Shown piece by piece: positions 1-64,000 of a stretch of DNA of 64,000 bases. How positions within the stretch are numbered: position 1 is the first letter of the stretch; each line of letters starts with the position of its first letter. The notes under the pieces were generated by a model that was not told the origin of the DNA, did no database searches, and saw only the letters and a list, made by a program, of their open reading frames with translations. The stretch is taken from the IMG/VR virus record IMGVR_UViG_3300048850_000049, positions 55,864 to 119,863 of that record, one strand, 5' to 3'. The stretch comes from a virus. Lineage: Duplodnaviria > Heunggongvirae > Uroviricota > Caudoviricetes. Position numbers and translations under genes: made by a program.

Positions 1-222
1 AAGGCTTCGACGGCCAAGGCTACCGATGTCGGCGACGACTGGAACAAGGCTCGCACGGTTGATCTTATGCTGGGCATCAATGCGACTGATGCCGAGAAGG
101 CCGCAGGCGAGGCTCGTTTGACCTGGCTCTTGTCGCGTAACTCCGAGGACGGCTTCTCGCTGGCTATCAGGCAGGATCGTTCCAAGATGCAGTTCATCAA
201 GTCAGTGATCGGGCGCGTATAA
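1..222 (+). CDS. 3' end of upstream gene (last 73 codons), hypothetical protein
   Basis: Frame-1 open from the window edge to TAA 220-222, which overlaps the next ATG (TAATG coupling). Confidence 0.4.
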   Translation, partial: KASTAKATDVGDDWNKARTVDLMLGINATDAEKAAGEARLTWLLSRNSEDGFSLAIRQDRSKMQFIKSVIGRV

Positions 223-1337
223 TGGCAAGGCTGACTTTGGAGCAGATCCAGGAGGAGCTCGATATGGAGTTCCTGCTTGAGCGTGAGAGCGTCGCATTCC
301 GTGAGACGCGAGGCGTTTCCGGAACCCAGCTGAACATCAAGACCTGCCCGAATCCTGCCTGCCGGGATGAACGCTGGCGCACCTATTTCGGCGTTGATAC
401 TGGCCGAGGAAACTGTTTCGTCTGTGGTGAGAGTTTCAACAAGTTCCGTTTTATCAATTTCCACTTCGATCATGGCGATCATTGGCGCGCTACCTTCGAA
501 GCGTGTGAAGAGATCATGCGGGACCAGGGCTATCGTCCGAAGCGCAAGGCGATGGTTCAGGTTGATCACGGCGCCGTGGTGCTGCCGATCTCCCAGGCAC
601 TTCCCTTGGAAACGGGTGAGAACCTGGCCTATCTCGAACAGCGCGGCTTCGACGCCGAGATTGCCAAGTATTTTGAGCTTCGCTGGTGCCAGTTCGGTTG
701 GTGGAAGTTCATCGACGCGGACGGCGAAAGCAAGACGCAAAGCTTTAATGATCGGATCATCATCCCGGTTTTCGATCTCGACGGCACCTTGAAAACCTTT
801 CAGGGGCGCGACCTGACCGGAACGTCGCCGAAGAAATACCTATTTCCGATGGAGCTGCCTGGAACCGGTCGGTATCTGCTCAACGGTCACAATGCCGTTG
901 CGACGGAACATGTCTGCATGGGCGAGGGGGCTTTTGACGTTGCCGCGACTAAGCTGGCTTTCGATGCCGATCCGGAGCTGCGCAACATCGTCGCGATTGG
1001 ATCCTTCGGCAAGCATTTGTCTTACGGTGCTCCGGACGGCGATGACCAGCTCGGACGTTTCATCAAGCTCAAGGCAAGGGGCGTCAAGATCGTCACGATC
1101 ATGTGGGATGGGGAAAAGGCTGCTCTTTTGGCTGCACTTAGCGCCGCAAAGCTCCTTTCAGGTATCGGTCTCCAGGTTCGTATCGCCCTTCTGCCCTTCG
1201 ACAAGGATCCGAACGAGGTAACGGGTGATGTCGTCCGTAAGGCGTTCTACGCCGCAAAGGTCTGGACTCCCTCGCTCGATATCAAGTGGCGCTTGCGCAA
1301 TCCCTACCGCGATAACGTTCTCCATAGCACTGCGTAG
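222..1337 (+). CDS. DNA primase (Zn-ribbon + TOPRIM, DnaG-like)
   Basis: CxxC..CxxC ribbon (CPNPACRDE..CFVCGE) followed by a TOPRIM EGxxD motif (CMGEGAFDVAA). Confidence 0.6.
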   Translation: MARLTLEQIQEELDMEFLLERESVAFRETRGVSGTQLNIKTCPNPACRDERWRTYFGVDTGRGNCFVCGESFNKFRFINFHFDHGDHWRATFEACEEIMRDQGYRPKRKAMVQVDHGAVVLPISQALPLETGENLAYLEQRGFDAEIAKYFELRWCQFGWWKFIDADGESKTQSFNDRIIIPVFDLDGTLKTFQGRDLTGTSPKKYLFPMELPGTGRYLLNGHNAVATEHVCMGEGAFDVAATKLAFDADPELRNIVAIGSFGKHLSYGAPDGDDQLGRFIKLKARGVKIVTIMWDGEKAALLAALSAAKLLSGIGLQVRIALLPFDKDPNEVTGDVVRKAFYAAKVWTPSLDIKWRLRNPYRDNVLHSTA

Positions 1338-1342
1338 GGAAT

Positions 1343-1394
1343 AGTAAGGAAGCACTTACTTCCTGCCGCGTTCCAATGACGATCTCGCTATAAC
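1343..1394 (+). promoter_or_regulatory. Phage promoter class (palindrome GTAAGGAAGCACTTACTTCC, -35-like CTGCCGCGTTCCAATG, -10-like CGCTATAAC)
   Basis: Motif instance upstream of gene 1404. Confidence 0.5.
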
Positions 1395-1403
1395 TGAAAT
1401 CAG

Positions 1404-1988
1404 ATGAACGACAGACACGACCGGATGCGAGTGAAAGCCCGGAAGTATCTCGCGAAGAGGAAATCAATGTCTTATCCGATTAAAACGCGGTCGATCTCGC
1501 TCGACCATAGGGGCGGCACCAAGTCCTATCACCTCATGATTATTGAGGCTGCGAACGGGAATGCCGTCTTTATCAGTCGCTGGGGCAAGACCGGTCAGTT
1601 CGGCGAAATGAAGGTCGAAGAATACGACAGTCCTGCCAAGGCAATGAAGGCTTGGGAAAAGAAGGAGCGCGAAAAGACGCGAAACGGATACGGTCAGGCA
1701 GGTCCGGCGCGAGAAGGCCGCGCGGACACGTCTGACGAGTTCCCGAAGGCCGTCTCGCTGTCCATCTTCAACAAGATGGGTGCAAGTGCCGTCAAGCACC
1801 TCGACCCCGGCTTCGACACCGCAGGAATGCGTGAGGCTGATCCCGCCCAGTATGACGAGGAGACCGGCAGGAAGATCGATACGGCGCGCAAGGCTGACAT
1901 TAGCGAAGCGCTCGCGGCCGAAAAGGCTGCTTCTGAGAAAGCCGCTGCCGAGGCTTACGCCGACAATCCGATTTTTGGGAGGTTCTGA
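1404..1988 (+). CDS. WGR-domain protein; C-terminal PIFGRF tail
   Basis: RWGKTGQFGEMKVEEYDSPAKAMKAWEKKEREKTRNGY matches the WGR-domain pattern; ends ..NPIFGRF. Confidence 0.5.
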   Translation: MNDRHDRMRVKARKYLAKRKSMSYPIKTRSISLDHRGGTKSYHLMIIEAANGNAVFISRWGKTGQFGEMKVEEYDSPAKAMKAWEKKEREKTRNGYGQAGPAREGRADTSDEFPKAVSLSIFNKMGASAVKHLDPGFDTAGMREADPAQYDEETGRKIDTARKADISEALAAEKAASEKAAAEAYADNPIFGRF

Positions 1989-2536
1989 TGTCTGGACCCG
2001 TTTTGACGTTAATGAGCGCGAACAAGGCTTCGTTCACTTGCCCGATTTTCAATGTGGAAACCCGGGTTTCCCACTGCCTGCAGTTGCGCGACAAGGTTTG
2101 GGCAGGCTTCAAGCCTCCGATCCGCAAGGGCTGCCAGGCGTGCATGACGGCCGGCAAGTGCCCGATGGCGAAGATGGTCGACAAGATAATCTACGGCAAG
2201 CAGGGCAAGGATGCGCCCGAGCCTTACGCGTCGGCGGAGCCCAAGCAGGTCAAGCTGCGCGACGATCTCCTCGAACGTGTCCTGCCGGTCCTGGTCCGCC
2301 ACGAAACGATGTCCCGCTACGATGTGAGCGACAAGGAACGTGAACTGATCGAGTCCGCGAACGATCGCATCCGCAAGCAGATGCAGAATGCTCCGCTGGC
2401 TTCCAGCGACACGGTTTCAACGCCTTACCGCAGGTCTGCGCCGAAGAAGGTCGCACCGAAGCCGAGCAACACCAACAACCGCATCAACGAAGCTGCAGCT
2501 TCCGGCGATCTCGCCGCAGCCGTGAACGCAGCGTAA
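1988..2536 (+). CDS. Hypothetical Cys-rich protein; C-terminal SGDLAAAVNAA motif
   Basis: ATG overlaps the upstream TGA; N-terminal Cys cluster (CPIF..HC..C..C..C); the tail motif is shared with two other ORFs. Confidence 0.4.
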   Translation: MSGPVLTLMSANKASFTCPIFNVETRVSHCLQLRDKVWAGFKPPIRKGCQACMTAGKCPMAKMVDKIIYGKQGKDAPEPYASAEPKQVKLRDDLLERVLPVLVRHETMSRYDVSDKERELIESANDRIRKQMQNAPLASSDTVSTPYRRSAPKKVAPKPSNTNNRINEAAASGDLAAAVNAA

Positions 2537-2546
2537 GGAGAACCCG

Positions 2547-4064
2547 ATGAACGCATACGACGCAGCGCGCCTGATCGAGGAGATCGGCGCAACGTCCTCT
2601 CGCACGGAGAAGGAACGACTGACCAAGATTCTCGCAGATGCCGAGATTGGGAAGTTCATCCTACAGTGGGCTTATAACCCCTTCATCACCTTTGGGCTCA
2701 ATCCTGCGCTCAGTGAAAACGCCGGCAAGTTCAAGATTGAATTCAAGCCGAGCCTGGTCGAAGGGCTTTTGAAGCGCCTGTCGTCGCGTGAACTGACCGG
2801 CCATGCCGCAGAACGCGAGGTAGGTGAGGTTATGGGCGCGCTAGACGAAGACGGCGCACGGCTTCTCTTTCTCATCCTGTCGAAGGACTTGAAGTGCGGC
2901 ATCGCCGAGAACACGATCAATCAGGCTGTGCCTGGTCTCGTGCCGGTGTTCTCCGTGCAGCGCGCCCAGACCTACGAAGCAAAGCGCATGACCAGTGTGA
3001 TGAAGGGCGAGTATAAGCTCGACGGCAATCGCAACACGTTTCTGTGCAAGGATAATGACGGTGGGTTCTTTACGCGCACCGGAAAGCGTGTCGCGGCTCT
3101 CGATTTCATGGTTCCTCCTGTCATCAAGGCTGCCAAGGCAGTTGTGCAGCAGTCGGAGCTCCTGCAGCGTGTCATGGTCCGCAAGGGCGAGACCACGCTC
3201 AACTTCATGCTGGACGGCGAAGCAATGATGACGCTGTTCGAGGAGACCGGCGCATTCAGGCGCACTTCCGAAGATGCTCTCGGAGCGGAGCTTCATCTCT
3301 ACGACATGATGTCCTTTGACGATTTCGATGCGCCTGGCGCCGTCGGTGAGATCCTCGAAGTTCGCCGCACCTGGGTTGCCGAGTTCGTAAGGCTCGCCAA
3401 GATCGCACTCGCCGGCACGAAGGAAGCTGAAGCCATTCAGATCGTCCCGCAGTTCTTCGTCAATGACGATGCAGAGGTCCAGGCACTGTTCGACAGGGCT
3501 CGTTCAAAGACGCTCGCATCCTATCTGGCTCGCGGCAATGCCGAGCGTGAGAAGGATCTTCTGACCAAGACGATCGATAAGGCAACCGGCAAGCCGAAGG
3601 TGCTCGAGGGGATCGTCGTCAAGGATCCGAAGGCCAAGTATGAGAAGAAGAAGTCCTGGGTGTGGATGAAGCTGAAGGCGGAAGAAACCCTCGACCTTCG
3701 CATCACTGGCGCTTATCCCGGCAAGCCGCACACCGAGCTCCAGGACACGTTGGGTGGTATCCAGGTGGTGCACAAGGGCGTTCCGGTCAATGTAGGCGGT
3801 GGATACGAACGTCCTGAGCGCGACGAAATCTGGGCCTTGTGGAACGAGGACCGTCTCAACGGCACGATCGAGATCATTAAGGTCGCAAACGGCAAGAAGC
3901 TGATCTCCTACAATCCGAACCCTGGTTATACGCCGAAGCTGGTGTCGCGCCTTCTCGAGGTCGAATTTATGGAAGAGACGCCCGACGGCTCGCTTCGTCA
4001 TCCTCGCGCCATTCGCTTCCGCGACGATAAAGACGGTGAAGTCGAAGTGAAGGAGGCTGCATAG
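2547..4064 (+). CDS. ATP-dependent DNA ligase
   Basis: Adenylation motif I KxDGxR (EYKLDGNR); motifs IV/V EGIVVKD and WVWMKLK; RBS AGGAGAA upstream. Confidence 0.75.
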   Translation: MNAYDAARLIEEIGATSSRTEKERLTKILADAEIGKFILQWAYNPFITFGLNPALSENAGKFKIEFKPSLVEGLLKRLSSRELTGHAAEREVGEVMGALDEDGARLLFLILSKDLKCGIAENTINQAVPGLVPVFSVQRAQTYEAKRMTSVMKGEYKLDGNRNTFLCKDNDGGFFTRTGKRVAALDFMVPPVIKAAKAVVQQSELLQRVMVRKGETTLNFMLDGEAMMTLFEETGAFRRTSEDALGAELHLYDMMSFDDFDAPGAVGEILEVRRTWVAEFVRLAKIALAGTKEAEAIQIVPQFFVNDDAEVQALFDRARSKTLASYLARGNAEREKDLLTKTIDKATGKPKVLEGIVVKDPKAKYEKKKSWVWMKLKAEETLDLRITGAYPGKPHTELQDTLGGIQVVHKGVPVNVGGGYERPERDEIWALWNEDRLNGTIEIIKVANGKKLISYNPNPGYTPKLVSRLLEVEFMEETPDGSLRHPRAIRFRDDKDGEVEVKEAA

Positions 4065-4088
4065 CAACGTGACCCCTAAGTCGAGCGG

Positions 4089-4823
4089 CTATTCAGCAGC
4101 CCAAAACTGTAGCAACCCGCCGATCAACCCCATAATACCGGCAAGTCCCATTACGGGCCCGTCCTTATGGGTTGCAATTTGAAAAAGCACATGTTGTGCG
4201 CAAAACATAAAAGTCCAACCCACCGCACTAAAGACAATCCATAAAACAATTGAAAAATAGATGATCACAATTGCCCATAGTTCACCCATGAGGGGTGCGG
4301 TAATATACTGCCACGCTGGATCCCGGCAATGTTCAGCTGCCACACCCCAATAACAATTTGGCAAATAGTTAAGCCTCAACACTATTTCTCCTACAGCAAA
4401 CAATGTCATGCTCACCGCGACTGCTATCGACAGCTTCGTGAAAAATCTCCTGCGATTAGTTGCCTCTCCAAGGTAGCGAATTGCCTTCTTTGCGATGAAC
4501 GGATGCACTATCAACCCCAAGCCCATCATTGCCGCAAAATAAGCAACAGAGTTGGAGTCATGAAAGTCTGTTACGTCGTAATACATATGGACGTATACAG
4601 TCGTAGCCATTGCTGCTTGAAGCCACGGCGAGGATAGCGTGGACAAAAATCGACTTGTGGCATAACCGGCAGCCAAGTAGAGCCACAGGTCCTCCGACCG
4701 CCTTCTAATCCACTTCTTAGCTCCATCACTTAAAATGAAATCGAGGAGTTTAAGCCCAAATATAATGACGCCGCTCCACGCGATCACAATACCGATCAAT
4801 TGAGGTATATTCATAAGCGGCAA
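4089..4823 (-). CDS. Polytopic membrane protein, hypothetical (AT-rich island)
   Basis: Several hydrophobic helices; minority strand; local GC clearly lower than the surrounding sequence. Confidence 0.5.
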   Translation of the reverse strand: MPLMNIPQLIGIVIAWSGVIIFGLKLLDFILSDGAKKWIRRRSEDLWLYLAAGYATSRFLSTLSSPWLQAAMATTVYVHMYYDVTDFHDSNSVAYFAAMMGLGLIVHPFIAKKAIRYLGEATNRRRFFTKLSIAVAVSMTLFAVGEIVLRLNYLPNCYWGVAAEHCRDPAWQYITAPLMGELWAIVIIYFSIVLWIVFSAVGWTFMFCAQHVLFQIATHKDGPVMGLAGIMGLIGGLLQFWAAE

Positions 4824-4873
4824 CCCCCAACTCGACTTCTATTCTACTCCCACGTAAAAATCCGGTCGAGGCT

Positions 4874-5974
4874 TCAATGAGCCCTCCTTCGCCGCATGTA
4901 TCTCACGACTTCGGCGAGGTCGATCTGCCCGCGTTCGATCATCCGGACGTAATTTCGGTAGTATCCGCCTGGATTCTTGATCTTCATCGGCCCCGCCTGG
5001 TCCGCGGAATAGATTTCAAGCACCACAAAGAAGGCCGCGGCCGCTCGCATCGGCCCAATTTTCTCGACAGCCTCATCCCAGGCACTCCGGTGTATCCCAA
5101 TCGCGCCTCGCAAACCGGCCGCGGCCGATAGAAGTTCTCTATCGTTGGTGATCGTGTCGGTGTAACTCATTGCATCAGGGCAGGCAGCGCACAAATCTGG
5201 CAAGTTGATTTCGGATTCATTATCTCTTTGCCGTTTGTCACAAGACTGGTCAGGAGAATCTTTGTTGTTCTCAATGAGACGGCAGTTTTTGCCGCCACAG
5301 GCGGCATTATATTGATCCTCAAGGGTAGTTTTCAGACTTTGCCATAGAGAAAGCACAGGCTCGACCGGCTGCGATGACGTTCTACGCGGGGAGAGGGCGC
5401 TCAATCGCTCAAATTCGATCGTGAGCGCGTTCATATCGATGTTCTGACCGAGTGCGTCAAGCGCGCCCAGAAGCTCCTGAGAAGCTCTCCTGCAGATCGT
5501 AATCTGATCGAACAGAGCCATCCGCGCTCGCTGCAACTCCCGGATCGCATCGGTGCGCGCCTGCAGCTCATCTTTACGCGCCAGGAGGGGGGAGAGATCG
5601 AAGCCATAGGCATCAAGAATCTGTCCCTGCTTTGAGCGCACAGCGAAACGTTTGCCATTGGCGCTGTCTCGTGCAAGCACGCATCCTGCTCGGATCAGTT
5701 CACCCACGGCATACCTGATCGCGCGGTCGGAGAGTCCCGTTCGGTCGGAAAGGAACTCGTTTGACGGCCAGACCAGGTAAAGCCCGTTGACCGGCTCGCG
5801 AAAGAACCCGACCAGCTGCGAAAGGATCGATCTTGCGGAAGGGCGCAGGCCAAGAGCAATGGCTGCCAAGTGCGCGCTTTCAAATAGATCCTTCTTGGTG
5901 CCGGCATCCTCCGGCACGTAGGTATCCGCTGCCGGCGCAACGCGGCGCCAGCCTGAATGTCCCTCAGTTCTCAC
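4874..5974 (-). CDS. RepC-like winged-helix replication initiator / DNA-binding protein
   Basis: WPSNEFLSDRTGLSDRAIRYAVGELIRAGCVLARDSANGKRF and AYGFDLSPL resemble RepC (repABC family) N-terminal HTH motifs as I recall them. Confidence 0.5.
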   Translation of the reverse strand: MRTEGHSGWRRVAPAADTYVPEDAGTKKDLFESAHLAAIALGLRPSARSILSQLVGFFREPVNGLYLVWPSNEFLSDRTGLSDRAIRYAVGELIRAGCVLARDSANGKRFAVRSKQGQILDAYGFDLSPLLARKDELQARTDAIRELQRARMALFDQITICRRASQELLGALDALGQNIDMNALTIEFERLSALSPRRTSSQPVEPVLSLWQSLKTTLEDQYNAACGGKNCRLIENNKDSPDQSCDKRQRDNESEINLPDLCAACPDAMSYTDTITNDRELLSAAAGLRGAIGIHRSAWDEAVEKIGPMRAAAAFFVVLEIYSADQAGPMKIKNPGGYYRNYVRMIERGQIDLAEVVRYMRRRRAH

Positions 5975-6086
5975 AGTCCTATCCCTCGTTGGGACAAAGC
6001 TTCGCCGATCACCGAAATCGATGTTGACAGTGATTCGGAAAAGTGGGAAAACCTACTTGTTCACGGTGGTTCGCCACTTACTTATT

Positions 6087-6126
6087 AAAAGCCCTAGAGA
6101 CGCCAATCTCTGGGGCTTTTGCTTTG
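6087..6126. terminator. Bidirectional intrinsic terminator (AAAAGCCCTAGAGA..TCTCTGGGGCTTTT)
   Basis: GC-rich hairpin flanked by an A-run and a T-run, between the repC-like and RHH genes. Confidence 0.5.
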
Positions 6127-6131
6127 TCGGG

Positions 6132-6323
6132 TTAAGCTCCTAGTTCCTTGCTAAACTCACGCACTGCAATTTTAATCGCCTCAGACTGGTTTGCCGCGCC
6201 GAACTTCTTGGCTACGAGTTCCAGCGCTTTCTGATCATCCGGCGTGAGCCAAACGGTCGTATCGCGCATTCCTTCTTTCCGGCGTCGCTCCCGAGTGAGA
6301 GCCATTCTCTCTTTTGCAGTCAT
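6132..6323 (-). CDS. Ribbon-helix-helix (CopG/Arc-like) DNA-binding protein
   Basis: 63 aa, N-terminal basic beta-strand segment (ERMALTRERRRKEG..TVWLTPDD) then two helices; a bidirectional terminator lies downstream. Confidence 0.55.
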   Translation of the reverse strand: MTAKERMALTRERRRKEGMRDTTVWLTPDDQKALELVAKKFGAANQSEAIKIAVREFSKELGA

Positions 6324-6511
6324 GCCTGATTCTCGCTTGTCTTAGCAACTGTTGCTCCGATTCTGCGATCAGTGGCAAGGCGCTGGGGAATTTAGTCCAA
6401 CGGATTTCACTACACCCATTTGTATTACGCCAAAATCGGTCAGTAGCAGGCATTCACAATCGGGAATAAAATTTCATTGCTTTCATTCATAATTGAACAA
6501 AGGGGAAAGAA

Positions 6512-7618
6512 ATGCCAAATATTTTTCTTGAGGCTAATGGCCTTCTTAACACGACCGCTAAGCGCTCGCTCCAATATATCGTTCAAGCCTGTTCAGTGTT
6601 TTGTTTTACCGCAATTACAACTTCTACTCTATTGGCCCAGGACAATCCATTGGTGGCCGCGTGTCAGGCAGTATACGCGACCTCAACCGCAAATGTATCA
6701 ACCGAACGTCGACGCACGGCTGAATTAGAGACTCTACACGACGCCATGTGTAGCGCGGATATCGTGAAAGAAGGCTTTCAATTGGACGCTGGCCTAGAGG
6801 CAATTGTCTATGGTGTTCCCATAGCTGGCGATTTGGGGATCAACTCCACAAAAGATAGGCAGAATTATATCTGCAAGAACTTCGAATCTCTTCGCACAGC
6901 AACCGCGGCTCTTGATACATATTCTAAGACGATTGTCGTGGCGGCTCTGTCAAATTTCAACGGTTGTCTAGAACTCGCCTCCCGCGGCGTTTCTGTTCAG
7001 CCAGCGGTCGCAGCGCCCCAGTCACTGGTGGTTAAGCTAAGTCTTACAGATCCGGACGGTATGACACTCCAAGCATTCGCGAAAACCAACAACATGAATT
7101 GCATCAGTCCTCAAATCGAAGGAAAAGACAAAGTTATCGATCCGGCAAAAGAATATAGATTTAAAAACGACTTCTCTGTCGCCTGCACTCGGTCAGCAGA
7201 GAAAGGAGAGAAGGAATTTTATAAGCCCGGCCACGTAAACTTCACTACAAGCCGATCTAAGTATCCATTCACGTTCAGCCTGGCTGAAGATGAGCTGCTA
7301 GCACCCATGCTTGCCAGTCAGTCGAAAACACGTATTGACGAACTCGAAGGGATGGCGAATAGCGAAAAGGGGCGCGCCGATAAGAACCAAGCGGAGCTTA
7401 ACAAGGTAAACGCCTATACCGTGGTAACTCACGGATATGTTGTTGGACAATACAATCCTGGAGGCCGTGGAAGTCACTTCGGGTGTTACACCCTGGAAAG
7501 CGTGGCTCTAGCGCAACTCTGTCCTAACGCGGTCAAAACAGCGGTAACGCATCTCGGCTCATGGAGTGGCCACCAGTGCGGCTACGCCGCTTACACTGCG
7601 GCGTGTCTGATGCCCTGA
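6512..7618 (+). CDS. Secreted Cys-rich hypothetical protein (AT-rich island)
   Basis: Signal-peptide-like N-terminus (KRSLQYIVQACSVFCFTAITTSTLLAQ), many Cys, low-GC codon usage. Confidence 0.45.
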   Translation: MPNIFLEANGLLNTTAKRSLQYIVQACSVFCFTAITTSTLLAQDNPLVAACQAVYATSTANVSTERRRTAELETLHDAMCSADIVKEGFQLDAGLEAIVYGVPIAGDLGINSTKDRQNYICKNFESLRTATAALDTYSKTIVVAALSNFNGCLELASRGVSVQPAVAAPQSLVVKLSLTDPDGMTLQAFAKTNNMNCISPQIEGKDKVIDPAKEYRFKNDFSVACTRSAEKGEKEFYKPGHVNFTTSRSKYPFTFSLAEDELLAPMLASQSKTRIDELEGMANSEKGRADKNQAELNKVNAYTVVTHGYVVGQYNPGGRGSHFGCYTLESVALAQLCPNAVKTAVTHLGSWSGHQCGYAAYTAACLMP

Positions 7619-7712
7619 CAGGCGGAAGGTCCTTTACGCCGGCGGTATCCACCCGCCGGCAGTGAAAATCAGATAAGAGTTGTTATGGAACTGGCTTGGG
7701 TGGAGTTTCATA

Positions 7713-8300
7713 TCATGGAACCACGATCGACTTTTCCAAGCTTTCCAGTATTGCCTTGTGCCCGTTTATTTGCTTGTTCAAACGAACGATGGTGGTCTCT
7801 TTAATGCTGATGCGAAGAAACTCCACACCGATACAAAAGACGGCCTTGTTGTATTTTACGAAGCCCTTAGACCTAATCTCGTATTCGGGGATTGGCATCT
7901 TTGGACGCTGGAACCGCTCGATTTTTTCGCCGTTATAATTTTCGTGCGCCTTGCGACAGCAGTGCATCGACATAATCAGATCTTTGATGTCCGCTTTTAA
8001 GAAGTCCGCATGTTCCATATCATGAGCAAAGCGGTTTCTTAGCTTTCTGAGGATCCCGATATCCCTAAACTCATCGTCATTTATCAGCCCGAAGGCGCGA
8101 CAAATGCTGGACTTGCCTGAGAAGGTCGACAAAGGTCCATTTGAATCAAAAAGGTCAGTTGTCGCCTTTTGCGACATACCGTTCACCTGGCATTCATAGA
8201 GTAGCATCTGGCGGAGCTCAGCGTCGATTATAGAGGCCGCTAGAATGACGCAGCCACGATCTGACTCTTCCATAAGGTCGTATTTTAGCTCTTCGAACAT
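7713..8300 (-). CDS. HEPN-like (Rx4-6H) protein, Abi/DUF4145-like
   Basis: RKLRNRFAHD motif in a helical 195-aa protein; minority strand; AT-rich island. Confidence 0.5.
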   Translation of the reverse strand: MFEELKYDLMEESDRGCVILAASIIDAELRQMLLYECQVNGMSQKATTDLFDSNGPLSTFSGKSSICRAFGLINDDEFRDIGILRKLRNRFAHDMEHADFLKADIKDLIMSMHCCRKAHENYNGEKIERFQRPKMPIPEYEIRSKGFVKYNKAVFCIGVEFLRISIKETTIVRLNKQINGHKAILESLEKSIVVP

Positions 8301-8402
8301 ACCGGTCTCCGCTCCCCCATCAAAACCCTCTAAGAGCTCCTAGTCTCACATTATGAACAAATTAAAATTCGACAAGGCTTTTGTTTCAATTATGAGTGCA
8401 GA

Positions 8403-8479
8403 AAGTAAGTATGCATTGACTTACTTTTTTTTCAGTGGTCTAACGCTTCCGCTGCGATCCCGTGAGTGTCTCGCTATAA
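8403..8479 (+). promoter_or_regulatory. AAGTAAGT..ACTTACTT palindrome plus T8 (terminator-like), then -35-like GCGATCCCGTG and CGCTATAA
   Basis: Upstream of the XRE regulator gene 8532. Confidence 0.5.
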
Positions 8480-8531
8480 TTCAACTATCGAAAGCGAGAT
8501 GCAATTGATTGATAAAAACCGAACCGTATAA

Positions 8532-8963
8532 ATGGGGATTAAGAACATGACAGCGAAGACAGGAAACCAAACACGGTTTTCCACCTTCATAGAAAAGAAG
8601 CTGATGGAGAGCACAAAGACCCAAAAGGAAATTGCGCAAGCCGTCGGCTACAAGAACCAGAATATGATCACCATGCTTAAGCTTGGTGACGTAAAGCTCG
8701 CTCTCGATCGCGTGCCGGCAATGGCAAAAGCCCTTGATATGGATCCTTTGGATCTTTTCAAAATTGCCCTTACCCAATTCTATGACAACGAGTCCGTCTC
8801 CCTCCTCGTAGGGATCATTGAACGAGGCATTTCTCCGGCCGAGCGTAAGATCCTCGAAACCGTTCGGGAAGCCTCAGGAAGTGATACGCCGGAACTTACC
8901 CCAGAACGAGCCAAAAAGCTCGCGAAGGTCTTCGCCCCTGAAAAGGTGAAGGAGCCTGGATAG
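8532..8963 (+). CDS. XRE-family HTH transcriptional regulator
   Basis: QKEIAQAVGYKNQNMITMLKLGDVKL HTH; preceded by the phage promoter motif and followed by an intrinsic terminator. Confidence 0.6.
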   Translation: MGIKNMTAKTGNQTRFSTFIEKKLMESTKTQKEIAQAVGYKNQNMITMLKLGDVKLALDRVPAMAKALDMDPLDLFKIALTQFYDNESVSLLVGIIERGISPAERKILETVREASGSDTPELTPERAKKLAKVFAPEKVKEPG

Positions 8964-8993
8964 TTCACTCACGACCCACCGCGGTTCAACTGG

Positions 8994-9027
8994 AAGCCTG
9001 CTATAAGCCCAAGCAGGCTTTTCTTTT
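8994..9027 (+). terminator. Intrinsic terminator (GAAGCCTGC..GCAGGCTT plus TTCTTTTG)
   Basis: After the XRE gene stop. Confidence 0.55.
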
Positions 9028-9094
9028 GCGCCGTGACTTAAGTAATTACTGACTTATGCCTGACCACCCCTCCTCGTTCCCCAAGGATTCTACA

Positions 9095-9322
9095 ATGACC
9101 GAACGCACGCCCTTCCTTCGCAATCTGTCCCTCGCGAATGAGGACGCCTACATTCTGGCTTCCGAGCTGGAAGATAAAAAGACCGATGAGGTCAATGGCT
9201 GCACCATCTACTCCGGCAAGCACCCGGAATTTGGCAATATTCACATCGTTATTCCGGCGCTAGGCGACGCAAAGGCACTTTTTCCCTTTGAGCTGAAGCC
9301 TGTTGTTCTCCAGTCATTTTAA
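9095..9322 (+). CDS. Hypothetical small protein
   Basis: ATG with an AAGGA RBS; same orientation as the flanking genes. Confidence 0.3.
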   Translation: MTERTPFLRNLSLANEDAYILASELEDKKTDEVNGCTIYSGKHPEFGNIHIVIPALGDAKALFPFELKPVVLQSF

Positions 9323-9366
9323 GCGCAGAAGTAAGTAATCAAATACTTACAAGGAGTTAGCGAAGC

Positions 9367-11643
9367 ATGAACCGCGATATCATCGAACTGCGCGAGGTAG
9401 TTCAAAAGCTCGTTCCTCTGCTTTCTGGTAAAGGGTTGACGGTCACGCAGCGTGGCAGTCAGGCATATGTTTCAACCAACCCTCGCACGAAGCAGCCTGA
9501 GACCGTCAACATTCCCAATATTCCTGACTCCGCCCCGCCTGAGTTCGTCCAGGCGATCCAGGGCTTCATCGATCACGAAGTCGGTCACGTCCTTCATACC
9601 GACTGGAACTTCTACGGCGGCAAGGGCGGAATGTCAGTCGCGGATCTGCAGGATCCGAAGCGCCGCGCTTTTATGAACACGCACAACATCATCGAGGACG
9701 TGATGATCGAGCGGGAGATGTGCAAGACCTTCCCTGGCTCGGCTCGCAATATCTCAAGCACCCGCAAGTGGTTCCTTGAAAAGATCACCAATGAGGCTCT
9801 CAAGGCTACCAAGGATCCCAAGGAGCAGTTCCGCTACCTGATCGTCCCGATGATGCGCGCCATCGGCGGGCATGAGGAAATGCAGGATTTCATGGACGAC
9901 GGCAAGTGGTGGACGAATATCTACGTCCAGGAGCTGCTCACCAAAATGAAGCCTGCGACCATCGAACTCCTCAAGACCTGCACGAACACGGAAGAGACGC
10001 TTGTCATTTCCGAAGAGGTCCACGCGATCATCATGCCTTCTGCTGCTCCCGAAGCTCCGGTTCCGCCCAAGGAAAAGGAAGAAAAGAAGAAGGATGAGAG
10101 GGATGAAAAGAAAAAGAAGGGCAAGTCTGAGGACAAGCCCGAAAAGAAGGCTGACGAGGGCGACGGTGACGGAGAGCGTGATCATGAGGACACCAAGCCT
10201 GATGAGGACGGCGACGGCGATGCCAAGGACGACGAGAAGGATAAGGATGAGGAAGAAGATGCCGGCGCTGATGCTGGCGATGATGATGGCGCCGAGAAGG
10301 AGTCCGATGAGGCGGAATCCGGAGACGATGACGGCGACACGGATACTGACGAGCCGAGCAAGCCCGAGCCGAAAAATGCGGCTTCTGACGACGATGAGGC
10401 TGGTGAGGATGAAGCAGCTGCGGCAGGCGACGACGCCGATGACGACGCGGCTACCAGTTCAGGCGCTTCTGGTATCGGAGCTGAACCCGGCAACGCAGGC
10501 GATGGTGATGAGAGCGACGGTGATGCGGAAGGTGGCAATCCGCCGATCCGCACCGAAGGCGCCGATGGTGGTGGTGTAGGCACGATCGACGGTGGAGATG
10601 ACCACGAACGCCAGGGAGGAGGAGGCGGTGTCGGCAACGAGTCTGCCAAGTCCTTGTTCGACTATGAGGATGACGACTTTGACGAGGTTGATATGTCCTC
10701 GCAGATTGCGATCAAGATCTCCGACGAAGCCGTCCTCGCGATGGATCCCAAGCAGTATCTCGTATTCACTCGCGAAATGGATCAGATCCAGCCGGTCGAA
10801 GTGCCCGAGAAGATGAACAAGTCTTGGGTTCCGGCTATGGAAGACGAAACTCGCCTGATGACCTCAAAGATGTCGAAGGACATCGAACGCGCAATGGCTT
10901 CACAGAGCCACGTCATCCGCACGCCTGGTCACAAGACCGGCAAGCTGCACGCGCCGTCCCTCTTCCGCGTAACCCAGGGCGATCCGCGAGTATTCTCGCA
11001 GCGCCAGGAACACGTTTCAAAGGATACGGCCGTCTCGCTTGTCGTGGACAACTCCGGCTCGATGGGCGGACCCAAGATGAAGCTCGGCATGATCGCCAGT
11101 TACGCCCTCTCCTCGACGCTCGACCGTGTGAAGATCGCTCATGAGGTGATCGGCTTCACGACCGGCGGATACTGGAACGGCGTTCCCGACTCGATCCGTA
11201 GGGCAATGGCTGACGACGCTGCCAAGGCGGGCATTAACTGGGATCGGATGACGCCGATCATCATGCCTATCTACAAGTCCTTTGAAGAACGCATCACTGC
11301 AACGGTGAAGGCGCGCTTCGCCTATATGATGAATGCGCAAGCTGGTCTCAACGGCAACGTTGACGGCGAGTCCCTGCAGTATGCGGCTGAACGCCTGCTT
11401 AAGCGGCCGGAGAAGCGCAAGGTAATGCTGGTTCTGTCCGACGGACAGCCGGCAGGTTCCCACAAGTCGGGCCCTCACCTCTCGCATGTGGTCAAGGATC
11501 TGGAGCGCTTCGGCATCGAATGCGTCGGAATTGGCATCCTGGATGACAGCGTGAAGAAGTTTTATCCGAAATACACCGTCCTTCGGACTGTGGAGGATCT
11601 GCCTGGTCAGGTCATGGCCGAAATCAAGAAGATCCTCATGTAA
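9367..11643 (+). CDS. cobT: CobT-like vWA-domain protein with a long acidic tract
   Basis: C-terminal MIDAS motif DNSGSM (vWA); roughly 200-aa D/E-rich low-complexity middle; HEVGH motif near the N-terminus; paired with a CobS-like ATPase as in phage cobST pairs. Confidence 0.6.
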   Translation: MNRDIIELREVVQKLVPLLSGKGLTVTQRGSQAYVSTNPRTKQPETVNIPNIPDSAPPEFVQAIQGFIDHEVGHVLHTDWNFYGGKGGMSVADLQDPKRRAFMNTHNIIEDVMIEREMCKTFPGSARNISSTRKWFLEKITNEALKATKDPKEQFRYLIVPMMRAIGGHEEMQDFMDDGKWWTNIYVQELLTKMKPATIELLKTCTNTEETLVISEEVHAIIMPSAAPEAPVPPKEKEEKKKDERDEKKKKGKSEDKPEKKADEGDGDGERDHEDTKPDEDGDGDAKDDEKDKDEEEDAGADAGDDDGAEKESDEAESGDDDGDTDTDEPSKPEPKNAASDDDEAGEDEAAAAGDDADDDAATSSGASGIGAEPGNAGDGDESDGDAEGGNPPIRTEGADGGGVGTIDGGDDHERQGGGGGVGNESAKSLFDYEDDDFDEVDMSSQIAIKISDEAVLAMDPKQYLVFTREMDQIQPVEVPEKMNKSWVPAMEDETRLMTSKMSKDIERAMASQSHVIRTPGHKTGKLHAPSLFRVTQGDPRVFSQRQEHVSKDTAVSLVVDNSGSMGGPKMKLGMIASYALSSTLDRVKIAHEVIGFTTGGYWNGVPDSIRRAMADDAAKAGINWDRMTPIIMPIYKSFEERITATVKARFAYMMNAQAGLNGNVDGESLQYAAERLLKRPEKRKVMLVLSDGQPAGSHKSGPHLSHVVKDLERFGIECVGIGILDDSVKKFYPKYTVLRTVEDLPGQVMAEIKKILM
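10040..10690 (+). repeat. Coding low-complexity D/E-rich tract (about 215 aa) inside the cobT-like gene
   Basis: EEKKKDERDEKKKKGKSEDKPEKKADEGDGDGERDHEDTKPDEDGDGDAKDDEKDKDEEEDAG... Confidence 0.8.
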
Positions 11644-11650
11644 AAAAGTT

Positions 11651-11674
11651 AAGCGGGAGCTTACTTTCCCGCTT
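11651..11674 (+). terminator. Hairpin after the cobT stop (AAGCGGGA-GCTTACTT-TCCCGCTT), no downstream T-run
   Basis: 8-bp perfect stem. Confidence 0.3.
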
Positions 11675-11709
11675 GCATCCCACATCAGTTTTAAGTAAGC
11701 AATTACTTA
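11674..11709 (+). promoter_or_regulatory. Promoter variant (TTGCATCCCACATC .. TTTTAAG) plus palindrome TAAGTAAGCAATTACTTA
   Basis: Upstream of cobS 11750. Confidence 0.45.
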
Positions 11710-11749
11710 TGCGCAACGCGAAAGCGCTAACAGCTTAGAGGGAATATCA

Positions 11750-13054
11750 ATGAACCAGGTAGTTGAAACTGGTGCAGTCACCGCTGCACCGGACGGGAAG
11801 ATTTTGTGCCATATCGATAACGTTCGCGTTCACTCGATCCAGTCGCACATCCAGAAAAACCATAAGGGCTGGACGATCGAAAAGTATCAGGCCGATTTTC
11901 CTGGTGAACCGATTCTGTCGGACACTGCAAAAACGCTGCTCGCCAAGCGTGAGCAGGAAATGAGCGCCGCGGCTAGTGCTGCGCCGGCCGCTGCATCAGT
12001 TCAGGCGCAGATGGTCGCCGACGCGACCGGCATGTCCGCTCCCCAGGTCATCGTCAATCAAGCGTTCTTCCACGATCTATTCGAACTTGGCGCTGCACCT
12101 TCTGCGCTCTCGACCAAGGGTCAGCCCATCCCGGTCAAGACGCTCTCCGGGCATGACAGCCTCTCGGCCGATTACCTGCCCGAGATCGACAAGGCGTATG
12201 TGTTCAACATTGATCTTCTCAAGAAGGTCATTATCGGCTTGGAACTGAATATTCCCTCCTATCTATGGGGCTATCACGGCACCGGCAAGACGACGCTCCT
12301 GCAGCAGGCTGCAGCGCGCACCCGCCGTCCGTTCATGCGCGTCCAGCATACGATCAATATGCAGGAGTCGGACGTTCTTGGTCAGTGGACCGTGCGTTCG
12401 CGGCCCGTTGAGGTGGAGCAAATCGACCAGACCGGTGTCAAGCACATGGTTGTTCAGCAGCAGTCCGTCACCGAGTTCCAGCTTGGACCGTTGCCGCTCG
12501 CGATGATCAACGGCTGGGTCTACTGCGCCGATGAATACGATTTCGCGATGCCGTCTGTAACTGCGGTCTATCAGCCGGTTCTCGAAGGCCAGGCGCTGAT
12601 CATCAAGGATGCTCCTGCACACTTCCGCAAGATCGTCCCGCATCCGAACTTCCGCTTCGTTGCAACCGGCAACACCAACGGCATCGGTGACGAAACCGGT
12701 CTCTATCAAGGCACGCTTGTGCAGAACGCAGCCAACTATTCCCGCTTCGGCATCACTGTCGAGGTCGAATACATGGAAGCGAAGATCGAACAGGCGATCC
12801 TCACCTCCAAGACCGGCATCGACGCGGCGAACGCCTCGAAGATCGTCAAGATGGCGAATGAGGTGCGCAAGATGTTCCGCGATGGCAAGATCACCATGAC
12901 GATCTCGCCGCGTGAGCTGCTCCGCTGCGCTTCGCTCGGGATCGCTTACGGCGGTAACTGGACGCTCGGTATGGAGCTCGCTTTCGCAAACCGTCTGTCG
13001 CGCGTCGATAAGAAGGTTGTCCAGGAATACATGCAGCGGGTGTTCGGATCTTGA
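11750..13054 (+). CDS. cobS: CobS-like AAA+ ATPase (AAA_5/MoxR type)
   Basis: Walker A GYHGTGKTTLL; follows the vWA partner directly; RBS AGAGGGAA. Confidence 0.6.
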   Translation: MNQVVETGAVTAAPDGKILCHIDNVRVHSIQSHIQKNHKGWTIEKYQADFPGEPILSDTAKTLLAKREQEMSAAASAAPAAASVQAQMVADATGMSAPQVIVNQAFFHDLFELGAAPSALSTKGQPIPVKTLSGHDSLSADYLPEIDKAYVFNIDLLKKVIIGLELNIPSYLWGYHGTGKTTLLQQAAARTRRPFMRVQHTINMQESDVLGQWTVRSRPVEVEQIDQTGVKHMVVQQQSVTEFQLGPLPLAMINGWVYCADEYDFAMPSVTAVYQPVLEGQALIIKDAPAHFRKIVPHPNFRFVATGNTNGIGDETGLYQGTLVQNAANYSRFGITVEVEYMEAKIEQAILTSKTGIDAANASKIVKMANEVRKMFRDGKITMTISPRELLRCASLGIAYGGNWTLGMELAFANRLSRVDKKVVQEYMQRVFGS

Positions 13055-13056
13055 GT

Positions 13057-13710
13057 ATGACGCAGTATCGCGATCCGAAGGAAAGCCGCGCCCAGATTAA
13101 GGCTTTCGCTCACAAGGTTCTCCGCCGGGTGCATTCACTCGGCGCGAGGACGCAGACACTGGACGATGTTGAGGGCGAATTGTGGGTAGCATGGTGCCTC
13201 GCCTGTGAACGCTTCAATCCGGAAGCAGGCTGCGCCTTCTCGACCTATCTCTACACGGGTATGCGCCGGCACATTAATCGCTGGATCGAAAAGAATTTCG
13301 AGCGCTTCCACGATGAGACGGTCGCCGCGTCCCTAGACGCTTCCTATGGGTCAGAGATGTCTGAGGATGGTTCGGGCTCGACGCTCGGCGAGGCAGTCGC
13401 TGACACGCATATGCGTCAAGACCAGGAATACGAGCAGAAGGATTGCTTCGCTTACGCCCTCACCCGGTTGTCTGACCGCGCCAAGATGTTCCTGACCTTC
13501 CTTAAGGATCATCCGCCCGAGCTGATGGCGCAGATGAAGGATCTCGAAGCGAAAGCGAAGCACGCGAAGGAACTTGGCGTCACCTATGCCATGCCCAACC
13601 GTCTCACCAGCTTCATGATCTTCGATTTCATGGGCGCTACTCGCGTCGAACGGAAGCAAATTATGGACGAGGTTGCCCAGGTGGGGCAGCTGATTTCGAA
13701 CCAGGGTTAA
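13057..13710 (+). CDS. Sigma-70 family protein (region 2-like)
   Basis: ERFNPEAGCAFSTYLYTGMRRHINRWIEK resembles sigma region 2.1-2.4 (FNPE.G..FSTY....IR..I); start overlaps the cobS stop. Confidence 0.55.
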   Translation: MTQYRDPKESRAQIKAFAHKVLRRVHSLGARTQTLDDVEGELWVAWCLACERFNPEAGCAFSTYLYTGMRRHINRWIEKNFERFHDETVAASLDASYGSEMSEDGSGSTLGEAVADTHMRQDQEYEQKDCFAYALTRLSDRAKMFLTFLKDHPPELMAQMKDLEAKAKHAKELGVTYAMPNRLTSFMIFDFMGATRVERKQIMDEVAQVGQLISNQG

Positions 13711-13711
13711 G

Positions 13712-14260
13712 ATGACGACTATTCCTCAACTATCTCCAGGTTGCTTCGGCTCTGCCGTGGCGTTCAAAAAGGACGACACGGTATGCCGTGGCTGCAAGTT
13801 CGCGCAGCTATGTGAACCGGCACACCTGAATGCTCAAAAGGCTCTCCGCGATCGCTACGGCATCAAGACCACGCAGGAGGTTCTCACCGATCGAGCAAAG
13901 GCTCGTGCCGAAGAGAAGGCGCTGCGTGAGGCATCGCGGGACGCAGCTGCTTTGGTCCTGCCTAAAAAGACGCAGGAGCTGATCGATCGGCTGGATCGCG
14001 GTTCCTATGACGTGAAGGGCAAGCTCTCGCGCGGCGAGAATCCCTTTGGAGCATCAATGCGCTTCATGCAGATGGCAGCCCACATTCTCTTGAGAATGCC
14101 GGGCGATATCACCCGCGCCACGATCGCATCCGCCTACGTCCGAAAATTCGAATGGCAGCAGGGCACGGCTGACGCTCATGCGCGAATGGCAATCCAGGCG
14201 CTCGAGCACGTAGGCGCAATTATTAACAACGACGGCATCGTGTCGGTTCGGAGGAACTAA
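13712..14260 (+). CDS. Hypothetical protein
   Basis: Translationally coupled ORF with phage-like codon usage. Confidence 0.4.
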   Translation: MTTIPQLSPGCFGSAVAFKKDDTVCRGCKFAQLCEPAHLNAQKALRDRYGIKTTQEVLTDRAKARAEEKALREASRDAAALVLPKKTQELIDRLDRGSYDVKGKLSRGENPFGASMRFMQMAAHILLRMPGDITRATIASAYVRKFEWQQGTADAHARMAIQALEHVGAIINNDGIVSVRRN

Positions 14261-17200
14261 ATGCACTCAATTCTCGCAGCCCGCACTGACTTTTCAGTCG
14301 GTGAAAGCATCCTCACGACCAAGTTTCTCATCAAGAATGCGGTCGATGCGGGTGCCAAGGCAGTCGCGATGACGGATACCATGTCTGTCACCGGCATGAT
14401 CGACTTCACCGGCAAGGCGAAAGCTGCAGGATTGAAGCCTATTATCGGCGTCCGCCTGCGCCTGGTGGACAATCCGGAATGGCGTCCTGGCGACGGCGAG
14501 AAGAAGAAGGACATGCCGCGTCCCTACTTTCTGACGCTCTATGCGCTGAAAGAAGCTGGCATCAAGGCGATCTTCCGGCTGCTGACGCTCGCAAACGGCG
14601 CAAGTCGCTTTTATTACGAGCCGAAGCTCGGCTTCACGGATCTCTATGATGAACTGAGGGCCATCGAGGGTGACGAGTTGGCGATTGTCCTTGGCGATGC
14701 GCACTCGGTTCTGGAGCATCCTGACGCAGACGAGATCGTCCGCAATCTCAGCGCCGAGGTCACGCATCTTTATGCGCCGCTGATTCCTATCGACACGCCC
14801 TATTATGGGCGTCTTAACGAGATCGCCCTGCGGATTATCGCTGACACTTACGCCAAGCCGATTATCGTTCGTCCCGCCTTCTATGGTCAGGGCGAAGCTG
14901 ACACGCAGGAGATCATGACCGCGATCTCCGACAATCATAAGATTACCGATGGCTGGTTTAAGTCGCGTCACAACCGCGACATGCACGTCATGAGCCTGAC
15001 CGAACTCGTAGGTCAGATGAAGATTGCAGTCCAGCACCTTGAAAAGCGAGGCATTGTTGGCGCTGGCGCTGAGTTCAAGCAGGGGCTGCTCAACACGGGC
15101 GTTCTCGTCGCTGCCGTCGAATATGAATGGTCAAAGGCCGAGGTCTCGCTGCCTATCATGGCGCCTGATGAGTTCGCCGCTTTGCTGGAAGAATGCAAGA
15201 AGGGCTGGAAGATCCGCTTTGATGCTCCGGTCTTCGGACATCAACCGACGCCGGCCGAATTGTCGACCGTCTACAAGGAGCGGCTTGCCTACGAATTGCA
15301 GACGCTCAAGCGGCTCAACTTCTCGGGTTACTTCCTGCTCGTGCAGGACGTGGTGCAATTCGCCAAGAACAGCGACATTCTGGTTGGTCCTGGTCGTGGT
15401 TCCGTGGGCGGATCCCTTGTCGCTTATCTAATGGGCATTACCGAGTGCGATCCTATCCGGTTCGGGCTGCTTTTCGAGCGCTTCATCAATCCTGACCGTA
15501 TCGATCTTCCCGACGCCGATCTCGACTTCATGTCCGAGCGCCGGCACGAGATTTTCGAATACCTGGTCAAGAAGTATGGCGATGCGCGCGTCGCAGGCGT
15601 TTCGAACTTTGGAACGCTCGCTTCCGCCTCGTCAATCCGCGATGTTGGCCGCGTGACCAACATTCCTGAAAAGGACTATTCGGTCTCAAAGTTCGTGCCT
15701 AAGAAGAACGGTCAGAACATTCCCCTGCCCGACTGCCGCAAGGCAGTTCCCGAGATCGATGCGTTCGCTAACAACTATCCGGCTTTCTGGCCAATCATGG
15801 AACGGCTTGAAGGCACGATCCGCAACTTCGGACAGCACGCAGCTGGTGTGGTCGTCGGCGGAGTTGATCTTGTAGAGCGTGCCGTCATTGAACGGCGCAA
15901 GGACGGCTCTGTCGTCTGTTGGGACAAGCGCATCGTCGAGGATCAGGGCCTGGTCAAGATGGATATTCTTGGTCTTGTTACCCTCGATCTTATCAAGCTG
16001 ACGCTCGATTATGTTCGCGAACGTTCCGGCAAGCGTGTGGATATCAGCCGGATTCCCCTCGATGATGAGAAGGTTCTTGCGAACTTCGTCAAGGCGAACA
16101 CGACCGCGGTCTTTCAGTTCGAGTCCGGTGGTATGCGCCGGCTTCTGAAGGAACTCGGCTCGACCGGCTCGATCACGTTCGAGGATATCACCGCCGCAAC
16201 TGCTCTTTACCGTCCTGGTCCGATGGAATCGGGCATGATGGACAGCTTCTATCTGCGCAAGCAGGGGCATGAGACCATTGAATATGACCATCCGCTGATG
16301 GAGCCGGTGCTCGAGGAGACCTTCGGCGTCATCGTCTACCAGGAACAGGTCATGAAGATCTCCCAGGTGATTGCCGGCTACTCCGGTGCCGCTGCTGACA
16401 AGCTGCGCAAGATCATGGGTAAGAAGCTGCCCGAGGAAATGAAGAAGGAGCGCCAGAAGTTCTGCGATGGCTGCGTCGCCACGATTGCTTGCACCGAAGA
16501 ATGGGCAGGCGAGCTTTTCGACAAGATTGAAGGCTTCGCCGGCTACGGCTTCAACAAGAGCCACTCGGTCGAATACACGCTGATCTCCTACCAGGCGATG
16601 TGGCTCAAGACCTATCACGCCGTCGAGTTCTACGCGGCTGCCCTGACGCTTCTGAAGGAAGAAAAGCTGACTGGCATTATCCGCGATGCAAAGGCCCTCG
16701 GCATCGATGTATCCATGCCTGACATCAACATTTCGACCAACCGGTTCGAGATTGCGACGGACGCAAGGCTTGTGATGCCGTTCCAGCGTATCAAGGGACT
16801 GTCTCAGAAGGCGACTGACGCGATTATTAACGCTCGGGCGGCTGGTCCCTTCAAGGACAAGACCGACTTCCTCAATCGTGTGGAGAAGCGCGTCTGCAAC
16901 GTGAAGGTGCAAGGCGCTCTGGATCTTGTCGGCTCTTTTGCCCGCATCGAGCCTGGCCAGGTGGCCGCGAACGATCCGAGCCGCATCAAGGACCAGATCG
17001 AGCTCCTGCCCGGTCTCATCGCCGTCCATGTGCCTATCGATCATGAACTCAACCGCGACAAGGATACGAAGGTCGCGCTCGGCGAGCTGGTTGACGAATA
17101 TCGCGCAGCGCACGGTCCTGCCGCAACGGTCGCTGACGGATATCCGGTCAAGCCGTTCTTCGGCAAGGAAGCGTCTGCGATGGTGATCTCGGATGCTCCC

Positions 17201-17620
17201 GGCAATGAGGAAGATACGGGCGGCATCATGGGCTTCTCGATGTCAAACAACTCCGTCATCGAGGCGCTGGAAGAAAATAGCCTTGATAGAACGCATATTT
17301 ACTGGACGGCGCTCATCAAGCGTCCGAAGCGCGGCAAGCAGGTCACGCCTGACGAAATTGCGATGTATTGGCCGTATCTCGAAAAGGAGATCGAGATCCT
17401 GCAGCCGCCTATCATCGTGCTTCTCGGCTCGCAGACGGTTCGCCACTTCATGCCCGACTTCAAGGGCAAGGCGTCCGACATGGCCGGCAAGGTAGTCTAT
17501 TCGAAGAAGTATGACGCAAACCTGGTGATCGGCTTCTCGCCTGGCGAAATCTACCATGATCCGGACAAGCAGACGAACATGAATGAGGTCTTCTCCTCAG
17601 TTGCGGACATGCTGGCATGA
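14261..17620 (+). CDS. dnaE: DNA polymerase III alpha (compact DnaE) fused to a C-terminal degenerate UDG family-4-like domain
   Basis: N-terminal PHP (ILAARTDFSVGESIL..), GYGFNKSHSVEY polymerase core, HhH; C-terminal about 180 aa aligns to family-4 UDG (ISDAPGNEEDTGG, PIIVLLGSQ, GFSPGE) with GE->SD and HP->SP substitutions and no Fe-S cysteines. Confidence 0.8.
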   Translation: MHSILAARTDFSVGESILTTKFLIKNAVDAGAKAVAMTDTMSVTGMIDFTGKAKAAGLKPIIGVRLRLVDNPEWRPGDGEKKKDMPRPYFLTLYALKEAGIKAIFRLLTLANGASRFYYEPKLGFTDLYDELRAIEGDELAIVLGDAHSVLEHPDADEIVRNLSAEVTHLYAPLIPIDTPYYGRLNEIALRIIADTYAKPIIVRPAFYGQGEADTQEIMTAISDNHKITDGWFKSRHNRDMHVMSLTELVGQMKIAVQHLEKRGIVGAGAEFKQGLLNTGVLVAAVEYEWSKAEVSLPIMAPDEFAALLEECKKGWKIRFDAPVFGHQPTPAELSTVYKERLAYELQTLKRLNFSGYFLLVQDVVQFAKNSDILVGPGRGSVGGSLVAYLMGITECDPIRFGLLFERFINPDRIDLPDADLDFMSERRHEIFEYLVKKYGDARVAGVSNFGTLASASSIRDVGRVTNIPEKDYSVSKFVPKKNGQNIPLPDCRKAVPEIDAFANNYPAFWPIMERLEGTIRNFGQHAAGVVVGGVDLVERAVIERRKDGSVVCWDKRIVEDQGLVKMDILGLVTLDLIKLTLDYVRERSGKRVDISRIPLDDEKVLANFVKANTTAVFQFESGGMRRLLKELGSTGSITFEDITAATALYRPGPMESGMMDSFYLRKQGHETIEYDHPLMEPVLEETFGVIVYQEQVMKISQVIAGYSGAAADKLRKIMGKKLPEEMKKERQKFCDGCVATIACTEEWAGELFDKIEGFAGYGFNKSHSVEYTLISYQAMWLKTYHAVEFYAAALTLLKEEKLTGIIRDAKALGIDVSMPDINISTNRFEIATDARLVMPFQRIKGLSQKATDAIINARAAGPFKDKTDFLNRVEKRVCNVKVQGALDLVGSFARIEPGQVAANDPSRIKDQIELLPGLIAVHVPIDHELNRDKDTKVALGELVDEYRAAHGPAATVADGYPVKPFFGKEASAMVISDAPGNEEDTGGIMGFSMSNNSVIEALEENSLDRTHIYWTALIKRPKRGKQVTPDEIAMYWPYLEKEIEILQPPIIVLLGSQTVRHFMPDFKGKASDMAGKVVYSKKYDANLVIGFSPGEIYHDPDKQTNMNEVFSSVADMLA

Positions 17621-18243
17621 TGCCCCGGCCGGAACACTTTGTCCGGCTGGTGTCAGTGGAGCCGGAGAAGAAGACCCTGCTACAGAAGCTTGGAGATTTC
17701 GTCAGCGGGATCTTCAAGCCTGATACCGAGGCCGAAGATCGCCGCAACGCTGAATGGGCAAAGCTCCTAACGGCTAAGCAACCTGTGCCGCGGGCTCCTA
17801 TGCGAAGTCCGATGCTTATTCGGCCGCAGCAGGCGAAAATCTCAGGCAGTCCCACCAAGATTGGTTACGACGCCCCTCAACACCTGCCTGTCTGCGCAAG
17901 CGGAAACATCATTCTCTACGAGGACTTGGTTTTCGGAAGGTATTCAATGGAAGAATGGAACGACATGGAAGAGGAAGAACGCGAAGAGGTTCTCGAAGAG
18001 TGGAACGCCAACGTTGAAATGAGCGAACACGACAAGATTTCCAACCTCGCTACTTTCGGTATTCAGCCGCCCGTGCCTATCGATCCGCAAGAAGCTGCGG
18101 TTCGTCGTATGCACGAGAGGGCGGTTGCCAACAATCTCGCCCGCGACATGGAAGCCCACAAGAAGAAGCTGGAACTTGAGCTGGCAGAAGCCGAGGAGCG
18201 GGAGAAGCATTACACCGGCAACGCAATTTTCGGCGCGTTCTAA
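17617..18243 (+). CDS. Hypothetical protein with C-terminal AIFGAF tail
   Basis: ATG overlaps the dnaE stop (ATGA); ends ..GNAIFGAF. Confidence 0.45.
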   Translation: MMPRPEHFVRLVSVEPEKKTLLQKLGDFVSGIFKPDTEAEDRRNAEWAKLLTAKQPVPRAPMRSPMLIRPQQAKISGSPTKIGYDAPQHLPVCASGNIILYEDLVFGRYSMEEWNDMEEEEREEVLEEWNANVEMSEHDKISNLATFGIQPPVPIDPQEAAVRRMHERAVANNLARDMEAHKKKLELELAEAEEREKHYTGNAIFGAF

Positions 18244-18244
18244 A

Positions 18245-18275
18245 TGCGCGTCCCGAGCGCAGTCTCGCTATAATT
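18245..18275 (+). promoter_or_regulatory. Promoter (TGCGCGTCCCGAG .. TCGCTATAA), no palindrome
   Basis: Upstream of gene 18300. Confidence 0.45.
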
Positions 18276-18299
18276 TCACTCTCAACAAGGAAATAGAAC

Positions 18300-18866
18300 A
18301 TGACGACTCCGACGACGGCCGACGCCGCAAAGGAAGTTACGACCTATCCGGTCAGGGACTTTCTCGACGCTCATCAATTGAAGAAGGATCTCGCCTTCTC
18401 TCCCAACAACCTGACGGATGCCATGATTCAGCAGGCGTCGATGTTCTCGCATTATGGCGTGCTTGCGGCCGACGCATCCCGTCAGGTCGACGTGGTGAAG
18501 ATGCTGCTTGAGAATACCGAGGCAGCAGTTTCCCAGATCATCCGCGATGAAGTGGCAAAGGCCGGCGAAAAGGTGACTGAGGCCGGAATCGCAACCAAGA
18601 TCGCCCGTCATCAGCGCGTCGTATCGATGAAGAAGGCTTTGAACGAAGCCAAGCGCATCGAAGCCATCGGCAAGACCGCAGTTGAGTCCTTCCGGCACCG
18701 GCGTGACATGCTGGTGCAGCTCGGGCTCATCAGCCGTGAAGAAATGAAGGGTGAGCTTCGGATCGGCGAAAAGTCGGCCCGTGAACAGGCGGCCGAGACG
18801 TCCAAGGAGCTTGCTCTTTCGCGCCTTGCCCGGAAGAACACCGTAAGCGAAAATTCTGACAATTAA
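18300..18866 (+). CDS. Hypothetical protein
   Basis: Preceded by the GCTATAA promoter motif and an RBS. Confidence 0.45.
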   Translation: MTTPTTADAAKEVTTYPVRDFLDAHQLKKDLAFSPNNLTDAMIQQASMFSHYGVLAADASRQVDVVKMLLENTEAAVSQIIRDEVAKAGEKVTEAGIATKIARHQRVVSMKKALNEAKRIEAIGKTAVESFRHRRDMLVQLGLISREEMKGELRIGEKSAREQAAETSKELALSRLARKNTVSENSDN

Positions 18867-18867
18867 G

Positions 18868-18915
18868 TGCAATCCCTTTCATTTTGCGCTATAAAGTAAG
18901 TAAGCACTTACTTAG
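18868..18915 (+). promoter_or_regulatory. Promoter (GTGCAATCCC .. TTTGCGCTATAA) plus palindrome AGTAAGTAAGCACTTACTTAG
   Basis: Upstream of gene 18943. Confidence 0.55.
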
Positions 18916-18942
18916 TGTGAATCCTCTCTACTGGAGAATATC

Positions 18943-19206
18943 ATGAACAACCTGATCGAACTTTTACTCCGCCTCATTGGTCGCGAGCGTTCCATCGAAA
19001 CCATCACTTCCGCAGGAAACAAGGTCATCCGTGACCTGGACAATCTTGCCGCCCGTCACCAGGCAAAGCACGCCGCAGCCGCCAAGCGCGCTGCACTTGC
19101 TGCCGCCCAGGCCGAGCAGAACCGCTTTGCAGCGGAAGACGCAGCTGAACTCTCTTCCAACTGGAAGAACTCCGGATTGGTCCGCCCGAGCCGCAAGGCC
19201 GCGTAA
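18943..19206 (+). CDS. Hypothetical small helical protein
   Basis: Promoter motif plus palindrome upstream; RBS GGAGAA. Confidence 0.35.
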   Translation: MNNLIELLLRLIGRERSIETITSAGNKVIRDLDNLAARHQAKHAAAAKRAALAAAQAEQNRFAAEDAAELSSNWKNSGLVRPSRKAA

Positions 19207-19222
19207 TGGACTGATAAACTTA

Positions 19223-19279
19223 TGCGATCCCATGCCGAGGTCGCTATAAGTGAATTAGCTAAATAGCTATCTAGCTATG
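19223..19279 (+). promoter_or_regulatory. Promoter (TGCGATCCCATG .. CGCTATAA) plus a second operator type TTAGCTAAATAGCTATCTAGCTA
   Basis: Upstream of the SSB gene; the same TAGCTA-repeat operator recurs at 54861. Confidence 0.55.
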
Positions 19280-19287
19280 AAGCAGGA

Positions 19288-19322
19288 ACAAAGCACAAAG
19301 TCAAAAGAACAAAGGAACAAAG
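19288..19322 (+). repeat. (ACAAAG)x5 tandem-like repeat in the 5' leader of the SSB gene
   Basis: GAACAAAGCACAAAGTCAAAAGAACAAAGGAACAAAGC immediately before ATG 19324. Confidence 0.7.
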
Positions 19323-19323
19323 C

Positions 19324-20382
19324 ATGGCTCTTAGCCCCGAACTTAAGAAGATGGTCTCTGGCGCGAAGAATAAGTATTCTGGCGGTTCTGGAAAGACCAT
19401 CAAGCCCAAGGAAGGTCGCAACACCTACCGCATTCTGGCTCCGACCAGCGCCCAGGCTCCCTGGGTTCCTGCATCCGGTCAGTATTGGGCAGATCTTGGC
19501 GTTCACTGGATCAAGGCAGACGTAAACAGCAACAAGCCGCTCGTCGTCTGTGGCGACTGCGACACTGTTTATCAGCAGCCCTCCGTCCTGAACACCGCGA
19601 TCGAGATGGCGATTAACTCCGCTATCGATGAAGAGTCCAAGAAGCTCTACGAGGATTGGAAGGCTTCGAAGTCCGTCATCGTCAACGTGATCGACCGCTC
19701 GCTCGGTGAAGATCCGCAGGTTCTTGAACTGACGCCGACCACTTTCGGCAAGGTCATGGATCTGATCAACATCTACGACGACGCCGGCCAGGACATCACT
19801 AGTCCGCTTACCGGAACCGACATCATCGTGACCAAGACCGGCAAGGGTCTCAACACGAAGTATGACGTTGCCGTCTCGCCTGCCCCGAGTGCACCGCTTT
19901 CCGCGGACGTTCTCGGCCGCGTAACTGATCTGCACGCCTTCATTGCGCAGAACTACTTCCGCGGTGAAGAACAGAAGGCTCTGAACGCCATCGCCCAGAT
20001 TGCCGGCGTTGCTGTTCCTGCCCTGACCGGACCTTCCGGTGCGGCCGGTGTTCGCACTCCGACTGCTGCTCTGGCCTCTCCGTCTGCTACTGTTGCAGGC
20101 GCCCAGGTTGCAGCCGCTGTCGCAACTGCCCCTGCAGCTGTCGCTGCCGCCGCTGTGGCTCCGGCTGCCGCTGTTGCCGCTGCTCCTGCCGCAGAAGATC
20201 CTGCAATTGCTGCACGTCGCGCCGAAATTCTGCGTCGTCAGCAGGAAGCTGAAGCCGAGCTTGCCGCTCTGTCTCAGCCTGCAGTTGAACCTGCAGCTGC
20301 CGCGGCTCCCGCTGCCGGCATCTCCTCGCTGCCTGTTTCCGAACAGGACGCGATCCTCGCCGAACTCGATAACCTCGTGTAA
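19324..20382 (+). CDS. gp32-like ssDNA-binding protein with an Ala/Pro-rich insert and acidic C-terminal tail
   Basis: YRILAPTSAQAPW...GVHWIK..CGDCD..VYQQP...LYEDWKASKSVIVNVID resembles the T4 gp32 core (IRFLPSKNDEQAPF..H..C..C..; KEYSLVKRKTSYWANILVV); acidic C-terminus SEQDAILAELDNLV. Confidence 0.5.
   Translation: MALSPELKKMVSGAKNKYSGGSGKTIKPKEGRNTYRILAPTSAQAPWVPASGQYWADLGVHWIKADVNSNKPLVVCGDCDTVYQQPSVLNTAIEMAINSAIDEESKKLYEDWKASKSVIVNVIDRSLGEDPQVLELTPTTFGKVMDLINIYDDAGQDITSPLTGTDIIVTKTGKGLNTKYDVAVSPAPSAPLSADVLGRVTDLHAFIAQNYFRGEEQKALNAIAQIAGVAVPALTGPSGAAGVRTPTAALASPSATVAGAQVAAAVATAPAAVAAAAVAPAAAVAAAPAAEDPAIAARRAEILRRQQEAEAELAALSQPAVEPAAAAAPAAGISSLPVSEQDAILAELDNLV
19990..20340 (+). repeat. Coding Ala/Pro-rich low-complexity linker inside the SSB-like gene
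   Basis: PALTGPSGAAGVRTPTAALASPSATVAGAQVAAAVATAPAAVAAAAVAPAAAVAAAPAAE... Confidence 0.7.
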
Positions 20383-20392
20383 CGCGCTTCGT

Positions 20393-20442
20393 CCGGCGGG
20401 TTCCCCTCCCCGCCGGGCTTCCTCCATCGTCGCGGATGGAGG
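20393..20442 (+). terminator. Two tandem GC-rich hairpins after the SSB gene (CCGGCGGG..CCCGCCGG; CCTCCATC..GATGGAGG)
   Basis: Perfect 8-bp stems; no T-run. Confidence 0.35.
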
Positions 20443-20495
20443 GTCGATGGTGACGGCGCTCAATGCGTCGTCACCTTTCCCTTTGAGAGGTTTCA

Positions 20496-21446
20496 ATGTC
20501 CAAGAATTACATGCTGGTCGATGGCAACTCGCTGGGCCACTTTCACAATAACGCCGCTAGGCTGTCGATCGGCGAAATGCAGGTCCAGGCGATCTTCGGC
20601 TTTCTTCGCGCGCTGAGACAGCAGGTCGCGAACTATCAGAATTACACTCCGGTCGTCCTTTGGGATGGTGCGTCGTGGCGCAAGCTCATGTTCGCTGCCT
20701 ACAAGGAGAACCGCGACAAAAAGGAAACGAAGAACGAAGTAAAAATGCAAGCCATGAAGGACGCTTACAAGCTCCAGGTGCCATACATCAAGAAGGCTTT
20801 GCGTTTCCTCGGCATTCCCCAGGTCTGGGCCCTCAATATGGAAGCCGATGATCTCGGCGCCATCCTGACCGACCGTTACACCGCATCCGGCGCGAAGATC
20901 ATTCTTCTGACCGGCGATAAGGACTGGCTGCAGCTGGTTGGACCGGGTGTTGTCTGGCGCGACTTCGCCAATGATCGGCTGGTCAATGAGAAGAACTTTG
21001 CGGAATTCACCGGCGTCGACACCATCCGGCAGTTCATCGAGGTCAAGGCTCTAGCTGGCGACATGGGCGACAATATTGCTGGCGTAGGTGGCATCGGTCA
21101 GAAGGGCGCGGTTGATTTCATCAAGGAATATGGCTCCGTCGCCAACTTTACCAATGGCTGCATTCTCGAAAAGTCCATCGATGTCAGCAAGTTGCCGAAG
21201 AAGTATCGGAACTTGGTTGAAGATGAGGATAAGGCGATCACGTTCAATCGCAACATCGACCTGATGGACCTTCGCACCACGATGCGTCCCGCGCCCGTCA
21301 ACCTGCAGATCGATAAGGGCACGCCCGACAAGGAGAAGTTCCAGACGTTCTGCGACCTGCTCCTTTTCAAGTCGATCACCCAGGAGTTCGAGGAATGGCT
21401 CCGCGTATTCCCGCATTTCCGCGAGCAGTTCTCGCTCGCCGCTTAG
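20496..21446 (+). CDS. 5'-3' exonuclease / flap endonuclease (FEN, RNase H-like)
   Basis: LVDGNSLGHF and LLTGDKDWLQLV motifs typical of Pol I-type 5' nucleases. Confidence 0.8.
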   Translation: MSKNYMLVDGNSLGHFHNNAARLSIGEMQVQAIFGFLRALRQQVANYQNYTPVVLWDGASWRKLMFAAYKENRDKKETKNEVKMQAMKDAYKLQVPYIKKALRFLGIPQVWALNMEADDLGAILTDRYTASGAKIILLTGDKDWLQLVGPGVVWRDFANDRLVNEKNFAEFTGVDTIRQFIEVKALAGDMGDNIAGVGGIGQKGAVDFIKEYGSVANFTNGCILEKSIDVSKLPKKYRNLVEDEDKAITFNRNIDLMDLRTTMRPAPVNLQIDKGTPDKEKFQTFCDLLLFKSITQEFEEWLRVFPHFREQFSLAA

Positions 21447-21465
21447 ATTCAACGAAGGAGAAAGT

Positions 21466-22572
21466 ATGAGTAGTCCCGCAGATATTATGAAGGCGCTGAC
21501 CGGCGTCATCGGCGACAACGACGAAGAGGCAACCGTCAAGCATTATCTCGACACCGGCTTCCCGCCGCTCAACAACGCCTCGGCTTCCGATTGGAACGGT
21601 GGATTGCCTGTTGGGCGCGTGATCGAGATCGCCGGTCCTCCGTCATCCGGCAAGACCGCAATCGCAACCAAGGCAATGGCTGCGGCACAGGCTGCAGGCG
21701 GTGTTGCTGGCTTTATGGACCATGAGCGGTCGTTCTCGATGGGTTTGGCACCGAAGCTCGGTCTCGATATCACGCCTGGCCGCCTGATCTACAAGAAGCC
21801 GCAGACGTTCGAGGATTCAGTTGCGATCTTCCACCTGGCCGTCAAGACGATCCGCGATAAGAAGCTGATCGCCAAGGATGCACCGATCTGTTGGGTATTC
21901 GACAGCCTTGCCGCAATGGTCCCTCAGTCTGTTTTGACGGACTCGAAGGGCAAGGAGCGCGATGCGACTGACCGCAACATGAACGACAACACGGCACTTG
22001 CCCGTGCAACGTCGGCGCATTTCCCGGCGATCGCCATGATTGCAGAGCAGTATGACGTTCTGGTCATCTTCCTCAATCAGATCCGCACCAAGATCGGCGT
22101 TGTGTTCGGTGATCCGCGCAAGACGACGGGTGGCGACAGCCCTGCTTTCTACTTCTCGCAGCGTCTCTGGCTTTCGGCCGCACAGATCCAGGACTCGGTG
22201 ACGAAGGAAGTCATCGGCATGAAGGTTACGGGTTCGTTCGTCAAGAACAAGGTCGCCCGTCCCTTTGCAAAGGCATCCTGGCGCTTCATGTTCATGCCCG
22301 ACGGAACTGGACGCTTTGACGCCGAAGGCAGCCTGGTAGACTTCCTTGTCGATCAGAAGCTGCTTCCGACCGTCAAGCCGGACGGCAAGGATTGCCGCAA
22401 GGGCTATGTGATGTGGGATGGTAAGGAAGTCTCGCGTAACGCGCTCGGCAAGGTCATCGAGGCGGAAGGTGCTGCTGGCTATAACAAGCTGAAGGCATTG
22501 CTGCCGGCCAAGTATGAGGCGCCGGTCGTCTCTGAGGTCGAAATGGACGAGCTTGCAGCCGAAGCAGCCTAA
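21466..22572 (+). CDS. recA: RecA recombinase
   Basis: GRVIEIAGPPSSGKT Walker A; VIFLNQIRTKIGVVFGDPRKTTGG matches the RecA L2/ATPase core. Confidence 0.85.
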   Translation: MSSPADIMKALTGVIGDNDEEATVKHYLDTGFPPLNNASASDWNGGLPVGRVIEIAGPPSSGKTAIATKAMAAAQAAGGVAGFMDHERSFSMGLAPKLGLDITPGRLIYKKPQTFEDSVAIFHLAVKTIRDKKLIAKDAPICWVFDSLAAMVPQSVLTDSKGKERDATDRNMNDNTALARATSAHFPAIAMIAEQYDVLVIFLNQIRTKIGVVFGDPRKTTGGDSPAFYFSQRLWLSAAQIQDSVTKEVIGMKVTGSFVKNKVARPFAKASWRFMFMPDGTGRFDAEGSLVDFLVDQKLLPTVKPDGKDCRKGYVMWDGKEVSRNALGKVIEAEGAAGYNKLKALLPAKYEAPVVSEVEMDELAAEAA

Positions 22573-22600
22573 TCCCTGCATTCCCTCGCCCGACTTGCTA
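22566..22600 (+). promoter_or_regulatory. Promoter (CTGCATTCCCTCG .. TGCTATAA)
   Basis: Upstream of gene 22636. Confidence 0.45.
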
Positions 22601-22635
22601 TAAGTGAAAAATCGAAACAGCAGGTCGGGCGTGAA

Positions 22636-23181
22636 ATGAAGGTAATATCCATCTGGCAGCCCTTTTCGAGCTTACTCGTGAAGGGCTTTAAGATTTTTGA
22701 AACAAGAACCTGGCCTGTGCCGGCTTCTGTCGTTGGTCAAACAATTGGTATTGCATCAACCAAGGGCATCAAGTCGGCACAGCGCGCCTACTTCGACGAT
22801 GAAAACTTCCTGAAATTCTATGCGGCCACAGCTATGCCGCAACTTGAGGATTTGCCGTGCGGCTATCTCCTCGGAACGGTCAAAGTCGACTCTTGTGAGT
22901 TGATGACGCCGGAGTTCATGGAAGAGGTCTCTGATGAAGAACAGGCATACGGTCATTGGGAAGAAGGTAACTACGCCTGGCGGATGACCGACCGGCGCGT
23001 TCTTGACCATCCTATCCCGATCCGCGGCGCGCAGGGCCTCTTTGAATGGAACGGAGTCCTACCCGATGGCAGCGAAACGAGCATTTCCGAAACCGCCGCA
23101 GCGCAAGTGGATCAGCAAGGGAGTCCTTTGGGAGTTCAAGAAACGCCGAACCATTATCGGCACGGGCTCCGCCTTGTCTAA
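22636..23181 (+). CDS. ASCH (PUA-like) domain protein
   Basis: MKVISIWQPFSSLLVKGFKIFETRTW is a typical ASCH N-terminus; the C-terminal about 45 aa look out-of-frame-like. Confidence 0.5.
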   Translation: MKVISIWQPFSSLLVKGFKIFETRTWPVPASVVGQTIGIASTKGIKSAQRAYFDDENFLKFYAATAMPQLEDLPCGYLLGTVKVDSCELMTPEFMEEVSDEEQAYGHWEEGNYAWRMTDRRVLDHPIPIRGAQGLFEWNGVLPDGSETSISETAAAQVDQQGSPLGVQETPNHYRHGLRLV

Positions 23182-23503
23182 TGGGGATCTGATCTACACC
23201 GCCCGCCGCTGGCGTGGCGAAATCTGGTGCGGAGGAGAGCCCTCTATATCGGCTGCTATGTTTAAGGGTAAGGATGGCTGGGCGCTGGATCACGACCATG
23301 TTCTTGAACTGCGGCTCAAGAAGGTGAAATGGGTGGCATTTCAGGAGCGAGAACGCGATGGCAACCGTTATCTGGTGCCGTTCGAAGCGTTCACCAATCC
23401 GGCTTATCATCAGATGATGAACTTTCGCGATCGTGGTGGAGAGTTGCAGCACTACGTCAACATGCGCCATTTCCGCATCAAGCCCGGCGTCGTTAAGTTT
23501 TAA
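23066..23503 (+). CDS. Hypothetical protein (start uncertain; overlaps the ASCH 3' end)
   Basis: Protein-like composition from about aa 20 onward; 5' boundary ambiguous. Confidence 0.3.
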   Translation: MAAKRAFPKPPQRKWISKGVLWEFKKRRTIIGTGSALSNGDLIYTARRWRGEIWCGGEPSISAAMFKGKDGWALDHDHVLELRLKKVKWVAFQERERDGNRYLVPFEAFTNPAYHQMMNFRDRGGELQHYVNMRHFRIKPGVVKF

Positions 23504-23520
23504 GTTCCGCGCACAACCTG

Positions 23521-23575
23521 ACGCATCCCAACTCGTCATTTGCTATAACAAGATTAATCAGTAATTACTTACTTA
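23521..23575 (+). promoter_or_regulatory. Promoter (ACGCATCCCAAC .. TGCTATAA) plus palindrome CAGTAATTACTTACTTA
   Basis: Upstream of gene 23588. Confidence 0.5.
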
Positions 23576-23587
23576 AATGAGGTCGTC

Positions 23588-23872
23588 GTGAAAGAAGATA
23601 TTATCGAGGTTGGAGGCGTTACGCACATCAAGGTGCGTCATCTCATAAACAGTTATCAGCACCATACTCAGCTCTCCATTTCCACTAATGGCCTGATGAA
23701 GCGTCTTGGCCCTCGACTGCGCAAGCGGTTTGGTATCGCGCCGCTCTGCGAGGGAAAGATGTCAGGCTTGTTCATTCCCGAATCCAAGGTTGTTGACCTT
23801 CTCACGTGGCTCTCCAAGCGCCACAGCGCCGAGGAATACAATGAATTGGTAATGAAGGAATTCGCAGCATGA
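23588..23872 (+). CDS. Hypothetical protein (GTG start)
   Basis: Promoter motif plus palindrome upstream; RBS GAGG. Confidence 0.35.
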   Translation: MKEDIIEVGGVTHIKVRHLINSYQHHTQLSISTNGLMKRLGPRLRKRFGIAPLCEGKMSGLFIPESKVVDLLTWLSKRHSAEEYNELVMKEFAA

Positions 23873-24960
23873 TTTTCGCCGTCGTAGCCGACATTCACGC
23901 CCATAACTCGACGGTCTATTCAGGAACCGGCTCCGATGGGATCAACACGCGCCTCGCGCTCATCCTGAAGGAACTGCGCCGGACGGCAGCAACGCTTACC
24001 GCGGCGGGTGGCAAGACCATGTTCATCGCCGGAGACATCTTTCACACGCGCGGCTCGATCGATCCCGAGGTGCTTAATCCGCTGAGGTCGGCAGTTGAGG
24101 AGATCCTCGAAGCAGGAACCGACATCATCGCCATCCCTGGCAATCACGACCTGAAATCCGCAGATAGCCGGGCGCTGTCCTCACAGATCGAGAACCTCGC
24201 CCAGATCTCCATCACGGGCGGTCAGTTCCGGGTGTTCAACCAGGTGACGAGCATCAACATCGGCGACGAGTATTTTGGCTTCGTGCCTTGGCGCTCAAGC
24301 CGCGCCGACTTCCTTGAGGACATCGGCGATCTCTCGGCGCATCCGGCACACAAGAAGATGCACGTTTTCATCCACGCAGGTATCGACGGCGTGCTGTCGG
24401 GAATGCCGGCAAGTGGCCTGACTGACGGCGATCTTGCTGCTTTGGGGTTCAAGCGCATCTATGCTGGTCACTATCACAATCATGTCGTCTTCCCTGGCAG
24501 CAAGGTCGTGTCGGTTGGCGCGACCACGCATCACAACTGGGGCGACGTTGGAACGCGCGCAGGATTCCTCATCGTCGATACCGACAAGGATACGGTCACG
24601 TTTCACGATACGCTGGCGCCGAAGTTCTGTGACCTGACCGGGTTGGATGAGGTCGAGATGGAGCTGGAGTGCAAGGGCAATTACGTGCGCTTCCGTGGCC
24701 CGACCATGACGCAGAATGAGATCAACGAGTTCCGGGACCAGCTCCGCAAGTGGGGCGCACTCGGCGTCTCGATCGAGGTTCCGAAAGCGACGGTTGCAAC
24801 CCGGTCGGCTAGTCCCGTCAAGGGCGTGACGCTTGAGCAGTCCGTCGCGAACTACGTCGATGCCAAGAAGGATATTCCCGCCTCGATCGACAAGGTGCGG
24901 CTCAAGCAGCGCGCGGCCGAAGTCCTCGAACAGTCCAAGCTCGCTTTCGTAGAAGCCTGA
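23869..24960 (+). CDS. sbcD: SbcD/Mre11-like nuclease (gp47-like)
   Basis: Calcineurin-like phosphoesterase motifs DIHAH, GDIFH, GNHD. Confidence 0.75.
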   Translation: MIFAVVADIHAHNSTVYSGTGSDGINTRLALILKELRRTAATLTAAGGKTMFIAGDIFHTRGSIDPEVLNPLRSAVEEILEAGTDIIAIPGNHDLKSADSRALSSQIENLAQISITGGQFRVFNQVTSINIGDEYFGFVPWRSSRADFLEDIGDLSAHPAHKKMHVFIHAGIDGVLSGMPASGLTDGDLAALGFKRIYAGHYHNHVVFPGSKVVSVGATTHHNWGDVGTRAGFLIVDTDKDTVTFHDTLAPKFCDLTGLDEVEMELECKGNYVRFRGPTMTQNEINEFRDQLRKWGALGVSIEVPKATVATRSASPVKGVTLEQSVANYVDAKKDIPASIDKVRLKQRAAEVLEQSKLAFVEA

Positions 24961-25024
24961 CGCAATCCAAGCGCTGATATGTCAAAACATATTAACGCAC
25001 TGAAAACGCATAGGAAAATAGATC

Positions 25025-25366
25025 ATGCAGCTCTACACCGTCCACTTTTCGACCAAGCAGATCGTGTCGCAGTTCAACGCGAAAGGTCAAAAGACTGGCG
25101 AGTATCAGCTGGATTATCCGCAGACGCTGCACGCCCTGCCGCTGACGACGGCGCAGCAGTATAAGACCTGCGATAACTACAGCATCGAGCCTTACTTCAT
25201 CGAGGCGCACAAGCAGGCCGTCAACTCCTTCAAGCCCAAGTCCCGGCCGGATTATTCCGGTGCAGCCAAGCGCGGCAAGACCTTCACGAAGAAGGCAGCC
25301 AAGTCTAGCGTCAGCCATGCAGCCGAGACCGGCGATCTGGCAGCGGCACTGAACGAGGCTTACTAA
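25025..25366 (+). CDS. Hypothetical protein with C-terminal ETGDLAAALNEAY motif
   Basis: RBS plus ATG; tail motif shared with two other ORFs. Confidence 0.4.
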   Translation: MQLYTVHFSTKQIVSQFNAKGQKTGEYQLDYPQTLHALPLTTAQQYKTCDNYSIEPYFIEAHKQAVNSFKPKSRPDYSGAAKRGKTFTKKAAKSSVSHAAETGDLAAALNEAY

Positions 25367-25590
25367 TGGCTAAGAACTCAGCTGCCCGCAACGAACGCCG
25401 TCGTGCGATGGAGGACGCCTGGGAAGCTGAGGCATTGGCTAAGGCAGAGGAGCAGGCGCGCAAGGATGGCACGCCGCTCGAATTTCTCATCGATGAGGTC
25501 CGCTCCTGGGAGGAAGTTCAATACGTCCTCAAGAGGCTGGCGAAAGCCGTGGCTCTGCAAACCGAGCTACTGAAGAGGGTTGAACTCTAA
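25366..25590 (+). CDS. Hypothetical small protein
   Basis: TAATG coupling at both ends. Confidence 0.4.
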   Translation: MAKNSAARNERRRAMEDAWEAEALAKAEEQARKDGTPLEFLIDEVRSWEEVQYVLKRLAKAVALQTELLKRVEL

Positions 25591-25777
25591 TGCCGCAAGA
25601 GCTTTCCCATGCTGCGAAGAAGGATCTGCTCTGGGAGCATGTCCAGAAATTCATCGACGACCAGATATCCATTGCGCCGAGACCGTCGGCCAGAGTGACA
25701 ACGTTATCCTCAATGCCTACGAATTTATCGAGGGCTGCTGCGATATCGTCGGTTACAAAGAACCCGAGGACGACTAA
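25590..25777 (+). CDS. Small hypothetical gene with an apparent -1 frame change midway (possible frameshift or sequencing indel)
   Basis: Frame A (from 25590) is protein-like for about 30 codons and then becomes R/S/P-rich; the -1 frame is protein-like from about 25680 to the stop at 25777 (..ILNAYEFIEGCCDIVGYKEPEDD). Confidence 0.3.
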
Positions 25778-25780
25778 TCC

Positions 25781-27718
25781 ATGAAGTTCCCCGAACTCAA
25801 TATCAAAAATTTCCTCGCCCTCACCGAGGCGAAGATCAAGCTCTCGGATCGAGGCTTGGTTCTCATCCAGGGCGAGAACAAGGCTGATACCTCGGCCAAT
25901 TCGAACGGCGCCGGCAAGTCATCCATTCCAGACGCACTTTGCTGGTGCTGGTTTGGCACGACGGCTCGCGGTGTATCCGGCGACGAGGTGGTCAATCGTG
26001 ATGCGAAAAAGGATTGCGTCGTCGAGTCCGTGGTTCAGGACGGTCATATGACCTACACCGCGACCAGGCACCGCAAGCACAAGACCGGCAAGAACACCTT
26101 CACGCTGAAGTCCTTCGACGGCATGAAGGAAATCGATCTTACCAAGGGCACCGAGAAGCTGACCCAGGAGGTTGCGAGCGCCATCATCGGCTGTTCTCTC
26201 GAAGTGTTCTCGGGCTCGATCTACGCGGGCCAGGATGAGATGCCTGACCTTCCGGCAATGACCGACAAGCAGTTGAAGATGCTGATCGAGGAAGCTGCCG
26301 GCGTCACGGTGCTCGAGGCTGCCTATAAGAAGGCTCGTGAGGATCACGGCACGGCGACGACCGCTTTGACCGAAGCCCGGACCAATGTCGACAAGGCAGA
26401 GAGCCAGGCAGCGTTCATGCGCTCGCAGCTGGTCTCCGTAAAGGGCGAGGTTGGCTCCTGGGAAGGCTTGAAGGTCTTCCGGATGGATAACGTCAAGTCG
26501 GACATCAACGCGATCGTGCCCAAGCTCCGGCAGCTTATGGATGATATCGCAGCCATCGATCCCGCTGACCTTGAGGCGAAGATCAAGGATTGCGATGTAA
26601 AGATCGTCGCGGTCGCCGCGGAGCAGACTGAACTTGCACGGCTCCTCGCGAGCGCTTCAAAAGCCGAAAGCAGGCTTCGCATCGCGGAAAGCAATTACAC
26701 GCGGATGCAGCGTGAACATGCCTCTATCAAGATCGAAGTTGATGGCATTGTTCATAGGGTCGGTTGTCCTTGCAATGAATGCGGCCGTCCTCTTACTCCC
26801 GCCGAACTCGCAGACGCGACCAAGGCAGCCGAAGGAAGGCTTACGAGCAAGCATACCGAACTGATGAATGCGGAGTCGGAAAAGGAGGCTGCAGAAGCTG
26901 AATTTAACGACGCTCAGCGTGAACGGGACGAATATGCTGCATCGATGACTGACATCAGCGCGGTCAGCGCCCAGCGTCTTGTATTCGAACGTGGCCTTGC
27001 TGTTTACAACGGTCTCGTATCGCAGCAGAGCGTGCTGACCAGCCAGGCTCGAACCCTTCGCGATCAGCTTTTAGCCATTCAGGCCGAGACCAATCCGCAT
27101 GAAGCGACGGTCAAGAAGCTCGAAACGTCCCTCACCGCTCTTGAGGACAGTCTCGTCAGTCTGCGCAAGCAGGTCTTGGTAGAAGAGGAGACCGTCGCGC
27201 TTGAGGCAGAGGTAGTCAAGATCTATTCGCCGGCCGGCGTCCGCGCCCATGTCCTCGATGACGTGACGCCGTTCCTTAATACGCAGTCCGCCAAGTATCT
27301 CGTCACTCTGTCCGACGGCAACATCGAAGCCACCTGGAACACGCTGACGCCGGATGCGAAGGGTAATCTGAAGGAGAAGTTCACCATCGACGTGACCAAC
27401 GCGACGGGCGGCGAAAGCTTCAAGAGCATGTCGGGCGGTGAGAAGCGGAAGGTGCGTATCGCTACGGCGCTCGCGCTGCAGGATCTGGTCGCTACCCGCG
27501 CATCAAAGCCCATTGACCTGTTCATCGGCGATGAAATCGATGACGCGCTCGATCCGGCCGGTCTGGAACGGCTCATGATGATCCTCGAGGAGAAGGCTCG
27601 CGAACGTGGATCGGTCTTTGTGATCTCCCATAACGAGCTCCGCGACCACATCAAGCAGGTTCTCCTGGTTGAGAAGCTGCCGAACAAGACCACGAGGATT
27701 ACGGAGATTGCAGCATGA
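25781..27718 (+). CDS. sbcC: SbcC/Rad50-like ATPase (gp46-like)
   Basis: Walker A GAGKSS, zinc hook CPCNEC, signature MSGGEKRK, Walker B LFIGDEID. Confidence 0.8.
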   Translation: MKFPELNIKNFLALTEAKIKLSDRGLVLIQGENKADTSANSNGAGKSSIPDALCWCWFGTTARGVSGDEVVNRDAKKDCVVESVVQDGHMTYTATRHRKHKTGKNTFTLKSFDGMKEIDLTKGTEKLTQEVASAIIGCSLEVFSGSIYAGQDEMPDLPAMTDKQLKMLIEEAAGVTVLEAAYKKAREDHGTATTALTEARTNVDKAESQAAFMRSQLVSVKGEVGSWEGLKVFRMDNVKSDINAIVPKLRQLMDDIAAIDPADLEAKIKDCDVKIVAVAAEQTELARLLASASKAESRLRIAESNYTRMQREHASIKIEVDGIVHRVGCPCNECGRPLTPAELADATKAAEGRLTSKHTELMNAESEKEAAEAEFNDAQRERDEYAASMTDISAVSAQRLVFERGLAVYNGLVSQQSVLTSQARTLRDQLLAIQAETNPHEATVKKLETSLTALEDSLVSLRKQVLVEEETVALEAEVVKIYSPAGVRAHVLDDVTPFLNTQSAKYLVTLSDGNIEATWNTLTPDAKGNLKEKFTIDVTNATGGESFKSMSGGEKRKVRIATALALQDLVATRASKPIDLFIGDEIDDALDPAGLERLMMILEEKARERGSVFVISHNELRDHIKQVLLVEKLPNKTTRITEIAA

Positions 27719-28143
27719 ACGAGGAAATCAAGTTCGAACCCGCCTATCCCGGCGATCTGACCGAGCTGTTGAGGTTCGCGTTCTCGGCAGGCGGTGAATA
27801 TAGGCACCCGCTCGACATGACCGAAGCTGATAAGGAGCGCTGGAAGGAATACGCCAAGACTCCCGTTCCGCGCTCGACCTATCAGCGCGTCGAACATGCA
27901 CTCGCACATTCTGTCATCACCGACGAAATGGTCGAGCGCGCCGCTAAGGCTCTCGAAAAGAAGACCATGCAGGACACTTACGAGTGGACCGACGAGGAAT
28001 TCGAGATCTGGTGGAACAAAGATTCCCGTTTCATCGCGAGGAAGCGTGTTTGGGCATTCTTCGAAGGCACGGAGAGGGAAAAGTGTCTGTATGAGGCACG
28101 TATTCTCCTTGAGGCGGCATTTAATTCGGAGAAAAAGGCATGA
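27715..28143 (+). CDS. Hypothetical protein
   Basis: Coupled ORF. Confidence 0.4.
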   Translation: MNEEIKFEPAYPGDLTELLRFAFSAGGEYRHPLDMTEADKERWKEYAKTPVPRSTYQRVEHALAHSVITDEMVERAAKALEKKTMQDTYEWTDEEFEIWWNKDSRFIARKRVWAFFEGTEREKCLYEARILLEAAFNSEKKA

Positions 28144-28439
28144 ACCGACGCGAACACCTTTTGACCATCCTCGGCGAAGAAGGCGTCGAAGTCTCGCAGC
28201 GTTGCTCGAAAGCATTGCGGTTTGGTCTTGATGAGGTTCAGCCCGGCCAGGAGCTGACCAATGCGCAGCGCATCCGTGGTGAATATATCGACCTGCTCGC
28301 AGTCATGCGGATGCTTGTAGAGGAAGGCGCTATCGAGCCTTTGACGGATCCTTCCTTCATGCAGGCTATGGAAGACAAGCGACAGAAGGTCGAGAAGTTC
28401 CTCGAATACTCCCGGCAGTGCGGAACGCTCACCGAATAG
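28140..28439 (+). CDS. Hypothetical protein
   Basis: Coupled ORF. Confidence 0.4.
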   Translation: MNRREHLLTILGEEGVEVSQRCSKALRFGLDEVQPGQELTNAQRIRGEYIDLLAVMRMLVEEGAIEPLTDPSFMQAMEDKRQKVEKFLEYSRQCGTLTE

Positions 28440-28452
28440 GCGCAACAATCAG

Positions 28453-28499
28453 CGCAGTCCCGATAGATTTGCGCTATAAAGTAAGTAAGCACTTATTTA
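28453..28499 (+). promoter_or_regulatory. Promoter (CGCAGTCCCGAT .. TTTGCGCTATAA) plus palindrome AGTAAGTAAGCACTTATTTAC
   Basis: Upstream of gene 28513. Confidence 0.55.
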
Positions 28500-28512
28500 C
28501 TAGGAGATCGAA

Positions 28513-29007
28513 ATGGCAAAAGCAAAAGAGGACCTGAGCCCCGAGGCAAAGAGGATCATGGAAGAGATCGGCAACGAAGTCGTTGCGGCTCTGAAGGGTG
28601 AGTTCTTTGAGGTCGAAGGCGCGCCGATGTCGGTCGTCAAGTATGAGGATAACCGCATTCGTCAAAAGCCTCTCATGCCGACCTGGCTCTTTCAGTTCGA
28701 ATACGCCTACGTCGGCGGAATGGGCCGCATTCAGTTCGGTCTCTCGCCGGAAGACGCGCAGGAATACAAGTTCATCGAAATGAACCCGAAGGAGCTTGAT
28801 CGCGCGTTTCCGCTTGTCGGCGCAGCAGTCGCAAAGCACTACGGCGTTGAAGGTGAGAACCTGAAGATCCTGCTGGACGAAATCTTCGCCAAGCGCATCG
28901 ACACCGTGGCCGCTGCACAGGAGAAGGCGCGTGAAGAGGCTGCTGCATCCTACGAGGCAAATCCGATCTTTGGAGCCTTCTTAATTCCCAACTTTGGAGC
29001 CTTTTAA
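28513..29007 (+). CDS. Hypothetical protein with a tandem C-terminal NPIFGAF-LIPNFGAF tail
   Basis: Promoter plus palindrome upstream; RBS AGGAG; duplicated FGAF tail. Confidence 0.45.
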   Translation: MAKAKEDLSPEAKRIMEEIGNEVVAALKGEFFEVEGAPMSVVKYEDNRIRQKPLMPTWLFQFEYAYVGGMGRIQFGLSPEDAQEYKFIEMNPKELDRAFPLVGAAVAKHYGVEGENLKILLDEIFAKRIDTVAAAQEKAREEAAASYEANPIFGAFLIPNFGAF

Positions 29008-29582
29008 TGGCTAAGATTATGGTCGCAGGGCTCGATGGATCCCTTCGCAACTTTGGTATCGCTCGCATGTGGCTCGATACCGTCACCCTCGATTTGTCGG
29101 TCCAGGATCTGATCCTAATCAAGACCGAAAAGTCCAAGGACAAACAGGTTCGCAGGTCATCAGATTATCTCAGCGCCGCGATCGCGCTTAAGGAAGGCTG
29201 CCAGAAGGCCATGTTGGGTGTCACCACTGCGTTCTACGAGGTTCCGGCAGGTGGTCAGGATTACAACGCCGTCATGGGCTTTGGGATCGTTATCGGCACC
29301 TATGCGAGCCTTGCTGTTCCGGGCGCAGAGGTTTCTCCTGGCGAAACCAAGAAGGCTGCAGTTGGCACGAAGACGGCTTCGAAGCAGGAGATGATTGAAT
29401 GGGCGATGGAGAAGTTTCCCGAGGCACCCTGGCGCACCCGCAAGCTCAAGGGCGAAATCGTGCCGACCAATGACAATGAGCATCTGGCCGACGCTGTGGC
29501 GATTGTCCATGCTGGGATTATGACGCCTAGTTTCAAGCAAACGCTCGCCATCCTGAACCAGAGCTTTCCCATTGCGGCGTAA
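29007..29582 (+). CDS. ruvC: RuvC-like Holliday junction resolvase
   Basis: IMVAGLDGSLRNFGIA (RuvC N-terminal DxG motif) and NDNEHLADAVAIVHAG (RuvC C-terminal catalytic D/E-containing helix). Confidence 0.65.
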   Translation: MAKIMVAGLDGSLRNFGIARMWLDTVTLDLSVQDLILIKTEKSKDKQVRRSSDYLSAAIALKEGCQKAMLGVTTAFYEVPAGGQDYNAVMGFGIVIGTYASLAVPGAEVSPGETKKAAVGTKTASKQEMIEWAMEKFPEAPWRTRKLKGEIVPTNDNEHLADAVAIVHAGIMTPSFKQTLAILNQSFPIAA

Positions 29583-29598
29583 TTAATTTTTGTCAAGT

Positions 29599-29654
29599 CT
29601 AGTAAGTAATCACTTACTTATCTATCCTGTGAACCCAACCATCGTGTTGGGTTC
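29599..29654 (+). promoter_or_regulatory. Operator-type palindrome AGTAAGTAATCACTTACTTA followed by a 9-bp-stem leader hairpin GAACCCAAC-CATCGT-GTTGGGTTC
   Basis: Upstream of the nrdB-nrdA-grx operon; no T-run after the hairpin. Confidence 0.4.
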
Positions 29655-29683
29655 AATCAACTCAAATACCGACGGAACAGACC

Positions 29684-30649
29684 ATGCTTTTTGAACGCCA
29701 GGTCGAACGCCTTCCCGACCTCTATCCATGGGCGCAAGACTATATCGAAGCTATGCAGGAAGGCTTTTGGACTGCGAAGAAGTTCACCTTCGACAGCGAT
29801 GCCACTGACTACGAACTCAACCTCACCGACCAGGAACGGCTGATTACCAAGCGCTGTCTCGCCGCGATCGCGCAGATCGAGGTAGCGGTCAAGAAGTTCT
29901 GGACCAGGCTCGGCGATAATCTGCCTCATCCATCGATCACCGATCTTGGCATCACGATGGGCTACATCGAGGTCATTCACAACAATGCCTACGAGAAGTT
30001 GCTCCGGAAGCTCGGCCTGACCAATGTGTTCAAGGAGAACATGTCGGTCCCTGCCCTCGCCGGCCGCGTCGCTTATCTCAATAAGCACAATGACAAGACC
30101 TACGGCGACGACCGCAAGCAGTATATCTACAGCCTGATCCTCTTCACGCTGTTTGTGGAAAATGTCAGCCTTTTCAGCCAGTTCTACATCGTTCTTTGGC
30201 TCAATCGGTTCGACAACCGCTTCAAGGATCTAGCGCAGCAGGTGAAATACACCCGCAATGAGGAGTTGCTCCACGCCCAGGCCGGCACGCGGATCATCAA
30301 TACCCTCCGCAAGGAATACCCGGAGCTGTTTGACGACGAGCTCCGCGCCAAGATTCAGGAAGAGTGTGCCGTCGCTTATGACGCCGAGGCCAAGCTGATT
30401 GACTGGATGATCGGCGACTATGACCGGCCGAGGCTCAATGCAGAAATCCTCAAGGGCTATGTCGCACAGCGGCTGAACGAAAGCCTCGAGGGTATTGGCT
30501 ACGAGCCGATGTTCACCGTCACCGAAGAGCAGAAGGCTGAGACCTTCTGGATGACCGAAGGGCTTCTGGCACCTTCGAAGGTCGATTTCTTCCACTCAGA
30601 ACCCACCGAATACCAGCAGGCCGACCAGCCTGATGACGATGAATTTTAA
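29684..30649 (+). CDS. nrdB: Ribonucleotide reductase class I beta subunit (R2)
   Basis: Ferritin-like ExxH pairs (IEVIHNNAY; NEELLHAQAG) and FVENVSLFSQFY. Confidence 0.75.
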   Translation: MLFERQVERLPDLYPWAQDYIEAMQEGFWTAKKFTFDSDATDYELNLTDQERLITKRCLAAIAQIEVAVKKFWTRLGDNLPHPSITDLGITMGYIEVIHNNAYEKLLRKLGLTNVFKENMSVPALAGRVAYLNKHNDKTYGDDRKQYIYSLILFTLFVENVSLFSQFYIVLWLNRFDNRFKDLAQQVKYTRNEELLHAQAGTRIINTLRKEYPELFDDELRAKIQEECAVAYDAEAKLIDWMIGDYDRPRLNAEILKGYVAQRLNESLEGIGYEPMFTVTEEQKAETFWMTEGLLAPSKVDFFHSEPTEYQQADQPDDDEF

Positions 30650-30662
30650 TAAGGAAATGGAA

Positions 30663-32345
30663 ATGCGTGAAGACTACGCCTGGCTGAACCAGGAATCCCT
30701 TACTACGCTTTCTCGCGGCTATTTGCGGGACGGCATCAAGCGTGAAGATCTGAAGGACGCGGCGATCGCTCGCGTCAATGAGATTGTCGACACCGCTGAG
30801 CAGATCCTCGGCCGGAAGCTGCCGACGCTGCGGCACGGCATCAAGCGCGGGTGGGTATCGCCCGCCTCCCCTGTCTGGTCGAACTTCGGCGCAGGTCGTG
30901 GTTTGCCGATCTCATGCAACGGCTCCTTTATGGACGACGACATGGACTCGATCCTGTTCAAGAACGCCGAAATCGGCGCGATGACCAAGGAAGGTGCCGG
31001 CACGTCGCTCTACATGGGCAAGCTGCGCGGCTTCGGCAAGGCGATCCGTGGTGGTGGGGTTTCGGAAGGGCCGACGCACTTCGCACGTCTGCCGCAGGAA
31101 CAGGTTACGGTCGTCTCACAGGGCAATACCCGTCGCGGCAACTGTGCCGTCTACCTCGACATCGAGCATGACGACATCGACCGCTGGATGGAGATGCGTT
31201 CGACCGCAGGCGGCGTGCATCACCCGATCCAGCATCTGTCCTTTGGTGTCGTCATCGGCGACGAGTGGATGAACGCCATGCTGGCCGAGGAAAAGGGCGG
31301 CCCGAAGCGCAAGCTGATGGCGAAGATCCGCAACAAGCGCCGTGAGACTGGCTTCCCCTACATCGTTTTCCGCGACAATGCGAACAAGGCACGGCCTGAA
31401 GTTCTCAAGCGGTTGAAGCTTTATATCTACGCCTCGAATCTCTGCACCGAGATCATGCTGCACTCCGGCCCGGACGAAAGCTTCGTCTGTGATCTCTCGT
31501 CCGTGAACCTTCTCTATTACGATGAATGGAAGGGAACGAATTTCGTTCGGGAGATGATCTATCTCCTCGATGCGGTCATGACCGAATACATCGAGAAGAC
31601 CGCAGGTAAGCGCCTTCTGGCGGACGCACATCGCTTTGCTGTCCGTTGGCGCGCACTTGGCCTCGGAACGCTTGGCTGGCACTCTTATCTGCAGTCGCGG
31701 ATGATCCCGATCGAAAGCGACGATGCTCGCCGTCTGAACATCGAGATCCATGAATATGTCGGCGCAGAGTCCCACGCAGCTTCGAAGGAACTGGCGCAGC
31801 TCTTTGGCGAACCGGAAGGTCTGATTGGAACGGGCTATCGCAACCTAACGGTTAACGCGATCGCGCCGACCACTTCGTCCTCGATCATCTGCGGCCAGGT
31901 CTCGCAGTCCATCGAGCCTTGGGAAGCGGTTGTCTTTGAGAACGACAACGCCAAGAGCGTTTTCACCAACTACAACCCGATCTTCGTCGATCTGCTCAAG
32001 GCACGCGGCAAGAACACGGCCGAGGTCTGGACTTCGATCCTGCAGGCAGGCGGCCGCGTCAGTCATCTGGAATTCCTCTCACCGCTTGAAAAGGAAGTGT
32101 TCAAGCCGTGGGTTGAAATTAACCAGGAGGAGCTGGTCCGTCAGAACGCAGACCGTCAGAAGTTCATCGACCAGGGCATCTCCTTTAACGTCAAGATGCC
32201 GGCAGAGGCTTCGATGAAGGACGATATCGACCTGATCGTGCTCGGATGGAAGCTTGGGCTCAAGTCCTTCTATTACCGCAAGGGTGTCAACAAGGCGCAG
32301 GAGCTCGCTCGCGCGAACGCTTCCTGTGCGGCATGTGAGGCGTAA
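30663..32345 (+). CDS. nrdA: Ribonucleotide reductase class I alpha subunit (no ATP-cone)
   Basis: Active-site NLCTEIML; C-terminal CAACEA cysteine pair; RBS AAGGA 7 nt upstream. Confidence 0.8.
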   Translation: MREDYAWLNQESLTTLSRGYLRDGIKREDLKDAAIARVNEIVDTAEQILGRKLPTLRHGIKRGWVSPASPVWSNFGAGRGLPISCNGSFMDDDMDSILFKNAEIGAMTKEGAGTSLYMGKLRGFGKAIRGGGVSEGPTHFARLPQEQVTVVSQGNTRRGNCAVYLDIEHDDIDRWMEMRSTAGGVHHPIQHLSFGVVIGDEWMNAMLAEEKGGPKRKLMAKIRNKRRETGFPYIVFRDNANKARPEVLKRLKLYIYASNLCTEIMLHSGPDESFVCDLSSVNLLYYDEWKGTNFVREMIYLLDAVMTEYIEKTAGKRLLADAHRFAVRWRALGLGTLGWHSYLQSRMIPIESDDARRLNIEIHEYVGAESHAASKELAQLFGEPEGLIGTGYRNLTVNAIAPTTSSSIICGQVSQSIEPWEAVVFENDNAKSVFTNYNPIFVDLLKARGKNTAEVWTSILQAGGRVSHLEFLSPLEKEVFKPWVEINQEELVRQNADRQKFIDQGISFNVKMPAEASMKDDIDLIVLGWKLGLKSFYYRKGVNKAQELARANASCAACEA

Positions 32346-32348
32346 GAA

Positions 32349-32567
32349 ATGGCGTATCTCATCATGACGAGGCCGGGTTGCTCCTATTGCGTCAAGGCAA
32401 AGACGCTCCTCAAGAACAACAAGCTGCCCTTTGCGATCACCGATCACGACACTCCTGAAAAGGTCGAGACGTTTAAGGCGGCTGGCTACAAGACCTTCCC
32501 TCAGGTGTTTCACGACGGGGTTCTGGTCGGCGGTTATGACCAGCTGGTCGAATACCTGGAATTCTGA
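32349..32567 (+). CDS. Glutaredoxin/NrdH-like redoxin
   Basis: 72 aa with a CSYC active site. Confidence 0.7.
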   Translation: MAYLIMTRPGCSYCVKAKTLLKNNKLPFAITDHDTPEKVETFKAAGYKTFPQVFHDGVLVGGYDQLVEYLEF

Positions 32568-32568
32568 A

Positions 32569-32597
32569 AGGGGCGCTTCGGCGCCTCTCTCTTTTTG
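32569..32597 (+). terminator. Intrinsic terminator (AGGGGCGC-TTCG-GCGCCTCT plus CTCTTTTTG)
   Basis: After the glutaredoxin stop. Confidence 0.55.
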
Positions 32598-32645
32598 TGC
32601 AGTCCCGAGAACATTTCGCTATAAGTTAAGTAAGCACTTACTGAC
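32598..32645 (+). promoter_or_regulatory. Promoter (TGCAGTCCCGAG .. CGCTATAA) plus palindrome GTTAAGTAAGCACTTACTGAC
   Basis: Upstream of gene 32655; overlaps the upstream terminator. Confidence 0.55.
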
Positions 32646-32654
32646 GAGGCAATT

Positions 32655-33062
32655 ATGACTGATGAAGAACTGGAGAGGCGCGGAAAGCAGGTGTTCGACA
32701 AGTTCAGCACCGCTGACAAGGACGCTCTCAAGTGGTTCTTGACCGGCCAGATCCAGAACATTCTCGCGAATGAACATGGCATCGGCGGAAAGAAGGATAT
32801 CGCCAGCCAGGTGGATCGCCGGGTTGAGGCACGGATCGCTTCATTCGCCAGCGACGACAAGCTGATGCAGCGCCTGGCTACGCTCCTCGCAAAGGATCGG
32901 CGCATCGACTTCGCCAAGCTCATCACAGACGCGGCCCGACACGAGGCACAAGACGCCATCAAGAAGGCTGCCGGCACTGCCGCAAGCCGCGTCAAGGTTC
33001 ACGTCTTCATAGAGCCGGATCCCAACGAACCGGCAGAAACCACCGCTTTTGGAGCATTTTAA
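32655..33062 (+). CDS. Hypothetical protein with C-terminal TAFGAF tail
   Basis: Promoter plus palindrome upstream; ends ..ETTAFGAF. Confidence 0.45.
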   Translation: MTDEELERRGKQVFDKFSTADKDALKWFLTGQIQNILANEHGIGGKKDIASQVDRRVEARIASFASDDKLMQRLATLLAKDRRIDFAKLITDAARHEAQDAIKKAAGTAASRVKVHVFIEPDPNEPAETTAFGAF

Positions 33063-33069
33063 GGAGAAA

Positions 33070-33363
33070 ATGATGTTCAACTTCCTGCGTCGGCCTGCGC
33101 CGATCAATTTAACCGTCAATATCAGCGGCGCGGAAATCGCAAAGCAGGCAGATGTCCGGATTTCCGAGCTTCTGACCGACAACAACGCCAAGCTGCAGAC
33201 CATCCGTGACCAGAAGGCTTTGATTGCCCGCCTGGTGGACGCTGCAGACGCCGGCGAGAATCTCCTCATCGAAAAGAGCGAGTTCACCGGCTACTGCGGT
33301 TCAAACCTCGAGAAGGCTACCTTCGAGGCTATCCGTGACGGAAAGACGTTCCTCAATGTCTAA
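33070..33363 (+). CDS. Hypothetical protein
   Basis: AGGAG RBS then ATG at 33070. Confidence 0.4.
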   Translation: MMFNFLRRPAPINLTVNISGAEIAKQADVRISELLTDNNAKLQTIRDQKALIARLVDAADAGENLLIEKSEFTGYCGSNLEKATFEAIRDGKTFLNV

Positions 33364-33370
33364 GGAACGT

Positions 33371-34315
33371 ATGTTCGCGAAGGTCGTGCTTGCAAGCAAG
33401 CCGACCAACGGCGCTCTGCCGCTCTTCTCAATCCACATGCACTATCCGGACATCATCCACGGCGAAGTGCTGACGCACCGGAAGTTTGGACGAAATGCCC
33501 GTTCCATGCGGGCAACGCCCATCAAGACCTTGCTCGAGGAGATCCGCAAGGATCCGTTTGTGCCCTGGCACTGGGGTAAGAACCAGAAGGGAATGCAGGC
33601 AAGCGAGGAAAACAACTCGTTGGTCTCTGTCCCGACCTTCAACGGCGGATGCGAGGATCTTACGCGGGAAGACGCATGGCTGCGTGGCCGTGATTTTGCT
33701 GCGATGGTTGCAGAAGGCTACGCGCTTTCCGACTATCATAAGCAGGTCGCAAACCGCATCATCGCGCCCTACACCTGGAAGCATACGCTGATCAGCTCGA
33801 CCAGCTGGGCGAACTTCCTTCATCTGCGCGATCATGAGGATGCCGAACCGCATTTCCACGATCTTGCGGCTTTGGTCCGTGAAGCTCTGGCCGGCGCACA
33901 GTTCCAGCTCCTCGAGCATGGCGACTGGCACCTCCCGTATGTCACTCCGCAGGAAAAGAAGTTCCACAGCCTCGACGTTTTGCGAAAGCTGTCCGTAGCC
34001 CGCTGCGCCCGTATCTCCTACGCGCCGTTCGACGGCAATCCGTCGGTCGATCGGGAACTTGAACGCTACGACCTTCTGGTTGGATCCTCACCGCTTCACG
34101 CTTCGCCCACCGAGCATCAGGCCACTCCGGACAGTCAGTCAACCTACCGGCTTCAGGTGAAGACTTTCGAAGGCGGAAATGGGTTCGATCGCTGGGAGAC
34201 TGTCTCGGAAGACAACAGCTGGAACCACTCCGATCTTTCCGGAAACTTCGATCCTGGCTGGATCCAGTTCCGCAAGACCCTTCCTCTCGAATTCATCAAG
34301 GATATAGCAGCATGA
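33371..34315 (+). CDS. Divergent ThyX-like (flavin-dependent thymidylate synthase family) protein with a C-terminal extension
   Basis: THRKFGRNARSMRA versus the ThyX RHRxxSxxxxSxRY motif, and SWANFLHLRDHEDAE versus ThyX NARSLMNFLNLRADSHAQ; AAGGA RBS. Confidence 0.4.
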   Translation: MFAKVVLASKPTNGALPLFSIHMHYPDIIHGEVLTHRKFGRNARSMRATPIKTLLEEIRKDPFVPWHWGKNQKGMQASEENNSLVSVPTFNGGCEDLTREDAWLRGRDFAAMVAEGYALSDYHKQVANRIIAPYTWKHTLISSTSWANFLHLRDHEDAEPHFHDLAALVREALAGAQFQLLEHGDWHLPYVTPQEKKFHSLDVLRKLSVARCARISYAPFDGNPSVDRELERYDLLVGSSPLHASPTEHQATPDSQSTYRLQVKTFEGGNGFDRWETVSEDNSWNHSDLSGNFDPGWIQFRKTLPLEFIKDIAA

Positions 34316-34569
34316 AGAAGTTCGCCCTTCTCGCGGCAGTTGCCGCAACCTCGCTCCTCGCCGGCTGCGGTGTGGATCCGGACAATGCTCGCCGCGCCCT
34401 GGAAGCGCAGGGCATCACCAACGTCCAGATCGGCGGACATGCCTTCTTCGGTTGCGACAAGAATGATCAGTTCGCGTCCAATTTCACCGGCGTCGGCGTC
34501 AATGGCAAGCCTATCTCCGGCGTTCTGTGCGGCGGGATCTTCAAGGGCATCACCGTTCGCTATGACTAA
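34312..34569 (+). CDS. Small lipoprotein
   Basis: Signal peptide plus lipobox LLAGC. Confidence 0.55.
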   Translation: MKKFALLAAVAATSLLAGCGVDPDNARRALEAQGITNVQIGGHAFFGCDKNDQFASNFTGVGVNGKPISGVLCGGIFKGITVRYD

Positions 34570-34768
34570 TCGCAGCGAGACTTCCTCCCACACCGCCTTT
34601 GAGATCGTGGAGCAGCGTAACGGCTTCCACTATCGCTGGCCCGCAGACGACGAGACCGCGCTTCTTCGCGGTCCCTTCCCCAATCGTGGCGCGGCTGAAA
34701 CCGCAGCCATGAAGACGATCGAAGAATTTCTAGCCGAAAGCGTCCTGTCGGCGTTTGGCATCAACTAA
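34562..34768 (+). CDS. Hypothetical small protein
   Basis: ATG overlaps the upstream stop. Confidence 0.35.
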   Translation: MTNRSETSSHTAFEIVEQRNGFHYRWPADDETALLRGPFPNRGAAETAAMKTIEEFLAESVLSAFGIN

Positions 34769-34780
34769 GGAGAATACAAA

Positions 34781-35251
34781 ATGGGCGGATCAACTTCCAA
34801 TATCTACATGGTGCCCTACCGGCTTTTGACGGCCTGGGCGAAGGCTCCCGCTTATAGCTCTGCCGAAGCTGCAGGCGCTGATCTTTACGCCGACCTCTCG
34901 ACTCTGGACACGGAACTCATGGAAACGACCATCCAGCCCGGCAAGCGGCTCCTGGTGAAGACCGGCGTCGCCATCGAATTGCCGACTGGATCCTACGCCA
35001 AGATCGAAGGGCGCTCCGGACTTGCTAACAAGCACGGCATCTGTGTCCTCGGCGGTGTGATCGACAGCGATTATCGCGGCGACGTTGGCGTCATCCTTCT
35101 GAACACCGGCGAAGAGCCGTTCACGTTCAAGCACGGCGACCGGATCGCTCAGCTGGTCATTCATCCCTATCTCGTCGGTCACTTTGAAGAAGCCGACGCG
35201 CTGACTCACAGCGATCGTGGTGCAGCTGGTTTCGGTTCCTCGGGGTCATAA
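34781..35251 (+). CDS. dut: dUTPase
   Basis: RSGLANKHGI, GVIDSDYRGDVGVILLN and RGAAGFGSSG dUTPase motifs. Confidence 0.9.
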   Translation: MGGSTSNIYMVPYRLLTAWAKAPAYSSAEAAGADLYADLSTLDTELMETTIQPGKRLLVKTGVAIELPTGSYAKIEGRSGLANKHGICVLGGVIDSDYRGDVGVILLNTGEEPFTFKHGDRIAQLVIHPYLVGHFEEADALTHSDRGAAGFGSSGS

Positions 35252-35871
35252 TGCTGTTCGGCTTGACCGGTTCCAGCGGCACTGGAAAGACCACGCTCGC
35301 AAAGCGGGTTGCAGAGGAATTGGGCATTACTTTCATGCCCACTTCTATCACTGAATGCGCCAAGCGGCATGGATTCGACGCAGTAGCGCCGATGACGATT
35401 CAGACGCGCATTGCCCTACAGATGAAGCTGCTCGAGGACCACGTTTCGATGGTTATGGATGCAGATCGTCCGCTCATCGTGGACAGGACGCCGATCGACA
35501 TGATCGGCTATCTGCTCGCGGAGATCGATATGCACTCCAATCATCGTATGCTCTCTGAGGATATCGTTGCGGCCGAGGAATATGTCGATCTTTGCCTCGA
35601 GACCACGGCGAAGCTCTACGACTACATCTTCGTCCTGGGCCAGCTGGAGCATTACGAGATCAAGGACAGTCGGCCGGCTAACAACCGCGCCTACCAGACC
35701 CATACCCAGCTTATCATGCAGGGTGCATTGAGCCGTCTGTGGGGCCGGGTGAACTTTTCGATCGTCCGCCAGCAGGAGCTGGAGATCCGTCACGAATACG
35801 TCCACGACGCAATCGTGAAGCGTATGGATGACATTTCTCGGGAAAGGGCTTCATCGGCTCACATTCACTAA
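35251..35871 (+). CDS. P-loop NTPase, predicted nucleotide/nucleoside kinase
   Basis: Walker A GSSGTGKTT at the N-terminus; sits inside the nucleotide-metabolism cluster. Confidence 0.5.
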   Translation: MLFGLTGSSGTGKTTLAKRVAEELGITFMPTSITECAKRHGFDAVAPMTIQTRIALQMKLLEDHVSMVMDADRPLIVDRTPIDMIGYLLAEIDMHSNHRMLSEDIVAAEEYVDLCLETTAKLYDYIFVLGQLEHYEIKDSRPANNRAYQTHTQLIMQGALSRLWGRVNFSIVRQQELEIRHEYVHDAIVKRMDDISRERASSAHIH

Positions 35872-35890
35872 CTTCCCGCGAACAACCTAA

Positions 35891-35945
35891 TGCGCTCCAA
35901 CGAGCGCATCGCTATAACTCTGAATGTAAGTAAGCACATACTGAC
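35891..35945 (+). promoter_or_regulatory. Promoter (TGCGCTCCAAC .. GCTATAAC) plus an imperfect palindrome
   Basis: Upstream of gene 36056. Confidence 0.45.
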
Positions 35946-36055
35946 AAGCACGAGGCGACAAACATGAGTTTACGTTTCGCACAGGCCGCGTTCGCCGCCT
36001 CATTCTGCTTCATTGTCGGTCTTGTTCTTTTTCAATTCTAATCCAGGAGCCATGA

Positions 36056-36478
36056 ATGCCCGATACAAACGACCAGAGTGCCGCTGAGGTGGTGAAAGTC
36101 GAACCGACGCTTGCCATTATCCGCGGTGAGCGTGAAGAGTCCGCTGCAGCCGCTGAGAAGGCTAAGGCTGAACGCGAGGAAAACTACCGTTTGCAGCTGA
36201 AGCGCTCCGCTTTGGGCCGCGTTTTCGACATGTCCCAGGACGTGGACAAGAAGCTCGCTGAGATCAAGGCGCAGAAGAAGCTCCTCAAGAGCTTGCGCGA
36301 TGATCTGGCCGCTGCCGAAAAGGACGAAAGCCTGACGGTTGGCGATCTGAATGTCCTGATCGATCGCGGCGTCGAAGCTGTATATGGGAGCAAGGTCCAT
36401 ACCGGCGGGATCGTTTTCAATCCGATTTCTATTCTTGCGCGCTCGCCGCTTGAAGATTTGGTCTATCGGGTTTCTTAA
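36056..36478 (+). CDS. Hypothetical coiled-coil protein
   Basis: AGGAG RBS; charged helical sequence. Confidence 0.4.
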   Translation: MPDTNDQSAAEVVKVEPTLAIIRGEREESAAAAEKAKAEREENYRLQLKRSALGRVFDMSQDVDKKLAEIKAQKKLLKSLRDDLAAAEKDESLTVGDLNVLIDRGVEAVYGSKVHTGGIVFNPISILARSPLEDLVYRVS

Positions 36479-36491
36479 CCGGTAGGCTTTG

Positions 36492-36538
36492 GAGATCCGG
36501 ACTAAAACGCCGGATCTTCTCTTCCGGGTAGCTCCCGG
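36492..36538 (+). terminator. Two hairpins (GAGATCCGG..CCGGATCTT; CCGGG-TAGCT-CCCGG)
   Basis: After gene 36056..36478, before the tRNA-like region. Confidence 0.35.
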
Positions 36539-36573
36539 TAATCAGCAGAACGAGAATTGATAGGGGTCGTTAC

Positions 36574-36641
36574 GCCCCGGTAGCACAGGGCCGTGCAGTG
36601 GTTGAAAGCCAAAGGTCGTGGTTCGACTCCACGCCGGGGAT
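36574..36641 (+). tRNA. tRNA-like element 1 (acceptor/D/T arms; no canonical anticodon stem found by eye)
   Basis: 6-bp acceptor CCCCGG/CCGGGG, U8A9, D-stem GCAC/GUGC, T-arm CGUGG-UUCGACU-CCACG. Confidence 0.35.
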
Positions 36642-36859
36642 GCCTATCAAGCCCGCAAGGGTGCTGTAAAACGAGGCGTCATAACCCACGCCTATCGTCT
36701 GCAAAGCCGGAGTAGCGCTCCGGCAACGAATAAAGATCGTGGCACACGGCAGTCCGCTCATTGCGATTGGAAGCCAGGTGCCCGTTCTCGAGCCCCTGCT
36801 TTGTATCGCGTTAGTCAGGCTAGTAGGTTCACCGTATGGGGACCGGCTCCGAGTTAAGT

Positions 36860-36990
36860 CCCGCCGCTCGAAGGCTAAAGGATGGACTGTTCGAAACGTC
36901 CTTCTGGTGCCAGGGGTGGCCCTAGAGAGAGCAAGTGACCAAGGCTCACGCAAGGCCAAGGTCCAAGAGGTTCGATTCCTCGGCGGGGCA
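36860..36990 (+). ncRNA. Structured RNA region with a tRNA-type T-arm (GAGG-UUCGAUU-CCUC); 5' boundary unresolved
   Basis: T-arm at 36966-36982 followed by 3' strand CGGCGGG; the only complementary 5' strand (CCCGCCG) lies at 36860, giving about 130 nt, which is too long for a normal tRNA. Confidence 0.25.
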
Positions 36991-37145
36991 TCACATTCGC
37001 CCGAATGGGCAAAAGTTTGAGGAAGTGGGGAGGTAGCGTGCTCCGCGGGATTTGAGACACTGATGCGCTTGTGTCTCTCGGCGAACAACCGCCCGCCCTC
37101 ATTACCGTCGGACGAACGGCCCTTCCCTGGGTCGCCGACGGTCAT

Positions 37146-37213
37146 GCTGAGGTCGTCTAGCTGGTTAGGACGCAACGTATACCGAAACGTGGGTTCGACT
37201 CCCACCCTCAGCC
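37146..37213 (+). tRNA. tRNA-like element 3 (7-bp acceptor, D-arm, T-arm; anticodon arm not canonical)
   Basis: GCUGAGG/CCUCAGC acceptor, D-stem CGUC/GACG with loop UAGCUGGUUAG, T-arm GUGGG-UUCGACU-CCCAC. Confidence 0.35.
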
Positions 37214-37227
37214 CAACCACACATCCC

Positions 37228-37285
37228 CTGCCGCATTCCACTTCGACATTTGCTACTTTGAGTAATCAGTAAGCACTTACTTAAC
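37228..37285 (+). promoter_or_regulatory. Promoter variant (CTGCCGCATTCCAC .. TGCTACTTT) plus palindrome AGTAATCAGTAAGCACTTACTTAAC
   Basis: Upstream of the lipoprotein gene 37301. Confidence 0.45.
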
Positions 37286-37300
37286 GAAAGGAATTCAGAC

Positions 37301-37543
37301 ATGAAGAAGTCACTTATCTCCGTCGGCGTGATGCTGGCGCTTAGCGCCTGCTCTACAACGGGTTTCCAGCCCAATGACAAATACGAGACGGTCGCCGGCT
37401 ATCCGTTCAAGACGAACCTGAGCTGCACGCGCACCAAGCCGGTCGGCCTGTTTGATCCCAAGTGCGACTATCCCCGTCTCGGCTTCAAGGGCTTCTCGCC
37501 CATGCCCGATTTCAGCGTCGGAAGTGGCGTCAGCGGCAGCTAA
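37301..37543 (+). CDS. Small lipoprotein
   Basis: MKKSLISVGVMLALSAC signal plus lipobox. Confidence 0.5.
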   Translation: MKKSLISVGVMLALSACSTTGFQPNDKYETVAGYPFKTNLSCTRTKPVGLFDPKCDYPRLGFKGFSPMPDFSVGSGVSGS

Positions 37544-37587
37544 GTCAACTGGCGCGCTCTTCGGGGCGCGCCACCCTCACTCATTAC

Positions 37588-37645
37588 CTACCGCATCCCA
37601 ACAATTGCTGCGCTATAACGATGTCAGTAAGTAGTTACTTAAGAG
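37588..37645 (+). promoter_or_regulatory. Promoter (CTACCGCATCCCAAC .. CGCTATAAC) plus palindrome CAGTAAGTAGTTACTTAAG
   Basis: Upstream of the GHKL ATPase gene. Confidence 0.55.
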
Positions 37646-37651
37646 GCACAA

Positions 37652-40018
37652 ATGCAGGTTTCCACAATCGCAGAGCTTGATACGCACGCCGTTATTGGCG
37701 GTGGGCAAGCCCAGGCTTTCGGAATGTCCGACAGCGCTGAATTCTTCACCGTTCTTTCCGACACCCTTTATCGCGACAAGAAGCGCGCCGTGATCCGCGA
37801 AGTGATCTGCAACGCCCATGATGCTCACGTCATGGTCGGTAAAACCGATGTGCCGCTGGAAATCACGCTCACCGAAAACGAGCTAACCATCAAGGATTTC
37901 GGGCCTGGCATCGCCAAGGACAAGATCGGTCCCGTCTACTGCGTTTATGGCGCATCGACCAAGGTCAAGGATGCAACTCAGACCGGTGGCTTCGGGCTCG
38001 GCTGCAAGGCGCCGTTTGCGTATTCCGACCACTTCACGGTTACGAGCTGCATCGATGGGTTCCGCACGCTTTGGGCGATCTCTCGCGGCGGGGCTGCAAC
38101 CGATGGTAAGCCGGACTTTCGTGCGATGGTGTCCGTGCCCTCGACTGAAACTGGTATCACCGTGTCGATCCCGCTCAAGAACAGCGGCGATGTGCAGGTG
38201 TTTACGACGCTCATCAAGGAAGTGGTCCGCAACGGCGGGATGCTCGCCAAGCTCAATGGCGAACGCCTGGAGCGCTTCGACTACACCGAGGCTCGCAAGA
38301 ATGGTTTCGCAATCGCACCGCGCGGCAGCTACTCGTCATTCCGCGAGTCCCGCGTCTATCTGCTCTACGCGACCGTTCTCTATCCGGTTCTGACGACCGA
38401 TGAAGAGATTATGGCGAAGGTCGACGATTTTGACCGCCTGATCGAAAGCAATGGCCGCGCTGTGCTTATTGCCAAGCCGAACACGATTGGCGTGCAGCCC
38501 TCGCGTGAAGGTCTCTCCTACTCCGAGCTGACGACCGGCACGCTCCACTCTCTGCTCGATCAGGCGATCGCGACGTTGAAGGCGACTGGCCCTCTCATCG
38601 CTCGCAAGATCGTTCGGGCACATGCCAGGTCGATAATGAAGGATCGTTACGCCCTTACGGTCTCATCGCCCACGTCCTCCAATACGCCCTGCCGTGAATT
38701 GCTGTCGGATCCCAAGGTTATTGCTGAACGTGCCGTCCGGGAGCGCCTGTCCAACTACCTTCCGGACGCGCAACGCAGGAAGATTGCGATAAGCGAGATG
38801 GCGAAGAAGTTTCGTGATGATCGCCGCATTTTCAGGCGCGGCGCGGCCGACTATCGGTTCAACCTGGAACGAGAGCGGTTCGATCACTCCCGAAGGCTGA
38901 TTTTGCGCCTGGCTTCGAAGGCAGACGTTCTCGACAACGTGGTTCTTTTCACGAAGGATTCCGGTTACGTCCGCTGGGTAGGTTCCAAGATCGATGAAAA
39001 GCGCTTCAATCGCCCGATGATCCAGCGCTTGATTATCGGACCTTCTCGCAAGCTGGTCGATGAACAGCTTCGCAAGGAGTTCGATAGCAAGAGCCGCTCC
39101 GCCTATGACGATCAATCCAGCGACATCATTCCGGCTCTCATTCTCAACGCGCCGAGCGAGAAGCTGCTTATGTCAGTCCTTGAGATTGCAGAAGCTCTCA
39201 AGATCCCGACGACGCTGTTGGAATTTCCGAAGCGCAAGAAGTCGGCCAAGATTGGTGATCTGTTCACCGGACTGCTCGACCTTACGCACAATTCCAAAAA
39301 CTACACCTGGCGCGCGGTTAAGGCGAATGTGAGTGAGCCGAAGCACTATATACGCGCCTACGGCACGCAGGAGCGCCTTGAGCTAGGTTTTGCCCGTTAC
39401 AGCGAGGACAAGTCCGCGTTCAAGAAGATCGAGAATATGTTTCCCGGCACCGTCGTCGCCTGGACCGTCAAGCAAGAAGCCAAGTTAAAGTCGAAGGGTA
39501 TTCCGAACCTCGACGTGGTGATCGCTAAGGAGCTGAAGGCGCTCGAAAACAGCCGTGAGGTTCAGTATGCGACGATGATGCAGGGTGGTCACTTCATCTC
39601 CTCGCAGGAGTATCGTCACTCCATCTCCGGCAAGATTGCAGTTATGTGTTCGCAGTCCCTGACCATGTGCAAGTTTTTCTTCCCCGATCGCGCCAAGTTG
39701 GGCGACAAGACCGATCGTTTGCACAAGCTCTGCGAAATCGCCGGCATGATCGGCAATGAACGTGGCTATGCGTGTCCAAATGGCACTATCGCCCGCGAGA
39801 CGATGAAGAATATCGCAACGAAGGCGAAGATCACGTTCAAGGACATGATTATGGATAGCAGGGCGGTCGAAAAGAAGTTCGACTACATGCGACTGATCGC
39901 CAACATCAATTACAGCCCGGCCGATGACGAGCAGATCCTCGGCCTCATTAAGTTCCTCGCCAAGCAGGCGAAGGCTGCCTCATCTGCAAACACTGAAACC
40001 CAGAAGGAAGCTGCATAA
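37652..40018 (+). CDS. GHKL-family ATPase (HATPase_c-like N-terminal domain), 788 aa
   Basis: N-box VICNAHDA, G1 KDFGPGI and G2 TGGFGLG motifs at the N-terminus; long uncharacterised C-terminal region. Confidence 0.55.
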   Translation: MQVSTIAELDTHAVIGGGQAQAFGMSDSAEFFTVLSDTLYRDKKRAVIREVICNAHDAHVMVGKTDVPLEITLTENELTIKDFGPGIAKDKIGPVYCVYGASTKVKDATQTGGFGLGCKAPFAYSDHFTVTSCIDGFRTLWAISRGGAATDGKPDFRAMVSVPSTETGITVSIPLKNSGDVQVFTTLIKEVVRNGGMLAKLNGERLERFDYTEARKNGFAIAPRGSYSSFRESRVYLLYATVLYPVLTTDEEIMAKVDDFDRLIESNGRAVLIAKPNTIGVQPSREGLSYSELTTGTLHSLLDQAIATLKATGPLIARKIVRAHARSIMKDRYALTVSSPTSSNTPCRELLSDPKVIAERAVRERLSNYLPDAQRRKIAISEMAKKFRDDRRIFRRGAADYRFNLERERFDHSRRLILRLASKADVLDNVVLFTKDSGYVRWVGSKIDEKRFNRPMIQRLIIGPSRKLVDEQLRKEFDSKSRSAYDDQSSDIIPALILNAPSEKLLMSVLEIAEALKIPTTLLEFPKRKKSAKIGDLFTGLLDLTHNSKNYTWRAVKANVSEPKHYIRAYGTQERLELGFARYSEDKSAFKKIENMFPGTVVAWTVKQEAKLKSKGIPNLDVVIAKELKALENSREVQYATMMQGGHFISSQEYRHSISGKIAVMCSQSLTMCKFFFPDRAKLGDKTDRLHKLCEIAGMIGNERGYACPNGTIARETMKNIATKAKITFKDMIMDSRAVEKKFDYMRLIANINYSPADDEQILGLIKFLAKQAKAASSANTETQKEAA

Positions 40019-41490
40019 TGGCAAACATTCGCATTGCCGCTGCTATCGCAAGTCAGCACGGCATTACGCTCTACCTCGAAAACGGCAAGGAAATGAACCT
40101 GCCGACGACGAGCTGGCGCACCAAGGCTATTCTCGATGATATTCTCAAGCGCCTTTCGGTAGGTGAGATCGTTGAAATCGATCCGGAAACCTATTCGATC
40201 GAGGCTCGCGTCGAGAAGGAAACGAAGGGGTTGCTTCGCTTCACGAAGAAGACCAAGAGCTTCGTAGCCGGTCTGTTCGGCAAGAACGCCGCAAATGACG
40301 ACTTTGTTTCTGTCGTTCTCGCGCCTGCTGATCCGGTCAAGAAGTTCTCTGCATCCGTGGCTCCCGCTGCCGTTAGCGTCCAGGAAGAGGAAACTGAGCT
40401 GGTCGCTATTGTGACGAATAAGGCAACTGGCAAGGAAACCATGATTCCTGGCGTCGCTGCGCTTGAAAAGCACGTCGAGTCCGCCGTCATGAACAACAAT
40501 GTCGCCGGATTGCAGCGCTTCATGGAGCGTCTGGCCTCAATGCAGGCTAAGCGGTCGCACACGGTTCAGGAGCTCTTGCGCTTCATGGAACGCGGTGATC
40601 TTCCGATCGCTGATGACGGCTGCATCGTCGCCTACAAGGTCTTGCAGTCCAGCGGCTCGAATGGCTACTTCGTCGATTGCCACACGAAGCGCATTCAGCA
40701 GCGTGTCGGGTCGAAGGTGCAGCAGGCCGAAAGCCTGATTGACCAGGATAGGCGCCATGAATGCTCCACCGGTCTGCATATCGCCCGCCGTGGTTACTTG
40801 AAGCAGTTTGGCGGTGACATCATCACCATCGTCAAGGTCGCTCCGGAAGATGTGGTTGCAGTTCCGAATTACGACGCCAACAAGATGCGCGCGGCGTCAT
40901 ATCATATCGTCGGGCAGCTTCCGTCTGAAATTCATAGCGTCCTGCGTGCTGACAAGCCGATGACCGGGAACGTGGTCGCGGCAAAGATCCTCGCAGACGT
41001 GATCGCCGGCAACCATATCGGTGTTGTTGAAACGGTCAGCATCACGGAAGCGAATGGGGGAAGCTTCATTGTCACGCCTGTCAGCGACGGTGGAACGTTC
41101 GTGTCGGGCCAGGCAGGCTTCGCCAGGGCGTTGGATGCTCCGGTCGATGGTCTGAAGCCTGCCGACATTCGCGCCGCTGTAGAGGCCAATGTCGCAGCGA
41201 AGAAGGAAGAGATCAAGAAGGTCAAGGCTGTGAAGAGTGCGGCTGAGACCGGCGACCTCGCCGCTGCTCTGAGCGTGTCCGCGGCTCCCGCGAAGGCTAA
41301 GAAGCCGAAGCCTGAACCGAAGAAGAAGTTGGTCGCTACCAAGCCTAACAATCTCGACGCCGAGCAGCTTCCTACGAAGCACCTTCAGGCTCTGGAAATG
41401 CGCAAGAGCGGAATGTCCAACCGTGCGATCGAGGCTGAGCTCCATATCTGCCGCAAGACCTTGAAGAAGCTCTTCGACAAGCACGGCTGA
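40018..41490 (+). CDS. Hypothetical protein with a C-terminal LuxR/GerE-type HTH
   Basis: TAATG coupling to the GHKL gene; C-terminal LQALEMRKSGMSNRAIEAELHICRKTLKKLFDK; internal AAETGDLAAAL motif and a K/P-rich linker. Confidence 0.5.
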   Translation: MANIRIAAAIASQHGITLYLENGKEMNLPTTSWRTKAILDDILKRLSVGEIVEIDPETYSIEARVEKETKGLLRFTKKTKSFVAGLFGKNAANDDFVSVVLAPADPVKKFSASVAPAAVSVQEEETELVAIVTNKATGKETMIPGVAALEKHVESAVMNNNVAGLQRFMERLASMQAKRSHTVQELLRFMERGDLPIADDGCIVAYKVLQSSGSNGYFVDCHTKRIQQRVGSKVQQAESLIDQDRRHECSTGLHIARRGYLKQFGGDIITIVKVAPEDVVAVPNYDANKMRAASYHIVGQLPSEIHSVLRADKPMTGNVVAAKILADVIAGNHIGVVETVSITEANGGSFIVTPVSDGGTFVSGQAGFARALDAPVDGLKPADIRAAVEANVAAKKEEIKKVKAVKSAAETGDLAAALSVSAAPAKAKKPKPEPKKKLVATKPNNLDAEQLPTKHLQALEMRKSGMSNRAIEAELHICRKTLKKLFDKHG

Positions 41491-41521
41491 TAACTCCCGA
41501 CAATATAGCGCGCAAAATCGA

Positions 41522-41568
41522 AGCACTCCCTCGACTTGCGCGCTATAAAGTAAGTAAGCACTTAATTA
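41522..41568 (+). promoter_or_regulatory. Promoter (GCACTCCCTCGAC .. GCGCTATAA) plus palindrome AGTAAGTAAGCACTTAATTAT
   Basis: Upstream of the RNA ligase gene. Confidence 0.55.
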
Positions 41569-41572
41569 TAAT

Positions 41573-42187
41573 GTGGAGAATGCAGTGACCATCACCATTC
41601 CTGATCGCGAATTCAAGTCCTTCGAAAAGATCAACCGCGCCAAGACCGGCTTCGGTTGTGTCATGACCGAGAAGCTCGACGGTTCAAACGCCCAGATCCT
41701 CATCGAGGACGGCAAGATCGTCGGCGTCGGATCCCGTCAGCGCTGGATCAAGCCTGGTAAGGAACACGACAACTTCGGATTTGCCGCCTGGGTTGAGCGA
41801 AACGAGGAAGAACTCCTCCGGCTCGGCGACGGCGCTCACTTCGGTGAATGGTATGGGTCCGGCATTCAGCGCGCATACGGTCTGACTGGCGGTGACAAGC
41901 GCTTCGCTCTGTTCAACACGGGTCGCTGGTCAAACGATGAGATCCGCCCTGCCTGCTGCGAATGCGTGCCTGTCCTGTTTGCCGGCGAGTTCACTCGCGA
42001 GAACGTCAACATGGTCATGCGGAATCTCGCCGAAGAGGGTTCGCGCCATGTGCCCGGTTTCATGCGCCCCGAAGGAATCGTCATTTTCATCCCTGGCTCA
42101 CGTTCGCTCCTCAAGGAAACTTTCGAGTTCTCCGACGGCAAGTGGAAGGCCGATAACGCAAATGCCTCAGCTGTCGCTGTCGCTTAA
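41573..42187 (+). CDS. Rnl2-like RNA ligase nucleotidyltransferase domain protein
   Basis: Motif I TEKLDGSN, motif III HFGEWYGSGIQ (compare T4 Rnl2 FGEFAGPGIQ), motif IV EGIVIF; GTG start. Confidence 0.6.
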   Translation: MENAVTITIPDREFKSFEKINRAKTGFGCVMTEKLDGSNAQILIEDGKIVGVGSRQRWIKPGKEHDNFGFAAWVERNEEELLRLGDGAHFGEWYGSGIQRAYGLTGGDKRFALFNTGRWSNDEIRPACCECVPVLFAGEFTRENVNMVMRNLAEEGSRHVPGFMRPEGIVIFIPGSRSLLKETFEFSDGKWKADNANASAVAVA

Positions 42188-42196
42188 GGAACAATC

Positions 42197-42880
42197 ATGA
42201 CGATCACTCACCGTCACAGCGGCATCAACACCCCGACGACGGCTCCCGTCGCCACTGGTCGCGGACCTTACATGCACTCCTCCAACGGCCGGAAGATTTA
42301 TCCGTTCGATCCGCGCCCGGAGGAATTGAACATCAACGTGATCGCGCACCACCTGGCCTGCAATAATCGCTGGAACGGCGCAACGCAGCACAAGCGGTTC
42401 AAGTCGCGCATCTCCTTCTCCGTTGCAGAGCATTCGGTCCTGGTCGCAAGGTATATGGTCGAACACCTGAAGCGTCCTGACCTGGAGCTGGAAGCGTTAA
42501 TGCACGACGCACCGGAATATCTCCTTTCTGACATGATCCGGCCGATCAAGCACGATCCGCGCGTCTATCCGGTTTACAAGCCGCTTGAAGACAGGGCCGA
42601 GAAGGTGATCGCTGAGCGGTTTGGCCTGATCTATCCGCTTCCGCCCGAGGTCAAGATGGCTGACGAGGCTGTCTGCGCGGCCGAGGCCATTCAGATCGTT
42701 CCCAAGGATGAGCGCGACGAATGGATCTCCGGCAAGATGCACGATGATAGCCGGGTTGCTCCTTACGAAATCCAGATGCTCGGCGCCTACGCCGCGAAGG
42801 AATTGTTCCTGGTCGCCTATGAAGAAGCCATTCGTCGCCGGCCTGACTTCCACATGCTTCCGTCTTCTGTTGAGCTATAA
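42197..42880 (+). CDS. HD-domain phosphohydrolase (YfbR-like 5'-deoxynucleotidase family)
   Basis: H..SVAEHS ... LMHDAPE HD motifs. Confidence 0.6.
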   Translation: MTITHRHSGINTPTTAPVATGRGPYMHSSNGRKIYPFDPRPEELNINVIAHHLACNNRWNGATQHKRFKSRISFSVAEHSVLVARYMVEHLKRPDLELEALMHDAPEYLLSDMIRPIKHDPRVYPVYKPLEDRAEKVIAERFGLIYPLPPEVKMADEAVCAAEAIQIVPKDERDEWISGKMHDDSRVAPYEIQMLGAYAAKELFLVAYEEAIRRRPDFHMLPSSVEL

Positions 42881-42900
42881 CATAAGTAAGAAAATACTTA
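42853..42900 (+). promoter_or_regulatory. Promoter (CATGCTTCCGTC .. AGCTATAAC) plus palindrome TAAGTAAGAAAATACTTA
   Basis: Overlaps the 3' end of the HD-domain gene; upstream of 42914. Confidence 0.5.
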
Positions 42901-42913
42901 TGCAGAGGTTTAA

Positions 42914-43165
42914 ATGATCGACGCTGATAACTGGCCGAGTTTGGGCGCTGAACTCGGCCGCAAGACTGCCGGCGTCATCGAAAGATGGATGGCGCAATAC
43001 GAAGCCGGCCGACTGACGTTCAGGGAATTCTACCTCATCGTCAACGCGCTTTACGACACGACCAGCGGCCTCGCGCCGCAAGATATCAGCGACATGCTGG
43101 CAACGATTGAAAAGGAACTGCGAAATGAGGCATCGAGTCGAAAGAAGGCACAAGCTGCATTGTGA
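42914..43165 (+). CDS. Hypothetical protein
   Basis: Promoter plus palindrome upstream. Confidence 0.4.
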   Translation: MIDADNWPSLGAELGRKTAGVIERWMAQYEAGRLTFREFYLIVNALYDTTSGLAPQDISDMLATIEKELRNEASSRKKAQAAL

Positions 43166-43421
43166 CAGCTGCCATGAAGAGGTCGAAATCGATCGCGTGA
43201 GCCTTGCCTGGGTGGATACGCCCTGCCCCGTCTGCCAGTCCAACATGCTGCCCGAAGAGGACTTCCGCGAATACTGCCGCGTTGAACATCGTTTGGTCTG
43301 GATGGAGCGCTTCGCCCGGTTTCTCAACTTCTTCGGGCTGCTGCCCGCTGGTGGACTTAGCCGCACGACCATCAAGCACGGCGAAACTGTGACCAGGCTC
43401 CGCGAGGGCAGCCTGCTTTGA
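43125..43421 (+). CDS. Hypothetical zinc-ribbon protein
   Basis: CDSCHEE...CPVCQ; AAGGA RBS. Confidence 0.35.
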   Translation: MRHRVERRHKLHCDSCHEEVEIDRVSLAWVDTPCPVCQSNMLPEEDFREYCRVEHRLVWMERFARFLNFFGLLPAGGLSRTTIKHGETVTRLREGSLL

Positions 43422-43993
43422 GCAAGTTTCCAAAGGACAAGTGGATTATGATGGCGGTGCGAAACCGCTATCTAATTCCCCATGAGGACGGCACCATTCA
43501 GCGCGCCAACAAGGCCGACGCAAAAGGTGTTGTAGATCCTGCCAGGGGTTATTCGCAGGTCGCCGTTCAGATTCACAAGAAGTCGGGTCGCGTTTACTTC
43601 AATATGACCTATCTGGGCTTCACGAAGTCCGTCCTGGTCAACAGGGTAATAGCGCTCGCCTTCCGCCCGAACCCGCTCGATCTGCCGCAGGTGAATCACG
43701 TCGACGGCGACAAAGAGCACAACTATCTCCGGCAGCCAACCAAGGAGCTGCGCGCCAAGTGGGGCGAGTATCAACTCGAATGGTCCAGCGGCTCAGATAA
43801 CGAGAAGCACGCCCATCGAACCGGTCTTAAGTCCGGCCGTGGCAGCGCCAATTCGAATGCAAAGCTGACGGCGCCGGAAGTAATCGAAATTCGTGCCAGC
43901 CAGTTATCCGTTCCTGAACTCATGGCAAAGCACGGCGTCAGCCGTTCAACCATCACCAACATTTTAAATGAGACCACCTGGAGTCACATCTGA
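43418..43993 (+). CDS. HNH homing endonuclease
   Basis: VNHVDGDKEHN HNH motif plus a C-terminal NUMOD-like HTH (AKHGVSRSTITNIL). Confidence 0.75.
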   Translation: MSKFPKDKWIMMAVRNRYLIPHEDGTIQRANKADAKGVVDPARGYSQVAVQIHKKSGRVYFNMTYLGFTKSVLVNRVIALAFRPNPLDLPQVNHVDGDKEHNYLRQPTKELRAKWGEYQLEWSSGSDNEKHAHRTGLKSGRGSANSNAKLTAPEVIEIRASQLSVPELMAKHGVSRSTITNILNETTWSHI

Positions 43994-44280
43994 TGGCATT
44001 CGCGGCTCGTAACGAGGATGGCTGGCGCCTCTGCTATCGCATGGGAAGAACCATCAAGCACGTTTGCTCTGCAGAGGCTCCAGGAGTCGATATCAGGTTC
44101 TCGTCGCAGACTGTGACGAAGAAGTGCGCCGACGCGCTCAATGACCGGTTCTGGGCCGAATACGAGCGACATGAACGCTTGGCACACGGGCAGGAAAACC
44201 CCTGCTACGCCGGAATGCTCGAAATCATCTTCGAACACGGCGGATTATCATCCGCAGACTACGAAAGGGTAAAACCATGA
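43993..44280 (+). CDS. Hypothetical protein
   Basis: ATGA coupling. Confidence 0.4.
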   Translation: MAFAARNEDGWRLCYRMGRTIKHVCSAEAPGVDIRFSSQTVTKKCADALNDRFWAEYERHERLAHGQENPCYAGMLEIIFEHGGLSSADYERVKP

Positions 44281-44840
44281 GCCTTCCGATTATCGCAGGT
44301 CTCGATTGGGAAACGACGGGCAAGTTCGAGCCGGACCATCGCATTATCGAAGCCTATATCGGGCTATATCGCGGTGGAAAGCGGATCTGGTCTTATGAGC
44401 AGCGCATCGACCCGCAGCGTTCAATCTCCGCGGATGCTCAGCGCGTTCACAAGATTTCGTCATCCGATCTGATTGGAATGCCCATCTGGTCAGCCGTGGC
44501 TCCCACGATCAATTCGATCCTTGCCCGCTGTGATTTCGTGGTCGCTCACAACGGCAATGAGTTCGATAGGCCGTTTGCCGAACAGGAGATGACTCGGATC
44601 GGTCTCACCCTGACCGAGAAGCCGTGGGTCGATACGATGCAGGATGGTCTTTGGGCCACCTCTGACGGCAAGAAGCCTCGCCTGGGCGAACTCGCCTTTG
44701 CTTGCGGCGTCGAATACGACCCCTCGATGGCTCATGCCGCGGCCTATGACGTTGACCGCATGATGGAGTGCTACTTCAAGGGCCTGGAATGGGGCTTCTA
44801 TACGCAGCCGAAGCTGGAAGGCTTCGCACTCGCTGCGTAA
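44277..44840 (+). CDS. DnaQ-like 3'-5' exonuclease (DEDDh)
   Basis: Exo I GLDWETTG, Exo II VVAHNGNEFDRPF, Exo III HAAAYDV. Confidence 0.75.
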   Translation: MSLPIIAGLDWETTGKFEPDHRIIEAYIGLYRGGKRIWSYEQRIDPQRSISADAQRVHKISSSDLIGMPIWSAVAPTINSILARCDFVVAHNGNEFDRPFAEQEMTRIGLTLTEKPWVDTMQDGLWATSDGKKPRLGELAFACGVEYDPSMAHAAAYDVDRMMECYFKGLEWGFYTQPKLEGFALAA

Positions 44841-44845
44841 CTCTC

Positions 44846-44880
44846 CTGCCGCATCCCAAAGCTGTCTGCGATACAACTAA
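44846..44880 (+). promoter_or_regulatory. Promoter variant (CTGCCGCATCCCAA .. GCGATACAAC)
   Basis: Upstream of gene 44922. Confidence 0.4.
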
Positions 44881-44921
44881 AACATAGAAAACGCAGTCAC
44901 TTAGGAACAGGAGCTAACGAA

Positions 44922-45686
44922 ATGACCAACGCAGCAACGGACGTGAATACATTGGCAGCCGCAGAAATCGACGCGCTCGACGCCGTTCTTGCCGACTTCG
45001 ATCTCGAAGGCGGTGAAGAAGTCATCGGCGAGGAAATTCTCGAGGCTGATGCCGGTGAAGCCGAAGTGATTGAGGAGGCGACCGTTCTTGGGGACGATGC
45101 CCTCGCCGATCTCGACCTCGCTCTCAACCGCAGCGAGATCTACGAGGAACAGACCTCTGACGCCATCGCAAGCGTTGAGCCGGTCGATCCGACGGCTGCC
45201 AAGGCGCCGAAGAAGCCTCGCGTCGCAAAGGCAGCCGGTGCTGCCGCATCGACCCGCACGCCTCGCGACATGAACTCCGTCGCATCCGAGTTCTTCGTTC
45301 TGCGCGGCGACGTGTCGACTATGAGCGACGAAGATAAGGACGCGGCCAAGGCGGCAACCATCGCCACGAAGCCTGCCCAGGTGAAGATCGCCGAGAAGTT
45401 CGAGAACCTCTTCACTGCGCTCTCCGTCAACAAGGCACCGTCCACCTACGTGATGATCGCCTTCGCGCTGCTTGAGGCGAAGAAGTCCGTCACTTCCGGC
45501 GATATCGTCGGCGCCTACAAGGCATCTGGCCTCGGCGAAGGCACTGCTCGCTCGCAGTCCGGTCAGATCATGCACCTCTTTGCGACTGTCGGGATCGCCA
45601 CGCGCTCCAGCCAGACGCTCACCTTGAACGCTGACAGCCTCGTTGCTGAGCGTTTGCGTAGCCTGCCGGTCGTCGCCGCAAGCTGA
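44922..45686 (+). CDS. Hypothetical protein with an acidic N-terminal region
   Basis: Promoter variant upstream; D/E-rich N-terminus. Confidence 0.45.
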   Translation: MTNAATDVNTLAAAEIDALDAVLADFDLEGGEEVIGEEILEADAGEAEVIEEATVLGDDALADLDLALNRSEIYEEQTSDAIASVEPVDPTAAKAPKKPRVAKAAGAAASTRTPRDMNSVASEFFVLRGDVSTMSDEDKDAAKAATIATKPAQVKIAEKFENLFTALSVNKAPSTYVMIAFALLEAKKSVTSGDIVGAYKASGLGEGTARSQSGQIMHLFATVGIATRSSQTLTLNADSLVAERLRSLPVVAAS

Positions 45687-45743
45687 TAGGCCGCTACGCA
45701 AAGCGGGCGGTGAATCCCACCAGGTTCATCGCCCGCTCACTAC

Positions 45744-45795
45744 CTACCGCACTCCAAATTCAATCGCGCTATAAACTAAGTAAGAAATTACTTAG
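45744..45795 (+). promoter_or_regulatory. Promoter (CTACCGCACTCCAA .. CGCGCTATAAAC) plus palindrome CTAAGTAAGAAATTACTTAG
   Basis: Ends 1 nt before ATG 45797. Confidence 0.55.
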
Positions 45796-45796
45796 C

Positions 45797-46045
45797 ATGA
45801 GGATGCAGATCGTGAGCACTCGTAAATTCCTTCAGCGTTTAGCCCTTGGTGTGAGCCTCTATCTCTGTGGATACGCGCTGACCTTCGGCTACGTCTGGAA
45901 CGAAAAATACGTTCTCGCCAAGCAAGATTGGCCGAGCCTCGGTGAAAATGTCTGGCAGTCGAGCGCGAATATGCCTGCTCATTTTACCGGCTGCATCTGG
46001 CCGCTCTATTGGCTGGTTCGTGCTGGAATCGAGGTGACGAAGTGA
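45797..46045 (+). CDS. Small membrane protein
   Basis: Promoter plus palindrome immediately upstream; two hydrophobic helices. Confidence 0.4.
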   Translation: MRMQIVSTRKFLQRLALGVSLYLCGYALTFGYVWNEKYVLAKQDWPSLGENVWQSSANMPAHFTGCIWPLYWLVRAGIEVTK

Positions 46046-46305
46046 CCTTAAGCTCTCTCGCGCTCACCGCTTCACTGCTGGTCAACACGTTCTATCCGAT
46101 CTGCGTCAGCCTTGCTGATGAGGTCGTAACGACCGTTCAGGAGGAGCTGGATGCCAAATCCTCCGAGCAGGCTGTCGCCATCGAGGAAGTTTACAGCGTC
46201 GAGCCTTCATCGCCCTGGATCTGCACCGCGACCGGGTTCGGGTCCAAGCCTCGCTGCTACGCAAGGCCATTGATGCTGGAAGAGGATGCTACCAATGTGG
46301 ATTAA
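46042..46305 (+). CDS. Hypothetical protein (GTG start overlapping the upstream stop)
   Basis: GTGA start/stop overlap. Confidence 0.3.
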   Translation: MTLSSLALTASLLVNTFYPICVSLADEVVTTVQEELDAKSSEQAVAIEEVYSVEPSSPWICTATGFGSKPRCYARPLMLEEDATNVD

Positions 46306-46768
46306 TCTCCCCAAGGAAGATCTCGACCTGCTCTGGTCGCTCCTGACGACGAGCGCTGATGCGGAACGCAAAGATGCCGCGCTCTTCTGGCGCCGCGAGG
46401 ACGGTGAATTGTCGAAGCGCCTGAATTTGCGCGCGGACAAATACGTCAACATCGCCAACACGATTCAAAAGGCGCAAGCCGTCGATCCCTCTGATGCAGC
46501 CTATCGTGCAGCGGCTCAGGCTCAAGCAGACGATGAGCTTGAGGTGGACGAGGACGCGATCGTGTCCGTTGGATCTGATCCGGGTGCCTTCGTTCAAGCC
46601 TGGATTTGGATCTCCAACGAAGAAGCCGGAATTAAGGACGACGACGAAGATACTTGCCGCACCTGCGGCGAGGAATACCCGGAGGGCGGTGACGGGTTCG
46701 ATGGCGAATGCCCGAACTGCGCCGACAAGACCGACCAGAAGCTTCACCCTGAGAATTACGAGGACTGA
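46286..46768 (+). CDS. Hypothetical acidic protein with a C-terminal CxxC..CxxC ribbon
   Basis: CRTCGEE...CPNCAD. Confidence 0.4.
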   Translation: MLPMWINLPKEDLDLLWSLLTTSADAERKDAALFWRREDGELSKRLNLRADKYVNIANTIQKAQAVDPSDAAYRAAAQAQADDELEVDEDAIVSVGSDPGAFVQAWIWISNEEAGIKDDDEDTCRTCGEEYPEGGDGFDGECPNCADKTDQKLHPENYED

Positions 46769-47119
46769 ATGACCGACATTTTCGTGTTTGGTTCGAACCT
46801 TGCCGGCCGTCATGGCGCAGGTGCCGCTCGTTATGCGCTTGAGAAGAAAGGCGCCGTCCTCTTCCAGGGCGAAGGCTTGCAGGGCGAATCCTATGGCATT
46901 GCAACCAAGGATGACTGGTTGCGCACCCGTGGCCTCGTCGAAATCGAGCGCTCCGTGATCGAGTTCATCCGCTTTGCCGAGCTTCATCCCGAGCTGACCT
47001 TCGACGTGACGCCGATCGGCTGCGGTCTCGCCGGCTACAAGCGTGAACAAATCCGCCCGATGTTCGCCGATATGCCGGCAAACTGCCGCTTCAACGCAAC
47101 TTGGGAGGATCCAGACTGA
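46769..47119 (+). CDS. Hypothetical protein with a Rossmann-like FGSNLAGRHGAGAA motif (macro/SLOG-like?)
   Basis: ATGA coupling; motif resemblance only. Confidence 0.35.
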   Translation: MTDIFVFGSNLAGRHGAGAARYALEKKGAVLFQGEGLQGESYGIATKDDWLRTRGLVEIERSVIEFIRFAELHPELTFDVTPIGCGLAGYKREQIRPMFADMPANCRFNATWEDPD

Positions 47120-47535
47120 TGTCGCGCCGTTTCCCAAAGCTTCGGGTCAATAAGAAGGGCATGGCTGTTCTATCTGGGATTCATATCCGAGACCTACAGT
47201 CGATCTTCACCTCTGCCTCGATCCATCATTATGAGACGGAGCGCACTATCAAGGCCAAGGCCGAAAAGGTGGAGCGCGACGCCCAGGAGGACAATCTCGG
47301 CCTCGCCGATGTTATCCGCGAGAACTATAAGAGCGACCAGACCTGGGCAAGGCGAATGCGCCTGCTGATCAATGCATTGGAAACGCCAGGCTACAACCAT
47401 GGCTACGACAACATTCCTGTCATTCAGCTAGATGGCCTCGGCCGTTTCTGTCGGCTCCGCGCCGTCAAGGAAGAGCGCAAGGGTCGCTTGGTCATCGAGG
47501 ATATCATGAAGAGTTTCGGCAAGGGGCGCTCTTAA
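47101..47535 (+). CDS. Hypothetical protein
   Basis: Coupled ORF. Confidence 0.4.
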   Translation: MGGSRLMSRRFPKLRVNKKGMAVLSGIHIRDLQSIFTSASIHHYETERTIKAKAEKVERDAQEDNLGLADVIRENYKSDQTWARRMRLLINALETPGYNHGYDNIPVIQLDGLGRFCRLRAVKEERKGRLVIEDIMKSFGKGRS

Positions 47536-47536
47536 C

Positions 47537-47570
47537 CTACCGCGCTCCAACAGCATTCACGCTATAACTT
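47537..47570 (+). promoter_or_regulatory. Promoter (CTACCGCGCTCCAAC .. CGCTATAAC), no palindrome
   Basis: Upstream of the 663-aa gene. Confidence 0.5.
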
Positions 47571-47647
47571 AATCACTAACGAAATCAAAGACTTGTCGCA
47601 TTGCGCGGCGTGTCTTTGCTCGTCCAAATCACGGAGTAAAGACCCGA

Positions 47648-49639
47648 ATGAGTGCCGATTTTCCAAAGTTTGCGAAGGCGATTGAAGCCCACTTCAACGA
47701 GATGGCAAAGGGCGATCTTTATATCGTCGATGCCGTTGATCTGTTCGACCGATATCTGGCTGCCTTTCCTGAAGGCACCAACCCGATTTACCGCGTTCGC
47801 ACCGAGCATGACGGCTCCTATGACAAGCAGTTCATCCGGAACGTCGGTCATGTCGTCAAGATCAAGGGCTCGAAGATCGAAACCCTCTGGGACGTGAAGG
47901 GCTTGCCGCATCCATATGATGTCGTCGCCGCTGCGCTTGCCAATTATATTCGCTCCTTGCCGATCCGGTCGATCTTCAAGACCAAGGAAGGCAAGTTCTC
48001 GATGGAATCCAACATCGAGTTGAAGGACGGCGTTACGACGAAGTTCAACCACTTCTTCTGCGTTGTGCCGAACTCGCACCGCTCCGCTACGCCGGAAGCT
48101 GACAAGGGCACGAAGACCACGAACATCGGCGTCTTCCGTCGCGGCCTCGAGGAGCTGACCGCAGACGCTCTCGAAACGGTTCTCGACCTGATCAAGAGCA
48201 ACGGGCTCTATCGCGGCGACGAACACAAGCGCGCTGTTACCGAATTCCTCGCTCTGCACCGTGCCTACCCGCGCGGTGGCTCCCAGGCTGAGAAGGACGT
48301 ATTTCTCTGGTCGAATATCTTCATGCCGGCCGCACTCTTCCGCAACACCGTCATTGGCACGCTGATTGTGGATATTTCCGCCGGCATCGATCTTGAGGCC
48401 GCTGTCCGCAAGTTCGAAAGCAAGGTCGCTCCCGAAAACTACAAGCGCCCCACGGCTCTGATTACGCCCAAGATGATCGATGACGGTCTCGCCAAGCTGC
48501 GTGAACTCGGTCTTGAGTCCGCTGTCGAGCGCCGCTTCGCCAAGATCTCCGACGTGTCCGTCAACAACGTCCTGTTCGTTGACAACTCGGTCAAGGGCCA
48601 GATGAAGGGTGGTCTGGAAGGTCTGCTCAACGAGGCTGTGAAGCCTGCCACGGTCGACATCAAGCACGCCGAAGAGATCACGATGGATGACTTCCTGGCG
48701 CGCATCGTGCCGCAGGCGTCCTCGATCGACCTTCTCCTGCAGAACACGCACCTCGCAAACTTCATGAGCCTGACTGCACCGGTCGATCCGGCAGCCGGAC
48801 AGTTGTTCAAGTGGGCAAATGGCTTCGCCTGGTCCTATGACGGCGACGTAACCGACAGTCTGAAGGAGCGTGTCAAGGCTGCAGGCGGCAACGTCAAGGC
48901 TGACTTCCGTATCTCACTTGGTTGGTTCAACTTCGACGACCTCGATATTCACGTCCGCTGGCCGGGTGGCCCCGAAATCTACTACGCCAACAAGCAGGGT
49001 CATCAGGACGTTGATATGAACGTTTCGCCTGACAGCCGCAAGGCAGTCGAGAACGTGGTCTTCAATGGCCGCGACGTGAAGGATGGCGAATACATCGTCA
49101 TGGTTCACAACTTCACGAAGCGCGAGTCCACCGATGTCGGGTTCGAGCTTGAAGTTGAGAGCCGCGGCGTAATTCATCGCTTCACCCACAGCAAGGCTGT
49201 TCCCTCTCGCGCTGTGGTCGTCGCTCTGTCGATCACGGTCAAGGGCGGCGTTGTCACCGGCGTCAAGACTGGCCTTAACGTCACGGGTGGCTCGTTCGCC
49301 CAGGAAAAGTGGGGCGTCAGCACTGAAACGCTCGTTCCTGTCGACACGCTCATGGCGTCTCCGAACCACTGGGACGGTCAGGGCGTCGGCAACAAGCATT
49401 GGTTCTTCCTCTTGAAGAACTGCCTCAATCCGGGCTCTGCACGCGGCATCTACAACGAGTTCCTCAAGTCCGAACTCGATCCGCACCGCAAGGTGTTCGA
49501 GGTGCTTGGCGCCAAGTCCAAGGCGCCGTTCGTCACTGAACAGCTGTCCGGTGTCGGCTTCTCATCCACTCGCGACGACCAGGTGAAGGTCGTCGTTAAG
49601 GGCAATCGCATCAACAAGGCATTCAACATCAGCTTCTAA
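47648..49639 (+). CDS. Large conserved hypothetical protein (663 aa)
   Basis: Promoter motif upstream; long, clean ORF. Confidence 0.5.
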   Translation: MSADFPKFAKAIEAHFNEMAKGDLYIVDAVDLFDRYLAAFPEGTNPIYRVRTEHDGSYDKQFIRNVGHVVKIKGSKIETLWDVKGLPHPYDVVAAALANYIRSLPIRSIFKTKEGKFSMESNIELKDGVTTKFNHFFCVVPNSHRSATPEADKGTKTTNIGVFRRGLEELTADALETVLDLIKSNGLYRGDEHKRAVTEFLALHRAYPRGGSQAEKDVFLWSNIFMPAALFRNTVIGTLIVDISAGIDLEAAVRKFESKVAPENYKRPTALITPKMIDDGLAKLRELGLESAVERRFAKISDVSVNNVLFVDNSVKGQMKGGLEGLLNEAVKPATVDIKHAEEITMDDFLARIVPQASSIDLLLQNTHLANFMSLTAPVDPAAGQLFKWANGFAWSYDGDVTDSLKERVKAAGGNVKADFRISLGWFNFDDLDIHVRWPGGPEIYYANKQGHQDVDMNVSPDSRKAVENVVFNGRDVKDGEYIVMVHNFTKRESTDVGFELEVESRGVIHRFTHSKAVPSRAVVVALSITVKGGVVTGVKTGLNVTGGSFAQEKWGVSTETLVPVDTLMASPNHWDGQGVGNKHWFFLLKNCLNPGSARGIYNEFLKSELDPHRKVFEVLGAKSKAPFVTEQLSGVGFSSTRDDQVKVVVKGNRINKAFNISF

Positions 49640-49649
49640 GGAGAGCAAC

Positions 49650-50072
49650 ATGAACCTTTTCGAAATCGCTTCGCGCAAGAAGCTCCGTTTTCCCTCCGTT
49701 AAGGGCGATCTAACTGCAGAACAGCTGTGGGATCTTCCCCTGACCATCACGTCCGCAACCCGCGACGTGAAGGCCGACCTCGACACCATCGCCCGCTCCG
49801 TCAATGCGGAACTCAAGTCGGTGACGGAAGAGACCTTTGTCGCTGTGAAGCCCGATCCGCGCAAGCCGGACCTGGAAACGAAGCTTGAGATCCTCAAGCA
49901 CATCATCGCCTTTAAGGTGAAGGTCTCAGAGGATGCCAAGGCAAGCGCCGAACGCGCTGAAAAGCGCCGGAAGCTGGTCGAGGCTCTTGCTTCGAAGGAA
50001 GACCAGGCGCTCGCCACGATGTCGAAGGAGGACATCCTCAAGCAGCTGGCCGAACTTGAGGCCAACGGCTGA
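49650..50072 (+). CDS. Hypothetical protein
   Basis: RBS AAGGAGAG. Confidence 0.45.
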   Translation: MNLFEIASRKKLRFPSVKGDLTAEQLWDLPLTITSATRDVKADLDTIARSVNAELKSVTEETFVAVKPDPRKPDLETKLEILKHIIAFKVKVSEDAKASAERAEKRRKLVEALASKEDQALATMSKEDILKQLAELEANG

Positions 50073-50115
50073 TCCCACTTGCGGCTCACACTCGATGGGC
50101 CGCAACTCCCCTCTC

Positions 50116-50150
50116 GGAAGCGTTCATCACCTGATGCGCTTCCGTTTTCA
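50116..50150 (+). terminator. Intrinsic terminator (GGAAGCG..CGCTTCC plus GTTTTCATTTG) that overlaps the next promoter
   Basis: After gene 49650..50072. Confidence 0.45.
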
Positions 50151-50185
50151 TTTGCGCTATAAGATCAGTAAGAACTTACTTACTC
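50133..50185 (+). promoter_or_regulatory. Promoter (GATGCGCTTCCG .. TTTGCGCTATAAG) plus palindrome CAGTAAGAACTTACTTACTC
   Basis: Upstream of gene 50200 and the nadM-nadV genes. Confidence 0.55.
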
Positions 50186-50199
50186 AGCAAGGGAAAGCA

Positions 50200-50412
50200 A
50201 TGAGCGATACCATTCAGATCACCGGCACCATCAAGAATGCGCGGTTCTTCGATATCGGCAGCAAGCAGATCGTCTGCGGCCAGATCTACGGCGATGCCGG
50301 CAACCGCTTCGAAGATGGCACGCAGATCAACACGTCCGAGGTCATCAGCGTTGATGGCGATCTCGTGACGACCCGCAATTCGGTCTATCGGATCGAACGG
50401 AGGGCCGCTTAA
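50200..50412 (+). CDS. Hypothetical small protein
   Basis: Promoter plus palindrome upstream. Confidence 0.4.
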   Translation: MSDTIQITGTIKNARFFDIGSKQIVCGQIYGDAGNRFEDGTQINTSEVISVDGDLVTTRNSVYRIERRAA

Positions 50413-51453
50413 ATGCGGGACTACCATTACGGCGTGTATATCGGCCGGTTTCAGCCGCTGCATGTCGGGCATGAGACTATCATCCGCGAGGCGCTTGAGC
50501 GGGTCGAGACCCTGATCATCGTCGTAGGTTCGAGCTTCGTGTCGCGCACGCCGGTCAACCCGTTCTCCTTTACCGAGCGCGAGCAAATGCTGCGCATGGT
50601 CTTCGGGCACGAGATTGCGTCAGGCCGGATCATCATTCTCCCGCTCTACGACTATGAGCATGACCATGCTTGGATCTCGAACCTTAAGTCCGTGGTCAAT
50701 GAGGCTATTCTCGATCATGCCAATCAAGGCGGTGTTCGTTTGCATGGCACTCGCGACTTCAAGGTTGCGCTGACCGGATACGGTAAGGACGCCTCGTCCT
50801 ACTATCTCAAGATGTTCCCCAACTGGGACAGCATCCAGATCGAGACGCAGCACGGCACGATCAATGCGTCCGATATCCGCTACGACTACCTGCGCCGGCT
50901 CCCGCGTTACCCGAGCCACGCTGTCAATCCGCGTGTGAACTTGTGGCTGGAAGGCTTTTCGCTCAGCGAGGAGTTCAAGCACCTGGTCGCGGAAAAGCAG
51001 CAGCTGCAGGACGATAAGGTGGCGTTCGGCGCGGGTCCGTTCCTGACGGCTGACGCTCTTGTGACCTGGCGCGGCAAGGTTCTCCTCGTCACGCGGGGCG
51101 GCAAGATTGGCTACGGCCTGTTCGCCATGCCGGGCGGCTTCGTCAATCCGGGTGAGCGCATGTTCGACGCCGCGCTGCGCGAGCTCCAGGAGGAGACCAA
51201 GATCGAGGGCGTGAACATCGATGACTTCTACGCCGGTCACATGCTCGCGGACAATCCGAAGCGCTCCCTGCGCGGGCGCGTCGTTTCGATGGTCTTCCAC
51301 TTTGATATCCCGAGCGATGTCGAGGTCCAGAAGCCCGAAGGCTCCGACGATGCCAGGCACGCCGATTGGTATTCATTCGAGGAGCTGAACACCTCTCAGT
51401 TCTTCGACGACCATCACACTCTCATCTCCAACATGTTGAAGGACGCCGCATAA
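50413..51453 (+). CDS. nadM: Bifunctional NMN adenylyltransferase (NadM-type) / Nudix hydrolase
   Basis: GRFQPLHVGH nucleotidyltransferase motif; C-terminal Nudix box GGFVNPGERMFDAALRELQEETKIEG. Confidence 0.8.
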   Translation: MRDYHYGVYIGRFQPLHVGHETIIREALERVETLIIVVGSSFVSRTPVNPFSFTEREQMLRMVFGHEIASGRIIILPLYDYEHDHAWISNLKSVVNEAILDHANQGGVRLHGTRDFKVALTGYGKDASSYYLKMFPNWDSIQIETQHGTINASDIRYDYLRRLPRYPSHAVNPRVNLWLEGFSLSEEFKHLVAEKQQLQDDKVAFGAGPFLTADALVTWRGKVLLVTRGGKIGYGLFAMPGGFVNPGERMFDAALRELQEETKIEGVNIDDFYAGHMLADNPKRSLRGRVVSMVFHFDIPSDVEVQKPEGSDDARHADWYSFEELNTSQFFDDHHTLISNMLKDAA

Positions 51454-52892
51454 TGGCAAGCAACATCATCCTTGCGACCGACAGTTACAAGCACAGCCAC
51501 TTCCTGCAGTATCCCGCCGGCGCAAAGCACGTTTCGAGCTACATCGAGGCGCGCATCGGTGCGGACCATAAGCAGGTGACGCAGTTCTTCGGGATCGACG
51601 CTTATATTCTCGAGAACCTCATGAGTCCGCTCTGCAGCGACGACATCGCCGAGGCGAAGGAGCTTCTTGAGGCGCACGGTCTGCCGTTCAACGAGGTTGA
51701 TTGGAACTATATCCGCGATCATCACGAAGGCTATCTGCCGATCGAGATCCAGGCGCTACCTGAAGGTCTGGTCGTGCCGCGCGGTATTCCCCTCATCCAG
51801 GTGCGCAACACTGATCCGAAGCTTCCCTGGCTGACCAGCTTCATCGAGACGGGATTGCTTCGCGCCGTTTGGTATCCGTCCTCCGTGGCAACTCTGTCGT
51901 TCCTGACCAAGGCGATTATCTGGGAAGCCCTGCAGCGCACGTCCGACGATCCGGACGGTCAGATCGGCTTCAAGCTGCATGACTTCGGTGCGCGCGGTTG
52001 TTCGTCGGCCGAAACTGCCGCTCTCGGCGGTATGGCGCATCTGCTGAACTTCAAGGGCTCGGATACGCTTGAAGCCATTCATGCAGTCCAGCGCTACTAC
52101 TGCACTTCGGACATGCCCGGGTTTTCCATTCCGGCGTCTGAACATTCGACCATGACCAGCTGGGGCAAGGATCGCGAGAGCGAAGCCTACGCGAACATGA
52201 TGGACACGTTCGGCAGCGGCATGTTCTCGATCGTGTCCGACAGCTACGACATCTTCAACGCCGTCGAGAACATCTTCGGCAATGAGTTGAAGGATAAGAT
52301 CCTGAACCTCGAAGGCAAGCTGATCGTGCGGCCGGACAGCGGAAATCCCGTTCTGACGCCGATCGCCGTTCTTGAAAAGCTTTGGGCGAGCTTCGGTGGG
52401 TCGGTCAACTCGAAGGGCTATAAGGTTCTGAACCCGAAGATCGGTCTGATCCAGGGCGACGGCATGAACGCTCACTCGATTGCCGCACTTGTGGCCGGCG
52501 TCGCCGCTGCAGGATTCTCGGTAGACAACATCGCTTTCGGTATGGGCGGTGGACTGCTCCAGGGCCACATGCGCGATGATATGCGTTTTGCCATGAAGGC
52601 CAACGCCATCGACTTCGGTGAAGGCTGGGTTGACGTGCAGAAGAAGCCTGCGTCGGATCCCACGAAGACCTCGAAGGCCGGTCGTCAGGCTGTTTACCGT
52701 GTTGGCACCGAGTATTTCGATTGCCGCGAGGACCAGCTGCCGCAGGGCGAGGTCAATCTCCTTGAGACTGTCTACCGCGATGGCGAGTGCTTCTTGAGCG
52801 AAGAGTGGTCCGACCTGACCAAGCGCGCCCACGAAGAGCTTCTGACGTTCCACGGCGAGGCGTTCTATGAGCGGAAGGAGGCGGCTGAATAA
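51453..52892 (+). CDS. nadV: Nicotinamide phosphoribosyltransferase (NAMPT/NadV)
   Basis: ILATDSYKHSHF N-terminus, GFKLHDFGARG, overall NAMPT-like. Confidence 0.8.
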   Translation: MASNIILATDSYKHSHFLQYPAGAKHVSSYIEARIGADHKQVTQFFGIDAYILENLMSPLCSDDIAEAKELLEAHGLPFNEVDWNYIRDHHEGYLPIEIQALPEGLVVPRGIPLIQVRNTDPKLPWLTSFIETGLLRAVWYPSSVATLSFLTKAIIWEALQRTSDDPDGQIGFKLHDFGARGCSSAETAALGGMAHLLNFKGSDTLEAIHAVQRYYCTSDMPGFSIPASEHSTMTSWGKDRESEAYANMMDTFGSGMFSIVSDSYDIFNAVENIFGNELKDKILNLEGKLIVRPDSGNPVLTPIAVLEKLWASFGGSVNSKGYKVLNPKIGLIQGDGMNAHSIAALVAGVAAAGFSVDNIAFGMGGGLLQGHMRDDMRFAMKANAIDFGEGWVDVQKKPASDPTKTSKAGRQAVYRVGTEYFDCREDQLPQGEVNLLETVYRDGECFLSEEWSDLTKRAHEELLTFHGEAFYERKEAAE

Positions 52893-52908
52893 GCCGCTCA
52901 CTCCCTTC

Positions 52909-52950
52909 AGCACTCCGTCACGATCAACGCTATAAGTAATTCATTACTTA
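52909..52950 (+). promoter_or_regulatory. Promoter (AGCACTCCGTCAC .. CGCTATAAG) plus palindrome AGTAATTCATTACTTA
   Basis: Upstream of the small-TM/SPFH module. Confidence 0.5.
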
Positions 52951-52960
52951 ACTCTCTCAG

Positions 52961-53095
52961 GAGCAGACAATGAACACCATCAACGATGACCGCAAGGCGT
53001 TCAACGGCAACTACGGCCCGCTGATCATTGGCGTGGTTTACGCCACTGGCGTGCTCATCGCCTTTGTCGGCAACGCGCTCTTTGGCGCCAGCTGA
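52961..53095 (+). CDS. Small single-TM protein (44 aa)
   Basis: Promoter plus palindrome upstream; RBS GGAGCAG. Confidence 0.35.
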   Translation, partial: EQTMNTINDDRKAFNGNYGPLIIGVVYATGVLIAFVGNALFGAS

Positions 53096-53205
53096 TGCTG
53101 AAGGTCATCGGAGCGACCGTCGTCGCAATCATCATCGCAATGGGTGTCGTCAAGGCACTCGAAATCGCCCGCAAGCGCGTGGGTAACAACGAAAAGAAGG
53201 ACTAA
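53095..53205 (+). CDS. Small single-TM protein (36 aa)
   Basis: TGATG coupling; hydrophobic core. Confidence 0.35.
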   Translation: MLKVIGATVVAIIIAMGVVKALEIARKRVGNNEKKD

Positions 53206-53206
53206 C

Positions 53207-54061
53207 ATGAACCTGTTCAAGATTATTCCGGCGGCAATCGTCGGGCTCCTCTTCATTGGCATTGCCGGTGGATCATTCTTCACCGTCGACGAAGGCGAGA
53301 GGGCCGTCGTTGTTAGTCAGGGCAAGATTTCCGGCGTCTATGGCGCAGGATTCCACGGCAAGACGCCGTTCATCGCTGACACTCACTACATCTCCACGCG
53401 CACTCAGGCCGTCGAGTTTCCGGAAGAGCCGGTCTACACTGCCGATCGTCAGACGGCGACCGTGAGCTTCTCTGTCAACTATGCCGCGGTGCCGACCGAC
53501 AAGGAGATCACTGCGATCTATCGCGACTTCCAGACCCTTGAAGGTCTCGAAACGCGGGCCTTGAAGCGTCAGATCCGCGAGCAGATCAAGAATATCTTCG
53601 GCACGTTCACCGCTGACATCGCTATCCGCGAACGTGGGCGTCTGAACAACGAGGTCGCTGCAGCTATTGCTGATCTTGGTGGTGGGCTGATTAAGATCGA
53701 AGGCGTCAATATCGAGAATATCAACTTCTCCGATGGCGTCGAACGTGCGGCTGAGGAACGCGCCCAGGCCGAAATGAAGGTCCAGACCAAGAAGCAGGAG
53801 CTGGATATCGCAAGGAAGGATGCTGAAATCACTGTGGCTAAGGCTCAGGCGACTGCCGACAGTCAGCTTGCCCAGGCAAAGGCTACTGCCGAAGGTGTTC
53901 GTCTGACCGGTGAAGCCGAGGCTGCCGCTATTAAGGCGAAGTCCGAAGCTTTGCGTGAAAGCCCGAACCTGGTCGAACTGACCAAGGCTGAGCGCTGGGA
54001 TGGAAAGCTGCCGACGAGCTTCGTGCCTGGGTCTGCGATCCCGTTCGTCAACATCAAGTAA
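53207..54061 (+). CDS. SPFH/band-7 (prohibitin/HflK-like) membrane protein
   Basis: N-terminal TM then SPFH core and a coiled-coil AEERAQAEMKVQTKKQELDIARKDAEITVAKAQA; a strong terminator follows. Confidence 0.7.
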   Translation: MNLFKIIPAAIVGLLFIGIAGGSFFTVDEGERAVVVSQGKISGVYGAGFHGKTPFIADTHYISTRTQAVEFPEEPVYTADRQTATVSFSVNYAAVPTDKEITAIYRDFQTLEGLETRALKRQIREQIKNIFGTFTADIAIRERGRLNNEVAAAIADLGGGLIKIEGVNIENINFSDGVERAAEERAQAEMKVQTKKQELDIARKDAEITVAKAQATADSQLAQAKATAEGVRLTGEAEAAAIKAKSEALRESPNLVELTKAERWDGKLPTSFVPGSAIPFVNIK

Positions 54062-54085
54062 TCCGCGGCTCCCGCTGCGAATTGA

Positions 54086-54113
54086 GAGGCGCCCTTGTGG
54101 CGCCTTTTTCTTT
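54086..54113 (+). terminator. Strong intrinsic terminator (GAGGCGCC-CTTGT-GGCGCCTC plus TTTTTCTTTG)
   Basis: After the SPFH gene. Confidence 0.65.
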
Positions 54114-54146
54114 GTCCGAGAGTCCCGTCCAAACCCGGCAATTGTC

Positions 54147-54180
54147 CTGCCGCACTCCAATTCTTAATTCGATAAAATGA
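54147..54180 (+). promoter_or_regulatory. Promoter variant (CTGCCGCACTCCAA .. CGATAAAA)
   Basis: Upstream of gene 54212. Confidence 0.45.
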
Positions 54181-54211
54181 TCTTGTCAGCAACATCGGCG
54201 GAGATCGAAAA

Positions 54212-54523
54212 ATGTATTTCTATAGCGACAATGCTCCAAAGGGCTCATCAGACATAAACGTTTGGAAGATGAACGGGTCAAAGGGTTATCTTCGGCACTT
54301 TGATAACTACCTGTTTCTGCAGTTTATTGCGAAAGAGGGGACTCGGGATGAGAGGGCGTCCGTAGAGAAGGAAATTATCATTTGTGAGCGTAAGCTCGCA
54401 TTCTGGGAACGCCATCCGAATTACGACGCGGATTTGGTCAAGCGCGAGAAAGAACGCAAGATCCGCGAATGGCGTCAGGCTCCGGGTGGCGCAACGTGTT
54501 CAGGAAATACCTCGGCACCGTAA
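54212..54523 (+). CDS. Hypothetical protein (AT-rich island)
   Basis: Promoter variant at 54147-54180; the 3' tail converges on and overlaps a minus-strand gene. Confidence 0.4.
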   Translation: MYFYSDNAPKGSSDINVWKMNGSKGYLRHFDNYLFLQFIAKEGTRDERASVEKEIIICERKLAFWERHPNYDADLVKREKERKIREWRQAPGGATCSGNTSAP

Positions 54524-54684
54524 ATGAGCGTCTCCTTGCTCAGTTGTTCGAGGTCGGTTTCGGTCTGGCTACGGAAGGACGCCAGGCTGAAAACAATGCT
54601 GTTCTTGGAAAGATAGAGTTGGATGGCCGACTCAATGGCCCGCCGGACTCCTTCGGCATGGTGATAGAACTCTACGTGATGCAT
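54475..54684 (-). CDS. Small hypothetical protein, paralog of 55723..55920 (MHxxEF...GAEVFP)
   Basis: ATGCAT start with an AGGA RBS; equal-length alignment with about 33% identity to the second copy. Confidence 0.4.
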   Translation of the reverse strand: MHHVEFYHHAEGVRRAIESAIQLYLSKNSIVFSLASFRSQTETDLEQLSKETLIYGAEVFPEHVAPPGA

Positions 54685-54860
54685 TTATTCCTGTCCTGTT
54701 AATGCTTGTAGGATGACATTCCTATACGCTGGGTAAACAGAGTCAACCGTGATTCATCGGTTTTATTGTGGAAGAGAAGAAGCCTGCCGCAAACCAAGCT
54801 GCGCTGAGATACATTTAAACATGTCAAACATCAAGAGTCGGAGCGAAAAGATTTAGCCAT

Positions 54861-54879
54861 ATAGCTATTTAGCTAGTAT
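54861..54879 (+). promoter_or_regulatory. TAGCTA-repeat operator ATAGCTATTTAGCTAGTAT (second copy of the 19255 element)
   Basis: Upstream of gene 55015. Confidence 0.4.
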
Positions 54880-55014
54880 ATTGCTCCGATTGAGTAAAAG
54901 GAGCAGAGACAATGGTGAATCCTGTAGCGAAATCATTACGATCCCCGATGTTGCGGCAGCAGAAGTTGAAGCCCCGCAAGGGGCGTGGATCCTATACCCG
55001 GAAGGATAAAAACA

Positions 55015-55419
55015 ATGAAAATCAACAAACTCGACCGCGCAGAACACCGCCTGCTTTCGACGGCGATGATTGCAGCCCTTAAAGATGTTGGGGATAAGTT
55101 CGGCGTCGACTTCACCGCAGCCGGCGGGGTCATCGGTATGGGCGATGGCGTCGTGAAGATCGGTGTCAAGATCCGGGATACCGGCAATGGTGTTTCCGGC
55201 GCGAAGCGGGATTGGAACATCTGGGCAGAGCGCTACGGTTTGACCAAGGAAATGTTCGGCGAGACTATCGTTCTCCAGAACACCGCCTACAAGATCGTAG
55301 GAATCAAGCCCGGCAGCCCGAAATACACGGTCCAGATCGAACGGCTCTACGACAAGAAGATTTTCGGCACCACTGTATTGTCAGTCACCCGCGCGTTGCC
55401 TAAGAAGATCGCTGCTTAA
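55015..55419 (+). CDS. Hypothetical protein
   Basis: TAGCTA-repeat operator upstream; RBS GAAGGA. Confidence 0.45.
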   Translation: MKINKLDRAEHRLLSTAMIAALKDVGDKFGVDFTAAGGVIGMGDGVVKIGVKIRDTGNGVSGAKRDWNIWAERYGLTKEMFGETIVLQNTAYKIVGIKPGSPKYTVQIERLYDKKIFGTTVLSVTRALPKKIAA

Positions 55420-55440
55420 TCACTTAAACAGAGATCACCC

Positions 55441-55692
55441 ATGCACCAGCTTGCCTATATTGCCGTCGTAATGACTATACTTGGAGGAGGAGACAAGCCG
55501 GAGACGCAGCTTGTCCCTCAGGGCATATGGGAACAGGCTGAATGCTTGGCCTGGCAGAAGGACATGGAGAGCACGAAGCCGACAGCGGTGAACGCTGCCG
55601 GCCGACCGGTGATCGCCAAGCAATATATCTGCCAATTGGTATCAGTGAATGATCTGCAGGGCTTTATCGATAAGATCAAAAAGCCTCAGTAA
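55441..55692 (+). CDS. Small hypothetical protein with an N-terminal TM
   Basis: A bidirectional terminator follows. Confidence 0.4.
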   Translation: MHQLAYIAVVMTILGGGDKPETQLVPQGIWEQAECLAWQKDMESTKPTAVNAAGRPVIAKQYICQLVSVNDLQGFIDKIKKPQ

Positions 55693-55698
55693 ACGCTT

Positions 55699-55722
55699 AT
55701 GGCCCGACATCGGGCCATTTTG
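55699..55722. terminator. Bidirectional intrinsic terminator (ATGGCCCGA-CA-TCGGGCCAT plus TTTTG)
   Basis: Between convergent genes 55441..55692 (+) and 55723..55920 (-). Confidence 0.6.
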
Positions 55723-55920
55723 CTATTCCTGGCTGATCGGGAAGACTTCTGCGCCGACGAAGAACGCCTCTCTCAATATCTGATCGAGGTTAACTTCGCT
55801 CGCCTCGAGAAACTGGACTACATCAAAGGAGTATTTCCTTTGCGCAAAGTGATGTTCCACGACATTAAGAACAGCAGCCCTCAATTCAGTCAGCTGCCCT
55901 TCAAATTCACACCTATGCAT
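55723..55920 (-). CDS. Small hypothetical protein, paralog of 54475..54684
   Basis: ATGCAT start with an AAGGAAAA RBS; shares a terminator with the convergent + gene. Confidence 0.4.
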   Translation of the reverse strand: MHRCEFEGQLTELRAAVLNVVEHHFAQRKYSFDVVQFLEASEVNLDQILREAFFVGAEVFPISQE

Positions 55921-56053
55921 AGCGTATTTTCCTTTTACACCCCTCCCCTTAAACCTTTGGTTTAAAGCGGAACTCGCGCGGCAGGTATTAGCTCAAATTG
56001 ATGTATTGGCAATAGGCATGTTTGCGGCATCAGTCGCAAGAAAGTCAGATTCT

Positions 56054-56090
56054 GTGCGTTTCCTACACTGGCACGCTATAAGTAATATAT
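56054..56090 (+). promoter_or_regulatory. Promoter (TGCGTTTCCTAC .. CGCTATAAG)
   Basis: Upstream of gene 56133. Confidence 0.45.
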
Positions 56091-56132
56091 ATGCAACAAC
56101 AAGAACAGCTTGAGCGCTGATGGAGATTTTTA

Positions 56133-56456
56133 ATGACTGACTCGAAGGGTATGTTTTCAAAGGCGCTAACCCTGGAAGAAAGACGGCCGATTATCGAGGC
56201 GGGCGATGTTGCACTTTTGTTGAAGAAGGACGGAACCGCTCAGGCGTTAACTTTTGGCTATGATTGCAGCAAGTTATCGCAGCCCAACGCGGTTTTGACC
56301 GATGAAGATAACCATATGGTCGAACAGGGTAAGAAGCTGTTTGCCCTGGCTTTTGCGGCCAGCCATCCGAAGCTTCTCCAGGTGTTGATGGATATCGCTT
56401 CCGACCCTGATGTCGTGGATGTTGAGACCCTTAAGGCTGCAACTGTCCGTCATTAG
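56133..56456 (+). CDS. Hypothetical protein
   Basis: Promoter motif upstream. Confidence 0.4.
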   Translation: MTDSKGMFSKALTLEERRPIIEAGDVALLLKKDGTAQALTFGYDCSKLSQPNAVLTDEDNHMVEQGKKLFALAFAASHPKLLQVLMDIASDPDVVDVETLKAATVRH

Positions 56457-56475
56457 TAACGATTGCGTGATCGCC

Positions 56476-56727
56476 ATGAATGTTATCAACCGACAGCGGC
56501 TCGAGTTTGCAGCCGCTGGGTTTCTCAATGAGATGCGCAAGCAATGGGTGCAGATGCACCCCGAGGATCCCTGCCCCATTAAGTCTCTTGCTGAATATCC
56601 GCCGGCGCAACGTTCTGCTCTGATGGCCGGTATTCAAAAGTCGATCCAGTTCGCCGGCACTGACACCGATGTCGCCTTTGCGGCCTGGGTAGAGCGAAGG
56701 GAAGAAGAGAAGGCGCGCACGACCTGA
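56476..56727 (+). CDS. Hypothetical protein
   Basis: ORF on the coding strand. Confidence 0.4.
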   Translation: MNVINRQRLEFAAAGFLNEMRKQWVQMHPEDPCPIKSLAEYPPAQRSALMAGIQKSIQFAGTDTDVAFAAWVERREEEKARTT

Positions 56728-56774
56728 CGCAATCCCATTTTCTTTTGCGCTATAACATAAGTAATCGCTTACTT
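56726..56774 (+). promoter_or_regulatory. Promoter (ACGCAATCCCAT .. TTTGCGCTATAAC) plus palindrome TAAGTAATCGCTTACTTA
   Basis: Upstream of gene 56793. Confidence 0.55.
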
Positions 56775-56792
56775 ACTGCAGGAGACTCCCCC

Positions 56793-57110
56793 ATGTTAAT
56801 GCCTTTGCTTCTTCAGATGGCGCTCGGATCCGGCAAGGTCCAGGTCGTCGAGACTGAGGATGAATATCGCCTGATGGCCCCTGCCCTCGGCGTGAAGATC
56901 AAGCTGGCAGCGGTCAAGAAGGAAGACTACTACCAGATGATCCGCACACCTGAGATGCCTGCGACGCTCACAGAGGCAATTGCACAGCGGGCAGAGCAGA
57001 TGGCGCTCGATGCGCCGAAGCCTCTCCTGGCCGTTGCTGGTGACTCCCAGCAAGTATCCGAGGCGCCTCGCCCGCCGAAGGGCAAGCCCACGCTCACGGT
57101 GGTGAAATGA
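56793..57110 (+). CDS. Hypothetical protein
   Basis: Promoter plus palindrome upstream; RBS GGAGA. Confidence 0.4.
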   Translation: MLMPLLLQMALGSGKVQVVETEDEYRLMAPALGVKIKLAAVKKEDYYQMIRTPEMPATLTEAIAQRAEQMALDAPKPLLAVAGDSQQVSEAPRPPKGKPTLTVVK

Positions 57111-57334
57111 GCGCCCGTCTGATCACAGAGATTGAGCGCCGGGCCAAGGCTCGCCCCAACACGGGCAAGCCTGCCTATGTGACCATCATCACCCAGTCTG
57201 GCGACTTCAAGGGCATCATTGGCAAGCTTGATACGGGCTCCGGCTATGTGGAGCTCGATTGCAGCTACACGTCCAGTGGAATCCTGCTAATTAACCTCGA
57301 CAAGATCGTCGCTGTGCGTCCGGGATGGTCCTGA
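57107..57334 (+). CDS. Hypothetical small protein
   Basis: ATGA coupling. Confidence 0.35.
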   Translation: MSARLITEIERRAKARPNTGKPAYVTIITQSGDFKGIIGKLDTGSGYVELDCSYTSSGILLINLDKIVAVRPGWS

Positions 57335-57888
57335 TGGCGCTAACCGAACTCTCTGAATGGCTCAACTTGGCAGACAAGCCGGGCTTCAGCGTTGGCGAGC
57401 TGGCGCCGTTCCTCGCCATGTCACGCGGCAACGGCAAGTCCACGTTCATGCGCGACTTCATGCAGGAGATAATCACGTCCGCAGAAGCCGAGCCTATCAA
57501 TCAAATCGTCGTCGGCACGCGCGGCATCCTTTCGATGATTGACGAGCTGCAGCCGGCCATCAAGTTTGAGCCTGACCTAATCAAGAGGTTCTCCGATCCG
57601 GATTGGCCGGCAGCGGACGTGACCGTCACTCTCGAAAAGCTCGACAAGAAGGATCCACGGCATCCTAACCCTGAAGCCGGCACCATTCGGCGTTTTTACG
57701 TGAATGCAAGTGGCCGTCGATCCAATCAGAAGAACAAGACGGCTGCGCTCAATCATGGCAAGCGAACGCATGAGCGCCTGGTCGCAGCCCTCGTCAAGGA
57801 TCGTGACGACAGGATCGCCGCTGAGAAGCGCGAGCTGCTGGAGCGTCACGCCTACCTCAACAGCTTACCAACCTTTGGAGATTACTGA
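57325..57888 (+). CDS. Hypothetical protein (ends ..LPTFGDY, a variant of the FGAF tail)
   Basis: Coupled ORF. Confidence 0.4.
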   Translation: MVLMALTELSEWLNLADKPGFSVGELAPFLAMSRGNGKSTFMRDFMQEIITSAEAEPINQIVVGTRGILSMIDELQPAIKFEPDLIKRFSDPDWPAADVTVTLEKLDKKDPRHPNPEAGTIRRFYVNASGRRSNQKNKTAALNHGKRTHERLVAALVKDRDDRIAAEKRELLERHAYLNSLPTFGDY

Positions 57889-58100
57889 TGCCCCTGCTGA
57901 ACCTTGAGGATCGCGTTTACTCGACCGTTCGCACCGAATGCGAGATCACCTTTGACGAGGGCGTTCCGCACGATCTCTACATCGAGGAGATCGAGCGAGT
58001 CCGGACTCAGATGGAGCGCCAGATCCCGCTCCTGGTCCAGAAGCGCGTTCTTGAGCGCCGTTTGGCCGTCATCGATCAGATGCTGGAGAGTGCGGCATGA
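57888..58100 (+). CDS. Hypothetical small protein
   Basis: Coupled ORF. Confidence 0.35.
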   Translation: MPLLNLEDRVYSTVRTECEITFDEGVPHDLYIEEIERVRTQMERQIPLLVQKRVLERRLAVIDQMLESAA

Positions 58101-58435
58101 CAGAGGAGCAACGCAAGGCGCGCATCCGCGAACTGAATGATGAACTGCGCACCGGCGCCCAGCCGCTCAACGGCAAGGTTATCGTAACCGGAAGATTGGC
58201 TCAGATGGACGCTAACCTGCAATATATGGTTGCACGGAACGCCGCCCGGTTCAACGCCTTCAGCGAGGATAACGATCCCCATGGCGAGCATGACTGCGCG
58301 GTCTTCGAGGTCGGCGACCGGTTCATGTTCAAAATCGACTACTACGCCTTGGACGAGGAGACCCTTTCGGAGCACCCGGAAGATCCAAACGTCACGATCA
58401 GGGTTATGTCCCTCTTCTACGCGGACGATTATTGA
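58097..58435 (+). CDS. Hypothetical protein
   Basis: Coupled ORF. Confidence 0.4.
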   Translation: MTEEQRKARIRELNDELRTGAQPLNGKVIVTGRLAQMDANLQYMVARNAARFNAFSEDNDPHGEHDCAVFEVGDRFMFKIDYYALDEETLSEHPEDPNVTIRVMSLFYADDY

Positions 58436-58452
58436 TGTCCGAGCGGGGTTCG

Positions 58453-58513
58453 CTCACTTCCAAGCGCAAGCCGAATTCTTTTGCGCTATAAGTTAAGTAA
58501 TTGCTTACTTATA
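58453..58513 (+). promoter_or_regulatory. Promoter (CTCACTTCCAAGCGC .. TTTGCGCTATAAG) plus palindrome GTTAAGTAATTGCTTACTTATA
   Basis: Upstream of gene 58561. Confidence 0.55.
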
Positions 58514-58560
58514 AAGGACTTACAGATGCTTAATCCACCACTGAGGCACAAGGTTTTCCA

Positions 58561-58812
58561 ATGAGCGTTCAAAAACGAAAGCGCGACCTTCTGAAAATGG
58601 CGCGCGCTATCTGTCCGAAGGCCACGGTGGATCACACGAGCGGGTCACACCTGGTCGTCACCATCTTTGGGCCGGAAGGCAGTCGCAAGATATTTTGCGC
58701 CGCTACAGCGTCCGATCATCGCGATTCCAAGAACGTGAAGCGCGACCTGATGGGCGCGGCCCGTGCAGTAGGCATTGTTGCTAACCGTAATGATCCTCCC
58801 GCTTCCCAATAG
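58561..58812 (+). CDS. Hypothetical protein
   Basis: Promoter plus palindrome at 58453-58513. Confidence 0.4.
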   Translation: MSVQKRKRDLLKMARAICPKATVDHTSGSHLVVTIFGPEGSRKIFCAATASDHRDSKNVKRDLMGAARAVGIVANRNDPPASQ

Positions 58813-58855
58813 CGTTCTTGCTACTTTTTACATCTGCAATTCAGGAGATTTGAGC

Positions 58856-59410
58856 ATGGCCCAGTATTCCGTTCACGGCAGCAGCATGATCCAAAAAGCG
58901 TTTGCGTTCGCTTATGGCGCGCACGGCGCGATTGACCAGCGCCGTAAATACACCAATGAGCCATATATTGTGCATCCCAAGGCCGTCGCTGAATTGGTGC
59001 AGTCGGTTGCGACACACATCTGGCAACAGGTTGTTGTGGCTTGGCTCCACGATACCGTCGAAGACACGGCGATCACGCTGCGCGACATCGAGGAGATGTT
59101 CGGTGGCGATATTGCTATGGGTGTTATGCACCTGACCAATGTCGGGCATGAGATGGGCAATCGCGCCAAGCGGTTCGAATTGAACCTCACCCGGCTGATG
59201 AATGCGCCAGATTGGGTGAAGACCGTCAAGGTTGCGGATCTGATCGACAATACCAGGACCATCGTCGAAAACGATCCGCAGTTCGCCGTTCTCTATCTGC
59301 GCGAGAAGGCCGTCACCCTTGAAGCGATTAAGGGCGCGGACGCTGATCTGTGGCAGAGGGCATGGCAGCAGCTTGAGAAGGAGCGCGCATCGCTCAAGGT
59401 GCCGGCATGA
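58856..59410 (+). CDS. Small alarmone hydrolase (SpoT/RelA-type HD domain, Mesh1-like)
   Basis: NEPYIVHPKAVAELV ... WLHDTVEDTAIT ... FGGDIAMGVMHLTN match the (p)ppGpp hydrolase HD motifs; RBS AGGAGA. Confidence 0.7.
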   Translation: MAQYSVHGSSMIQKAFAFAYGAHGAIDQRRKYTNEPYIVHPKAVAELVQSVATHIWQQVVVAWLHDTVEDTAITLRDIEEMFGGDIAMGVMHLTNVGHEMGNRAKRFELNLTRLMNAPDWVKTVKVADLIDNTRTIVENDPQFAVLYLREKAVTLEAIKGADADLWQRAWQQLEKERASLKVPA

Positions 59411-59790
59411 AGCTGACACAAGCTGAAATGAATACGCTACGCCAATGCTGGCTTATGACCGAAGGCAAGGCATGGGAGCCCCGACGCGGAACAAATTCCA
59501 AGGGCATAAAACGATTGGTCGAAGCCGGATATATTCGTGTCGTTGACGGTCGTTGCGGATTTGAACTTCTCAAAGACGCAATGGTTGATTGGACCGAAGC
59601 GGGGCGCGCAGCGCTCGCCGCGTCGTCAGTTAAGCCGCTGGAGTTGTTCGATCCCAAGGACGAAGAAGCGATAAAGTGGATCACCGAGAACCTGTCCGGG
59701 TTGCGGCGCGATGACGGATCGATCGAATATACCCTCGTGGCCGTTGTCCGAGCCTTCCAGGCGGGCAAGCATGAGGCAGCGGACTCATGA
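59407..59790 (+). CDS. Hypothetical protein
   Basis: ATGA coupling. Confidence 0.4.
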   Translation: MKLTQAEMNTLRQCWLMTEGKAWEPRRGTNSKGIKRLVEAGYIRVVDGRCGFELLKDAMVDWTEAGRAALAASSVKPLELFDPKDEEAIKWITENLSGLRRDDGSIEYTLVAVVRAFQAGKHEAADS

Positions 59791-60323
59791 GAGGCGATAT
59801 CATTGTCCACGATATCTATACCTTGCCGGACGCAGTAACCACGCTGCAGGTGATCTCCATCGAGGATTCTTCTCTCAGCACGCCGCAGTTTTATGTCCGA
59901 TTGAAAGAGGGCGATGAATGTGCGGATGAACCGTTTGAGGACTATCCGCAAGCCTGTGCGCATTGGCGTAACTGCCTGCGTCAGATGGGTATTGTTGTTC
60001 CGTATCAGGCGCCGGTCGCCGAGATCAATCTTAAAGGCGAGATTGATGCCCAAGAGAAGACCGCGACTGAGGTCTACTACCACTACCATTCGCTTCTAGC
60101 GGCCCAGAGACAGCCCAATGACGAGGCGACCAGGATCCGTGACTGCATGATCCAGGATCCCGACTTTGTTCGCTTCGCGCAGGATATCCTGCTTATTGTG
60201 CCAGAGAAGGCCCATGACTGGATTAGTGCCTCAATGCGCGTGTGCTGCAAGAGGGTTGCCGCTCTCCAGCGGATGACAGAATTCAAGGCGCTCGAGGTCA
60301 TACCGGGTTTCGGCTCCTTCTGA
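59787..60323 (+). CDS. Hypothetical protein
   Basis: ATGA coupling. Confidence 0.4.
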   Translation: MRGDIIVHDIYTLPDAVTTLQVISIEDSSLSTPQFYVRLKEGDECADEPFEDYPQACAHWRNCLRQMGIVVPYQAPVAEINLKGEIDAQEKTATEVYYHYHSLLAAQRQPNDEATRIRDCMIQDPDFVRFAQDILLIVPEKAHDWISASMRVCCKRVAALQRMTEFKALEVIPGFGSF

Positions 60324-60350
60324 TGGGAACACGCTTCGAGCGATCATCAC

Positions 60351-60385
60351 CTACCGCACTCCAACGCTGTAATTGCTAAAACTGT
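60351..60385 (+). promoter_or_regulatory. Promoter variant (CTACCGCACTCCAAC .. TGCTAAAAC)
   Basis: Upstream of gene 60416. Confidence 0.45.
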
Positions 60386-60415
60386 AAACAGATACAGCAT
60401 GAAGCAGAGTGAGGT

Positions 60416-60826
60416 TTGAAAATGGTAAGCGTGCCGAACATCGAGCGCGTTATAGCGTCAATCAAGGGCGAACTGCCCGAGACGCAACACCTGGGGTTCA
60501 ACATGGGCGGCTATGTCAGCCGCACCAGCTTCAACCTTCCTGACCATTCCGGCCGCAACTGCGCCTGGGTTGGTTGTATCGCCGGTCACGCCTACACGCT
60601 CAGCACTGGTGAGCTGCCTGACACCGTAGCCAACACTCTGCCGGATCCGATCGACAAGATCGCAGGCGAGTTCCTTCAAATCGATGAGAACCAGGCGCGC
60701 GAACTCTTCTTCGACCTGCCTTCGTTCATCACCCTCGCATTCGTTCCGCAGAGTGTCGCCCTCGAGGTGCTTGAGCGCCTGAAGGAAGCTGGAACGATCG
60801 AGTGGGAGAAAGTTGCAAATGCCTGA
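60416..60826 (+). CDS. Hypothetical protein
   Basis: Promoter variant at 60351-60385. Confidence 0.4.
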   Translation: MKMVSVPNIERVIASIKGELPETQHLGFNMGGYVSRTSFNLPDHSGRNCAWVGCIAGHAYTLSTGELPDTVANTLPDPIDKIAGEFLQIDENQARELFFDLPSFITLAFVPQSVALEVLERLKEAGTIEWEKVANA

Positions 60827-61109
60827 TCTCCAGCCAGGTTGGACCCAGATGAAAGGTATCTCCGGCGCTGGCTGGGATATCTGGCTGGGAACGGGTCCTC
60901 ACATGCCGGAAGGTTCACGCTTCGCCATGTTTCGCCGGCGGATCGCGGATGAGGAGACCTACACCAAGGGCCTCACCTACCCGACGCTGACTACGGCCGA
61001 GGAAGCGCTCACGCAGATCAAGCACCAGTTCCACCTGGGCAAATACCAATTCGACGACCTCTTTCCCAATGAAGTCGTTATCGACCATCCCTACTTCGGA
61101 GCCTTTTGA
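60813..61109 (+). CDS. Hypothetical protein with C-terminal HPYFGAF tail
   Basis: Ends ..VIDHPYFGAF. Confidence 0.4.
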   Translation: MQMPDLQPGWTQMKGISGAGWDIWLGTGPHMPEGSRFAMFRRRIADEETYTKGLTYPTLTTAEEALTQIKHQFHLGKYQFDDLFPNEVVIDHPYFGAF

Positions 61110-61309
61110 TGAAGATCCAGTCAACCTTCTGCCTGCTCGATGTAAAGCGGGGCCGCAAGAAGCTCGCCAAGTTCTTTAACTTCGAGGCCGCGCCGGAAGG
61201 GCTGCGCATTCCAGTGACCATCACCGGCTACGTGACGGGCGTCTGGGGCAACGATGACGGCGAGAGCCAGGAGTTCACCGTCGAAGTCACTAAGGCGAAA
61301 TTGTCATGA
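61106..61309 (+). CDS. Hypothetical small protein
   Basis: ATGA coupling. Confidence 0.35.
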   Translation: MMKIQSTFCLLDVKRGRKKLAKFFNFEAAPEGLRIPVTITGYVTGVWGNDDGESQEFTVEVTKAKLS

Positions 61310-61665
61310 ACGCCTATGTGATCCTCACCACGAACGGCGACGACACCTTCATGACGATCGTCAATCAGAAGACCTGGGATTGGTTTCAGAAGCGCATCAA
61401 TGACCCTCATCTGGTTACGGAAGATCCGCCTGAGGCCCAGATCGTCGGCTGCATGGAAGCTAACGAATGCACACGGCTTGAGGCGCTGAGTTACCTCAAA
61501 GGTAATCCCGACAGCCGATCGCATGACAACGACATTGCCCTGATGCTCGTCGGTGACGAGTTCAACGGCGAACACTTCACCGAAGGCAGTCTGCCGGCGC
61601 TGTTCGCATTTCTCTCCCAGCGCGGCATCACCCTGGCCGACCAATACATAGGAATGGTTTACTGA
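61306..61665 (+). CDS. Hypothetical protein
   Basis: Coupled ORF. Confidence 0.4.
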   Translation: MNAYVILTTNGDDTFMTIVNQKTWDWFQKRINDPHLVTEDPPEAQIVGCMEANECTRLEALSYLKGNPDSRSHDNDIALMLVGDEFNGEHFTEGSLPALFAFLSQRGITLADQYIGMVY

Positions 61666-61970
61666 TGAAGATCTACCTCGCAGCCGTTCACCACAAGCAT
61701 GGTGTCAATCTCTACGCCGGCGCCTCGAAGGATGAGCTCCTTGGCAAGCTCGCCGGCTATGTCCGCGAACAAGGCGGCCCGGAAGAGTGGTGCGGATCCT
61801 ACGCACCGGTCAGTCAGGCAGCAATTGACGCCATGCCTGATGAGGATCTGGTCGAGAATTACTTCCAGGATCATCCGTCAGAGTATGTGACGGAGGATTC
61901 GGATGAGATCAGCGAGTCCGTCTGGTTTGTGAGCATGGGGAATCCTGAGCCTAGAAAGGCACCGTTATGA
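61665..61970 (+). CDS. Hypothetical protein
   Basis: Coupled ORF. Confidence 0.4.
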   Translation: MKIYLAAVHHKHGVNLYAGASKDELLGKLAGYVREQGGPEEWCGSYAPVSQAAIDAMPDEDLVENYFQDHPSEYVTEDSDEISESVWFVSMGNPEPRKAPL

Positions 61971-62518
61971 CCGAGGTTCCGTTTGTTCATGCAGAGCCTT
62001 TCCAGAGCCATCGTGCGGCTATGTCCTTCATCACTGCCAACTACCCGCCCAACACGGTGACGCTTGAACCCGTTCAGAGCGGCGATAACGTCAATTGGCG
62101 CATTGTGCCATTGGGCGAAACCCCTCCCCTGCTAGATTGGACGAAGACCGAGGAGCTCACCTTCTCTTCTAAGGACTTGCACAACATGCAGCGCCATCTG
62201 GCAAGGGCGCCGGATCCCGCTGAGGCGTTGAAGCAGCTCATGGCAGAGAAGATCGATGAGAAGGCGGTCCAGGAAGCTCAGCGCCGCATGGAGCGCATGA
62301 CTAAGGATGCTGCGCGTATCAGCGCCACTGACCGCTGGTGGGACAAGCGCCAGCTGTTTGTGAAGTCTCAGCCCTGGATCACGGAAAGCACGGGACAGAT
62401 GCGCTCGGGCGTCATCGCACCACACGACATTCTGACGGTCGCGGTAAATGGAAATGGACTGACCCTCGAGAAGTTCGACACGATCGAGGATCTGGTCAAG
62501 ATTTGGAGCGTGGACTGA
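61967..62518 (+). CDS. Hypothetical protein
   Basis: Coupled ORF. Confidence 0.4.
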   Translation: MTEVPFVHAEPFQSHRAAMSFITANYPPNTVTLEPVQSGDNVNWRIVPLGETPPLLDWTKTEELTFSSKDLHNMQRHLARAPDPAEALKQLMAEKIDEKAVQEAQRRMERMTKDAARISATDRWWDKRQLFVKSQPWITESTGQMRSGVIAPHDILTVAVNGNGLTLEKFDTIEDLVKIWSVD

Positions 62519-62781
62519 TGAACCTGAATGGACACAAGGAATGGCGCAACAAGGTGATCGATCATTATGGCTCGATCGACGCCTTTGAGGATGCGCGCAC
62601 CATCCGCACCATGCTCCGGTTTCTTCATGAGAAATCCTTTGAGGATGAGCGGATCGCCAGCGAAGCGACCCCTGCTGGGCTCAAGATGTGGCGCGAAGCA
62701 TTTGCCGAGGAACGCGCCGAGATCGTCACCTATAAGAAGGAGCTCGAGGATTGGCTTACGAAGCGGGGCTTGGCGCTCTAA
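62518..62781 (+). CDS. Hypothetical protein (last gene of the + strand run)
   Basis: TGATG coupling; a hairpin follows. Confidence 0.4.
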   Translation: MNLNGHKEWRNKVIDHYGSIDAFEDARTIRTMLRFLHEKSFEDERIASEATPAGLKMWREAFAEERAEIVTYKKELEDWLTKRGLAL

Positions 62782-62802
62782 GTGATTCGTAATTCGAAGT
62801 GA

Positions 62803-62822
62803 TTAGGGCGCTACAGCCCTAA
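62803..62822 (+). terminator. Hairpin TTAGGGC-GCTACA-GCCCTAA after the last + strand gene
   Basis: Weak T content downstream. Confidence 0.3.
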
Positions 62823-63114
62823 GTTTGGCCTCTGTCGTGCCCTCTTTTGGTCATTTTTCCTCCACGTTGCATTTGCGCAACAACGGCTTGTTTCGGGCCA
62901 AAACTGACCATTTTTGCCGCTTTTTGAACCAGATGCGTTCCAAAGATACCTATTCGGAAGCCCAAGGCTGCCCGAATCAGGAGTTTTCTAAAATCCTTCG
63001 TTGATCTCTCGTTAATGCCCCTCATCCAAACGTGTTGCACGATCTCGAAGCTTCGGCGAATTTCCGTATTGGTAAGAATTCGACCTGGGGAAGGTCACAC
63101 GAGCGGGAGGGCAA

Positions 63115-64000
63115 ATGCCTAAGTCAATTACATCAATCGTCGGTAGTGCGCTGCTAATCACCAGCATCGCCACGTCTGCACAGGCCGGTGGCCTCGAGCG
63201 CAATGGCTATAACTGGGACCTGCTCTTCGATCAGGAACGCTTCGCTTCGGAAGCCGGCGTCATCTACGTCATGCCGGATCGCAGAATAAAGAATGCCGAG
63301 GACACAAATCCAGCCAATGGTTTGGGGTCCGATGGTATTAATGGCGGAGCTCGCTCCGTAGACGAGACGCCTAATTACACTGTGCCGCGCTTCGGTGCGA
63401 AGGTCGGTCTCACTCCTGAAGCCGACTGCCTGGCGACCTACAGCCAGCCATGGGGCGTTCATACCAATCCCGGCTATGATTGGGTTGGCGCGAACGAAAA
63501 CATCGAAACCAAGATCAAGAGCGACGATTACGGACTGACCTGCTCCTACAAGTTCGACATGACCAAGGGCTATGTTCGTGCCATCGGCGGTGTCTCTTAT
63601 CAGGAAGTCTCAGGCTACAAGCGTCGACTCGTCAATGGCCTGCTCGCACAGACGCCGTTTGCCGGATTGGGCTTTGACGGAACCGGACTTCTCGACCTCG
63701 AGGCGGATGGTTGGGGCTGGCGCGTTGGTGCTTCCTACGAAATCCCTGAAATCGCGTTCCGCGCAAGTCTTATCTACAACGCGGAAGTCGATCTCGGGCA
63801 GATCAACGGCACGGTCGACCTGACGGAAATACCGGCCATCCTGGCAGGCCCGACCGGCAATCCATTCGTGGGCCAGGTAACCGACGTTTACGGCACCGCG
63901 ACTATGCCTCAGTCCGTGGAATTCAAGTGGCAGACGGGTATTGCTCCTGATTGGCTGGCATTCGGAACGGTGAAGTGGGTCGACTGGAGCGTTCTCCAGG
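63115..64000 (+). CDS. FadL/OmpP1/TodX-family outer-membrane protein (5' partial; continues past the window)
   Basis: Signal peptide ..SIATSAQA then GGLERNGYNWDLLF, typical of the FadL family; RBS GGGAGGG; about 330 bp non-coding region upstream. Confidence 0.55.
   Translation, partial: MPKSITSIVGSALLITSIATSAQAGGLERNGYNWDLLFDQERFASEAGVIYVMPDRRIKNAEDTNPANGLGSDGINGGARSVDETPNYTVPRFGAKVGLTPEADCLATYSQPWGVHTNPGYDWVGANENIETKIKSDDYGLTCSYKFDMTKGYVRAIGGVSYQEVSGYKRRLVNGLLAQTPFAGLGFDGTGLLDLEADGWGWRVGASYEIPEIAFRASLIYNAEVDLGQINGTVDLTEIPAILAGPTGNPFVGQVTDVYGTATMPQSVEFKWQTGIAPDWLAFGTVKWVDWSVLQ

Follow-up and report, generated by a model that had tools for sequence, protein, structure and literature searches.

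A Rhizobium-type phage carries a non-coding RNA island with three tRNA-shaped RNAs and a small three-stem RNA

RNAC and RNAD, two small stable non-tRNA RNAs encoded among the same-strand tRNA genes of phage T4, belong to its tRNA region, and their roles are still unknown (PMC3014915, PMC9697503). The tRNA-like domain of tmRNA has an acceptor stem, a T arm and D-loop elements and no anticodon arm, and mascRNA of the eukaryotic MALAT1 module (RF01684) imitates a cloverleaf: it has acceptor and T arms, its anticodon region is non-functional, and it lies directly 3' of another RNA, the end of which is made by the RNase P cut. YrlA (RF02553), also present in phages, is a non-decoding tRNA mimic with T and D arms, and its RNA ends lie on the anticodon side. 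Phage RNA mimics also act against RNA-dependent defences, e.g., pseudo-ToxI against ToxIN and the RNA anti-CRISPRs. Finally, a set of RNA motifs, DUF3800-I to XI, is associated with DUF3800 (Weinberg et al., 2017; PMC5737381).

A phage RNA island, of the sort usually named a tRNA region, is present in the window, the 64-kb stretch of DNA analysed here, which comes from a Rhizobium-type phage. The island (36480-37300) lies on the same strand (+) as all neighbouring genes, with a 140-aa ORF (36056-36478) on one side and a small lipoprotein gene, then rIIA, on the other; its non-coding stretch of about 700 bases holds three tRNA-shaped RNAs and a small three-stem RNA (Table 1) and no working tRNA. 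The only other contig of the source phage (Logan SRR35925424) is identical across the 6,423 bases compared. The T-loop consensus GGTTCGANTCC has exactly three matches in the window, at 36620, 36969 and 37192, all on the + strand and within 583 nt; shuffled windows give a mean of 0.22 matches, and none of 100 shuffles reaches three. The T-loops placed at 36620, 36970 and 37193 in a preliminary description of this DNA are thus recovered. The island RNAs resemble T4 RNAC and RNAD in their kind and setting; however, the T4 region has eight working tRNAs and the window none, RNAC and RNAD are expressed whereas the island elements are predicted, and no sequence relation is expected.

Searched against Rfam at the gathering threshold with default filters, the whole window gives no match, so routine annotation would miss elements 1 and 3; the default filters overlook all island elements, and ARAGORN calls element 1 only. 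Several small hairpins surround the elements: the terminator scan reports no + strand terminator at the one that follows the 140-aa ORF, and UUCGCCCGAAUGGGCA of the one behind element 2 also precedes or follows tRNA or tRNA-like genes in L005, X66 and L050. Fold z-scores in the island are modest, from -1.3 to -2.0.

Table 1. Features of the RNA island, in window coordinates; L050 and B1VFA (L013) are related phage sequences.
Feature	Coordinates	Strand	Support and remarks
Hairpin after the stop codon of the 140-aa ORF	36491..36519	+	10-bp stem GGAGAUCCGG/CCGGAUCUUC, 9-nt loop, no proper U-run; read from sequence
Second small hairpin, CCGGG-UAGCU-CCCGG	36524-36538	+	Read from sequence
Conserved leader before element 1	36537..36573	+	84% identity to L050 3575-3611
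Element 1, 68-nt tRNA-like RNA	36574..36641	+	ARAGORN, RF00005, family covariation, middle-segment fold
Spacer with three hairpins, H1-H3	36642..36724	+	78% identity to L050; all three in region fold
H1, GCCC-GCAA-GGGU	36651-36662	+	L050 counterpart GCCGC-GCAA-GCGGC
H2, AGGCGU-loop-ACGCCU	36674-36693	+	Region fold
H3, GCCGGAG-UAGCG-CUCCGGC	36706-36724	+	Also in B1VFA (L013 283-305)
Three-way-junction (3WJ) RNA, 65 nt	36788..36852	+	Covariance model R1: 34.2 bits, E 1.6e-6, full length (positions 1-69)
Element 2, predicted 133-nt tRNA-shaped RNA	36858..36990	+	Single-sequence fold
Small hairpin, GCCC-GAAU-GGGC	36999..37010	+	9 nt 3' of element 2
Spacer with two predicted hairpins	37054..37143	+	GAGACAC/GUGUCUC (37054-37077); long stem (~37106-37143); region fold only, without comparative support
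Element 3, 68-nt tRNA-like RNA	37146..37213	+	RF00005; linker fold; position relative to related phages

Judged by their sequences, elements 1 and 3 are tRNA-derived: their scores against RF00005 (34.8 and 41.3 bits, gathering score 29, relaxed filters only) indicate tRNA ancestry, and all defects are confined to the anticodon arm. Element 1 combines an acceptor stem with six of seven pairs (GCCCCGG/CCGGGGA, with a G1-A72 mismatch), a 4-bp D stem (GCAC/GUGC) with a 6-nt D loop, and a T arm with a 5-bp stem and the loop UUCGACU (CGUGG-UUCGACU-CCACG). Its anticodon arm, where the RF00005 alignment has a 2-nt deletion, is shrunk to GUGG/CCAA, three Watson-Crick pairs in four positions, with the loop UUGAAAG; an alternative fold of this region has 5 bp and a GAA triloop. 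Element 3 has a perfect 7-bp acceptor stem (GCUGAGG/CCUCAGC), the D stem GUCU/GGAC in a D arm that resembles tRNA-Glu (UCGUCUAGCUGGUUAGGACGC), and a 5-bp T stem (GUGGG-UUCGACU-CCCAC); a 17-nt linker, GCAACGUAUACCGAAAC, with a predicted fold of 0.0 kcal/mol, takes the place of the anticodon arm and variable loop, and RF00005 finds 10 nt of anticodon arm against the 15 expected. From D stem to T stem, element 1 has 20 nt and element 3 has 17 nt, compared with 22-23 nt in a canonical tRNA. Outside the anticodon arm, stem pairs are intact at 16/16 in element 3 and 15/16 in element 1, U8 and A14 are intact, and G18G19 and the T loop UUCGAnU are present in both.

The structural claim of the preliminary description, that these 68-nt units keep their acceptor, D and T arms but lack a canonical anticodon arm of a 5-bp stem and 7-nt loop, therefore stands, and ordinary cloverleaf tRNAs, named there as the contrary outcome, were not returned: ARAGORN reports a 68-nt tRNA-Phe(GAA) for element 1 on the three Watson-Crick pairs and leaves element 3 uncalled. 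None of elements 1, 2 and 3 has a regular anticodon arm (5-bp stem; 7-nt loop with U33 and a purine at 37), and none encodes CCA. Element 3 occupies the site that holds tRNA-Cys(GCA) in relatives (compared with X66, L005 and L024), and a gapped-pattern search of IMG/VR for its homologs, sought as tRNA-Glu-like bodies in which the D-to-T distance is shortened, gave 0 matches. The linker of element 3 and the loops of element 2 were also tried as antisense RNAs with targets in the window, and this was rejected: the two 12-nt complements, at 24926 and 43195, do not rank first in duplex energy across it.

Element 1 has relatives in four related phage genomes, and their stems are kept by compensatory changes. 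When these relatives and element 3 are aligned (eight sequences), pairing reaches 93.7% in the acceptor, D and T stems, and 13 of 16 pairs are changed on both sides, a level that 0 of 500 shuffles reach; this covariation is taken among paralogs and reflects past selection, not necessarily present selection. Compared with the closest relative, in L050, the T arm is 100% identical, the D arm 89% and the acceptor strands 43-50%, yet all four changed acceptor pairs are compensated; the flanks are 78-84% identical, and the G1-A72 mismatch, common to three family members, is kept. The anticodon loops of seven family members differ in every copy (UUGAAAG, CUUGAAA, UAUGGAG, the 8-nt UUUCAGAG, CCCAGAA, CCCUGAA and a GACG tetraloop on a 6-bp stem), and one member only has a canonical loop; the anticodon arm is non-canonical in the other six, i.e., the shortened stem of the window and five odd loops. 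The nominal anticodons of five element 1 orthologs (GAA, UGA, UCAG, CAG and CUG) all differ. The tetraloop copy (L050 4625-4701) retains an encoded CCA, and tRNA-Cys(GCA) genes at the same loci keep perfect anticodon loops. A pattern scan for further family members gave only three contigs already known.

The middle T-arm is predicted to belong to a larger tRNA-shaped RNA, element 2. Its 8-bp acceptor stem (GUCCCGCC/GGCGGGGC, 36858-36865 with 36982-36989) would enclose a D-type stem, GCUC/GAGC, around a ~55-nt branched insertion, a long arm made of 4 bp, an AA/AA internal loop and another 4 bp with the loop CACGCAA (A at position 33), and the T arm GAGG-UUCGAUU-CCUC (36967-36981). The same fold is obtained in isolation (z -1.99) and in both the MFE and the centroid structure of the 504-nt region. 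The homolog search returned nothing for the whole of element 2, its T arm and trailing hairpin alone matching L005; elements 2 and 3 being without homologs, their structures rest on one sequence each. Rfam, searched over 36640-37150 with E up to 10, gives no RF00005 match for element 2.

The 3WJ RNA is a full-length member of a family (model R1) in which the stem P1 surrounds a variable P2 hairpin and the hairpin AGGYYCACCGUAUGGGRRCC. In the window, P1 is GAGCC/GGCUC (36790-36794 with 36845-36849), P2 is CCUG...CAGG (36795-36798 with 36816-36819), the junction is CUAGU, and the near-invariant hairpin AGGUUCACCGUAUGGGGACC (36825-36844) forms P3. Covariation in P1 and P2 is seen across 25 distinct sequences, and the MFE fold in the window agrees with the model. 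A MAFFT alignment of all 3WJ types mixed is structurally inconsistent; R1 was built on one subtype, and the rest were aligned with Infernal. The RNA recurs in phages of Alphaproteobacteria, including cultured Rhizobium, Mesorhizobium, Rhodobacter and Brevundimonas phages, where it often abuts tRNAs. It lies 4 nt 3' of tRNA-Pro in L021, 4 nt 3' of tRNA-Leu and 18 nt 5' of tRNA-Thr in L026, 2 nt 3' of tRNA-Ala in L070 and 7 nt 5' of tRNA-Asp in L041, fills the 86-nt gap between tRNA-Asn and tRNA-Cys in Rhodobacter phage RcXuper, and in L038 follows an aberrant T-arm-bearing element that ends in CCA.

No family of Rfam 15 matches the 3WJ RNA, and a literature search with the hairpin sequence brought up unrelated primers only. 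The hairpin may resemble a type I-F CRISPR repeat, a likeness on which none of the readings below draws. That its conserved 20-mer, which in Cp1R7A-A1 falls in a TTGACA-N17-TATGGG frame, is a repeated phage promoter was rejected: it occurs once in 64 kb, the promoter scan finds none there, and the helices on either side covary. Because the 3WJ RNA sits in untranslated tRNA arrays and upstream of late operons, a put-like role in processive antitermination was also considered; the HK022 put consists of two stem-loops of ~70 nt (PMC9378689) and shows no sequence relation to it.

We favour, with moderate confidence, the reading that the island is co-transcribed and that its non-decoding tRNA look-alikes serve as RNase P/Z cutting handles. 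The island would be transcribed as a single untranslated precursor, which host tRNA-maturation enzymes would cut into pieces. The three T-arm units appear to retain the acceptor/T-arm stack and the D/T elbow, features recognised by RNase P, by RNase Z or 3' exonucleases, and by the CCA-adding enzyme; as they have no 5-bp anticodon stem with a 7-nt loop, which the ribosome requires, they are best described as non-decoding tRNA look-alikes, and their likeliest job would be that of cutting handles, or punctuation, which set the ends of the intervening RNAs and make them stable. The 3WJ RNA ends 5-8 nt before element 2, and an RNase P cut at the 5' end of element 2 would thus make the 3WJ 3' end. 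The handles themselves may persist as stable tRNA-like small RNAs. RNase P requires only an acceptor/T-arm minihelix, so punctuation alone leaves the retention of the D arm and elbow unexplained. The preliminary idea of processing punctuation or a mimic is compatible with these findings; its account of the structure was sound, and it had overlooked the fold of the middle T-arm, the 3WJ RNA and the regular ortholog in L050.

The elements share with mascRNA its arms and its non-functional anticodon region, and the predicted element 2 would have a fitting position directly 3' of another RNA; the score against RF01684 (14.9 bits, gathering score 42.5) is at chance level, and the likeness is one of analogy, not homology. 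The tRNA-like domain of tmRNA likewise resembles the elements, and the permuted tmRNA of a distant relative, L056, occupies the island's genomic position; by contrast, the island has no tmRNA model match, no G3-U70 pair and no ARAGORN tag frame, and elements 1 and 3 keep a full D stem. RF02553 has no match in 34000-38000 or 36640-37150 (E up to 10), and the ends of the island units form the acceptor stem, unlike those of YrlA.

The serious rival, a real possibility in our view although not the probable one, is that elements 1-3 are pseudogenes without present function, left by decaying tRNA genes as a tRNA region turns over. The island varies from one relative to the next, being absent from RHEph10-type phages and comprising two units in X66 and five or more in L050. 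The anticodon arm of the nearest element 1 ortholog (L050 3612-3680) is regular, with a 5-bp stem and the 7-nt loop CUUGAAA; the window copy departs from it by small deletions and one broken pair and could be a recent casualty. Element 3 stands, without a homolog, where relatives have a good tRNA-Cys, and CCA is unencoded in all three elements. However, the damage is restricted to the anticodon arm, about 25% of each unit, with the remaining stem pairs, the T-loop consensus, G18G19, U8 and A14 intact as described above. The fully compensated acceptor changes relative to L050, between flanks that are well conserved, and the prevalence of non-canonical anticodon arms, which are the rule in the family, also argue against decay.

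The look-alikes could instead be decoys that absorb a host factor binding or attacking tRNA via its acceptor end or elbow, such as a 3'-end-modifying toxin or a tRNA-directed defence nuclease, with processing a mere route of production; this we consider unlikely. It would fit the elbow (D and T arms) being the best conserved part, while the acceptor and anticodon helices vary freely yet stay paired, and the retention of the G1-A72 mismatch by three family members. Genes for an RNA ligase (PF09414, 41573-42187) and an HD-type phosphohydrolase follow 4.4 kb downstream, and phage tRNAs evolve under selection exerted by anticodon nucleases (PMC10264068). Against decoys, no candidate target was found, and the known tRNA-directed defence nucleases mostly read the anticodon loop, precisely the part that is missing.

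It is improbable that the elements are real decoding tRNAs with unusual arms, element 1 for instance reading UUC/UUU. The ARAGORN call of tRNA-Phe(GAA), a 7-nt loop with U33 and A37, and the scores of elements 1 and 3 above the Rfam tRNA threshold speak for decoding; the weak anticodon stem of element 1 in a segment 2-3 nt short, the lack of any anticodon hairpin in element 3 and a nominal anticodon that changes in each of five orthologs speak against it. The copy with a Ser anticodon has no long variable arm, which bacterial SerRS needs, and by analogy with initiator tRNA the G1-A72 mismatch may disfavour EF-Tu binding.

It is hardly credible that a tmRNA, standard or permuted, or an intron-interrupted tRNA gene explains the middle T-arm: no obvious 5' half lies near it and L056 has a permuted tmRNA upstream of rIIA (RF04321, 105.8 bits), but ARAGORN reports no tmRNA, Rfam gives no tmRNA, group I intron, RNase P, 6S or Y RNA match (E up to 10), the acceptor stems have C3-G70 or U3-A70 instead of G3-U70, and the 8-bp acceptor stem closes locally into the 133-nt fold. 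Nor do we give any real weight to the island being protein-coding on the minus strand: a 223-aa ORF (36570-37241) spans the entire region with 223 open codons, and a public gene call on the Logan contig places a spurious 216-aa gene over the island, but every neighbouring gene is on the + strand, B1VFA has no long minus-strand ORF in the homologous segments, the alignment to L050 requires 1- and 2-nt gaps that break the frame, on the opposite strand two sequences with tRNA scores overlap it, and long spurious antisense ORFs are usual at 56% G+C. A Pfam search of this ORF and three + strand ORFs gave no match (none above noise for the 223-aa ORF), and with the frame-breaking gaps the preliminary non-coding call is borne out as far as it was tested.

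In Alphaproteobacteria, chromosomal copies of the invariant hairpin form a stand-alone small RNA with its own promoter and terminator and not with tRNA flanks; it has the invariant hairpin and the two-hairpin layout of the 3WJ RNA, and in 11 of 13 loci a DUF3800 gene converges on it. Rhizobium sp. YTU87027 (L064) carries one such cassette of DUF3800 and small RNA. DUF3800, an RNase H-like or nuclease-like protein, occurs alongside retrons and Cas12a variants; it is not among the PADLOC models, and we know of no functional hypothesis for the DUF3800-associated RNAs since 2017. The chromosomal small RNA is similar in general plan to the DUF3800-I motif, an outer stem around two hairpins followed by a terminator. 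However, the DUF3800 families of Rfam are unmatched (DUF3800-I comes closest, with 15.2 bits for a chromosomal copy where the gathering score is 44.2, and the window copy has no match), and the phage 3WJ copies differ from the motifs in a longer closing P1 and in tRNA flanks instead of a promoter and terminator. Neither the 64-kb window nor the flanks retrieved around phage loci with a P1-closed 3WJ has a DUF3800 (PF12686) homolog by tblastn or a custom HMM.

We tentatively suggest, as a rather doubtful extension, that the island is an RNA-only counter-defence cassette, in which the 3WJ RNA is an orphan copy of DUF3800's partner small RNA, freed by the anticodon-less handles and titrating or mis-programming a host DUF3800 system. 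By analogy, pseudo-ToxI and the RNA anti-CRISPRs, phage-borne orphan copies of a host protein's RNA partner, would offer a parallel in concept; compared with ToxIN and CRISPR, DUF3800 and its RNA as a defence or toxin system are a concept only. If true, the 3WJ RNA would be an RNA mimic comparable to these, and the cassette would give the first functional context for the eleven-plus DUF3800-associated RNA motifs. The orphan phage copy makes the hypothesis testable: is the phage RNA needed only on hosts with a DUF3800 cassette? Where a phage tRNA region yields odd or undetermined tRNA calls, these tend to be dismissed as noise; a family that keeps the features read by enzymes and drops the anticodon arm points to the tRNA shape serving as a cutting handle or a decoy, not as an adaptor.

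The 64 kb contain three copies of the T-arm motif GGTTCGANTCC (36620, 36969 and 37192; 0.22 matches expected by shuffling), every one of them on the + strand; the preliminary description of 36560-37215 had placed T-loops at 36620, 36970 and 37193. The acceptor, D and T stems of the tRNA-like elements 1 and 3 match that description, and its claim that neither has a canonical anticodon arm holds: the D and T stems are separated by a short segment (elements 1 and 3: 20 and 17 nt; normal tRNAs: 22-23 nt), folding gives element 1 either three Watson-Crick pairs with a 7-nt loop or five pairs with a triloop and predicts no structure in element 3, and RF00005 alignments of both have anticodon-arm deletions. 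As to whether these are real tRNAs with unusual arms, ARAGORN makes a sole call in this stretch, element 1 as a 68-nt tRNA-Phe(GAA), leaving elements 2 and 3 uncalled; Rfam returns no match in the whole window at its gathering threshold, and only with relaxed filters does RF00005 score element 3 (41.3 bits) and element 1 (34.8 bits) above the gathering score of 29. To our eye the D arm of element 3 resembles that of tRNA-Glu; no relatives of this element were found in IMG/VR.

The middle T-arm closes a predicted 133-nt RNA, element 2, in which an 8-bp acceptor stem is followed by a D-type stem (GCUC/GAGC) with ~55 nt inserted, then by a long, interrupted arm, and finally by the T arm. Folding the unit alone (z -1.99) gives this structure, as do the MFE and centroid predictions for the entire 504-nt spacer; the only Rfam match of element 2 is a chance-level one to mascRNA. 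Because searches turned up no homolog of the complete unit, element 2 is a single-sequence prediction.

Element 1 has six relatives in phage loci (Table), and an IMG/VR pattern scan confines the family to these contigs. In an alignment of these with elements 1 and 3, pairing across the acceptor, D and T stems reaches 93.7%, with both-side changes in 13 of 16 pairs; shuffles and slid registers all fall well short. Comparison of the window with L050, a related phage locus, gives identities of 100% for the T arm, 89% for the D arm, 78-84% for the flanks and 43-50% for the acceptor strands, yet all four changed acceptor pairs are compensated and the G1-A72 mismatch is retained. The anticodon arm is unconserved across the family: the loops read UUGAAAG, CUUGAAA, UAUGGAG (A33), UUUCAGAG (8 nt), CCCAGAA and CCCUGAA (C33), and GACG on a 6-bp stem, and the nominal anticodon differs in each ortholog. 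The tRNA-Cys genes of the same loci are fully canonical.

In phages resembling B1VFA, tRNA-Cys(GCA) carries a long variable arm, unusual for this tRNA, whereas that of X66 and L005 is of the usual short type. A hairpin, UUCGCCCGAAUGGGCA, lies a few bases before or after tRNA or tRNA-like genes in four of four phages and may be a processing or protective signal. B1VFA-like phages and L050 share a ~90-nt structured module with a long closing stem around ...GGAGCCCUGGCC...GAUAUCACUGGC...GCCAGAGGGGUAUA..., of which the window has no copy.

The preliminary description overlooked a conserved RNA between elements 1 and 2. BLAST matches of 36787-36855 in B1VFA and Mesorhizobium phage Cp1R7A-A1 pointed to the hairpin AGGYYCACCGUAUGGGRRCC, an exact pattern found once in the window, at 32 IMG/VR loci and at 25 genome loci, mainly in Alphaproteobacteria; the cultured phages bearing it all infect Alphaproteobacteria (Rhizobium, Mesorhizobium and Rhodobacter phages and seven Brevundimonas jumbo phages). 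In most phage copies P1, a variable P2 hairpin and the invariant P3 hairpin meet in a three-way junction, with AUAAU or AUANCCAA as the short junction between P2 and P3. Searching the phage loci with a covariance model derived from eight copies yields 23 matches over the full model length, one of them the window copy (34.2 bits); covariation is seen in 7/7 P1 and 3/4 P2 pairs with 95.6% of cells paired, in an alignment itself fitted to the model. No family in Rfam 15 matches the copy in the window or those at eight phage and twelve chromosomal loci.

In phages, this RNA often butts tRNAs on the same strand (Table), and in the window its 3' end lies 5-8 nt before element 2; another subtype sits between replication genes and HNH-TerS-TerL genes. 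In an unrelated phage tRNA array (L038), it follows a ~95-nt element that encodes CCA, has a 6-bp terminal stem and contains two T-arm-like hairpins; this element has no ARAGORN or Rfam call and is another aberrant tRNA look-alike.

On bacterial chromosomes, the invariant hairpin sits in a stand-alone small RNA of ~75-90 nt. A CTTGAC-N17-CTATTTT-type promoter comes first, one short hairpin precedes the invariant one, and an intrinsic terminator closes the unit. Across Alphaproteobacteria, 11 of 13 such loci have a DUF3800 (PF12686) gene directly adjoining this RNA in convergent orientation, and the DUF3800 proteins share 51-76% identity across genera, the near-identical Mesorhizobium pair L066/L088 excepted. 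DUF3800, an RNase H2-like domain whose role is unknown, has been described as a partner in type VII retrons and as a protein associated with Cas12a; eleven dissimilar RNA motifs, likewise without known function, have been linked to it (PMC7736814, PMC10910872, PMC5737381); the chromosomal small RNA may be a further type. No DUF3800 homolog was found in the window or in the fetched flanks of phage loci with the P1-closed junction, and the protein is not covered by a PADLOC model. Near one small-RNA locus (L064) are an integrase and tRNA-Ser, and an ORF adjoining another (L068) matches BrxC/D.

Table. Coordinates of the RNA island, its neighbors and comparison loci
Feature	Location	Strand	Remark
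Ribonucleotide reductase, dUTPase, P-loop NTPase	window	+	before 140-aa ORF
tRNA-Trp(CCA) call	window 34358-34435	-	78 nt
140-aa ORF	window 36056-36478	+	before flagged stretch
223-aa ORF	window 36570-37241	-	covers whole island
Element 1	window 36574-36641	+	
Three-way-junction RNA	window 36788-36852		65 nt
Element 2	window 36858-36990	+	
Element 3	window 37146-37213	+	
80-aa lipoprotein-like ORF	window 37301-37543	+	after flagged stretch
rIIA	window 37652-40018	+	then rIIB
RNA ligase (PF09414), HD-type phosphohydrolase	window 41573-42880	+	after rIIB
Element 1 relative	L050 3612-3680		within 192-nt stretch 80% identical to window
Element 1 relatives	L050 4252-4321; 4625-4701		
Element 1 relative	L005 3135-3205		
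Element 1 relative	L024 1847-1916		
Element 1 relative	X66 (L001) 4730-4799		unannotated
tRNA-Cys(GCA)	L024 2583-2669; L013 (B1VFA) 344-430; L050 3911-3998		87-88 nt
UUCGCCCGAAUGGGCA hairpin	window 36999-37010; L005 ~3213-3224; L001 ~4889-4900; L050 ~4004-4015		
~90-nt module	L024 2105-2200; L013 180-275; L050 4157-4242		
Three-way-junction RNA	L021		4 nt after tRNA-Pro
Three-way-junction RNA	L026		4 nt after tRNA-Leu, 18 nt before tRNA-Thr
Three-way-junction RNA	L070		2 nt after tRNA-Ala
Three-way-junction RNA	L041		7 nt before tRNA-Asp
Three-way-junction RNA	RcXuper		occupies 86-nt gap, tRNA-Asn to tRNA-Cys
~95-nt element	L038 3325-3421		
Permuted tmRNA	L056 1944-2220		RF04321, 105.8 bits
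tRNA-Asn, tRNA-Met, tRNA-Thr	L056 2269-2506		directly upstream of rIIA
216-aa gene call	L061 (Logan contig) 3515-4165	-	over island
Chromosomal small RNA	L064 3405-3500	-	
Chromosomal small RNAs	L066, L068, L072, L073, L075, L076, L078, L079, L084, L088, L033, L046		

The window (G+C ~56%) is a phage genome segment akin to Rhizobium phages RHph_X66, B1VFA and RHEph10 (rIIA DNA identity up to 81%), and the listed genes around the flagged stretch are all on the + strand. The equivalent slot is empty in RHEph10 and holds one to several tRNA or tRNA-like genes in other relatives; in L056, a metagenome-derived distant relative (rIIA identity 43%), it holds a permuted alphaproteobacterial-type tmRNA followed by three tRNAs. 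The RNA ligase/phosphohydrolase pair, 4.4 kb downstream of the island and shared with X66, may be connected to RNA repair. Two gene calls are set aside. The tRNA-Trp(CCA) that ARAGORN places where + strand ORFs meet is probably a spurious call: it has no Rfam tRNA match at E up to 10, does not fold into a cloverleaf and lacks the T-loop consensus. The 223-aa ORF has no Pfam match and no B1VFA counterpart, requires 1- and 2-nt gaps in the nearest-relative alignment and overlaps two tRNA-scoring sequences on the opposite strand; lacking a family match and conservation, the public call looks like an annotation artefact.

Anatomically the stretch is an RNA island, presumably co-transcribed. Those parts of the tRNA shape that processing enzymes recognize are kept, and the part needed by the ribosome is gone; we therefore favor non-decoding tRNA look-alikes acting as RNase P/Z handles, which would release and stabilize the island RNAs. 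Element 2, the clearest case, would fix where the three-way-junction RNA ends on its 3' side. Gene decay is the main rival, supported by the nearest element 1 ortholog, which has a canonical anticodon arm, and by the absence of homologs of elements 2 and 3. Also compatible with the data are putative roles of the look-alikes as decoys and of the three-way-junction RNA as an anti-DUF3800 mimic. tRNA-like or undetermined tRNA genes and unexplained small RNAs (T4 RNAC, RNAD) are already known from phage tRNA regions (PMC3014915, PMC9697503). What is new is a tRNA-like family whose anticodon arm is selectively dismantled, and a three-way-junction RNA family, without a match in Rfam 15, that is tied to DUF3800-associated small RNAs.

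What the first reader, a model, noticed from the sequence alone, without database searches (positions are those of the whole stretch)
37652..41490. Translationally coupled pair: 788-aa GHKL ATPase and 490-aa protein ending in a LuxR-type HTH
The first protein has Bergerat-fold motifs (NAHDA N-box, DFGPGI G1, GGFGLG G2) but no Toprim or GyrA-type motifs, so it is not a topoisomerase II. The partner ends in a GerE/LuxR HTH and carries the ETGDLAAAL peptide. Pairing a GHKL ATPase with an HTH effector resembles a non-canonical sensor/regulator or MORC/MutL-like chromatin ATPase arrangement. It could control the phage promoters or act on host DNA.
Basis: partly seen in the sequence, partly recalled or inferred. 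Interest (0 to 1): 0.6.

Follow-up and report, generated by a model that had tools for sequence, protein, structure and literature searches.

The report
Phage rIIA–rIIB counter-defence gene pair
The two overlapping genes are this phage's copies of rIIA and rIIB, a long-known pair that lets phages such as T4 and N4 grow on bacteria carrying Rex-type suicide defences, so the finding is real but ordinary.

Summary
Both ORFs exist as described: 37652..40018 (788 aa) and 40018..41490 (490 aa), overlapping in TAATG. All quoted motifs are present. The pair is the classical phage rIIA/rIIB module, not a new sensor/regulator or MORC-like system. PHROG RIIA matches at E 3e-123 and RIIB at E 5e-113. BLASTP to T4 rIIA gives E 6e-28 and to T4 rIIB E 1e-21. 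N4 gp33/gp34 are 38–42% identical. Rhizobium phage RHph_X66 has 62–63% identical, syntenic genes already annotated rIIA/rIIB.

The rIIA model has a Bergerat fold (Hsp90, topo II ATPase and MutL hits), and the ATP-site residues are invariant in 60 homologues. There is no Toprim, HisKA or nuclease domain. The rIIB model ends in a confident three-helix HTH of the resolvase/transposase/sigma-4/NarL class. "LuxR-type" specifically is below threshold. T4 rIIB has the same kind of HTH at its N-terminus, so the HTH looks like a family feature that sits at the other end here.

The most likely function, inferred from experiments on T4 and N4, is protection against Rex-like abortive infection. The molecular mechanism is unknown for the whole family.

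Side observations: a phage promoter-plus-palindrome unit brackets the pair, and the ETGDLAAAL peptide recurs at the C-termini of two other proteins.

The parts
37605..37641 (+). Phage promoter-like unit upstream of rIIA. It consists of GCGCTATAA (37610-37618) followed by the palindrome TAAGTAGTTACTTA (37628-37641).
   Evidence: The palindrome pattern gives 16 hits (about 14 sites) against 0.01 expected. GCGCTATAA gives 8 hits, all on the + strand, against 0.21 expected. The aligned flanks show a common TTTGCGCTATAA-N-TAAGTAAGCACTTACTTA unit upstream of start codons.
37641..37646 (+). Shine-Dalgarno-like AAGAGG, 5 nt before the rIIA ATG.
   Evidence: Read directly from the sequence.
37652..40018 (+). 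rIIA orthologue, 788 aa.
   Evidence: phrog_2979 'RIIA' E 3.4e-123 and phrog_612 E 1.6e-62. T4 rIIA E 6e-28. N4 gp33 38% identity, E 9e-60, and RHph_X66 rIIA 62% identity.
37652..38671 (+). Conserved N-terminal module of rIIA (residues 1-340). It comprises the GHKL/Bergerat ATPase domain (N-box E50/N54/D57, G1 D82-G84-G86, G2 G112-G117) plus a second alpha/beta domain.
   Evidence: The motif residues are invariant in 60 homologues. The AF2 model has pLDDT 86.1. Foldseek PDB hits are TRAP1/Hsp90 at E 4e-13, the T6 and ASFV topo II ATPase domains at about 3e-8, and MutL 1b63 at 1e-7. Pfam HATPase_c scores 20.7 bits, below the cut-off. Many homologues carry PF13589/PF02518.
38672..40015 (+). Variable, mostly helical C-terminal region of rIIA (residues 341-788), with no recognisable catalytic domain.
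   Evidence: PHROG and T4/N4 similarity stop at about residue 300-355. No Pfam family was hit. The region is described as 'highly variable C-terminal domain' in PMC7824862.
40003..40020 (+). rIIA/rIIB junction: SD-like GAAGGAAG (40003-40010), then stop TAA (40016-40018) overlapping ATG (40018-40020).
   Evidence: The same overlap geometry is found in RHph_X66 and N4.
40018..41490 (+). rIIB orthologue, 490 aa.
   Evidence: phrog_2886 'RIIB' E 5.3e-113 over residues 3-490. T4 rIIB E 1e-21. N4 gp34 42% identity, E 4e-58. The 24 BFVD matches at E<=1e-3 are dominated by proteins named rIIB, in N4-like, T4-like, CbK-like and other phages; the rest are unnamed or otherwise labelled.
40519..40911 (+). 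Conserved rIIB core (residues 168-298), including the C249-x2-G252-L253-H254...Y260 motif shared with T4 rIIB.
   Evidence: BLASTP alignment to T4 rIIB residues 178-304. Invariant columns in 59 homologues. No solved structure matches this part.
41245..41271 (+). ETGDLAAAL peptide (rIIB residues 410-418), in the Ala/Lys-rich linker between the core and the HTH.
   Evidence: Conserved as AAxxGD[LM][SA]AA in most clade members. It recurs at the C-termini of ORFs 1988..2536 and 25025..25366, and in two other proteins of RHph_X66.
41374..41484 (+). C-terminal three-helix HTH of rIIB (residues 453-489).
41540..41564 (+). Next promoter-like unit (GCGCTATAA at 41540-41548, palindrome at 41551-41564). 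It marks the start of the following transcription unit, an RNA ligase gene at 41573.
   Evidence: An equivalent motif lies after rIIB in RHph_X66.

Best explanation
This is the rIIA-rIIB module of an uncultivated phage of about 120 kb, related to Rhizobium phage RHph_X66. The two genes lie between two phage promoter-like units and are probably one transcription unit. A one-base stop/start overlap probably keeps the two products in step.

rIIA is a GHKL ATPase, Hsp90/MutL/GyrB-like in its N-terminal 340 residues, with an intact ATP site and a lineage-variable helical C-terminal half. rIIB has the conserved rIIB core, a flexible Ala/Lys-rich linker and a small three-helix HTH.

By homology with T4, N4 and other phages, the pair most likely acts early in infection as a conditionally required counter-defence. 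In those phages it keeps Rex-type abortive-infection systems, carried by prophages or the host, from collapsing the membrane potential and killing the infected cell.

Shown here: identity of the genes, fold, conserved ATP-site residues, the HTH, and the operon anatomy.

Inferred: the two proteins work as a complex (supported by natural rIIA-rIIB fusions), ATP binding or hydrolysis drives it, and the biological role is anti-exclusion. How rII neutralises Rex is not known for any phage.
For: PHROG RIIA E 3.4e-123 and RIIB E 5.3e-113. BLASTP to T4 rIIA E 6e-28 and T4 rIIB E 1e-21. N4 gp33/gp34 at 38%/42% identity, E 9e-60 and 4e-58.

RHph_X66 orthologues are 62% and 63% identical (BLASTP), annotated rIIA/rIIB, with the same neighbours: dUTPase, P-loop kinase, tRNA, rIIA, rIIB, RNA ligase, HD phosphohydrolase, HNH.

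The rIIA model matches Hsp90, topo II ATPase domains and MutL, and the ATP-site residues are invariant. The BFVD matches to the rIIB model at E<=1e-3 are dominated by proteins named rIIB.

The profile phrog_609 (1055 positions) matches rIIA at its N-terminal end and rIIB at its C-terminal end, and RB43 has a 1049-aa 'RIIA-RIIB' protein. These are natural fusions. The stop/start overlap is conserved in X66 and N4.

Experimental basis for function in homologues: knock-down of rIIA or rIIB in T4, MM02, EdH4, SUSP1 and N4 reduces plating only on RexAB-expressing E. coli (PMC11879866). Transposon insertions in T4 rIIA/rIIB are depleted only with RexAB (bioRxiv 10.1101/2025.11.20.689424).
Against: No experiment exists for this phage or its clade. 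It is unknown whether rhizobial hosts carry Rex-like systems.

The C-terminal halves of rIIA and the N-terminal parts of rIIB are not conserved with T4, so specificity may differ.

The HTH, and the view of one group that rIIB is a transcription factor (PMC7824862), leave room for a DNA-directed activity that the 'membrane protector' picture does not explain.
Confidence: 0.85

Rival explanations
1. The pair is a transcription or chromatin regulator. The rIIB HTH would bind the palindrome that follows each phage promoter, and the rIIA GHKL ATPase would act as a MORC/MutL-like DNA clamp that tunes phage or host gene expression.
For: There is a confident HTH at the rIIB C-terminus, and T4 rIIB has a near-threshold N-terminal HTH (HTH_7 23.6 bits against a cut-off of 23.8). 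The palindrome TAAGTA-NN-TACTTA occurs at about 14 sites (16 pattern hits), including directly upstream of rIIA. PMC7824862 lists rIIB among 'specific TFs'.
Against: No link between rIIB and the palindrome was found. The phage encodes its own sigma factor, and its relative RHph_X66 has XRE and CopG regulators, which are more ordinary candidates. rII genes in T4 and N4 are dispensable without RexAB, which is not expected of a general promoter regulator. rIIA has no DNA-binding or DNA-cleaving domain.
Confidence: 0.08
2. The pair is a non-canonical two-component system: a histidine-kinase-type ATPase that phosphorylates a LuxR/NarL-type response regulator.
Against: No HisKA/DHp or receiver domain was found at E<=1. 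The rIIA fold hits are to Hsp90, topo II and MutL, not to kinases. GerE scores 14.9 bits against a cut-off of 23.5, and the domain has three helices, not the four of GerE.
Confidence: 0.01
3. The pair is a DNA-processing GHKL enzyme (topoisomerase, MutL-like nickase or Paraclamp-like) with an HTH targeting subunit.
For: The fold resembles the topo II ATPase domains of T6 and ASFV and MutL. There is a weak hit to phrog_543, 'topoisomerase II large subunit', at E 4e-4.
Against: The similarity is limited to the ATPase and adjacent domain. No Toprim, GyrA/ParC or MutL C-terminal endonuclease domain was found in either protein.
Confidence: 0.03

Closest known systems
Rhizobium phage RHph_X66 rIIA (QWY83065.1) and rIIB (QWY83066.1), and the RHEph10 / RHph_N1_15 / B1VFA group of 115-122 kb rhizobiophages
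   Same: RHph_X66 rIIA is 62% and rIIB 63% identical over the full length by BLASTP. The gene order, the TAATG overlap, the C-terminal HTH, the linker peptide and a promoter/palindrome after rIIB are all shared.
   Different: The sequences have diverged. The window has an 80-aa lipoprotein-like ORF and two tRNA-like genes upstream, where X66 has one tRNA-Cys.
Escherichia phage N4 gp33/gp34 (rIIA/rIIB-like), shown to counter lambda RexAB
   Same: The rIIA N-terminal 314 residues are 38% identical, and rIIB residues 121-333 are 42% identical. The genes are adjacent with a one-base stop/start overlap. The function was tested experimentally (PMC11879866).
   Different: N4 gp34 is 696 aa. Its tail carries two KKSWxxLGF-type repeats instead of the ICRKT-type HTH, and Pfam finds no HTH there. 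N4 is a podovirus; this phage's nearest relative is a siphovirus.
Escherichia phage T4 rIIA (725 aa) and rIIB (312 aa)
   Same: The GHKL N-terminal module is 29% identical over 302 residues, with all ATP-site motifs. The rIIB core is 33% identical over 134 residues, with the CxxGLH...Y motif. The genes are adjacent and co-oriented.
   Different: T4 rIIB carries its HTH at the N-terminus (residues about 7-50) and ends with the core. Here the HTH is C-terminal, after about 150 extra residues. In the T4 record the genes are 11 nt apart rather than overlapping. The rIIA C-terminal halves are unrelated in sequence.
GHKL ATPases Hsp90/TRAP1, MutL and the GyrB/topo II ATPase domain
   Same: Bergerat ATP-binding fold with N-box Glu/Asn, DxGxG and the Gly-rich lid, followed by a second alpha/beta domain.
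   Different: Sequence identity is only 12-16%. There is no Toprim, endonuclease or Hsp90 C-terminal dimerisation domain. This is a resemblance of fold, not family membership.

Membership tests
rIIA | Significant sequence similarity to T4 rIIA and curated rIIA profiles | tested here: met
   BLASTP to T4 rIIA E 6e-28. phrog_2979 E 3.4e-123 and phrog_612 E 1.6e-62.
rIIA | N-terminal GHKL ATPase domain with an intact ATP site, followed by a variable C-terminal region | tested here: met
   E50, N54, D57, D82, G84, G86 and G112-117 are invariant in 60 homologues. Foldseek matches Hsp90, topo II ATPase domains and MutL. The C-terminal 450 residues have no family hit.
rIIA | An rIIB gene immediately downstream on the same strand | tested here: met
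   37652..40018 and 40018..41490. The same arrangement is found in X66, N4 and T4.
rIIA/rIIB | Conditionally required for growth on hosts with Rex-type exclusion | not testable with these tools
   Known only for T4, N4 and a few others (PMC11879866; bioRxiv 10.1101/2025.11.20.689424).
rIIB | Sequence and structural similarity to the T4 rIIB core, including the CxxGLH...Y motif | tested here: met
   BLASTP to T4 rIIB E 1e-21. phrog_2886 E 5.3e-113. C249, G252, L253, H254 and Y260 are invariant. BFVD hits named rIIB run down to E 8e-38.
rIIB | A small HTH module (N-terminal in T4) | tested here: met
   Present, but at the C-terminus (residues 453-489). T4 N-terminal HTH: HTH_7 23.6 bits against a cut-off of 23.8. 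A profile of the C-terminal HTH aligns to T4 rIIB residues 12-46 only weakly, at 6.3 bits, so common descent of the two HTHs is not established.
Two-component system (histidine kinase plus LuxR/NarL response regulator) | HisKA/DHp phospho-acceptor domain in the ATPase protein | tested here: not met
   No such Pfam hit at E<=1. The fold hits are to Hsp90, topo II and MutL.
Two-component system (histidine kinase plus LuxR/NarL response regulator) | Receiver domain and a four-helix GerE HTH in the partner | tested here: not met
   No Response_reg hit. GerE scores 14.9 bits against a cut-off of 23.5. The model has three helices.
Type II topoisomerase / MutL / MORC | GHKL domain plus an adjacent transducer-like domain | tested here: inconclusive
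   Foldseek aligns 319-353 columns to the T6 topo II ATPase domain and MutL-NTD, with TM 0.46-0.51 on the target. This is fold-level resemblance only.
Type II topoisomerase / MutL / MORC | Toprim/GyrA-type cleavage core, MutL C-terminal endonuclease, or MORC-specific modules | tested here: not met
   None was detected in either protein by Pfam or PHROGs.

The most novel reading that the evidence does not exclude
The rIIB architecture here is a conserved core, then a flexible basic linker carrying the AAxTGDLAAA peptide, then an HTH. The same peptide sits at the C-termini of small proteins encoded next to the DNA ligase and the SbcCD-like nuclease.

This would mean that rII works on DNA-bound or replisome/repair-bound complexes through a shared docking hub, with rIIA as an ATP-driven clamp. 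That would give a concrete handle on the 70-year-old question of what rII does, for example masking the DNA-protein intermediate that Rex-type sensors detect.
Probability: 0.12. Interest if true: 0.55.

Novelty: already known. Interest (0 to 1): 0.13.

Why it matters
As found, it matters little. rIIA/rIIB occur in thousands of phage records: 2835 and 2814 of 50,697 in the collection searched. The nearest relative is already annotated as such.

Its modest value is as a data point for the unsolved rII mechanism. Two independent placements of a small HTH on rIIB (N-terminal in T4, C-terminal here) and strictly conserved ATP-site residues in rIIA argue that nucleic-acid binding and ATP turnover are parts of that mechanism. 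The high-confidence AF2 models show that the rIIB core has no counterpart among solved structures.

Tried and rejected
- PDB sequence search with both proteins gave no hit at E<=1.
- Megablast against phage genomes found only a 284-bp match to RHph_X66, so no close genome is deposited.
- The sigma-70 promoter and intrinsic-terminator scan of 36000-42300 found nothing on the + strand and no excess over shuffles.
- The whole-window Rfam scan at gathering thresholds returned nothing, although a local scan later found two tRNAs.
- BLASTP of the C-terminal HTH against the T4 rIIB N-terminus gave no alignment. A profile gave only a weak, correctly placed match. I therefore do not claim the two HTHs are homologous, only that they are of the same class.
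- 'LuxR/GerE-type' was rejected as a specific label.
- The two-component, topoisomerase, and MORC/MutL readings were rejected because the defining partner domains are absent.
- PHROG and Pfam searches of the two other proteins carrying the ETGDLAAAL-like tail found nothing.
- Literature searches found no structural or mechanistic study of an rIIA-rIIB complex.
Full report
**1. Observation**

The stop TAA (40016-40018) shares its last base with the ATG of the second gene. A GAAGGAAG Shine-Dalgarno-like run lies 8-15 nt upstream. NAHDA, DFGPGI, GGFGLG and ETGDLAAAL are all in the translations.

**2. What it is**

PHROG profiles identify protein 1 as 'RIIA' (phrog_2979, E 3.4e-123; phrog_612, E 1.6e-62). 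Protein 2 is 'RIIB' (phrog_2886, E 5.3e-113, covering residues 3-490).

Direct BLASTP to T4 proteins supports this. T4 rIIA gives E 6e-28, at 29% identity over the N-terminal 302 residues, with every ATP-site motif aligned. T4 rIIB gives E 1e-21, at 33% identity over the C-terminal core, including CS(R/T)GLH...Y.

N4 gp33 and gp34 are closer, at 38% (E 9e-60) and 42% (E 4e-58).

The closest deposited phage is Rhizobium phage RHph_X66. Its rIIA is 62% and its rIIB 63% identical by BLASTP (tblastn gives 62% and 68%). The genes are annotated 'rIIA/rIIB protector from prophage-induced early lysis'. They sit in the same neighbourhood: dUTPase, P-loop kinase, tRNA, rIIA, rIIB, RNA ligase 2, HD phosphohydrolase, HNH endonuclease.

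Homologues of each protein occur in about 2,800 of 50,697 phage records. The window's own proteins are on a 119,863-bp JGI contig and are labelled 'hypothetical'.

**3. Structure checks**

*rIIA.* The AF2 model, built with 60 homologues, has pLDDT 86.1. Foldseek against PDB finds TRAP1/Hsp90 (E 4e-13), HtpG, the T6 and ASFV topoisomerase II ATPase domains (about 3e-8), and MutL-NTD (1e-7).
- E50, N54, D57 (N-box), D82/G84/G86 (G1) and G112-G117 (G2) are invariant across the 60 homologues. The Bergerat fold and a competent ATP site are well supported.
- No Toprim, GyrA, HisKA or nuclease family was hit.
- Similarity to other rIIA proteins stops near residue 300-355. [quoted passage not shown]

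*rIIB.* The AF2 model, built with 59 homologues, has pLDDT 86.8 and pTM 0.75. Its parts are:
- an N-terminal alpha/beta domain (residues 1-90);
- a disordered linker;
- the conserved core (about residues 126-355);
- a long Ala/Lys-rich helix and a low-confidence Lys/Pro-rich stretch (381-446);
- a confident three-helix bundle (453-489).

Pfam matches to the C-terminal segment are all sub-threshold and spread over HTH_68, HTH_28, GerE, HTH_7 and HTH_23. It is therefore a generic small HTH, and the LuxR/GerE label is not specifically supported.

Against predicted viral structures, the 24 matches at E<=1e-3 are dominated by proteins named rIIB, from N4-like, T4-like, CbK-like and other phages. 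The remainder are unnamed or carry other labels.

**4. The HTH is not peculiar to this protein**

The C-terminal HTH is 67-78% identical in ten Rhizobium phage records. It is present in about 50 of the 59 aligned homologues. Some of these reach Pfam thresholds for HTH_23 or HTH_psq.

T4 rIIB has the same class of HTH at its N-terminus: HTH_7 at 23.6 bits against a cut-off of 23.8, plus HTH_28, HTH_23 and sigma-70 region 4, over residues 7-50. A profile of the C-terminal HTH aligns to T4 residues 12-46, but only weakly, and pairwise BLAST finds nothing.

I conclude that an HTH is a recurrent rIIB component whose position differs between lineages. Common descent of the two HTHs is not shown.

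**5. Operon anatomy**

A unit of the form TTTGCGCTATAA(A/G)-N2-3-TAAGTAAGCACTTACTTA recurs across the window.
- The palindrome pattern gives 16 hits (about 14 sites) against 0.01 expected.
- GCGCTATAA gives 8 hits, all on the + strand, against 0.21 expected.
- Most copies lie 10-35 nt upstream of a start codon.

One copy ends 10 nt before the rIIA ATG (37605-37641). The next begins 50 nt after the rIIB stop (41540-41564). The pair therefore looks like a two-gene transcription unit.

The one-base stop/start overlap is conserved in RHph_X66 and N4. Natural rIIA-rIIB fusions exist: phrog_609 matches both proteins at its two ends, and RB43 has a 1049-aa 'RIIA-RIIB' protein. Both facts support stoichiometric co-expression and joint action. 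Translational coupling itself remains an inference.

**6. How it most likely works**

*Established for homologues.* rIIA and rIIB are dispensable on naive hosts but required on hosts expressing lambda RexAB, an abortive-infection system that depolarises the membrane. This holds for T4, MM02, EdH4, SUSP1 and N4, despite less than 40% identity between their rII proteins (PMC11879866; bioRxiv 10.1101/2025.11.20.689424). rIIB can also be the trigger sensed by a bacterial gasdermin/CARD system (bioRxiv 10.1101/2023.05.28.542683). The mechanism of Rex inhibition is stated to be unknown.

*Inferred for this phage.* The pair is an ATP-driven rIIA-rIIB complex that protects the infected cell from a Rex-like exclusion system of rhizobial prophages or hosts.

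The PHROG label 'lysis inhibitor' is historical. From my own knowledge of the T4 literature, rII is not part of the rI/T holin lysis-inhibition pathway.

**7. Rivals**

- *Promoter or chromatin regulator.* This reading has the HTH and the palindromes in its favour, and one comparative-genomics paper calls rIIB a 'specific TF' (PMC7824862). However, nothing links rIIB to the palindrome. The phage has its own sigma factor at 13051..13710 (Sigma70_r2, 37.2 bits). Its relative RHph_X66 has XRE and CopG regulators. rII is conditionally dispensable in the model phages.
- *Two-component system, or topoisomerase/MutL/MORC.* Both readings fail because their defining partner domains are absent.

**8. 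Novelty and score**

The kind of system is textbook, and this clade's copies are already annotated. The only mildly new points are the C-terminal placement of the HTH and the shared linker/tail peptide.

- Novelty: already known.
- Interest: 0.13.

Noticed in passing
window 9039, 11696, 18897, 23558, 28482, 29603, 32627, 37270, 37628, 41551, 42887, 45781, 50169, 58494 (+ strand): A recurrent intergenic unit, roughly TTTGCGCTATAA(A/G)-N2-3-TAAGTAAGCACTTACTTA, mostly 10-35 nt upstream of start codons. The palindrome pattern gives 16 hits (about 14 sites) against 0.01 expected, and GCGCTATAA gives 8 against 0.21. It looks like a phage-specific promoter followed by a palindromic leader or operator. 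It is also present in RHph_X66 (3 hits in 17.5 kb). Where one arm varies the other does not compensate, so whether it is an RNA hairpin or a protein operator is undecided.
   Followed up: partly
window 41245-41271; 2498-2536 (end of ORF 1988..2536); 25325-25366 (end of ORF 25025..25366); RHph_X66 record positions 27429, 76631 and 91251: The peptide AA(E/A)(T/S)GDLAAA(L/V/I) sits in the rIIB linker and at the extreme C-termini of two small unannotated proteins. One is a 182-aa Cys-rich protein just before the ATP-dependent DNA ligase. The other is a 113-aa protein just after the SbcD-like nuclease. Each copy follows a basic Lys/Pro/Ala-rich stretch. RHph_X66 has the peptide in rIIB and at the C-termini of two other proteins. 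It looks like a shared short docking motif for an unknown partner.
   Followed up: partly
window 36480-37300: This stretch has no convincing ORF. A local Rfam scan finds two tRNAs above the gathering score: 36574-36641 (34.8 bits; ARAGORN calls it tRNA-Phe) and 37146-37213 (41.3 bits; missed by ARAGORN). The whole-window gathering scan reported neither. About 500 nt between them is unexplained. RHph_X66 has a tRNA-Cys at the same place.
   Followed up: partly
window 37301-37543 (+): An 80-aa ORF with a lipoprotein-type signal peptide (MKKSLISVGVMLALSAC) and its own promoter/palindrome unit (37270), immediately upstream of rIIA. It has no PHROG hit and is not annotated in RHph_X66. It could be a superinfection-exclusion or membrane protein.
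   Followed up: no
window 13051-13710 (+): A phage-encoded sigma factor (Pfam Sigma70_r2, 37.2 bits against a cut-off of 24), next to a DNA polymerase III alpha gene (14261..17620). It is a likely reader of the GCGCTATAA-type promoters.
   Followed up: partly
homologue lists; RHph_X66 record 10519-15583 and 57511-58623: Many rIIA/rIIB homologues lie on 110-122 kb contigs inside assemblies labelled Rhizobium, Ensifer, Mesorhizobium, Shinella, Aureimonas or Phaeobacter. RHph_X66 encodes ParA, ParB and RepC-like proteins. These phages may persist as plasmid-like or carrier-state elements in their hosts.
   Followed up: no
window 34358-34435 (-): ARAGORN calls a tRNA-Trp on the minus strand. It was not reported by the Rfam gathering scan and was not checked further.
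   Followed up: no
L004 (N4) gp34 C-terminus: N4 rIIB ends with two copies of a KKS(W/Y)xxLG(F/L) motif. In the alignment this motif falls where the alphaproteobacterial-phage rIIBs have the AAxTGDLAAA peptide. Pfam detects no HTH there.
   Followed up: no
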